Both the position numbers and the translations under genes were made by a program. Source: Akkermansia muciniphila ATCC BAA-835 (GTDB lineage: Bacteria > Verrucomicrobiota > Verrucomicrobiia > Verrucomicrobiales > Akkermansiaceae). Taken from it: DNA of 32,000 nt. Shown piece by piece: positions 1 through 32,000 of the stretch. The stretch is taken from contig NC_010655.1 of assembly GCF_000020225.1 (NCBI RefSeq), positions 2,190,001 to 2,222,000 on the forward strand. The letters run 5' to 3'. Positions within the stretch are counted from its first letter, which is position 1, and each line of letters begins with the position of its first letter. The notes beneath the pieces were generated by a model. It had not been told where the DNA came from. It saw only the letters and a list, made by a program, of their open reading frames with translations, and searched no databases.

Positions 1-2
1 CG

Positions 3-482
3 GTGAGCGCCGTCCAGAGCGAATACGCTATCTGGTGGAGGGAACCGGAGACGAAGATTTTTCCCACGTTGGAAGAGTTGGGCATCGGTTTTGTTCCGTA
101 TTGTCCGCTGGGGCGCGCCTTTCTGGCAGGAGCCGTCCGGGAGGACAGCCGTTTTCAAAAGCGGGACCGCCGCGCCACTTTGCCCCGGTTTACTCCGGAA
201 GCCCTCAGATTCAACATGCCGCTGACTGTTCTTGTCCGGGAATGGGCGGAACGCAGGGGCATGACTCCGGCCCAGTTCGCCCTGTCCTGGATGCTTTCCC
301 GGAAACCGTGGATTGCGCCTGTTCCCGGAACAACCAATCCAGCCCATCTGGATGATTTTCTGGGAGGGGCTTCCGTCCGCCTGTCCGAATCGGAACTCAA
401 GGAATTCGACCTTGCCTGTTCCAGAATTCCCCTGATGGGGCACCGGGCGGATCCGTTTACGGAGAGCCAGATTGACAAGTAG
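3..482 (+). CDS. Aldo/keto reductase, C-terminal part (5' end cut by the window edge)
   Basis: The ORF is open from the window start. It carries AKR C-terminal motifs: GIGFVPYCPLGRAFLAG, LSWMLSRKPWIAPVPGTTNPAHLDDFL. Confidence 0.8.
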   Translation: MSAVQSEYAIWWREPETKIFPTLEELGIGFVPYCPLGRAFLAGAVREDSRFQKRDRRATLPRFTPEALRFNMPLTVLVREWAERRGMTPAQFALSWMLSRKPWIAPVPGTTNPAHLDDFLGGASVRLSESELKEFDLACSRIPLMGHRADPFTESQIDK

Positions 483-572
483 TTTTGCCGGCGCGTTTCC
501 TTCCGCTCCGGAAAAATGCCGCGGGACTGTTTGCGGCGGAAGGATGTTAAGCTATTTTTAAGAAAGAGACAT

Positions 573-1709
573 ATGATTCTGATTTTCGGAGCATTGCTGG
601 CGGTTTACGTTTTTTGCCGCGCTATTTTGCCGCTGAAGCTGAAATGGGGCTGGAAGCTTCTGCTTGCCGCCCTGCTGGCGGTGGCGGCATTCAAATTCCA
701 CTTGCTGCATTTGTTTGGAGGCCCCATGTTTTTCTCCCCGGTTTTGCCGGAAAACGTTCTGCTGGCGGCCGCGTGGCTGTTCTCCGTTCTTTTCCTGTTC
801 TTTTTCCTGCTGCTGGCGGCAGATGTGGTGCGGGCTCTGTATCTGCTGGTTTTGTTCTGCTTGCGGAGGAACAGGACGGAAAGGTTCCGCATCATTGGCA
901 ACCGGGTGAATGTTGCTTTGCTGGTTTTTTCCGCCGTGCTGGCAACTGTGGGCATGATTGGAGGCACCAGAGTGCCCCAGGTGAAGGAGGAAACGGTTGC
1001 CGTGAACCGCCTGCCGGAGGAGGCGGACGGATTGACGGTCGCCGTGCTGGCGGATCTGCATGTGGACGGCATTACAAGGGAGGAGCGCATTCGGAAGATT
1101 GTGGAGCGCACGAACGCCCTGAATCCGGACATCGTCGTGATTGCCGGAGATTTCGTGGACGGGACGGTGCCCGTGCATGGCGGCGATTTGAGGCCGCTTG
1201 CGGATTTGAAGGCCAGATACGGGGTGTTCGGCGTGCCGGGCAATCATGAGTATTACTCCGGTTATGAGGAGTGGATGGAGTTCCTGCCCAATCTGGGCAT
1301 TCGTATGCTTCTTAATGAACACGCGCCGGTGGGAGGGGAGGCCGTGGTATTGGCCGGTGTGACGGATCCTGTGGCCGGCATCATGGGGAAGGAGGAGCCG
1401 GATATAAGCAAGGCGTTGAAGGATGCCCCGGAAAAGGGAGTGCGCATCCTTGTTTCCCACCAGCCGCAGCTGGCCCGGGAAGCGGCTGCGCACGGCGTGG
1501 ATCTTCAAGTGTCCGGCCATACGCACGGAGGCATGATTGCCGGCGTGGACCGGCTGGTGGCGCGTTTTAACGAGGGATTCGTCTCCGGGCTGTACACGGT
1601 GGGTAATATGAAGCTGTACGTTTCCAATGGGGCGGGGATTTGGAACGGCTTTCCCATCCGCATCGGCGTTCCATCGGAAATTGTTCTGATTCGGCTTCGG
1701 AAAGAATAA
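573..1709 (+). CDS. Membrane-anchored metallophosphoesterase (calcineurin-like)
   Basis: Several N-terminal hydrophobic helices are followed by the canonical motifs LADLHVD, GDFVDG, GNHE, SHQP and SGHTHGG. The ATG at 573 follows a purine-rich stretch; an alternative upstream ATG lies at 516. Confidence 0.85.
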   Translation: MILIFGALLAVYVFCRAILPLKLKWGWKLLLAALLAVAAFKFHLLHLFGGPMFFSPVLPENVLLAAAWLFSVLFLFFFLLLAADVVRALYLLVLFCLRRNRTERFRIIGNRVNVALLVFSAVLATVGMIGGTRVPQVKEETVAVNRLPEEADGLTVAVLADLHVDGITREERIRKIVERTNALNPDIVVIAGDFVDGTVPVHGGDLRPLADLKARYGVFGVPGNHEYYSGYEEWMEFLPNLGIRMLLNEHAPVGGEAVVLAGVTDPVAGIMGKEEPDISKALKDAPEKGVRILVSHQPQLAREAAAHGVDLQVSGHTHGGMIAGVDRLVARFNEGFVSGLYTVGNMKLYVSNGAGIWNGFPIRIGVPSEIVLIRLRKE

Positions 1710-1776
1710 CATCATATATTGATAAAGCAATTTAGGAAGTGATGCGGGCAGGATTGCCGGAATTGTTGAAAAAATA

Positions 1777-1806
1777 TTGACTTATAGTTACTCTAATGTT
1801 TAGACA
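1777..1806 (+). promoter_or_regulatory. Candidate promoter/operator upstream of the flavodoxin operon (TTGACT followed by the near-palindrome TATAGTTACTCTA)
   Basis: TTGACT lies at 1777-1782. The imperfect palindrome TAnAGTnACTnTA lies at 1783-1795, about 100 nt upstream of the ATG at 1899. A related motif occurs at 7424-7436 next to merR. Confidence 0.25.
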
Positions 1807-1898
1807 GAAATAAGGAACAAGGTCAGGCAAGGGAAATGCCGGATGAAACCGTTTTTTCCGGACGCCTTTTGCCTCTCCTTTTAACCGGATAAAAATAC

Positions 1899-2477
1899 AT
1901 GAAAACAATATCAATGATATGCACGCTGGCCGCGGCCCTGATGACAGGAGCCGGATGTTTGGGACAGGAACAACCCAAGGTTTCCGCGGAACCTTCCAGG
2001 GTCCTCATTGCCTATTATTCATGGGGAGGCAATACGAAGTACGCCGCTGCGCAAATTCAGAGGGCGACGGGAGGAACGCTGTTTGAAATCAAGCCGGTCA
2101 AGCCCTATCCCTCCGAATACCGGGAATGCACCGTGCAGGCCAGGAAGGAGATTCAGGAAGGGGTTCGGCCGGAACTGGCCGCCAAAGTGGAGGATATGGG
2201 CAAGTATGATGTGATTTTCATCGGCAGCCCCAACTGGTGGAGTACCATTGCGCCTCCGGTCGCGTCTTTCCTGGCAAGTTACGACCTTTCCGGCAAGACG
2301 GTGATTCCATTTGTGACGCATGGGGGCGGCGGCATGGCGCGCTGTGCGGACGAGGTTCGGAAGCTGTGTCCCAAGTCCACCGTTCTCAAGGGAGGCGCTT
2401 TTGCCGGGGAAGGAATCCGGACGACGAGGGCCGCGCTTGTCAAGTGGGTCAATGAGACGATTTCCATCAATAAATAA
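1899..2477 (+). CDS. Flavodoxin-like protein with N-terminal signal/lipoprotein-like peptide
   Basis: Signal-like N-terminus MKTISMICTLAAALMTGAGC. Flavodoxin-type motifs VLIAYYSWGGNTKYAA and YDVIFIGSPNWWSTIAPPV. Confidence 0.8.
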   Translation: MKTISMICTLAAALMTGAGCLGQEQPKVSAEPSRVLIAYYSWGGNTKYAAAQIQRATGGTLFEIKPVKPYPSEYRECTVQARKEIQEGVRPELAAKVEDMGKYDVIFIGSPNWWSTIAPPVASFLASYDLSGKTVIPFVTHGGGGMARCADEVRKLCPKSTVLKGGAFAGEGIRTTRAALVKWVNETISINK

Positions 2478-2484
2478 TGATCTT

Positions 2485-2946
2485 ATGAAACGAACCATCG
2501 CGGGAATGGCTTTTTCCCTTGCCTGTCTGATGAACCTTTCAGAAGCCCAAACCATAAATCACGATAAAGTGGAAATGGAGAATGGCAAAAATACGGGCAT
2601 GTGCGTCAAGTTACCGATGCAGCCTGATGGTATCGTCCGTCTCTCAAAAATAGAAGTGCATGCTGAATATTTGGAGGAATATGTGAAGTACGCCATCGAA
2701 GTGGGGGAAATCTCCCTGCGCACGGAACCGGGCGTGTTGACCATGTACGCTGTTGCTGAAAAGGACAATGCTTGCAGAATTACGATTCTTGAAACTTACG
2801 CCAGCCAAAAGGCATATAAGTCGCACATCGCATCGGCTCATTTTCAGAAATACAAGCAGGAAACGTTGCACATGGTTAAGGCATTGGTTTTATCCGACCA
2901 GACGCCACTGAATCCTTCAAACAGTATTACTAATATTATTAAATAA
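2485..2946 (+). CDS. Antibiotic-biosynthesis-monooxygenase (ABM)/quinol monooxygenase-like protein with signal peptide
   Basis: The ATG at 2485 lies 7 nt after the flavodoxin stop. Signal-like MKRTIAGMAFSLACLMNLSEAQ. The ABM-like ferredoxin fold pattern IEVHAEYLEEYVKYA...LTMYAV...ILETYASQKAYKSHIASAHFQKY is present. The upstream part of ORF 2320..2946 overlaps the flavodoxin gene and was discarded. Confidence 0.7.
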   Translation: MKRTIAGMAFSLACLMNLSEAQTINHDKVEMENGKNTGMCVKLPMQPDGIVRLSKIEVHAEYLEEYVKYAIEVGEISLRTEPGVLTMYAVAEKDNACRITILETYASQKAYKSHIASAHFQKYKQETLHMVKALVLSDQTPLNPSNSITNIIK

Positions 2947-2953
2947 TACAATA

Positions 2954-3772
2954 ATGAATAAGATTATTTTATTTCTTTCAATTAGTTTTTTCATAACAAA
3001 TGCTATGGCGCAGGAAAAGATAGTACAGACGGCGGGACGCACTCAGTTAGGAGAGTTTGCTCCCAAATTTGCGGAACTTAACGATGATGTCCTTTTCGGT
3101 GAAGTATGGAGCCGGACTGACAAGCTCGGTCTGCGTGATCGCAGTTTGGTAACCATCACCTCCCTCATTAGTCAGGGCATTACCGACAATTCGCTCGTTT
3201 TCCATCTTCAGTCGGCAAAGAAGAATGGAGTTACCCGTACCGAGATTGCAGAAATCATCACCCACATCGGTTTTTATGCCGGTTGGCCGAAAGCATGGGC
3301 GGCATTTAATCTGGCCAAAGACGTATGGGCGGAAGATGCGGCTGGCGAAGATGCCAAAGCCGCTTTCCAACGCGAGATGATTTTCCCTTTAGGCGAGCCG
3401 AATACGGCATATGCCAAGTATTTCACAGGCAACAGTTATCTTGCACCCGTTTCACGCGAACAGGTGAATATCTCCAATGTAACTTTTGAACCCCGTTGCC
3501 GCAATAACTGGCATATTCACAAAGCGACGAAAGGCGGCGGGCAGATGCTTATCGGTGTGGCCGGACGCGGCTGGTATCAGGAAGAAGGAAAGCCTGCTGT
3601 GGAAATTCTTCCTGGCACAATCATCCATATTCCCGCCAACGTGAAGCACTGGCACGGGGCTGCCTCCGACAGCTGGTTCTCCCACTTGGCTATTGAGGTT
3701 CCCGGTGAGAATGCATCCAGTGAATGGCTTGAGCCGGTAACGGATGAAGAGTATGCCAAGGCCGTGAAATAA
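2954..3772 (+). CDS. Carboxymuconolactone decarboxylase-family domain fused to a cupin domain, secreted
   Basis: Signal peptide MNKIILFLSISFFITNAMAQ. CMD-like RDRSLVTITSLISQG...GVTRTEIAEIITHIGFYAGWPKAW. C-terminal cupin motifs NNWHIHKATKGGGQ...IHIPANVKHWHGA. Confidence 0.75.
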   Translation: MNKIILFLSISFFITNAMAQEKIVQTAGRTQLGEFAPKFAELNDDVLFGEVWSRTDKLGLRDRSLVTITSLISQGITDNSLVFHLQSAKKNGVTRTEIAEIITHIGFYAGWPKAWAAFNLAKDVWAEDAAGEDAKAAFQREMIFPLGEPNTAYAKYFTGNSYLAPVSREQVNISNVTFEPRCRNNWHIHKATKGGGQMLIGVAGRGWYQEEGKPAVEILPGTIIHIPANVKHWHGAASDSWFSHLAIEVPGENASSEWLEPVTDEEYAKAVK

Positions 3773-4074
3773 TGTGGATACTTCCATGTGAAACAATTAT
3801 AGTGCAATCTGTTGTGTTGGTAATGTAACTGTTTGATACAAATGTAATTAAGAATTTGTTAGATCTGTCGCTTTCTCCGTAATATGGCATACAGTCATTT
3901 TTTGAAAATGCGCGGTATCTTTGCCACATATTGAAAACAAGTTAATATTAAAAGAAAGAAATATGAAATATGTTGAACCTGTATGAGCCTTTTATTTCAC
4001 ATCGGCAGTCATTGTGGGGACAATAATAGAAAACAGTCTTATGCGGTTTAAAAAATATAATAAAAGAATACGAA

Positions 4075-5019
4075 ATGAAAAATCAGTCTAAAATTGCATT
4101 AGGGACATGGTCATGGGGCGCAGGATTTGCCGGAGGCGACCAGGTATTCGGCAATAATCTCGGAGTAGACGAGCTGAGACCCGTATTCGACGAGGCGATG
4201 GCAAACGGGGTGAATTTGTGGGATTCTGCCGTGGTGTATGGTATGGGTACTTCAGAAACGTTGCTCTCGACATTTACAAAGAATAGAAAGCGGGAGGATA
4301 TATTTATCTCGACCAAGTTCACTCCGCAGATTGCAGGCGAGTCGGAAGATCCGGTAGCCGATATGCTGGCAGGGAGCCTCGAACGTTTCGCCACCGGTTA
4401 CGTCGATATTTATTGGATACATAATCCGGCCGACGTGGAAAGATGGACGCCTTATCTTATTCCACTGGTAAAAAGCGGTAAGGTAAAAAGAGTCGGTGTT
4501 TCCAACCATAACCTCGCGCAGATCAAACGTGTGGAGGAAATTCTCTCGCAAGAAGGGATACATCTCTCTGCCGTTCAGAACCATTACAGCCTGCTCTACC
4601 TCTCGTCAGAAAAGGCAGGCATTCTGGATTACTGCAGGGAGAACGGCATCGACTTTTGGGCTTACATGGTGCTGGAACAGGGGGCGTTGAGCGGAAAATA
4701 CGATACCGCGCACCCGTTGCCAGCCGATAGCCAGCGTGGGAAAACCTACAATCCGCTGCTGCCGCAAATAGAAAAACTCGTTGCCGTGATGCGCACCGTG
4801 GGCGATAAGTACGATATTACGCCGGCGCAGGTGGCTCTGGCATGGGCGATAACGAAGGGCACGACGCCGATTATTGGTGTGACGAAACCCTCACAAGTGC
4901 AGGATGCTGTCCGTGCCATGCAGGTCGTGCTGACTGTTGACGAAGTGAAGATGTTGGAGGATGCGGCCGAAAGCACGGGGGTAGATACGAGAGGTTCATG
5001 GGAAAATCCGATGATATGA
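4075..5019 (+). CDS. Aldo/keto reductase
   Basis: Motifs GTWSWG, WDSAVVYG, STKF, YWIHNP, VGVSNH, QNHYSLL and PIIGVTKPSQV. It is preceded by a 300-nt A+T-rich gap. Confidence 0.9.
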   Translation: MKNQSKIALGTWSWGAGFAGGDQVFGNNLGVDELRPVFDEAMANGVNLWDSAVVYGMGTSETLLSTFTKNRKREDIFISTKFTPQIAGESEDPVADMLAGSLERFATGYVDIYWIHNPADVERWTPYLIPLVKSGKVKRVGVSNHNLAQIKRVEEILSQEGIHLSAVQNHYSLLYLSSEKAGILDYCRENGIDFWAYMVLEQGALSGKYDTAHPLPADSQRGKTYNPLLPQIEKLVAVMRTVGDKYDITPAQVALAWAITKGTTPIIGVTKPSQVQDAVRAMQVVLTVDEVKMLEDAAESTGVDTRGSWENPMI

Positions 5020-6032
5020 TGAGGCTGGTTATAATCATCGGAGTTGTCCTGTCTGTATGGTTTGCGGATTGGGCGGCGGCACAGCAGATTGTGGATGTGC
5101 ATTGCCATAACATTATGTCTGGCTATATGGAAGTGTTGAAAAAACATGATGCCGCTTTGGAAGAGACTTTTCCGTTGCCGGAATGGAATGTGGATGCCCA
5201 TCTTGCCTTTATGGAAAAAGCCGGAATCGGTTGTTCTGTATTGTCGATGCCCGCACCGCAACCCTACTTCGGTGATACTGGGGAGTGCCGTCGCATAATC
5301 CGGGAATATAACGAGTATTGCGCCGCTCTGAAAAAGAAATATCCGGGCAAGTTCAAATTTTGCGCTGCACTGCCATTGCCTGACGTGAACGCTGCCATAG
5401 ATGAGGCTGTTTATGCTCTCGATACGCTCGGTGCAGACGGCATCAAGCTGGCCACGAACAGTCGGGGACAGTATATCGGGGATGAAGCCCTCGACCCGTT
5501 GATGGAGGTATTGCACAAGCGGAATGCCGTCGTCATCATTCATCCGCACAAGCCTAATCCGGTTAATGATACCATTATTTCTACCGCCCCGCTTGCAGTC
5601 TATGAATATCCGGCCGAAACGACACGTGCCGTCGTCAATATGATTTCCCGCAACGTGTTGGTGCGCTATCCGAATCTCAAGGTGGTCGTTCCCCATTGCG
5701 GCTCGTTCCTGCCTATGGCGATTCCACGCATGAAGGCTATACACCCGGCTATGCAGGCAAAGGGATTTATGGGTTCAATTGACTGGGATGGCAATCTATC
5801 CCATTTGTACTATGATCTTGCCGGGGGAGCGAGTCCTGAAATCGTGAAGATGATGCTGACGGTCGCTCCGCCAGAGCATATACTTTATGGTTCGGATTAT
5901 CCTTATATGTCTGACGGTGTGTTGTTTGGAAATCTGCAACGGATGCGTGAACAGTTTGCTGCGGATAAGGAACTGTCACCCTATTTGGAACAGTTTTTTT
6001 CGGAAAATGCCCGTAATTTATTTAACAAATAA
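5016..6032 (+). CDS. Amidohydrolase-2 family metal-dependent hydrolase with signal peptide
   Basis: The ATG at 5016 overlaps the AKR stop (ATGA), suggesting translational coupling. Signal-like MMRLVIIIGVVLSVWFADWAAAQ. Motifs VDVHCH, IIHPH, VVPHCG and LYGSDYPY. Confidence 0.8.
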   Translation: MMRLVIIIGVVLSVWFADWAAAQQIVDVHCHNIMSGYMEVLKKHDAALEETFPLPEWNVDAHLAFMEKAGIGCSVLSMPAPQPYFGDTGECRRIIREYNEYCAALKKKYPGKFKFCAALPLPDVNAAIDEAVYALDTLGADGIKLATNSRGQYIGDEALDPLMEVLHKRNAVVIIHPHKPNPVNDTIISTAPLAVYEYPAETTRAVVNMISRNVLVRYPNLKVVVPHCGSFLPMAIPRMKAIHPAMQAKGFMGSIDWDGNLSHLYYDLAGGASPEIVKMMLTVAPPEHILYGSDYPYMSDGVLFGNLQRMREQFAADKELSPYLEQFFSENARNLFNK

Positions 6033-6064
6033 TATTTGAAAACGGAGAGCATACTTTTCGGTAG

Positions 6065-6145
6065 GATAAGATAACCTGTGAAGAGATTGCTACAGCCGTT
6101 ACTTTTTTGATAAGCGACGAAGCCATATTTGTAACCGGAGCTGAC
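6065..6145 (+). pseudogene. Remnant of the C-terminus of a short-chain dehydrogenase/reductase (SDR)
   Basis: The in-frame translation after the TAG at 6062 reads DKITCEEIATAVTFLISDEAIFVTGADC. This matches the conserved SDR C-terminal pattern (PEEIA.AV.FLASDEASF.TG). There is no N-terminal Rossmann part and no plausible start codon. Confidence 0.5.
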
Positions 6146-6202
6146 TGTGAAAACGAACGGCATTATAGGAGCAGAGAACAAATAACAGTAAAAAGAAAGA
6201 AT

Positions 6203-6760
6203 ATGAAAAATATATTGATTATCAGCGGCCATACAAACCTTGCCGCATCTGTAGCCAATAAGACAATCCTTGAAACCTTGAACGAGCGGCTGCCGGAAGC
6301 TGAACTCGTAAAGCTTGACGAACTTTATCCCGATTTCAAGATCGACGTGGAAGCCGAACAACAGAAATTGCTGTGGGCAGACATCATTGTATTGCAATTC
6401 CCTCTCTTTTGGTACTCCGCACCCTCCATATTGGAACGCTGGATGGAAGAAACTTTTCGTCACGGCTTTTCACACGGCAGTACCGGAGACAAGCTCAAGG
6501 GCAAGAAACTCATTCTCTCTTTCACAACGGGAGCGCCCGAAACGCTGTATAGCCGTGAAGGGGCCATGGGCTACGCGATTGATGAATTTCTGCCATGCTA
6601 CAAGGCTGTCTGCCGACTGACTCAAATGGAATACTGCGGCAGTGTTTATACCTGCGGCATAAGTTACGGCAATCGTACGACACCGGAACTTATCGAGCAG
6701 CAAAAGGGAGCATCGGTGGAACACGCTGAACGTCTTATCCGGTTACTTGAAGCGCTCTGA
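6203..6760 (+). CDS. NAD(P)H dehydrogenase (quinone)/flavodoxin-like-fold oxidoreductase (KefF/YwrO-like)
   Basis: The ATG at 6203 begins MKNILIISGHTN. Motifs LLWADIIVLQFPLFWYSAPSILERWMEETF and KKLILSFTTGAP. Confidence 0.8.
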   Translation: MKNILIISGHTNLAASVANKTILETLNERLPEAELVKLDELYPDFKIDVEAEQQKLLWADIIVLQFPLFWYSAPSILERWMEETFRHGFSHGSTGDKLKGKKLILSFTTGAPETLYSREGAMGYAIDEFLPCYKAVCRLTQMEYCGSVYTCGISYGNRTTPELIEQQKGASVEHAERLIRLLEAL

Positions 6761-6863
6761 TGTTTGAATAATTTCGACGCTATGGCCTTCAATTGCCCTC
6801 TATCCGATGACTGCATGAATTTCATGTATGCGGAGGCGGCAGGAAGCAAATAAGAACGCAGAG

Positions 6864-6895
6864 CGGCCGGGATTCCTCATTGGAAATCCCGGCCG
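6864..6895. terminator. Hairpin between convergent genes (possible bidirectional terminator)
   Basis: Perfect 11-bp stem CGGCCGGGATT / AATCCCGGCCG with a 10-nt loop. It lies between the + gene ending at 6760 and the - gene ending at 6923. There is no clean T-run. Confidence 0.45.
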
Positions 6896-6922
6896 ACGTC
6901 TGTTGAGGATTTAAGGGAGGGT

Positions 6923-7408
6923 TTATTCCTCAGGCGCGATGTTCGGCTCGCTGGCGCTGATGTAGTTCAGCGGATTGCAGCTGTCCGGCCTGCGGTTGTC
7001 TAAAAGATCCTGATAAAATTTTTTCTTGTATTTCAACACTTCCATTTGTTTTTTCAGGATTCGGAGCTGTTCCCGGAGACTTTTCTCTTGCTTGAAGATC
7101 AGTTCGGCGCGCTCCGGAATGGTGGAATCCCCTTCCTGGCACAGGTCGATGTAGTGCTTGACGCCTTCAATCGGGAGGCCCGTCATCCGGAGGCAGTGGA
7201 CCAGGCGGAGCCACCCCAGGGTGTAGTCGGAAAACATACGGGCATTCCCTCCGCTGCGGTCCACGTCCGGGATTAATCCGGCGTTTTCGTAATACCGGAT
7301 GGTGTAGGCTGACATTTCCATCATTTCCGCAACCTGCTTGACAGTGTATCTGGGGGTGCGGTCATAAGAAGGGCGGTAGGTGCCGGATGGATTTTTCTGT
7401 TTAATCAT
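6923..7408 (-). CDS. MerR-family transcriptional regulator
   Basis: N-terminal wHTH YTVKQVAEMMEMSAYTIRYYENAGLIPDVDRSGGNARMFSDYTLGWLRLVHCLRMTGLPI, followed by a coiled-coil dimerisation helix. Confidence 0.9.
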   Translation of the reverse strand: MIKQKNPSGTYRPSYDRTPRYTVKQVAEMMEMSAYTIRYYENAGLIPDVDRSGGNARMFSDYTLGWLRLVHCLRMTGLPIEGVKHYIDLCQEGDSTIPERAELIFKQEKSLREQLRILKKQMEVLKYKKKFYQDLLDNRRPDSCNPLNYISASEPNIAPEE

Positions 7409-7410
7409 CG

Positions 7411-7440
7411 TGTGACTGATAGCTTACAGTTACTCCAATA
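7411..7440. promoter_or_regulatory. Candidate MerR operator/divergent promoter
   Basis: GTGACT at 7411-7416, an 18-nt spacer, then CAATAT at 7435-7440. The spacer contains TACAGTTACTCCA (7424-7436), a near-palindrome around AGTnACT. The site lies immediately upstream of the merR start. Confidence 0.25.
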
Positions 7441-7641
7441 TACGAGGCGTTGCCGGATGACAAGTTTTTTACTGTGCTTCACGGGAATAACGTATTTAAA
7501 GGCCAAGGAAAACGGCGGTAACTCCATTCCGTGGAGGAAGGATCGGGCTGTGCGTCGGAATATCGGGGGAAGGGGGGCAAATGAGTTGACTGGCTTTTCC
7601 TCCCCGTTACAATGAAGCCCGCTCCGGGGACGGAGCCTGTA

Positions 7642-8094
7642 ATGATGATTATTGCCTCCCTTTCCGATTCCGCCCGTTACGAAATGTTGAATTCCCTGTT
7701 CAGGAGAGCTTTCGATTTTATCAGGGAGATTGCTCCGGCAACCCTGGAAACCGGCCGCCATGTCCTGGAGGAAGACGCCCTGACCGTGATGGTGAATGAA
7801 CCGGTGATGAAGAAGCGGGAGAACGCCCGCATGGAAGTGCATGACCGGTTTATTGACATTCACGTGCCCCTTTCCCGGGAAGAGGGATTCATGTGGAAAG
7901 AGCGCGCGGCGCTGGAAAAGCCTTCCGAACCGTTCAACAGGGAAAAGGACGCGCAGCATTATGATGATGCTCCGGACACCTCTTTTGTCGTGAAACCGGG
8001 GCAGTTCGCCATTTTTTTCCCGGAGGATGCGCATGCCGGCTGCATTGGGGAAGGAAAGATTCTGAAACTGGTGATTAAAGTCAGAACGGCCTGA
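7642..8094 (+). CDS. YhcH/YjgK/YiaL (DUF386) family protein
   Basis: GGAG lies 6 nt before the ATG at 7642. The pattern is similar to E. coli YhcH: HDRFIDIHV, VVKPGQFAIFFPEDAH, ILKLVIKV. Confidence 0.8.
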   Translation: MMIIASLSDSARYEMLNSLFRRAFDFIREIAPATLETGRHVLEEDALTVMVNEPVMKKRENARMEVHDRFIDIHVPLSREEGFMWKERAALEKPSEPFNREKDAQHYDDAPDTSFVVKPGQFAIFFPEDAHAGCIGEGKILKLVIKVRTA

Positions 8095-8098
8095 ACCT

Positions 8099-8123
8099 CA
8101 TTCCGGAAAAACAGTCCGGAATG
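8099..8123. terminator. Hairpin between convergent genes
   Basis: Perfect 9-bp stem CATTCCGGA / TCCGGAATG with a 7-nt loop. There is no T-run on either side. Confidence 0.35.
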
Positions 8124-8163
8124 GAGAACAGGCCGTTTCTTCAATTTGCGGGCGGGAGTTGCG

Positions 8164-9642
8164 TTATTTTCCGTCTTCCTTCCGGGCGTCCTGTAAAGCG
8201 TTTTCCGGAATCCATACGGCCACATTGCCGCCGTGGACAAGAAACCGGCCGTTGCCTTCCCCGTCAATGGAGACGGTTTCCTCCACGTTGCCGGTGGCTT
8301 CCTTCCAAGTTTCCCCTGCGTGCTGCTTGCCCACGTTCATGACTTTGTCTCCATCCTCTCCATTGGAAATGAGCACAGCCACGCCGGAATGCGGGTGCTC
8401 TTCATCTCCCACACGGGTGAAGCCGATGGTGTTCGGGTGGTCAAAGTAGTAATTTTGTTCCCCGAAAGCATGGTTTTTACGGATTTCCAGCAGATTGTCG
8501 ATGATGGCGCGGTGCATGGGCGGGTTGCCGCTCACACCGTAATAGTCCCCGTAGAAGATGCAGGGATAACCTTCCTTCATGAGCAGGATGAGCGCATAGG
8601 CGGAGGGTTTGAACCAGTCTTCCACAGCTGATTCCAGGGAACTGCCCCACTGGGAATCATGGTTGTCCACAAAGGTAACGGCCAGCGTAGGGTGGTTCTG
8701 AACCAGGGTTCCGTCCAGAATTTTGGAAAGGTCGTAATCGCGGCCCTGCTTGGAGGCCTGGTACATGTTGTAGTGCAGGGGGACGTCAAACAGGTCCACT
8801 TTGTAGCGTTCCTCCTTGAGGTAATCGTCCAGGGATTCCAGATCCTGTTTCCAGTATTCGCCCACGGCGTAGAAGTCTGCTCCCCTTTCCTTGCGGACGG
8901 CTGCCAGGAATTTCCTGATGAATTCGTCATTGATATGCTTGATGGCGTCCAGCCTCATGCCGTCCAGATCCAGTTCCCGGGATACCCATATTCCCCATCT
9001 TTCCATTTCTTTCACCACTTCCGGGTGGTTGAAGTCCAGATTGGCGAACATAAGGTAGTCGTAGTTGCCGTTTTCTTCATCCACGCCTTCGCTCCAGCTT
9101 TTGCCGTCTCCCATAATCTTGAAAATGGAGGTTTTTTCCGTGCGTGCGTCATAGTCCGTTCCGGTGAAGTGGTACCAGTGCCATTTGAAGTCGGAATATT
9201 TGTTTCCGCGGCCGGGAAAGTTGAAGCCGGTCCAGCCTTCAATCTCGTAGGCATCCGTAATTTCCTTGTCGCGGTTCTGCTGGTCCACTTCCTTGGCCAT
9301 GAATTTTTCCGTATAGTCCGCCCCTGCTTTGTGGTTCATGACGGCATCCAGATAAACGCCTACATGGTGTTCATGAAGAGCCTTGATGGCCTCCTGGAGT
9401 TCCTGCCTGGTGCCGTATTTGGTGCGGACGGTGTTTTTCTGGTCGAATTCCCCCAGGTCAAAAAGATCATAGGTGCCGTATCCTACGTCATTTTGTTCCT
9501 TCCCTTTGTAGGCTGGAGGAATCCAGACGGCCGTAACACCCATTTCCTCCAGGTGGGGGGCGTCTTCCTTCAACTTGTTCCAAAACTGTCCGTCGTTGGG
9601 CAGATTCCACTCAAAATACTGCATCATGATTCCGTTTTTCAT
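8164..9642 (-). CDS. amyA: Alpha-amylase, GH13 (Bacillus AmyL / E. coli AmyA-like), no signal peptide, so probably cytoplasmic
   Basis: The protein starts MKNGIMMQYFEWNLPNDGQFW. The four GH13 conserved regions are present: DAVMNHK, GMRLDAIKH, AVGEYW and FVDNHD. The 63-codon upstream extension of ORF 8164..9831 has no amylase similarity. Confidence 0.92.
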   Translation of the reverse strand: MKNGIMMQYFEWNLPNDGQFWNKLKEDAPHLEEMGVTAVWIPPAYKGKEQNDVGYGTYDLFDLGEFDQKNTVRTKYGTRQELQEAIKALHEHHVGVYLDAVMNHKAGADYTEKFMAKEVDQQNRDKEITDAYEIEGWTGFNFPGRGNKYSDFKWHWYHFTGTDYDARTEKTSIFKIMGDGKSWSEGVDEENGNYDYLMFANLDFNHPEVVKEMERWGIWVSRELDLDGMRLDAIKHINDEFIRKFLAAVRKERGADFYAVGEYWKQDLESLDDYLKEERYKVDLFDVPLHYNMYQASKQGRDYDLSKILDGTLVQNHPTLAVTFVDNHDSQWGSSLESAVEDWFKPSAYALILLMKEGYPCIFYGDYYGVSGNPPMHRAIIDNLLEIRKNHAFGEQNYYFDHPNTIGFTRVGDEEHPHSGVAVLISNGEDGDKVMNVGKQHAGETWKEATGNVEETVSIDGEGNGRFLVHGGNVAVWIPENALQDARKEDGK

Positions 9643-9957
9643 TTGATCTGATTCCTTGTCATACCGTTCGGGTTGTCGTGCTTCCAGGGGCTGTCCGGTG
9701 GAAAAAGCGGTTTTCCCGGGCGAGGTTCCGGATGATGAATCCATACGAAGCCCCCAACAGAATAGAGTCCTGAAAGTACGGCGCGTTAGGCATACTGCCG
9801 GTCTTATGTCCTGCAAGAATGCCAGCGGCAAAACGGTAGGCGGGAAGGGTTTTTCTCCGAAGGATGGGAAAAAGCGGTTTCACTCCCCCCTGCCGCACCC
9901 CGGAAAGAATGGGCCGGGAACGAGGGTTCGTGTAAGTAAGACAGGTGGGGAGAAAGG

Positions 9958-11343
9958 TTATGCCTTTCCCGTGCCGGGAACCAGGTAGTGCCTGTTTTTC
10001 AGCCGGTAGTATTTCAGGAACCGGCGGATGAAGAGCAGGGTGACGATAAAGGAAAGCACGTCTGCCAGAGGAAGGGATGCCCAGACTCCGTCCTGTCCCC
10101 AGAAACGGGGCAGGACCAGCAGGAACGGCAGGAGGAAGAGCATTTGGCGCGTCAGGGACAGGAAGATTGCCAGACGGGCTTTTCCAATGGCCTGGAAGAA
10201 GTTCCCGATGATGATCTGGCTGCCGATGAGCGGAAAGGCCAGCACGCAGATGATCAGACCGTTGGCCGCCAGGCTGATGAGCGAGGCGTCATCCGTGAAG
10301 AGCCCGGCAATGCCGCGGGGAAAGAAGACGCAGGCCAGGAATCCCAGCGTGGTGAAGGATGTCCCTGCCAGAACTCCGTATTTAAGGGTGAGCAGAACGC
10401 GGCCCGGCTTCATGGCTCCGTGGTTGTAGCCGATGATGGGCTGCATTCCCTGAGTGAGGCCGATGACGAGCATGGCGAACAGAATAAGAATGCGGTTGAT
10501 GATGCCGTAGGCCCCGATGGCCAGGTCCCCCCCGTGATCCGCAAGTTGCCTGTTGATGGCGACGGTGACCGCGCTGCCGCAGACGTTTACCAGGCAGGGA
10601 GCCATCCCGATGGACAGGATGCCGGTGACGATGGTCTTGCGCAGCTGCCAGATGCCGCGGCGGAAGTGGACCGTGCTGGCCGCATCGGAAAAGTGTAACA
10701 GCACGCGCACCATGCCGACGACCTGGGCGAGAAGGGTGGCCACGGCTGCTCCGGTAATGCCCCATTTGAACCAGAAGATGAAGATGGGAGCCAGAATGAT
10801 GTTGATTCCTACGGAAAGAAGGGTGGAGCCCATGGCTTTTTTAGGGTAGCCGGTAGCTCTCATCACATGATTGAGGTTGAAGAAGACGTACGTGACGGGC
10901 AGGCCCAGCAAGGTAATAAGCATGAAGTCGTACGCATAGGTGAGGGTTTGCCCGCTGGCGCCGAAGGCGGTCAGGATTTCCGTAAGGAAAAGAAGCGTGG
11001 GAATCACCAGCACCACAGCGGCAATCAGACTCATGATGAGGACGTTGCCAAGCGTACGCTCAGTTCCTTCCTGGTCTTTTCTTCCCAGCCGGATGGAGCT
11101 GATGGCCGCCCCGCCGATGCCTACCAGCGTGCCCAGGGCGAAAGTCAGGTTCATGATGGGGAAGGTGACGGCCAGGCCGGACAGGGCCAGAGGCCCCACG
11201 CCGTGACCGATAAACACGCTGTCAATGATGTTGTACAGGGAGTATACCACCATGCCGGCGATGGAGGGCAGGGAGTACTGGATCAGCAGACGCCATACGG
11301 ATGCGTTTTCCAATTCTGCGATGTTGCGTGACTGGGCTGCCAT
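9958..11343 (-). CDS. MATE-family multidrug/solute efflux transporter
   Basis: About 12 predicted hydrophobic helices. N-terminus typical of the family: SVWRLLIQYSLPSIAGMVVYSLYNIIDSVFIGHGVG. The ATG at 11343 was chosen over the upstream one. Confidence 0.9.
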   Translation of the reverse strand: MAAQSRNIAELENASVWRLLIQYSLPSIAGMVVYSLYNIIDSVFIGHGVGPLALSGLAVTFPIMNLTFALGTLVGIGGAAISSIRLGRKDQEGTERTLGNVLIMSLIAAVVLVIPTLLFLTEILTAFGASGQTLTYAYDFMLITLLGLPVTYVFFNLNHVMRATGYPKKAMGSTLLSVGINIILAPIFIFWFKWGITGAAVATLLAQVVGMVRVLLHFSDAASTVHFRRGIWQLRKTIVTGILSIGMAPCLVNVCGSAVTVAINRQLADHGGDLAIGAYGIINRILILFAMLVIGLTQGMQPIIGYNHGAMKPGRVLLTLKYGVLAGTSFTTLGFLACVFFPRGIAGLFTDDASLISLAANGLIICVLAFPLIGSQIIIGNFFQAIGKARLAIFLSLTRQMLFLLPFLLVLPRFWGQDGVWASLPLADVLSFIVTLLFIRRFLKYYRLKNRHYLVPGTGKA

Positions 11344-11520
11344 GGACGTTCCTCCTTTCAAAACAGGTGGCAAACTATAAAAACGCACGGATGGGTTGTC
11401 AAGCTGTCCACCTGTCCGGAAAACGGCCTTTTTCCCCCAGTTTCAGAGAGAGGGCTGTTTTTGATTGACTGTGGAAGCTTTTGGAGGTTGAGTCCTTTCC
11501 GCCTTTTTCAGAAGCACGCC

Positions 11521-11967
11521 ATGACCATGTCCGTTTTCCCTTTCCTGCGTCTTGTCTCCGTTTGCGGCGCCGCTCTTATGGGTTCTTCCTGTCTGCCCAT
11601 GTTTGGCGCCGGGCAGGTGCTGGCGGGAAGCAGCCTCGCGGAAGGTCTGCTGCCCTCTTCCTCTCTGGATCTTGTGTGGAGGGGAGACATCCGTTCTTTT
11701 CCCTCTTCCGGTTTGAGGACGCCCCGCGGGTTCAAAGTTTCTCCCGCGGATTCTTATTCCCTGCTGATGGAAGCGCGCCCGGGGATTGCCGGAGAGTGGG
11801 CCTGCTATCATGACCGCAGCAATTACTACTGGGCTTTTGTAGCCGGAAAGAAGGAGGAAGAAGCGGGGCTTTACGCCGTGCGCCGCGGCGTGGCCGTAAG
11901 CGGCATTTCCGGAGAAATTGAAGATGCCCCCGCCGTGCAGGATGCTCAGCCATTCTCCGCCATGTAA
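11521..11967 (+). CDS. Hypothetical protein with signal-like N-terminus
   Basis: The ATG at 11521 begins MTMSVFPFLRLVSVCGAALMGSSCLPMFGAG. I recognised no domain. The competing antisense ORF 11443..11991 is R/G/P-rich junk. Confidence 0.4.
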   Translation: MTMSVFPFLRLVSVCGAALMGSSCLPMFGAGQVLAGSSLAEGLLPSSSLDLVWRGDIRSFPSSGLRTPRGFKVSPADSYSLLMEARPGIAGEWACYHDRSNYYWAFVAGKKEEEAGLYAVRRGVAVSGISGEIEDAPAVQDAQPFSAM

Positions 11968-12068
11968 GCACAGGTTCTGGTCTTTTTGCAAAAAATGCTG
12001 CCGGAACCCCGTTTTCCGGCAAGTTGGACACGATAGGTTTGACAGGCAGCTGTTATTGCGGGCGTATT

Positions 12069-14255
12069 ATGAACCGCATGAAGTTCCTTTTATTATCGTT
12101 TGCATGGGTGTGCATGGCTTGCGCCGGAGCATGGGGGCAGGATACGGCCCCGTCTTTCCCGGCTAACGGGGCCAATTACAGGCTGTTTCCGGCGGACCGG
12201 CCTCCGCTGGTTCCCAAACCCCAGCAGCTGCGCTGGGACGACAGGGCCATTCCCGTGCAGTCCGTACGCATTTTGGCTCCGTCTCCGTCCAGGACTTCCT
12301 ATCCGGAACAGATGAAGTTCATTGTTTCCGAATTGAAATCTTTTCTGGCGGAGCACTGCGTGAAGGTGGCTCCGGACGGGACGTTTGCCGTTAAATTCGT
12401 CAAGGGGGATGTGAAAGCCGGCACGGAAAATTCCAAGCTGAAGGAGGAGGCTTATTCCCTCCGAGTAACTTCCGGCGGCGCACTCATTACGGCGATGGAT
12501 ACCAGAGGATTCTATTACGGCATGAAAACGCTGGAGCAGCTTCTTTTGCGCCGCGGCGGGACGACGACCATTGCCGCCTGCGATATCGTGGACTGGCCGG
12601 ATTTTGAAATCCGCGGATTCATGAACGATGTGGGACGCAATTACATGCCGCTGCCTCTGATTGCACGGGAGCTGGATTCCATGGCGCAGCTCAAGCTGAA
12701 TGTTTACCACTTCCATTTTACGGAGAACCCCGGCTGGCGGCTGGAATCCAAAATTTATCCGGAGCTGAACGCCCCCGAAAATTATACGCGCATGCCTGGC
12801 AAGTTTTACACGCAGAAGGAGTTTAAGCAGCTGGTGGAGTACTGCCGCCTGCGCAATATCCTGCTGATTCCGGAGATGGATATGCCGGGGCACAGCCAGA
12901 TGTTCCGCAAGGCGCTCAACGTGAAGATGAGCGATGAAAAAGCCACCAAAGCCCTGGTGGCCCTGATCAAGGAGTTGTGTTCCCTGGTTCCCAAGGAGAA
13001 AATGCCCATCATCCACATTGGCACGGACGAGGTGCGCGGCAAGGATGAGCAGGTGAACAATGAGATTCTTAAGGAGTACATCCATGCAGTGGAGTTCTGC
13101 GGCCGCATTCCCATGAGATGGCAGCCCGGCCTGACGCCGAAGGGCTATAACGGCTCCATCCAGCAGTTATGGTCCGGCCGCCAGAACCGTGGCGCATGGC
13201 CTACCGACGGAGCGAAGTATGTTGATTCCCTGGAGACTTACCTGAACCACCTTGATCCGTTTGAAACGGCCATGACCATGTATTTCCGCCGGGCATGCCC
13301 GTTTCGGAATGCGGAAGGACTGGGCATGATGCTGTGTTCTTTCCCGGACCTGGAAATTACGGATCCGCGCAACCAAGTTCTTCAGACGCCCGTTTACGCC
13401 GGCATGGCGTTCGTTTCCGAACCTTTGTGGAATAATCCCCATGAGAAGGTGCTGGGAGACCCCAACCAGGACGAATATATGAAGTATTTTTCCAATCTGC
13501 CCGTGCAGGGGGATCCTCTGCTGAAGGGGTTTGCGGATTACGAGAACCGCGTGCTCGCCATCCGGGACCGTTTTTTCGTGGATAAGGAGTTTAATTACGT
13601 ACGGCAGGCGAATATTCCCTGGAAATTGCTGGGGCCTATTCCCAACGGCGGTAAGACGGAAAAGGAATTCGCTCCGGAGGAGGACAACAAGGCAGGGAAG
13701 ATGAGGGATTCCTACGAGATTGACGGCGTCACCTATGAGTGGTCCGGAGACGATTACACGGGGGCCACCATCATTTTCAAGCATTACTGCGATTTTCCGA
13801 CGCTGTTCAATGGCGCAAAGATGGGAGCTTATCCCCACAAAAACCACACTTATTACGCGCAGACCTGGATTTATTCCCCCAAGGCGCAGACGGTGCCTTT
13901 CTGGATCAGCGGACATACCTGGGCCACGTCCGATTGGCGCAACGGTCCGGCGAGCGTTCCCGGCAAGTGGTTTCATGCGGATCCCAAATTTTTTGTGAAC
14001 GGCCGGGAGATTGCCCCCCCGCAATGGAAAAAGCCGCGTAACAGCGGCGTGATGGTGGATGAAAACTACCATTTCCGGGAGCCTTCCATGGTTCCTCTTA
14101 AGAAGGGTTGGAACCGCGTGCTGGTAAAGAGCCCCAGCAACAATTCCGCGCGTCGGTGGATGTTCACATTCGTTCCGGTGCTGGTGAACCCCAAGACGCC
14201 CGGCTGCAATGTGAAGGAGTATCCCGGCCTCAAATTTTCCACACGTCCGGAATAG
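12069..14255 (+). CDS. Secreted beta-N-acetylhexosaminidase, GH20, with a C-terminal beta-sandwich extension
   Basis: Signal peptide MNRMKFLLLSFAWVCMACAGAWG. GH20 motifs RGFMNDVGRNY, YHFHFTENPGWR, IPEMDMPGH and the catalytic HIGTDEV. Confidence 0.9.
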   Translation: MNRMKFLLLSFAWVCMACAGAWGQDTAPSFPANGANYRLFPADRPPLVPKPQQLRWDDRAIPVQSVRILAPSPSRTSYPEQMKFIVSELKSFLAEHCVKVAPDGTFAVKFVKGDVKAGTENSKLKEEAYSLRVTSGGALITAMDTRGFYYGMKTLEQLLLRRGGTTTIAACDIVDWPDFEIRGFMNDVGRNYMPLPLIARELDSMAQLKLNVYHFHFTENPGWRLESKIYPELNAPENYTRMPGKFYTQKEFKQLVEYCRLRNILLIPEMDMPGHSQMFRKALNVKMSDEKATKALVALIKELCSLVPKEKMPIIHIGTDEVRGKDEQVNNEILKEYIHAVEFCGRIPMRWQPGLTPKGYNGSIQQLWSGRQNRGAWPTDGAKYVDSLETYLNHLDPFETAMTMYFRRACPFRNAEGLGMMLCSFPDLEITDPRNQVLQTPVYAGMAFVSEPLWNNPHEKVLGDPNQDEYMKYFSNLPVQGDPLLKGFADYENRVLAIRDRFFVDKEFNYVRQANIPWKLLGPIPNGGKTEKEFAPEEDNKAGKMRDSYEIDGVTYEWSGDDYTGATIIFKHYCDFPTLFNGAKMGAYPHKNHTYYAQTWIYSPKAQTVPFWISGHTWATSDWRNGPASVPGKWFHADPKFFVNGREIAPPQWKKPRNSGVMVDENYHFREPSMVPLKKGWNRVLVKSPSNNSARRWMFTFVPVLVNPKTPGCNVKEYPGLKFSTRPE

Positions 14256-14312
14256 AAAATCCCGTGATGAGCATCCGGAGCTGGAATGAGCCGGTTGCAG
14301 TATCCGCCATCA

Positions 14313-14345
14313 TCATTAAAAAAGAAGCCGCGCTTCTGGCAAAAG
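14313..14345 (-). terminator. Rho-independent terminator for the minus-strand gene; the hairpin is also available to the GH20 transcript
   Basis: Perfect 13-bp stem AGAAGCCGCGCTT / AAGCGCGGCTTCT with a 7-nt loop. On the minus strand it is followed by TTTTTTAATG. Confidence 0.7.
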
Positions 14346-14510
14346 CGCGGCTTCTGATTGCATGCAAAGGACACGGATACGAAGTTAAGCGTTCCGGCGG
14401 CGCGTTATCGGAGCGGCAAGTCCCGGCAGGCCAAGGGAAGCCGAGTCCAGTTCCGGCACGGGAAGAGCCCCTTCATTGTAGATTCAATGGAGCAGGGTAA
14501 TCCTGTATTG

Positions 14511-15461
14511 TCACAGTATTTTCCAGGGAATATGTTCCAATAGTTCGTCAAAGCCGAGCCCCGTGCCTCCAGGAACAGCTGCCTGAGGGTCCATGCCTCC
14601 CATCCGGTCTATAAAGGGGTCCGGCTCAAACAGGAGGTGGGTGCAGAGGCCGCAGAGGGGAATTTCCGTGGGCAGGGAGTTGCGGTAATATTCCGCCGCC
14701 TGGTAAACGGCCCAGAGCTGCCCTACGGGGTGATCCATGACAGTGGTGAAGACGGGAGGTTCGTAAAGATATTCCGGCGTTGCTTCCCGTGCGGGTTTGA
14801 CGATGCGGATGATGGGCAGGTCCGAGGAGATGGCCGGCTGGTGTTCCACATCCGAACCCATGTCCAGGGCCAGAGGCATGCCGGCGTCTACCAGACGTTC
14901 CCAGCTCTGGATGGAGAAGGGGCACGGGTCTTCTATGAAGTCTATTCTGGTTTTCAGATGGTGGGGCAGGGATTTCCAGAATTTCAGGGCATCGTTTTCA
15001 TTCAGGCATCCGTTGAAGTCCAGCCGCCAGCGCCAGGAGGGAACCATGGATGCCAGCATCGTCAGCCGTTCTAGGGCGGCGGCCAGATTGGCGCTGGCCT
15101 TGATTTTTCCTGCCTTGAATCCCTTGGATTCCATGATGCGAATGGTAGCGGGGCTGACGCAGGAGGGCAGCGTGGCGTGGCTTTCCGGAATGTGAAGACC
15201 GTCAAACAGGCTGACGCCCCTCGCGCGTGCTTCCCCGTCCGTTCGGGCGCACTCCGCGGCGCGGACGCCCAGAGGCAGAGGGCGGCCCTTCCTGAGCGCG
15301 TCCAATTCCTCTTGCAGGGTGGCGTCTCCCAGTTCCGGCCACGGCTGGATGCAGCCGTACCCGCCTTCATCCGTTTTAATGAGGGCTCCCTTCCTGCACA
15401 CTTCCGCGGCTCTGGCGTTCAGAGGGCCGCAGGCTGTTAAAGAATATTCATGGTAAAACAC
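14511..15461 (-). CDS. menC: o-Succinylbenzoate synthase-like enolase-superfamily enzyme
   Basis: The motif order matches E. coli MenC: GKIKAS (KxK), RLDFNG, FIEDPC, ALDMGS, IVKPA. Confidence 0.6.
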   Translation of the reverse strand: MFYHEYSLTACGPLNARAAEVCRKGALIKTDEGGYGCIQPWPELGDATLQEELDALRKGRPLPLGVRAAECARTDGEARARGVSLFDGLHIPESHATLPSCVSPATIRIMESKGFKAGKIKASANLAAALERLTMLASMVPSWRWRLDFNGCLNENDALKFWKSLPHHLKTRIDFIEDPCPFSIQSWERLVDAGMPLALDMGSDVEHQPAISSDLPIIRIVKPAREATPEYLYEPPVFTTVMDHPVGQLWAVYQAAEYYRNSLPTEIPLCGLCTHLLFEPDPFIDRMGGMDPQAAVPGGTGLGFDELLEHIPWKIL

Positions 15462-15552
15462 AACTTTAATTCAAACAACCTTTCCTTCTTTTGTCACGAT
15501 GAAAAAAGGTTTTCATTGGATTTTGGAGGGTGAAACGTCTAAGCTCTGCGTC

Positions 15553-16458
15553 ATGTACAGAACATTGGTGTTCGGGGCGGACGGCCGGGTGGGAAGCCGT
15601 CTGGCAGCGTATCTGGAAGAACATGGCCTGGAGGTGGTGAAGTGCGGACGGGGCTTTTGTGATTTGAAGGATTTAAGCGCTTTGAAACGTGTTCTGCTTT
15701 CTTCCGGAGCCACTCATGTGGTGAATTGCGCCGCTGTGAGCGGATTGGAAGCCTGCCTGGATGATCCGGAGACGGCCCACTGCGTCAACGCCATGGCTCC
15801 GGAGATGATGGCGCGCATTTGCCGCCTGGAGGGCATGCGCTTTATCCATTTGAGTACGGATTATGTGCTGGACGGCAGGAGGAGAGGTTTGAAAACGGAG
15901 GAGGGGAAGTGCCGCCCCGTAAATGTGTACGGAGAGTCCAAGCTGGAGGCGGAATTCCGTGTGCGGGAGGAGATGCCGGACGCTCTGATAGCCCGCGTTT
16001 CCTGGGTATTCGGCAATCCGGAACGGCCCTCATTCCCGGAAATGGTGCTGCGGCGGGCGATGAAAAGGGAGCCCCTGGCCGCTGTGGCGGATAAATGGTC
16101 CATGCCTACATGGGTGGAAGATTTATGTGCATGGCTCCGTTTTCTGGCTTATGAGAGCGGGGCGTCCGGCGTGCTGCATCTGTGTCAGTCCGGAGAGCCT
16201 GTTTCCTGGCACAGTTATGCCGTGGCCGTGCTGAAATGCGCCGTGAAGCACGGGTTACTGCCTTCTTTGCCGCCTGTGGCGGAACAAAAGCTCGACGAAC
16301 AGGCCGGTTTCAGGGATGCTCGGCCCCGGCATACCGCCATGTCCAGCGAACGCCTCTCTTCCCTGATGAAGCAGCCCGTGAGGGCGTATGAAGAGGCCAT
16401 TGACATGGCCGTGGCCCGCTATGCCGCAGATCCAACCTTTCTCTCCAGCATTTCATGA
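15553..16458 (+). CDS. RmlD-like NAD(P)-dependent sugar-nucleotide reductase (dTDP-4-dehydrorhamnose reductase family)
   Basis: Motifs LVFGADGRVGSRL, VVNCAAVSGLEAC, HLSTDYVLDG, YGESKLEAE and LIARVSWVFG. Confidence 0.75.
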   Translation: MYRTLVFGADGRVGSRLAAYLEEHGLEVVKCGRGFCDLKDLSALKRVLLSSGATHVVNCAAVSGLEACLDDPETAHCVNAMAPEMMARICRLEGMRFIHLSTDYVLDGRRRGLKTEEGKCRPVNVYGESKLEAEFRVREEMPDALIARVSWVFGNPERPSFPEMVLRRAMKREPLAAVADKWSMPTWVEDLCAWLRFLAYESGASGVLHLCQSGEPVSWHSYAVAVLKCAVKHGLLPSLPPVAEQKLDEQAGFRDARPRHTAMSSERLSSLMKQPVRAYEEAIDMAVARYAADPTFLSSIS

Positions 16459-17756
16459 ATGATTTCCACAATTCCCGTGATTCCCGCCCCAGGCCCGTTT
16501 ACCGGGACCGCCGTTCCCAGCCGGGCCGCCCGCGCACAGCTCCCAAAAAGAACCTTTTTGCCAACAAGTCGCCGGAAGGGAGCGAACAATGGCTCAAGCC
16601 CTGGGTGGAGCTGAAGTATTTCACATACAATCCGGCCGTGTTCCCCCGCATGCTCGGCTCCGTAAGCGGGGAAATAGCGCCGGGAAGCCTGGTAAACGTC
16701 TATGACAAGAACGGTGAACTGTTCGGCGCCGGATTCTGGAATGAGTCCAGCCGCACGCCCCTGCGCATGGTGTACCACGGGAAGGACGTTTTTGCCGAAC
16801 GTGACCTGGATGCTGCGCTGGAACGAGCCGTGAAGCTGCGCAGGGAAGTTCTGCGCCTGGATGAAACCACTAATGCGTACCGTGTGCTGCACGGAGATTC
16901 CGACGGACTGGGCGGCCTGGTGGTGGACCGTTACGCGGACGTGCTGAGCCTGGAGGTGAGTACGCTGGCCGTCTGGCAGAGGCTGAACCGCTGGCTGCCC
17001 CTGCTGCACCGCCTGTGCGGCACAAAACGCCATGTGGTGCAGGTGGATGAGGGCATTGCCCGCATGGAGGGCATCCGGGCGGAGGAGGCGCCGGCATCCC
17101 CAGCCCCCGTCAGGCTGGTGAAGATTGTGGAAAACGGCATCACCTATGAAGTGGACTTCGCCCAGGGGCACAAGACGGGCTTTTTCTGTGACCAGCGGGA
17201 CAACCGCCTCAAGTTCGCCTCCCTGGTGAAGGGGGCCACGGTGCTGGACCTGTGCTGCTACAGCGGCGGCTTTTCCATTGCCGCCAAGATGCTGGGCGGA
17301 GCGGCGGAGGTAACGGCTGTGGATTTGGATGAGAAAGCCGTCGCCATGGCTAAAAGAAACGGAAATATCAACCGTCAGCGCATCGACTTCGTGCATGCGG
17401 ATGCCTTTGTCTATGCGCGCCAGATGGTGCGCAACGGCCGCCTGTTTGACGCCGTGCTGCTGGACCCGCCCAAATTCATCGTTGGCAGGGACGGATATGA
17501 AGAGGGCATCAAAAAATACCATGACCTCAATATGTTGGGGCTGCAATGCGTGCGTCCCGGCGGCCTGTTTGTCACCTGTTCCTGTTCCGGGCTGCTTTCC
17601 CCCGCGGAGTTTGAGCATACCGTCATCAAGGCCGCCCAGCGGCAGGGGCGCAAGCTTCAGATTATGGCGATGACCGGCCCCGGTTGGGACCACCCTTTCC
17701 TGAGCACTTATCCGGAGGGCCGTTATCTGAAGGTTCTGTGGGCAATTGCCCTGTAG
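16455..17756 (+). CDS. PUA-domain class I SAM-dependent rRNA methyltransferase (RlmI-like) with an Arg/Pro-rich N-terminal extension
   Basis: The start overlaps the preceding stop (ATGA at 16455-16458). Motifs GLGGLVVDRYADVLSLEV, GHKTGFFCDQRDNR, VLDLCCYSGGFS, LLDPPKF and FVTCSCS. Confidence 0.85.
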   Translation: MNDFHNSRDSRPRPVYRDRRSQPGRPRTAPKKNLFANKSPEGSEQWLKPWVELKYFTYNPAVFPRMLGSVSGEIAPGSLVNVYDKNGELFGAGFWNESSRTPLRMVYHGKDVFAERDLDAALERAVKLRREVLRLDETTNAYRVLHGDSDGLGGLVVDRYADVLSLEVSTLAVWQRLNRWLPLLHRLCGTKRHVVQVDEGIARMEGIRAEEAPASPAPVRLVKIVENGITYEVDFAQGHKTGFFCDQRDNRLKFASLVKGATVLDLCCYSGGFSIAAKMLGGAAEVTAVDLDEKAVAMAKRNGNINRQRIDFVHADAFVYARQMVRNGRLFDAVLLDPPKFIVGRDGYEEGIKKYHDLNMLGLQCVRPGGLFVTCSCSGLLSPAEFEHTVIKAAQRQGRKLQIMAMTGPGWDHPFLSTYPEGRYLKVLWAIAL

Positions 17757-17844
17757 CTGGAGGTTGAGGCCCGGGATGCATTTCGGAAAAACCTTTCAGG
17801 CGTGTTGACGTTCTTTGCCCCTCTCTGCTTTCGTGGTGAGGAAT

Positions 17845-20313
17845 ATGGCAAAACAAGTATTGCAGCGGCTCAGTTTTACGGCCGGGGAGCTGACCCCGTG
17901 GCTGGCCGGACGCGCCGACCTGGATCCCGTGTCCCGTGGCGCCTCCCGGCTGATAAATTTTCTGGTCAGCCCCTTCGGCGGTCTCCGGCGCAGGCCGGGA
18001 ACACGCCTGGTCGCCCGCGCGGGATGCCGGGAGGGCATGGTGAGGCTGGTTTCCTTCAAGTACTCCACGGGCGTGCAGTTCATGCTGGAAGTGGGGCGCG
18101 GCTACGTCCGGTATTTTAAAAATGGCGCGCTTCTGACGGATACGGAAGGCGGGGTGCTGGAAACGCTTACTCCGTGGAAGACGGATGAACAGGTAAGCAA
18201 CCTCCGGATGCAGCAGCTGAATGACGTGATTTACTGCGTGGAACCTTCTACGCCGCCTATGACGCTGGCCCGCTACGCAGACGATGACTGGCGGCTGGAA
18301 GCGTTGGAGTTTTCCGGAATTCCTTATGAGAGTTCCCTGTTGAATGCCGTGCGGCTGGAATGCCGCATGGTGCGGGAGGGGGGCGTCAACAGGCTGCTGG
18401 CGACGGCGGACGATGATGTATTCACTCCGGAAATGGAGGGAAAGGAGTTTCTGCGCATCACCAGGAAATATGGAGAAACCGTGGCGGAGGGAAACCAGAT
18501 GCCTTTTTACCATTTGACGACTCTGAGCCGGGATCTTTACAAGGGAGAGACTTTTTCCATGAACCGGGAGGACGGCTGGCGGCAGGCTTATACCTGCATC
18601 CGCGATTTCAGCCGGGAAAGCGACTACCAGGAAGGGGTGGACCGCCCGGAGAGGTACACGGCCTTTTTTGAAAAAGGGGCCGATGCCAGTACCCGCATTT
18701 ATGTCAACGGCGCGTGGACGTTGGAGACGACGGGGACCTGGGATGCGGAGTGGGAAATCTGCCGGGGGTATCCGGACGGCTCCAATTACCTTCCCAACCG
18801 TCCGGAATTAGTGTGGCATTCCGTGAAGAGCTTCCAGCAGAGGGAGGGGTTCCGGAATAATTTCACCCTGAGCGGCAATGAAGAGGAAATGTCCTACTAC
18901 AAAATCCGCCTCATGGCTTACAAGGACGGGTCTTCTGCGGGAACGCCCGTATTCCGCGCATCAGCCGGCTCCTTTAACCATGAAGTGGTGGTGGAGGAAT
19001 ATGTTTCCCCGCGCAGCGCCTATCTTGCGAGTGCCCTTCATCTGTCCTATCATACGCTGAGTGACTGTGATACCAATGACTGGTCTTTTGGTGCGTTCGG
19101 GGTCCGGAACGGTTATCCGTGCACGGTAGAGTTCCATCAGGGGCGGCTGTGGTTCGGAGGCACTCCTGGGCAGCCCCAGACGCTGTGGGCCAGCAGGGTG
19201 GATGATTTTTCCGCGTTTACGCCCGGCATTCCGGCGGATTCCCCCATGATTCTGACAATGGCCGCTTCCCAGCAGAACCGCATTTCCTGGATAGCTTCCC
19301 TCCGGGGGCTGATGATTGGAACCAGCGAGGGGGAATGGCGTCTGTCCGCCACCAATTCAGAAGGGTTGAATGCCTCTAATGCCGGATTTGAGCGCCATTC
19401 CGGCGTGGGGTCTGCCTCCCTGGATGCCCTGTCTGTAGAAAACAGCCTTCTTTTTGTGCAGCAGGGCGGGATGAAGGTTCGGGAATTATTTTATTCTCTG
19501 GAGGCCGACGGTTACCAGACAAGGGATGTGAGCCTGTTGTCCGACCATTTGCTGGGGGAGGGAATTGTGGACTGGACTGTACAGAGGAGCACGGCGTTCC
19601 ATGTCTGGTGCGTTCTGGGTGACGGCAGCGCCGTATGCATGACTCTGAACAGGGAACAGAATGTGGTGGCGTGGCATGCACACCGCCTGGAACACGGCCG
19701 CATTCTGTCCGTGGCGTCCCTGCGCGGTTCCCGCAACACACCGGACGAGGAAGTATGGTTTGCCGTGGCGCGCGGGGAAGGGGAGGAGGCCTGCATTACG
19801 GTGGAATGCATGGCGGATGGGAATGCCTGCCTGGATGCCTGCACGGAGGCTGTCGTGAAGGGGGAGACGCTGTCCGGCCTGAGCCATTTGGCGGGATGCG
19901 GCGCCTTTCTGGTGGGCGGGGACGGCGCATGCATGGACATCAGCGTTGACGGAGCCGGGAATGCCGCCTGTCCCGGAAGGGGGGACGGGGAAACAGTATC
20001 CGTAGGCCTGGCCGCTCCGGCGGAAGTAAGGACGATGCCCCTGGAAACGCTTGAGACGCTGGGTTGCTTTAAAAAGCAGCTCGGTGCGCGCGTCCTGCTT
20101 CATGAAAGCACCCTGAAATTCCGCTACGGAACGGGAACTCCGGAGGCATGGAAGGATTTCCAGCCCGGCAGGTACGGTGTTTCCGAACCTTACTCCGGCT
20201 ATGTGCGGATGATTCACAACTATGGTATGGATGAGCAGTCTTCCTTTGCCCTCCGTGTGGAGACTCCGGCTCCATTTAACCTTCTGGCCCTGGTGCTGGA
20301 TGTGGAATTATAG
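17845..20313 (+). CDS. Large hypothetical protein resembling a podovirus tail-hub/nozzle protein (T7 gp12 / P22 gp10 class)
   Basis: GGTGAGGA lies 5 nt before the ATG at 17845. The N-terminus FTAGELTPWLAGRADLDPVSRGASRLINFLVSPFGGLRRRPGT resembles T7 gp12 (KGGISQQPDILRYPDQGSRQVNGWSSETEGLQKRPP). The central stretch WSFGAFG..VEFHQGRLWFGGTPGQPQTLWASRVDDFSAF..DSPMILTMAASQQNRISWIASLRGLMIGTSEGEWRL resembles gp12 (WPSFVG..FFFRNRLGFLSGENIILSRTAKYFNFYP..DDPIDVAVSTNRI..LLIWSDEAQFVL). The comparison is from memory only. Confidence 0.5.
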   Translation: MAKQVLQRLSFTAGELTPWLAGRADLDPVSRGASRLINFLVSPFGGLRRRPGTRLVARAGCREGMVRLVSFKYSTGVQFMLEVGRGYVRYFKNGALLTDTEGGVLETLTPWKTDEQVSNLRMQQLNDVIYCVEPSTPPMTLARYADDDWRLEALEFSGIPYESSLLNAVRLECRMVREGGVNRLLATADDDVFTPEMEGKEFLRITRKYGETVAEGNQMPFYHLTTLSRDLYKGETFSMNREDGWRQAYTCIRDFSRESDYQEGVDRPERYTAFFEKGADASTRIYVNGAWTLETTGTWDAEWEICRGYPDGSNYLPNRPELVWHSVKSFQQREGFRNNFTLSGNEEEMSYYKIRLMAYKDGSSAGTPVFRASAGSFNHEVVVEEYVSPRSAYLASALHLSYHTLSDCDTNDWSFGAFGVRNGYPCTVEFHQGRLWFGGTPGQPQTLWASRVDDFSAFTPGIPADSPMILTMAASQQNRISWIASLRGLMIGTSEGEWRLSATNSEGLNASNAGFERHSGVGSASLDALSVENSLLFVQQGGMKVRELFYSLEADGYQTRDVSLLSDHLLGEGIVDWTVQRSTAFHVWCVLGDGSAVCMTLNREQNVVAWHAHRLEHGRILSVASLRGSRNTPDEEVWFAVARGEGEEACITVECMADGNACLDACTEAVVKGETLSGLSHLAGCGAFLVGGDGACMDISVDGAGNAACPGRGDGETVSVGLAAPAEVRTMPLETLETLGCFKKQLGARVLLHESTLKFRYGTGTPEAWKDFQPGRYGVSEPYSGYVRMIHNYGMDEQSSFALRVETPAPFNLLALVLDVEL

Positions 20314-20327
20314 GCGCAGGAGTGCGT

Positions 20328-20609
20328 TTACGGCTGTTCAGCCGCCTCTTCATGGGAAAGCATATGCACAATGACCTTGATGCCGTGTTTTTCCCCAGCC
20401 GCCTTCGCCAGGGAACGAATGGCGGAGGCCGTCATTCCATTGCGGCCGATGATGCGCGCCACGTCCGTTTTTTCCAGAATCAGGCGGAAGCGGACGGCGT
20501 CTCCCTGCGGGGATTCCGCAACGCGCAATTCCGCCTGTTCCGGGTGTTGCACGAATTGCAGGGCGATCAATTGCAGGTACTGGCGGATTTGTTCTACGGC
20601 AGGATGCAT
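20328..20609 (-). CDS. KH-domain RNA-binding protein (YlqC/UPF0109 family)
   Basis: LQFVQHPEQAELRV...FRLILEKTDVARIIGRNGMTASAIRSL has the GxxG KH motif and the same layout as B. subtilis YlqC. Confidence 0.85.
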   Translation of the reverse strand: MHPAVEQIRQYLQLIALQFVQHPEQAELRVAESPQGDAVRFRLILEKTDVARIIGRNGMTASAIRSLAKAAGEKHGIKVIVHMLSHEEAAEQP

Positions 20610-20643
20610 GAAGGGAAATATGGGTTATTTTCATGAACCATAC

Positions 20644-20672
20644 TATAAAGCCGCCTGATTGAAAAGATGCAA
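20644..20672 (-). promoter_or_regulatory. Candidate sigma70-type promoter for the KH gene
   Basis: On the minus strand: TTGCAT (20672-20667), a 17-nt spacer, then TTTATA (20649-20644). It lies about 35 nt upstream of the ATG at 20609 and downstream of the terminator hairpin. Confidence 0.35.
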
Positions 20673-20700
20673 TTCCAGACATTCCCTGAAAAAGAAAGTC

Positions 20701-20725
20701 GCCCCGGCCGTAAAACGGCCGGGGC
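20701..20725 (-). terminator. Rho-independent terminator for the minus-strand methyltransferase gene
   Basis: Perfect 10-bp GC-rich stem GCCCCGGCCG / CGGCCGGGGC with a 5-nt loop. On the minus strand it is followed by GACTTTCTTTTTC. Confidence 0.55.
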
Positions 20726-20745
20726 GCCCCAACTACCCTATGAAA

Positions 20746-20776
20746 CTGGATCGGTTAAGATCCAGAGAGCTTTTTT
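20746..20776 (+). terminator. Plus-strand terminator-like hairpin with T-run
   Basis: 7-bp stem CTGGATC / GATCCAG with a 6-nt loop, then AGAGC and TTTTTT (20771-20776). No annotated plus-strand gene ends nearby. Confidence 0.4.
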
Positions 20777-20940
20777 AACGAGCGCTCACCTGCTCGAGGC
20801 GCAATATAGTGGAGGAAAAGGGGATACGCAAGTATTTTTTCATTGGAACGATGTTTTTGTTCAATGGAAATAGCATCGTATTTTTACTTCATTTTGACAA
20901 TATCGGGACCGGAGGAATGGTTATTGTTATTGTCATGAAA

Positions 20941-22125
20941 TCATCTTCCGGGAAGCAGTTCATACGTGAACCCCTTCAGGTATTCCGTTTCCGGAATATT
21001 CAATAAAACCGGATGATCCGCTCTTTGGCCGTGTTGCTGCATCAGACGCAGGGTGGCCGGAGCATCAATGGCGGCGTCAAGCACGCTCTCCCGGAACAGG
21101 TCCGCTCCGGCGTGGTGGGAACAGCAGAAGGTGGAAAGGATGCCTCCCGGGGCCAGAAGCTTCATGGCGCGGAGGTGGATTTCCTTATATCCGCGCATGG
21201 CGTCATGCACGGATTTTTTGTTTCTGGTAAAAGAGGGCGGATCCAGGATAATTAAATCCCATTTGTGTTCTCCTCCGTCCCGGACAAGGGCCGCTTCCTT
21301 TTTCAGGAAGTCAAACGCGTTATCCGTGACGCACTGCACGGAGACTCCGTTCAGGCGGGCGTTCCGCGCTACGGCGTCCATAGCATCCTGGGAAACGTCC
21401 ACGGCCGTTACCTCCGAGGCACCGGCAAGGGCGCAGGCCAGGGCGAAACCGCCCTGGTTGCAGAAGCAGTCCAGCACGCGGCGTCCGCGGGCGAAGCGAG
21501 CCACGGCGGCATAATTGTCAAGCTGGTCCAGATACAGGCCGGTTTTTTGTCCCGTCTGAAGGTCAATCATGAATTGCACGCTGCCGCTGCGTGCGGCAAA
21601 AGGTTCCGGTTGCTGTCCTCGTGCCACCCGGACGGAGGGGGAAATACCTTCTGCCGCCAGCATGGGTGAATCATTCCTGACAATAATCCCGCGGGGAGAA
21701 AGAAGGTCTTCCAAAACATTCAGGATGATGGGGAGGCGGCATTCCATGGCGATCGTCAGCGTCTGGACGACCAGATAATCCGCGTAACGGTCCACAATGA
21801 GGCCGGGAAGCCCGTCGGATTCGCTCCAAACGAGCCGGGTGAGAGTTTCTTCCGGAAGCCGGCGGCGGCGCAGTTCTACTGCCTGGCTGATGCGCCTGGA
21901 AAAGAAATCTCCGTTCAGTTCCTGTTTGCGGCGGGAAAAGCGCCTGGCGACGATCTGGGAATGGGGATTGAACATGGCGGAACCCAGAAAGCGGTCCTTG
22001 AAATCCTTCAGGGCCACGACGTCCCCCGGCTGCGGATTGCCGAAAATTTTGCGCACTTCCGTGCCGTAAACCCAGTCGTGCCCTTGAAAAATGCGTGCTC
22101 TTGGAGAAATAATCAAACCTGCCAT
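20941..22125 (-). CDS. PUA-domain class I SAM-dependent rRNA methyltransferase (RlmI-like), second paralogue
   Basis: Motifs GLPGLIVDRYADYLVVQT, GQKTGLYLDQLDNY, VLDCFCNQGGFA, ILDPPSF and FCCSHH. The ATG at 22125 was chosen. Confidence 0.85.
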   Translation of the reverse strand: MAGLIISPRARIFQGHDWVYGTEVRKIFGNPQPGDVVALKDFKDRFLGSAMFNPHSQIVARRFSRRKQELNGDFFSRRISQAVELRRRRLPEETLTRLVWSESDGLPGLIVDRYADYLVVQTLTIAMECRLPIILNVLEDLLSPRGIIVRNDSPMLAAEGISPSVRVARGQQPEPFAARSGSVQFMIDLQTGQKTGLYLDQLDNYAAVARFARGRRVLDCFCNQGGFALACALAGASEVTAVDVSQDAMDAVARNARLNGVSVQCVTDNAFDFLKKEAALVRDGGEHKWDLIILDPPSFTRNKKSVHDAMRGYKEIHLRAMKLLAPGGILSTFCCSHHAGADLFRESVLDAAIDAPATLRLMQQHGQRADHPVLLNIPETEYLKGFTYELLPGR

Positions 22126-22310
22126 GTCAGGAAAGGCAATACATGATCGGGGTGGAAAGTTCAAGGGTAATGCGGGCGGCTCCCAGAAAGGCCGTGGGAA
22201 GGGTGGAGGCCTCCGTTCCCTGGGATTTTTCGCGCAAGTACGCCGCTGTGCATCATTCCGGGACTATTTCGGTTGAAAATGCCCGGAAACGAAGTAAAAT
22301 AGGGCGCGTT

Positions 22311-23054
22311 ATGAAAGTAGAAACTTTTGAAACTCCCCAGGATGCTGCCAAGGCTTTGGCAGGAGAAGTTGCGGAATTGATCCGTACGCGCGCCGCTGAA
22401 GGCAAAAACGTGGTTCTTGGCCTTGCCACGGGCGCCACTCCGCTGCCTTTTTACGCGGAGCTGGTCCGCATGCATAAGGAGGAAGGCCTTTCCTTTGCCA
22501 ACGTGATTTCCTTCAATCTGGACGAATACAGCGGCTTGGATCGCGACCATCCGGAATCCTACTGGTACTTCATGCACACGAATCTTTTCAACCACATCGA
22601 CATCAAGCCGGAAAACATCAACCTGCCCTCCGGCACGGTGAAGGATGATGAAATTGCCGCCCACTGCGCCGCCTATGAACAAAAGATCAAGGATTGCGGC
22701 GGTATCGACCTCCAGATTCTCGGCATTGGCCGAACTGGCCATATCGGCTTTAACGAACCCGGCTCCGATGATACCACCGTCACCCGGCAGGTTCATCTGG
22801 ACGAACTGACCCGTTCCGATGCTGCTCCCGCTTTCGGCGGTATTGAAAATGTTCCCACCACCGCCATTACCATGGGCGTGGCTACCATCATGGGCGCCCG
22901 TGAAGTGGCTTTGATGGCCTGGGGAGAAAAGAAGGCGTCCATCGTGAAAAAGGCTGTTCAGGGGCCTGTGACGGTGGATGTGGCCGCCTCCTACCTTCAG
23001 AAGCATCCGAACGCCAAGTTTCTTCTGGACAAGGGGGCTGCTTCCCTCCTTTAA
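22311..23054 (+). CDS. nagB: Glucosamine-6-phosphate deaminase
   Basis: Motifs VVLGLATGATPLPFY, SFNLDEY and LQILGIGRTGHIGFNEPGS. The ATG at 22311 starts MKVETFETPQDAA. Confidence 0.92.
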   Translation: MKVETFETPQDAAKALAGEVAELIRTRAAEGKNVVLGLATGATPLPFYAELVRMHKEEGLSFANVISFNLDEYSGLDRDHPESYWYFMHTNLFNHIDIKPENINLPSGTVKDDEIAAHCAAYEQKIKDCGGIDLQILGIGRTGHIGFNEPGSDDTTVTRQVHLDELTRSDAAPAFGGIENVPTTAITMGVATIMGAREVALMAWGEKKASIVKKAVQGPVTVDVAASYLQKHPNAKFLLDKGAASLL

Positions 23055-23077
23055 TTTTACGTTTTAGTAACGGAAAT

Positions 23078-23116
23078 GCCGTCTTTCCCGGTTTCGTGGA
23101 AAGGCGGCGTTTTTTA
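23078..23116 (+). terminator. Rho-independent terminator of nagB
   Basis: 11-bp stem GCCGTCTTTCC / GGAAAGGCGGC (one G-U pair) with a 9-nt loop, followed by GTTTTTTAT. Confidence 0.7.
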
Positions 23117-23389
23117 TGGGGTGAAGGAAGGCGGAAGCTTCTTCTTTCCATGGAGGTTATATGGGAAATGCCGCCTATGCAGGCAAAAGGAGAGGGGTGG
23201 AGGTTGTGCGGGGAGGATTTTGTATCATCGTATGCTAATTCACACATCAGCGCAGCGTACGTTTCAAACTATTAACATGTATTGGCGGGCACTGGATGGC
23301 ATCCGCCATTTTTATTGGAGATAATCGGGGATTTTTCCTTCATCACGTCCGGGACGTGTTGTTGTTCTTCCTGGAATTCCTTATGTTCA

Positions 23390-23417
23390 TTTGAGAACTA
23401 AATGGTTAGTTCTCAAA
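23390..23417. promoter_or_regulatory. Perfect 12-bp inverted repeat (candidate operator or 5'-UTR hairpin) just upstream of the 545-aa gene
   Basis: TTTGAGAACTAA-ATGG-TTAGTTCTCAAA ends 19 nt before the ATG at 23437. A second palindrome, CACGTCC-G-GGACGTG, lies at 23344-23358. Confidence 0.5.
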
Positions 23418-23436
23418 CAGGAAACAATTCAGAAAC

Positions 23437-25074
23437 ATGAATAATTATATACCACTGAACAAGGCGGTCGGTCCGAAGCTTATCTGCGACGGGGAGCAGG
23501 CTCTCATCCCGCAGAAACTCGGAGTTGACGCGATGGAGTTCAACTTTGACGGTTCGGCGTGCGAACACGCCACTTGCGCCGGAGCGCCGGAAATGTTCAT
23601 CAAGGTCGAGGAAGACGGCCTGTATTATTTCGGCGTGGAAGCCGACGACACAGGCAGCATCTCCATTGCCAACGAGAAACTTTGTGAGAAGGATGGAACG
23701 AAGCCCAACGGCAAGCTGAATCTGGCAACGGGTGCCAGGTACCTGAAAGCTGGCTATTACAAGGTGGCCTTGTCTTACACGAATAATGCCTACACCCCCG
23801 TCAGCAACAACGCTGCCGCGTTCAATGTGACGATGGACAGGGAACCCATTCAGGAAGGGAAGTACGAAGGCAACTCGACGATGAAACGCGAATTCTCACC
23901 GTCCCCCAAAATCAAATTGTGGACGATTGAAAAGGAATCCACCATTACCTGTGAAGAGTCCAGGAAAGTGGAGGTGACGCTCGAAGAACCTGCTCCTGTC
24001 GTTGAAGAAAGCGAAGGCATATGCGAAACGTATATCATTCCCCCCCAGATTTTTGTAACGGCTTGCAAGGATGAAGTGCTCGACGAGTGGAGACTGCGCG
24101 TGCAGCAAGTTTCCGCCGGTTCCAGGATTCTCTTGCGCACGGGAGGATACAGGGATGCCCTTAAAAATCCCCCTGTCACCGAAGAAGAAGCTATAGATGC
24201 TGTCAATGAAATGAACCGTTACCAGTCTCATAGACTCGGCGCATGGCATACTCAGGAGGCATCCCTCGCCCACGAGGAACACCACCGCCGAGAATTTAAT
24301 GACGCCTTCCAATTCTACTGGGACAATTTGAGAATACAGGATACGCTTGAAATGAAGCATGAATCCTGTGAAAAAGTTCCGAAAATGGAAGAGTTTCTGG
24401 AAAATATGCAGCCATTCGTTACCGAGTTGAGGAATATGTATTCTGACGCTGTCTATAACTATGTCTTGGTATTGCCGGATGATGCCAATGATCGTCCCTA
24501 CTGTGCCGGACAAAAAGTTCTGAACGAGGCGACCCGGAAGATTATTGCCCAGGCAAAGACCAATGGATGGAGCAGGGTACCTGATGAAGTCACGGAACCG
24601 GGAACGATTGAACCGCCCTGTTTCCTTCCGCCCGTCAACGGCATGTATGCCCGCAGCGTGGCTGCTGCGGGGGAACAGGCTCCCTTGACCCTCTCCATTG
24701 CGGATACCTCCCGATTCAGGGAGGGCAGAATCACAGTCCGCTTCCGCAACGAAGGAAACGAGCCTGTCCGGATTCCGGACGAAATCAACGACGAAACAGC
24801 CGATTATTTCTTCCTGACGGTGTTGAGGACGGAACGGGGGAACTTCCGCGTCCTGAACAGGAAAGTCGGGAAAATAACCTTCAATCGTTCCTTGAACTAC
24901 CGGGAACTGGCCCCCGGCCAGGAATACAGCGTCACGATTCCGGTATGCCTGGATGAAGTCGATCTGGAAGGCTGGAAACAATGTTCTTGTGAACTGGAAA
25001 CGCGCTACTATAATCAGCAGGGTAAGGATTGTTTCCTGGGGAAGCTCCGGGCGACGGCCAAACTCGCGCTGTGA
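23437..25074 (+). CDS. Hypothetical 545-aa protein: PA14-like N-terminal domain, central region with an HEEHH (HExxH) motif, C-terminal beta-rich domain; no signal peptide
   Basis: Long ORF in an A+T-richer insert. PA14-like pattern EDGLYYFGVEADDTGSISIANEKL...YLKAGYYKVALSYTNN. HEEHH lies at aa 279-283 (nt 24271-24285). The C-terminal domain (aa ~415-545) is similar to the next gene product. Confidence 0.8.
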   Translation: MNNYIPLNKAVGPKLICDGEQALIPQKLGVDAMEFNFDGSACEHATCAGAPEMFIKVEEDGLYYFGVEADDTGSISIANEKLCEKDGTKPNGKLNLATGARYLKAGYYKVALSYTNNAYTPVSNNAAAFNVTMDREPIQEGKYEGNSTMKREFSPSPKIKLWTIEKESTITCEESRKVEVTLEEPAPVVEESEGICETYIIPPQIFVTACKDEVLDEWRLRVQQVSAGSRILLRTGGYRDALKNPPVTEEEAIDAVNEMNRYQSHRLGAWHTQEASLAHEEHHRREFNDAFQFYWDNLRIQDTLEMKHESCEKVPKMEEFLENMQPFVTELRNMYSDAVYNYVLVLPDDANDRPYCAGQKVLNEATRKIIAQAKTNGWSRVPDEVTEPGTIEPPCFLPPVNGMYARSVAAAGEQAPLTLSIADTSRFREGRITVRFRNEGNEPVRIPDEINDETADYFFLTVLRTERGNFRVLNRKVGKITFNRSLNYRELAPGQEYSVTIPVCLDEVDLEGWKQCSCELETRYYNQQGKDCFLGKLRATAKLAL

Positions 25075-25640
25075 TGAAAAAAATCTTCCGGTATTTAATA
25101 CTTCTGGCAAGCCTGTCCCTCCATGCCGCGGCGTGGGGGGACATGGCCGACAACGGAGTGGAATGCTCCGTGGTGATGGAAAAGACCCGGTTTGACGCAA
25201 GAGAGACGTTCCCTGACTTCAAGCTGGTGTTCACGAACAAGGGCGAAAAGACCGTGCGCCTGTTCGACGACTTCTATCCCCTCAAGGATGACGGCCCTAA
25301 TATCCGTATCGAAATATGGAAAAAAGCGGGAGGGGAAAGATATGGGTACAGAGTGGGCGAAATAGAGAATCCAATAGCCTGTTATGGAGCCGGGTATAAA
25401 ATCGAACGGGTAGCGGCTTTGATGCGCTTCATTACGTTGAAGCCGGGAGAAAAGCATGAAGTCCCCATCAAGGAAGCTTACCTGTTGCTGACGTATTTTG
25501 ACCGTCTTCGCAATGATCAGAACTATGAGCTGGAAGTACGTTTCAGGGATGAATGTTCGTATCCCGATGCTCGGAGGGTGTATGTAGGGAAGGCAGAATT
25601 TAGTTTGTCACGCCGGTCGCCCAAAGGAGTTCCTCGGTGA
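25074..25640 (+). CDS. Hypothetical secreted 188-aa protein, paralogous to the C-terminal domain of the upstream protein
   Basis: The ATG overlaps the upstream stop by 1 nt (TGATG). Signal peptide MKKIFRYLILLASLSLHAAAWG. It shares ordered motifs with upstream aa 431-545. Confidence 0.75.
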   Translation: MKKIFRYLILLASLSLHAAAWGDMADNGVECSVVMEKTRFDARETFPDFKLVFTNKGEKTVRLFDDFYPLKDDGPNIRIEIWKKAGGERYGYRVGEIENPIACYGAGYKIERVAALMRFITLKPGEKHEVPIKEAYLLLTYFDRLRNDQNYELEVRFRDECSYPDARRVYVGKAEFSLSRRSPKGVPR

Positions 25641-25903
25641 ATAATCCAGACTGTTGGAGGACATAGCCTATTGTTCCCGTTCTTCCAATAACCCACCCAC
25701 CAGAGAGCCAGTTATCTATTGTTCAGCCATTTGTTCCCTGATTATCTCTGTTTCTTGATACATTTTTTTATTATTTCAGAGAAAGGACAGGTTAGTTGAA
25801 ATAGGTGAATTAAGGGTTCAATGGCCTGAAACCTAATAACGACGGGGGAGAATTGGGACGATGGGCGTAGCTTTCTCCTTATCATTCGAAAATGAAGTTA
25901 TGA

Positions 25904-26143
25904 ATTATCGTGGAAGAAATCTCCATCACCTGTGAAGAAGCCAAGGAAGTGGAAATCGGTTTTGAAGGAAAGGAACCGGTTATTGCAGACGAAGCATGGA
26001 ATTGCATCACTACGCCTATCATTCCCAGAATTTTTGTGACGGCGTGTAAGGATGAAGCTGCCGATGTCTGGAAGCGCCGGATTGCGGGAGCGGAAAGGCG
26101 ATCCGGCAATGTAGGCGGTAATTTATCAGTCCCATTGTCTTAA
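25904..26143 (+). pseudogene. Orphan, diverged partial copy of the internal segment (aa ~164-230) of the 545-aa gene
   Basis: The translation IVEEISITCEEAKEVEIGFEGKEPVIADEAWNCITTPIIPRIFVTACKDEAADVWKRRI aligns with IEKESTITCEESRKVEVTLEEPAPVVEESEGICETYIIPPQIFVTACKDEVLDEWRLRV. There is no ATG, an upstream in-frame TGA lies at 25901, and the frame ends 20 codons after the similarity stops. Confidence 0.6.
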
Positions 26144-26320
26144 ATGGGATTCCAAATTTATTGGGGTATCAAAAATACCAGTATTTTCAAGTTTTGATCA
26201 AGGAGGGGGAGGTTTGTGGACTTTGAGGCGGAATTATGGGATGACAACAGGTTTGAGGAAAACTGTTGAACCCGTCCACGGTGTGCCGGGAGGATTTCTT
26301 CGGACAGGAAAAGGCCGGGG

Positions 26321-27049
26321 CTATTTGAGCCATGCCAGGAATTCATGGTTGCCGTCAGTTCCCGTGATAGGGGAAGGTTCGCACCCCATCCAGGAACGGT
26401 TCAGTTCGTCCGTGACGAAAGTGCGTATGGAGTCCACCGCCCTCCGGTGCAAAGCCGGGTCCCGGACGATGCCGCCGGGGCCTATATCTTCCGGCTGGAG
26501 TTCAAACTGGGGCTTGATGAGCACCAGGGCATCCCCCCCTTGTTTAAGCAGAGGAAAGGCGGCGGGAAGGATTTTTTTCAGAGAGATAAAGGAGACGTCG
26601 GAAACGATCAGATCCACTTGTTCCCCAATATCCTCCGGAGTCATGTAGCGGGCGTTGAATTTTTCCTTCACAATGACGCGGGGATCCTGCCGCAGTTTCC
26701 AGACAAGCTGGTTGGTTCCTACGTCTATGGCATGCACCCTGGCGGCTCCGTGCTGGAGCAGGCAGTCCGTAAAACCTCCGGTGGAAGCCCCAATGTCAAG
26801 GCAGACCTTGCCTTCCGCAGAAACGGGGAAGGCATTCAGGGCTCCTTCCATTTTCAGGCCGCCGCGGCTGACATAGCGGGGACGGTTTCTAATGGTGATA
26901 TCCGCGTCTTCATTAACCTTGAGACCGGGCTTGGTAGAGGGATGCCCCCCCACGTTCACTTCTCCGGCAATGATGAGCCGCTGGGCCAGCTCCCGGGATT
27001 CTACGAGATTGCGGGAAACCAGAAGGATATCGAGTCGTTGCTTGCTCAT
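26321..27049 (-). CDS. tlyA: TlyA-family rRNA 2'-O-methyltransferase (S4 domain + FtsJ-like MTase)
   Basis: MSKQRLDILLVSRNLVESRELAQRLIIAGEVNV (S4 domain). VSRGGLKMEGAL. LDIGASTGGFTDCLLQHGAARVHAIDVG. Confidence 0.9.
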   Translation of the reverse strand: MSKQRLDILLVSRNLVESRELAQRLIIAGEVNVGGHPSTKPGLKVNEDADITIRNRPRYVSRGGLKMEGALNAFPVSAEGKVCLDIGASTGGFTDCLLQHGAARVHAIDVGTNQLVWKLRQDPRVIVKEKFNARYMTPEDIGEQVDLIVSDVSFISLKKILPAAFPLLKQGGDALVLIKPQFELQPEDIGPGGIVRDPALHRRAVDSIRTFVTDELNRSWMGCEPSPITGTDGNHEFLAWLK

Positions 27050-27209
27050 GATTCGGAAAAAGGTGTGAACGCAGGTATTTCATGAAACCGCATGAAGAAT
27101 CAAGAAAAACCGAGCGCAGAGAGGCATTCGGGCGTAAAAATGCGGCATTCCTCGTACTGGAGCATTTTACGATTGATTCAAGGCCGGTTTATAGGAGACT
27201 CTGCGGCGG

Positions 27210-27773
27210 ATGGAACACCGCTACAGGCAATTGATGCGCAGAGTCAGGCTTTACCTGCTGACGGAGGTGCGCAAAAAATCGTGGGCAAGCAAGTTCCTTT
27301 CCGCCAGGGTTTTTGATTCTGTTTACTGGTCATGGGACAGGCAATACGTTGCAACGGGAGCTGCCTGGGGGGCTGCCGCAGCGATTGCCCCTCTTCCCAT
27401 GCAGAGCCTGTGGGGCGTTTTCGCCTGCCTGTGGCGCAAGGGTAATATTCCCGTAGCCATTCTGATGGCGTGGCTCTCCCCTCCCGGCTTTACCTTTTTT
27501 GCCATTCCCGCTCAATGGTGGCTGGGGTGGTTCCTTTTTTCGATTTTGGGGTTCCCTACGTCCGGCGCGAACTGGGAGATGCTGAAAGCGGGGGTTCAGC
27601 AGTGGTCCTGGACGCCGTTTGGCGGATTGAGCATCGGCATGGTAAGCCTGGAATTCGCAGCGGGCTGGATGGTTTCCAGCGTTGTTCTGGGCAGCCTGTG
27701 TTACGGGCTGGTGCAGTTGGGATGGAGGATGGGCCAGTTCCTGCACAGCAGAAAAAAGAGCGGCAAGTTGTAA
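27210..27773 (+). CDS. DUF2062-like small membrane protein
   Basis: Layout ...VATGAAWGAAAAIAPLPMQS...NIPVAILMAWLSPPGF followed by hydrophobic helices. The start is uncertain (ATG at 27210 or 27234). Confidence 0.65.
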   Translation: MEHRYRQLMRRVRLYLLTEVRKKSWASKFLSARVFDSVYWSWDRQYVATGAAWGAAAAIAPLPMQSLWGVFACLWRKGNIPVAILMAWLSPPGFTFFAIPAQWWLGWFLFSILGFPTSGANWEMLKAGVQQWSWTPFGGLSIGMVSLEFAAGWMVSSVVLGSLCYGLVQLGWRMGQFLHSRKKSGKL

Positions 27774-27834
27774 TAGCAAAACTGCCGTCTGTGTAAGGCA
27801 GGGCGGAACCGGAAAGCCGGGCAGTCCGGAAAAA

Positions 27835-28533
27835 TCAGACGGCTACTTCCATCAGCAAAACGGTTGAGTTCTGGAGGGCTTCTATGGAGACGGTTTCCGT
27901 ATCCGTAATTCCGGCACCGTCCCGACTGTGCAATATGGCATCTCCTATTTTTATTTCTCCGTCTATCACGAAGATGTATACGCCCGTGTTCCGTCCCTTG
28001 AATTGGTATTCCCGTTCTATGCCCCTGTCCAGCTCCGCCCAGGAAAACCAGGCCTGCTGCATGATGGAAATATCCGTTTCCGGAGCCAGGAAGGTAGAGA
28101 TTTCATTATGCTTCAACAGGGGGGTGATGTCGTAATCCCGGTACCTGGGGGGCGTATTGATCCTGTCCGGAATGATCCATATTTGCAGGAATTCCAATGG
28201 TTCCGTGAGGCTGTCGTTGAATTCGCTGTGCTGAATACCCGTTCCGGCGCTCATCACCTGGATTTCTCCGCGCGTGATAGTGTGGCTGTTGTTCAGGCTG
28301 TCTCCGTGGCGGAGCCTTCCTTTCAGAGGAATGGAAACCACCTCCATATTTTTGTGCGGATGGGTACCGAAGCCTTCTTCCGGGAGAACCTTGTCGTCAT
28401 TGAGCACGCGCAGAGCTCCGAATTGCATGCGTTCCGGGTTGAAATAATTGGCGAAGCTGAATGTGTGGTGTGTATCCAGCCATCCGTGGTTGGCATGTCC
28501 ACGGGAGGATGCACGGTGAATGGTAATGTTCAT
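27835..28533 (-). CDS. Pirin-family protein (cupin; quercetinase-like)
   Basis: Starts MNITIHRASSRGHANHGWLDTHHTFSFANY. Motifs GFGTHPHKNMEVVSIPLKGRLRHGDS and QVMSAGTGIQHSE. The 173-codon upstream extension of ORF 27835..29052 is junk and overlaps the next gene. Confidence 0.9.
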   Translation of the reverse strand: MNITIHRASSRGHANHGWLDTHHTFSFANYFNPERMQFGALRVLNDDKVLPEEGFGTHPHKNMEVVSIPLKGRLRHGDSLNNSHTITRGEIQVMSAGTGIQHSEFNDSLTEPLEFLQIWIIPDRINTPPRYRDYDITPLLKHNEISTFLAPETDISIMQQAWFSWAELDRGIEREYQFKGRNTGVYIFVIDGEIKIGDAILHSRDGAGITDTETVSIEALQNSTVLLMEVAV

Positions 28534-28722
28534 GATTGATATAGGGGGAGTGGGAGCGGTTTTCCGCCTGCAGAATGTTTGACCGGCTGCAACTCTGGGC
28601 TGTTCAAGGCGAATGACATTATTTCCAGGACCGTAAAATAAATCGGCAACACAAATTGGTGGTGCAATGTCTCTTCTTTTAGGGTAGCGTGCTGCAGTAC
28701 CCGTGCAAAGAAGACAAGGCTT

Positions 28723-31700
28723 ATGGCTCAGCGGACATTTATGAGATGGATCAAGGGACTGATTCCCACAGTGATTATTTTGCTGGGGGCGTTGTTGCTG
28801 GGCTGCATATGCTACATCTCCATCTGGGGGGTGCCTTCCTTCGTTGTGCAGCGGGTGGAGCAGGCTCTTCTGGAAAAGGGCATTCCCTCCCATATAGAGA
28901 CGCTGAAAGTTACTTTGTGGCCCCGTGCCGTCGTGACACTGAAAAATGTGGAATTGCTGGATCCGGAGGCCATGCCGGAAACTCGCCGGCCCATAGTTCT
29001 GCTGCATGAGGCGGATGTGGCGCTGAATTGGAAAAAACTGATAGAAGGACAAGTAGTGCCGGAGCGGGTGAATGTGAAGGGGATGGACGTCACTCTGCCC
29101 GTAGATGCGGGGAATCCGGAAAAAGTTTTTTCCGTAACGGGGGTGAACGCGGAATTGAATCTGGGGCGGCCCGGCATGGTGGACATCGTCAAGGCAGATG
29201 CCGTTGTGCAGGGCATCCGGGTGACGGCCCAGGGGGCATTTTCCATTGGTCAGGATGATTCCGGAGATTTTACGCTGACGGCTCAGGATATGGGCGCCGT
29301 CAGAGAGCAGTTGAATCAGGTCCTGAATTACATGGACCGGGTGAAGTGGCCTGATGCATCTCCTCCCCGCCTGATTGTCAATTTAAGCGACGATCCGAAA
29401 GGCGGCGTGCGTGTAGGCATGGATTTGCAGGCGCCTGTTCTCAGGTACGGAAAAATCATGGTCAGGGATTTCCTGTTCAACGGGGATTACGCGGATTCCG
29501 TTATCATGGCCAAACACTTTACCATGCGGGATGCGGAAACGGCCGGTTTCGTCAGCCTTTCCCTCCAGGCCGATTTGAAAAAGCGCACGCTGATCTGGGA
29601 TGTCCGCAGTACGGCTCCTCTGGTCTCCTGGGCGGTGGCTATTGTTGATGAAGCTCTGGTGCCGAAGGAAATGAAGTTTCTGAGCGAGCCGCATGTACAG
29701 ATATCCGGTCGTGCGGTTTTTTCGGAAAATTGGGAAGGCGTGGAACATCTGAATGCTTTAGGTTCCGGATCCATGGGAGCATTTTCCGTGCTTGGGGAAA
29801 AATTCCAGAGGGCCTCCTGCGATTTCAGTTACGAAAACGGTAATTTTTATGTAACTGATTTGGATATAAGGCATCCCGGAGGCAGTTTTTCCGGCAAGGT
29901 AATGGGAGTGGACGGAGAGATTAAGGTAGACGTTCACAGCACGCTGCCTATGAAGGCGATGCTGGGGATGGCCCGTTCCATTGCCCCGGAGGATGCGAAG
30001 CTGCCGCCAGCGCTGGAAATCAGGGGAGACCCGGAATTGAAGGTGTACGGTTCCGTGGATATGGGAAAGGGGTGGAAAGGGCCGTTCCAGGTGGACCGCC
30101 TCCAGATTGAGGCTTCCGTGGCGGATGTCTTTTACCAGGGAGTGGAATTCGTTTCCGCTGCGGCCAGGGCGGAATTGATTGGCCGTTCCATTAACGTCAC
30201 CCAATTGGAATTGGTGCGGGATGACGGCCGGGTGAAGCTGGAAGGAAGCTATTTGGGCACCGACCTTGTTTTTACGCTGGAATCTAATCTGAAGCCTGAA
30301 CTGCTGGAGACTCTGGCTGGAAATTGGTTTTCTGTCCCTGAAAATTTGCAGCTTCCGGAAAAAGCGGTTTTATGGGTGCACGGCAGGCTGGATATTCCGG
30401 AGGGCAAGCCTGTGGAGCCGACTCTGGTCCGAGCACGCATCCATGCGGAGAATCTTGCCTGGAACAAGGTTCCTGTCAAAACGGCGGATGTGGAAGCGGA
30501 ATACCGTCCCAACCAGCTTTTTGTGCAAAATTGCCGGATGGAAATGGAAAAGGGCGTCTTTGAATTGTTCGCCAACGGTTTTCTGGACGGTCAGATGTTT
30601 GTGATGGGGCAGTCCACGGTTCCGCTGCAAACGATAGACCAATTGTTGAGCATGGAGGATGACGACTTTTTCATGAACCGCTTTGTCTTCCGCAAGGATT
30701 CCGGCCTGGAGTTTTCCTTCCAGGGAACGTTGGGTCTGTATAATCTGGAAAAGGCTTACGACTTGCAGGCTACTGTTTCCGCAACCAACACGCGCTACAG
30801 GGGGGTGGACTTGAAGTCCGCCCGGGCGGATGCCCATCTGGTGACGGACCAGCTGGTGCTGACCAATGTGACGACTGTGGTTTCCAACGGAAATTACCTG
30901 TCTTCCGTCGGATTGTCCGGAGGCCCTTCGGAATGCACGCTCAAGGCCAAGAGCATAGATTTCCGTTTTGTGCAGGATACGGTGGAAGTGCTTGGTCTGG
31001 AGGGGCAGGCCTATCCCGGCTATACCCTGCGGATGTTTTCCGATAGTGCCGCCAGGGTTTTGAAGGAGTTTGTCTTTACCCGGCCCGTAACGCTTTCCGG
31101 CGGCGGCATGTTTCCGATGGGGGATGACATGAAGCTGATGAAGGGGCGCATCCGCTTTGACGCTTCCGCCGGGCGCGTGCGCTATCCCCTGCTGGGAACC
31201 ACGCTGGACCTCGGAAGGACAAAGGGGGAAGTGTTGATTTCTCCGCAATGGGTGGTTGTGGACAAGATGATGGGAACCATCTGGGACGGAACCTTCACGG
31301 GCCGCATTCTGGCGCAGATTGATGATGGGGATGCCCTGAACGGTTCTTTTGTCCTCCAGGACATGAATTTGACGTCTATCGGGAAATCCTATGACAAAAA
31401 AATGGAGAAAGCCACTGTGCACGGAGCCATTGAGTTTTCATCCAAGGGAGGCAATATGAATTCTATTCAGGCGAAGGGGGAGGCTGCCCTGGTGCATGGC
31501 GACCTGGTGGAAATTCCCCTGTTCGGATTTTTGGGGGAAGCCCTCTCTAATTACATTCCAGGACTGGGGCATCTGATTAATTACAAGATATCCAGGGCCG
31601 ATTGCGATTTTTCCATTGAGAAGGGTTATGTGCGCACCAGTAATTTCGCGGCCCAGGGAAGCAACATGTCTCTGGAGGGGGGAGGCTGGATACGCCTTTC

Positions 31701-31902
31701 CGATTTGCAGGTCAATTCAGATTTCAAGCTGGGGCTTCGCGGTTTGCCGGGGTTTATTACTTCCCCGGTTTTCCTGTTGGCCGGAGGGCTGTTTCAAGTG
31801 CGGGGAACGGGGCCTTTGAGCAATGTTTCCTGGAATTTCGCTCCGTTTTCCGGAGGGAAAGCCCCCGTTCCTCCCGCCGCGGCGCCTGCCCGGAAAAGGT
31901 AG
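28723..31902 (+). CDS. Giant (1059 aa) N-terminally anchored envelope protein, AsmA/TamB-like
   Basis: A single N-terminal TM helix (GLIPTVIILLGALLLGCICYISIW) is followed by a long beta-rich body. The C-terminus resembles the AsmA-like C-terminal region (ADCDFSIEKGYVRTSNFAAQGSNMSLEGGGWIRLSDLQVNSDFKLGL). Confidence 0.6.
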   Translation: MAQRTFMRWIKGLIPTVIILLGALLLGCICYISIWGVPSFVVQRVEQALLEKGIPSHIETLKVTLWPRAVVTLKNVELLDPEAMPETRRPIVLLHEADVALNWKKLIEGQVVPERVNVKGMDVTLPVDAGNPEKVFSVTGVNAELNLGRPGMVDIVKADAVVQGIRVTAQGAFSIGQDDSGDFTLTAQDMGAVREQLNQVLNYMDRVKWPDASPPRLIVNLSDDPKGGVRVGMDLQAPVLRYGKIMVRDFLFNGDYADSVIMAKHFTMRDAETAGFVSLSLQADLKKRTLIWDVRSTAPLVSWAVAIVDEALVPKEMKFLSEPHVQISGRAVFSENWEGVEHLNALGSGSMGAFSVLGEKFQRASCDFSYENGNFYVTDLDIRHPGGSFSGKVMGVDGEIKVDVHSTLPMKAMLGMARSIAPEDAKLPPALEIRGDPELKVYGSVDMGKGWKGPFQVDRLQIEASVADVFYQGVEFVSAAARAELIGRSINVTQLELVRDDGRVKLEGSYLGTDLVFTLESNLKPELLETLAGNWFSVPENLQLPEKAVLWVHGRLDIPEGKPVEPTLVRARIHAENLAWNKVPVKTADVEAEYRPNQLFVQNCRMEMEKGVFELFANGFLDGQMFVMGQSTVPLQTIDQLLSMEDDDFFMNRFVFRKDSGLEFSFQGTLGLYNLEKAYDLQATVSATNTRYRGVDLKSARADAHLVTDQLVLTNVTTVVSNGNYLSSVGLSGGPSECTLKAKSIDFRFVQDTVEVLGLEGQAYPGYTLRMFSDSAARVLKEFVFTRPVTLSGGGMFPMGDDMKLMKGRIRFDASAGRVRYPLLGTTLDLGRTKGEVLISPQWVVVDKMMGTIWDGTFTGRILAQIDDGDALNGSFVLQDMNLTSIGKSYDKKMEKATVHGAIEFSSKGGNMNSIQAKGEAALVHGDLVEIPLFGFLGEALSNYIPGLGHLINYKISRADCDFSIEKGYVRTSNFAAQGSNMSLEGGGWIRLSDLQVNSDFKLGLRGLPGFITSPVFLLAGGLFQVRGTGPLSNVSWNFAPFSGGKAPVPPAAAPARKR

Positions 31903-32000
31903 GGCAGACGAAATATTTGGGTGTTGCGCAACTGCCGTAAGGAGCCGCATGCCTTGCAGCAATTGAAAATAACAGATGCCGGATATCTGACAGAAGATAA

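Follow-up and report, generated by a model that had tools for sequence, protein, structure and literature searches.

Among the housekeeping genes of Akkermansia muciniphila lies a gene that looks like the tail nozzle of a podovirus, and the locus raises the question of whether its product is a genuine nozzle and, if so, why a bacterium should keep it. The stretch of DNA analysed, referred to here as the window, is 32 kb long, and the gene occupies positions 17845–20313 on the forward strand, with an ATG at 17845, a stop codon at 20311–20313 and a product of 822 amino acids. A TTG at 17815 provides an alternative upstream start and is without conservation; the Shine-Dalgarno-like GAGGA at 17838–17842, preceding the ATG, is conserved. 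This motif is part of a conserved 5' control region on the same strand (17791–17844), some 55–60 nt before the ATG being kept in the window and in four other loci (L001–L004), and no sigma-70 consensus promoter was found in it. In two of these loci (L002 and L004) differing AT-rich islands lie directly upstream, and the stretch is still kept. The preliminary description of this DNA had remarked on the host-like composition of the gene and on a good Shine-Dalgarno sequence of a kind otherwise rare nearby, and both remarks hold: the GC content (0.59, with GC3 0.69) is inside the range of the neighbouring genes, and of the 23 other genes of the window only 2 have an SD-like motif with canonical spacing. 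The current annotation of the protein is simply 'hypothetical'. Counting genes between Amuc_1815, a GH20 protein (PMC7459334), and the NagB gene Amuc_1822, whose cloning primer (PMC5902328) matches exactly at window position 22143, the nozzle gene is probably Amuc_1819.

The product is a true podovirus tail nozzle of the T7 gp12 class (tail tubular protein B), with full nozzle architecture. PHROG 376 ('tail protein') matches residues 1–821 over profile positions 1–708 of 712 (E=2.4e-134), and the 'Tail Nozzle' of phage Carin-1 (PDB 8ck1_A) matches with E=3e-60; neither Pfam nor NCBIfam gave a match. An AlphaFold2 model (pLDDT 88.9, pTM 0.82) has the N-terminal platform, beta-propeller and tip of the solved virion structures, and the best 21 Foldseek matches to it in the PDB are all podovirus nozzle or hub proteins, including those of Carin-1 (E=5e-46, TM 0.65 to 8ck1_A) and LME-1, T7 gp12 (TM 0.52–0.54) and P22 gp10. 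The likeness to T7 gp12 and P22 gp10 first suspected from two motif blocks is thereby borne out, and the blocks themselves coincide with the two that align to Carin-1 (residues 9–215 and 410–635). Both contain residues that 70% or more of a set of 33 viral nozzles have in common (G14, E15, P18, R23, D25, N38, P43, G45, G46, R50 and G52 in the first, and G423, Y424, P425, R434, L435 and others in the second). The protein thus shares full-length homology, the N-terminal motif block, the beta-propeller core and the fold with the Carin-1 nozzle and T7 gp12, and more distantly with P22 gp10, at a length of 822 residues compared with 826–830 for the Carin-1 chain and ~790 for T7 gp12. It differs from the viral nozzles in being only ~20–30% identical to any viral protein, in residing in a bacterial core genome with phage genes absent within 32 kb, in carrying a lineage-specific domain, and in forming a vertically inherited clade of its own.

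Four regions can be distinguished along the protein, all encoded on the forward strand. Residues 1–160 (17845–18324) constitute the N-terminal region common to phage nozzles and align with Carin-1 nozzle residues 15–216; they carry the motif G-E-L-x-P...R-x-D...N...P-x-G-G...R-x-G, are the block most common to the 33 viral nozzles and among the most conserved in the Akkermansia clade (omega 0.09), and include the most constrained part of all (residues 1–60, omega 0.04). By analogy with the T7 and P22 tail structures, this region would be the one that docks on the adaptor. No signal peptide is visible by eye in the N-terminal sequence. Residues 161–400 (18325–19044) are a lineage-specific, beta-rich insertion domain of 240 residues that does not align in sequence with the Carin-1 nozzle, the clade consensus being found in only 3–15% of viral nozzles, and purifying selection persists across it (omega 0.12). 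The beta-propeller core common to phage nozzles follows at residues 401–640 (19045–19764), which align with Carin-1 residues 318–546 (E=1.6e-35), match PHROG 15566 and carry the block W-S-F-G-A...G-Y-P...Q-G-R-L-W-F-G (omega 0.07). The C-terminal, tip-side region (residues 641–822; 19765–20310), which lies within the full-length PHROG 376 match and is also spanned by the Foldseek alignments, is the least constrained, with an omega of 0.17 that rises to 0.30 at residues 661–720.

All of the neighbours of the nozzle gene in the window are cellular, in agreement with the preliminary description, and the 32 kb are devoid of genes for a portal, a terminase, a capsid, an integrase or lysis. Window ORFs without a Pfam match have no PHROG match either, Rfam and tRNA scans returned nothing, and a tblastn search of the window with 30 phage-cluster proteins has the nozzle as its sole match. 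The flanking methyltransferases, which match a PHROG 'DNA methyltransferase', were considered as phage genes and rejected; by NCBIfam they fall in the RlmI family (23S rRNA m5C methyltransferases), and as core genes they show strong conservation. In a viral control (L009) the nozzle gene adjoins adaptor and portal genes in a structural module; neither lies next to the nozzle gene in the window or in the flanks of 13 nozzle loci.

At all 13 of the Akkermansia-clade loci examined the nozzle ORF is intact and full-length, with 97–31% identity and no frameshift or stop, and each copy stands alone between core genes, in no fewer than six different contexts. Comparison across relatives, which had been suggested as a check, gives a dN/dS of 0.10–0.115 (0.00–0.18 for neighbouring genes), with omega between 0.03 and 0.30 for every region of the protein. 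Synteny is conserved and dS is equal or similar to that of the housekeeping flanks, with which the gene is co-inherited. About 900 A. muciniphila contigs carry the most frequent nozzle sequence. Searched exhaustively, 1.84 billion representatives yielded a clear score gap, and the cellular clade is monophyletic with respect to the 33 IMG/VR nozzles. The nozzle is the fastest-evolving large protein of the phage-derived set described below, changing at 2–3 times the rate of the portal or terminase (31% versus 61% identity). Being intact and under purifying selection, it upholds the domestication that had been proposed for it; the accompanying view that it is an isolated component, domesticated alone for a new role, is not supported, since partners exist elsewhere in the genome.

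These partners, among them the gp11-like adaptor that had been proposed as something to look for, are encoded at a second, separate A. muciniphila locus, which holds adaptor, gp8-like portal, scaffold-like and Bbp19-like genes, a gene for a small HTH protein and other small ORFs (the portal locus). The adaptor is 206 aa long, the portal 544 aa and the HTH protein 97 aa. In L060 one strand carries o85, an HTH protein and the adaptor (PHROG 394, 2e-41), and the other carries o71, the portal (PHROG 332, 1e-82), the Bbp19-like ORF and the scaffold-like ORF (PHROG 3742, 2e-26). The best PDB matches of nozzle, adaptor and portal come from one phage, Carin-1 (8ck1_A, the connector 8ck1_E and 8ck0_A, respectively). 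The portal is on about 950 contigs, 3.1-Mb chromosomes among them, and its presence in the same genomes as the nozzle is inferred from cluster statistics rather than from one chromosome. The unit is kept with different flanks in a second species (portal 74%, adaptor 61% and scaffold-like protein 49% identical), all eight of the eight portal substitutions among strains are synonymous, and omega across the locus is 0.10–0.18. Nozzle locus and portal locus are each bounded by cellular genes, and their 5' and intergenic regions have no regulatory motif in common beyond chance. In L061 the scaffold-like gene looks interrupted, but the break is a gap in the assembly (a stretch of N).

In a putative sister lineage (L057–L059) the corresponding genes are contiguous. 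A ~10-kb cluster bounded by cellular genes contains TerL, portal, endolysin, adaptor, nozzle and an internal-virion-like protein, together with orthologues of several small ORFs of the Akkermansia portal locus; scaffold-like and capsid genes are absent from it and no integrase match was found in it. The sister-lineage proteins are the nearest outgroup to both the Akkermansia nozzle and the Akkermansia portal. Akkermansia portal homologues, labelled 'portal protein [Akkermansia]', are 55–62% identical to the sister-cluster portal, and the 61% identity of the portal is within the range obtained when housekeeping proteins are compared between the sister and Akkermansia contigs (50–64%). The sets differ in what has been retained: TerL and endolysin in the sister lineage, and the scaffold-like gene in Akkermansia.

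The reading that we favour, with some reserve, is that the nozzle is a genuine podovirus tail nozzle belonging to an ancient, vertically inherited phage-derived set, split between loci and fixed in Akkermansia. A single ancestral podovirus prophage would have been captured before the Akkermansia and sister lineages diverged, would have lost its genes for integration, replication, fibres and (apparently) the capsid, and would have been broken up by rearrangement in Akkermansia. The nozzle probably still docks on an adaptor-portal stack: six copies would bind through the constrained N-terminal region to the unlinked adaptor ring, itself sitting on the portal ring, and nozzle, adaptor and portal together would form a portal-tail channel complex. 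The most speculative step is that this complex may serve a domesticated, GTA-like phage-like particle or a DNA conduit, and not a virus. A nozzle kept under selection with an unlinked portal and adaptor since before the genus diversified would point to an unrecognised phage-derived apparatus in a much-studied gut symbiont and probiotic candidate. Our literature search found no paper mentioning Amuc_1819 or a core portal and nozzle of Akkermansia, and none linking Akkermansia with GTAs; Amuc_1819 is not listed in three proteome and transcriptome supplements.

What such an apparatus might do can be suggested only tentatively. As core equipment, a podovirus portal-adaptor-nozzle machine could be the first podovirus-derived multi-locus GTA, or else a capsid-less DNA or protein conduit with a terminase motor in some lineages; we regard this proposal as possible but rather doubtful. 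A GTA here would also be the first in Verrucomicrobiota, and a GTA-like particle would have consequences for horizontal gene flow and for the engineering of strains in Akkermansia; a conduit would represent an envelope machine of a new class. GTAs that have been well characterised, such as RcGTA of Rhodobacter capsulatus, are generally descended from long-tailed phages and carry genes for capsid and terminase. The Akkermansia set resembles them in consisting of phage-derived structural genes at more than one locus without integrase or replication genes, and in its fixation and vertical inheritance within a bacterial lineage, with purifying selection acting on it. It differs in that its parts are of podovirus type (portal, adaptor and nozzle), are not known to give particles or to package DNA, and come with no capsid gene and, in A. 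muciniphila, no core terminase that could be found. The capsid gene was sought at the Akkermansia nozzle and portal loci as well as in the sister cluster. For A. muciniphila, a metagenome TerL scan recovered only strain-variable prophage terminases, which weakens the GTA-like reading; an isolated TerL was found in an animal-gut Akkermansia sp. (L063), adjoined by a giant ORF with no PHROG or PDB match. The idea of an L069-type element that complements the core locus and lacks a portal of its own was rejected, because the element runs past the region examined.

Other partial sets of phage genes fit less well. PICIs and cf-PICIs and P4-like satellites are mobile, with integrase and replication genes and a patchy distribution. 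Tailocins of the R and F types come from contractile or flexible tails, with genes for tube, sheath and baseplate; we know of no podovirus-derived tailocin. Like the Akkermansia set, satellites and tailocins employ only some of the morphogenesis proteins of a phage and are not contained in a full phage genome, but integrase, replication, tube, sheath and baseplate features are all missing from the Akkermansia set. Neither the nozzle nor the portal loci have tube, sheath, tape-measure or baseplate genes or a lysis cassette.

Among the alternatives, the one that survives best, though we consider it unlikely, is interference with phage assembly, in which core nozzle, adaptor, portal and scaffold-like protein would act as decoys that join or cap the heads and tails of infecting podoviruses to give dead particles. 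Akkermansia strains do carry strain-variable podovirus prophages with nozzles (941 and 1135 aa) and an adaptor distantly homologous to the core proteins: identity to the core nozzle is 33–36% over about 250–300 aa, and identity to the core adaptor is 27%. The rapid change of the nozzle is also expected from a surface-facing or phage-facing role, the AT-rich islands directly upstream of it in two genomes are accessory, and a scaffold-like gene with no capsid gene nearby would suit the hijacking of phage capsid protein. If correct, this would be a new kind of chromosomal phage resistance based on structural proteins. However, defence genes are usually patchy and the nozzle behaves as a clade-wide, vertically inherited core gene; PADLOC gives no match for it and a single weak one among the island ORFs (PD-Lambda-5_A, E=6e-4); purifying selection is uniform, with no region of the nozzle near an omega of 1; and the regions common to phage nozzles are the most conserved rather than the most diversified.

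A truly solitary, exapted nozzle that does a new job in the cell, as an envelope channel or secretion part for instance, independently of the other phage-derived genes, is improbable. It would accommodate a nozzle gene that is unlinked from other phage-like genes in 13 genomes and yet intact in all of its contexts, that has its own conserved 5' region with no regulatory motif shared with the portal locus, and whose product contains a 240-residue lineage-specific domain. Against this, selection maintains, within the species, an adaptor and a portal from the same phage lineage, whose sister-lineage counterparts form one contiguous cluster with the nozzle, the tightest constraint is on the N-terminal block held in common with virion nozzles, and a signal peptide was not seen.

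That the nozzle is a functionless last fragment of a decaying prophage, the duller alternative of the preliminary description, is very improbable. The Akkermansia set does share with cryptic and defective prophages its fragmentary nature, the absence of integrase, replication, fibre and capsid genes nearby and of many essential functions, and losses that differ between lineages (TerL and endolysin being kept in the sister lineage, the scaffold-like gene in Akkermansia). Such remnants are normally strain-variable and decaying, whereas this set is clade-wide and intact with an omega of about 0.1. The nozzle itself exhibits no pseudogenisation, relaxed selection or patchiness at the 13 loci; it has a dN/dS of about 0.11, has been retained across a divergence at which housekeeping identity is only 50–64%, and has survived repeated relocation.

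Least credible of all is a present-day mobile prophage or phage satellite with its remaining genes outside the window, since the about 27 IMG/VR 'viral' contigs with the A. muciniphila portal locus (89–100% identity) are explained by an adjacent independent prophage, the Akkermansia-type nozzle is on no IMG/VR contig, and nozzle synteny and dS agree with those of the chromosomal flanks. The abutting prophage has its own portal (PDB 8rka_A, E=8.5e-6), major capsid protein and tape-measure-like gene, and the portal locus is present without it in L061 and L143. One portal-locus copy is also listed in UniRef under 'Siphoviridae sp.'. Provirus predictors merge the portal locus into adjacent prophage calls, which inflates the 'viral' assignment of Akkermansia DNA.

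An 'incomplete prophage' reported by PHASTER in strain DSM 22959 (910,027–918,161; PMC9367757) was considered as a candidate for the portal locus and rejected, as the sequences differ. The supplement of that study contains no nozzle or portal peptides (PMC9367757). The first gene of the PHASTER region (PMC9367757) is of the same length as a neighbour of the portal locus in L061.

The 822-residue product of the ORF at 17845-20313 (+ strand; ATG at 17845, stop at 20311-20313) is established as a member of the podovirus tail nozzle family. Searches of Pfam and NCBIfam with this protein returned no match; PHROG 376 'tail protein' covers it entirely (E=2.4e-134), and the Carin-1 'Tail Nozzle', a Cobetia phage protein of solved structure (PDB 8ck1_A), is matched with E=3e-60 in two blocks, residues 9-215 and 410-635, which coincide exactly with the positions of the two motifs singled out in the preliminary description. 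An AlphaFold2 model from an alignment of 30 homologues is confident (pLDDT 88.9, pTM 0.82). When it is compared with the PDB by Foldseek, each of the 21 best matches is a nozzle or hub protein of a podovirus, in agreement with the profile searches and with the identity first proposed; among them are Carin-1 (E=5e-46, TM 0.65), LME-1, cyanophage A4, HRP29, T7 gp12, Kp9, PhiM1, SU10, Pa223 and P22 gp10.

The nozzle gene lies among cellular genes, preceded by those for GH20 (12024-14255), MenC (14511-15461, - strand), RmlD (15499-16458) and an RlmI-family methyltransferase (16455-17756), and followed by KhpA (20328-20609, - strand), a second RlmI-family methyltransferase (20941-22164, - strand) and NagB (22143-23054). 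A published cloning primer for NagB (Amuc_1822; PMC5902328) matches exactly at 22143-22160 and Amuc_1815 is a beta-N-acetylhexosaminidase (PMC7459334), consistent with the GH20 gene, so that by gene count the nozzle gene would be Amuc_1819. Every remaining ORF of the window is either cellular or without a match to any phage family, and tblastn of 30 related phage-cluster proteins against the window finds only the nozzle, which is thus its sole phage-like gene, as had been claimed. On the viral control contig L009 the nozzle is flanked by portal, scaffold/protease, major head protein, fibre, lysozyme, adaptor and internal virion protein genes. The composition of the nozzle gene is host-like (GC 0.59 and GC3 0.69, both within the range of its neighbours), and its GAGGA at 17838-17842 is a Shine-Dalgarno-like motif of a kind rare across the window genes; both features had been noted beforehand. 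A TTG at 17815 could extend the ORF upstream; orthologues instead keep the N-terminus MAKQVLQRLSF together with the GAGGA.

The ~55-60 nt 5' of the nozzle ATG are kept in five genomes, notwithstanding unrelated islands just upstream. Two Akkermansia genomes carry AT-rich accessory islands ~60 nt before the ATG (L002:7715-9940, ~2.3 kb, and L004:5070-9930, ~5 kb), at a site equivalent to ~17790 in the window, with an identical right junction, TTCTTCACATCACC. Proteins of 342, 506 and 345 aa are encoded in the L004 island, with a single weak PADLOC match (PD-Lambda-5_A, E=6e-4). Insertions may recur at this site as a hotspot.

The homologues of the nozzle, and the related loci, come from Akkermansia. 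Four other Akkermansia genomes have the same neighbourhood and a full-length 822-aa ORF (97, 90, 87 and 86% identity). Orthologues at lower identity likewise retain the whole ORF and have only core genes around them: at 58% close to KhpA and the second RlmI gene, in a rearranged order (L005), at 42% after RmlD and RlmI (L055), at 36% in the RmlD-RlmI-nozzle-KhpA-RlmI-NagB slot of the window (L007), and at 36-31% adjoining GyrB, ComEC, bactofilin/beta-CASP, SecA/Ffh and NadE (L054, L056, L053, L052 and L008). Pairwise dN/dS is 0.10-0.115, compared with 0.00-0.18 in neighbouring genes at comparable dS, and omega is 0.03-0.30 in every part of the nozzle, tightest in residues 1-60 and the propeller blades and loosest in residues 661-720. 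These intact, constrained ORFs across 97-31% identity bear out the initial preference for domestication over decay. A distance tree places the 30 cellular nozzles in a single long-stemmed clade separate from 33 IMG/VR nozzles. Nozzles of the Akkermansia type are absent from IMG/VR contigs, where full-length identity reaches ~30% at best. When 1.84 billion representatives were searched exhaustively with a profile, the 18,599 family members found showed a clear score gap, with 11 representatives of the Akkermansia clade at 838-1163 bits, four at 580-646, and then a phage-like continuum. The gene is old, vertically inherited, constrained and locally solitary. A 260-bp contig in a 'Pseudomonas sp.' assembly (L006) encodes 84 residues 100% identical to nozzle residues 34-117, and almost certainly reflects a contaminated assembly.

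The nearest outgroup of the Akkermansia nozzles consists of the four proteins of intermediate score together with related sequences (P0164-P0167, P0303-P0305). In three sister-lineage contigs (L057, L058 and L059) the nozzle gene is inside a conserved ~10-kb cluster with cellular genes, differing by genome, on both sides. One strand encodes the large terminase (551 aa), o133, o92, portal (557 aa; PF12236, PHROG 332), o71, o128, M15 endolysin (missing in L059), o104 and o82, and the other an adaptor (197 aa; PHROG 394), the nozzle (841 aa) and an internal-virion-like protein (PHROG 418); no capsid, scaffold, fibre, integrase or replication genes were found in these clusters. Within the sister group terminase and portal are 68-78% identical and the nozzle just 36-46%.

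With the sister portal as query, hundreds of Akkermansia proteins are found at 55-62% identity. Their largest cluster (P0423; 1,752 members, 'MULTISPECIES: portal protein [Akkermansia]') is on ~950 contigs, 3.1-Mb chromosomes among them; that of the window's nozzle, named 'hypothetical protein [Akkermansia muciniphila]', is on ~900. The portal lies at a separate locus (L060-L062), which comprises o85 (41% to sister o133), an HTH protein of 97 aa with weak regulator matches and an adaptor of 206 aa (PHROG 394, 2e-41; 48% to sister adaptor) on the - strand, and on the + strand o71 (PHROG 831; no significant similarity detected to sister o71), a portal of 544 aa (PHROG 332, 1e-82; 61% to sister portal), the Bbp19-like o93 (67% to sister o92) and a scaffold-like protein of 293 aa (PHROG 3742, 2e-26, also the family of the L009 gene between portal and capsid), past which it runs into cellular genes. 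A second species of the Akkermansia clade keeps this unit between entirely different flanks (L143; portal 74%, adaptor 61%, HTH 66%, o85 64%, o93 63%, scaffold-like 49% identity). All eight portal substitutions among A. muciniphila-type copies are synonymous, and locus omega is 0.10-0.18. Three housekeeping proteins encoded on contigs of both the sister lineage and Akkermansia (MurJ, U32 peptidase and RluD-like) have identities of 50-64%. The portal falls within this range, as fits vertical descent of the phage-derived element. By sequence, the sole PDB matches of the adaptor and portal are the Carin-1 'Connector Protein' (8ck1_E, 1.6e-13) and portal (8ck0_A, 2.3e-31); the best match of nozzle, adaptor and portal is thus Carin-1 in each case, and all three therefore derive from one phage lineage. 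A gp11-like adaptor is accordingly present elsewhere, and the description of the nozzle gene as solitary holds locally, but the same species retains its counterparts (adaptor, portal and a scaffold-like gene) at another locus, and a related lineage has a contiguous version of the set.

About 27 IMG/VR contigs include the A. muciniphila portal locus, where a separate prophage abuts. Because this prophage has its own portal (PDB 8rka_A, E=8.5e-6), capsid protein, tape-measure-like gene and fibres, and two copies of the locus (L061 and L143) lack it, these entries are a boundary artefact; they were rejected as a sign of mobility, the provirus boundaries absorbing core portal, adaptor and scaffold-like genes. 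The prophage (L222:228-17754, equivalent to L146:1-7760) is ~30-35 kb, widespread in Akkermansia and, in some strains, integrated immediately next to the core portal locus; it encodes a portal of 705 aa, capsid of 318 aa, tape-measure-like protein of 832 aa and a fibre, and is weakly similar to Akkermansia phage DTMo-2021a (CP084202.1).

Metagenomes scanned with the sister terminase as query gave three kinds of locus; for A. muciniphila neither a core terminase nor a core capsid gene turned up in a non-exhaustive search. The first are classic podovirus prophages (TerL, portal, o92, scaffold, capsid, adaptor, nozzle). The second are strain-variable Akkermansia prophages with their own nozzles, on tens to ~150 contigs compared with ~1,000 for core genes. 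One type (L069:4910-21524, with a sharp left boundary at ~4910) has the order capsid (328 aa), nozzle (1,135 aa), TerL, adaptor, 226 aa, 118 aa, an 869-aa glucosaminidase protein and a giant ORF running off the locus edge; the other (L076:3300-11572) has a TerS-like gene, nozzle (941 aa) and TerL, adjoined by a tRNA-like sequence. The third, in animal-gut Akkermansia sp. (L063:3448-12231 and L065:2512-11563), is a large terminase 55% identical to sister TerL, without other recognisable phage genes, directly following a giant ORF of 1766-2041 aa that is negative in PHROG and PDB searches; the domesticated set may extend to this site as its third locus.

Phage elements that have been domesticated are already known as a class; we found no description in the literature of a core-genome podovirus portal-adaptor-nozzle set split over loci. 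The set probably goes back to a single ancestral capture, after which genes were lost and rearranged, and the nozzle probably still assembles onto the adaptor-portal stack. The role ranked first is a GTA-like particle or DNA conduit, given the terminase retained in some lineages and the scaffold-like gene retained in Akkermansia, although the capsid gene is missing and GTA membership of the set is not established. Interference with infecting podoviruses ranks second; related Akkermansia podophages exist and the nozzle evolves fast, but it behaves as a core gene and has no defence-system signature. A lone exapted protein ranks third. Last come two readings, a dead remnant and a component of an active phage, both strongly disfavoured by the full-length constrained orthologues and the IMG/VR result.

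The KhpA gene directly follows that of the nozzle, and ~9 kb from the portal locus there is a gene for an R3H protein of KhpB/Jag type (L061:411-860), probably by coincidence. The RlmI-family rRNA m5C methyltransferases flanking the nozzle on opposite strands (16455-17756, +; 20941-22164, -) are paralogues, ~31% identical, with PUA and SAM-MTase domains; both match a PHROG labelled 'DNA methyltransferase', a label that looks misleading. KhpA and the second of these are separated by 330 nt of non-coding sequence (20610-20940), in which a GC-rich hairpin of 12 bp with a T-run lies on the minus strand (20700-20726); Rfam has no match there. The NagB start used experimentally (22143) overlaps the 5' end of the divergent RlmI-like ORF by 22 nt, if its TTG start at 22164 is real. 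Farther away, 1900-7400 has a GC of 0.47-0.50 (~0.55-0.60 elsewhere in the window) and may be a horizontally acquired island, with redox/detoxification-type genes (flavodoxin-like, ABM, CMD/cupin, aldo-keto reductase and amidohydrolase) and an adjoining MerR regulator.
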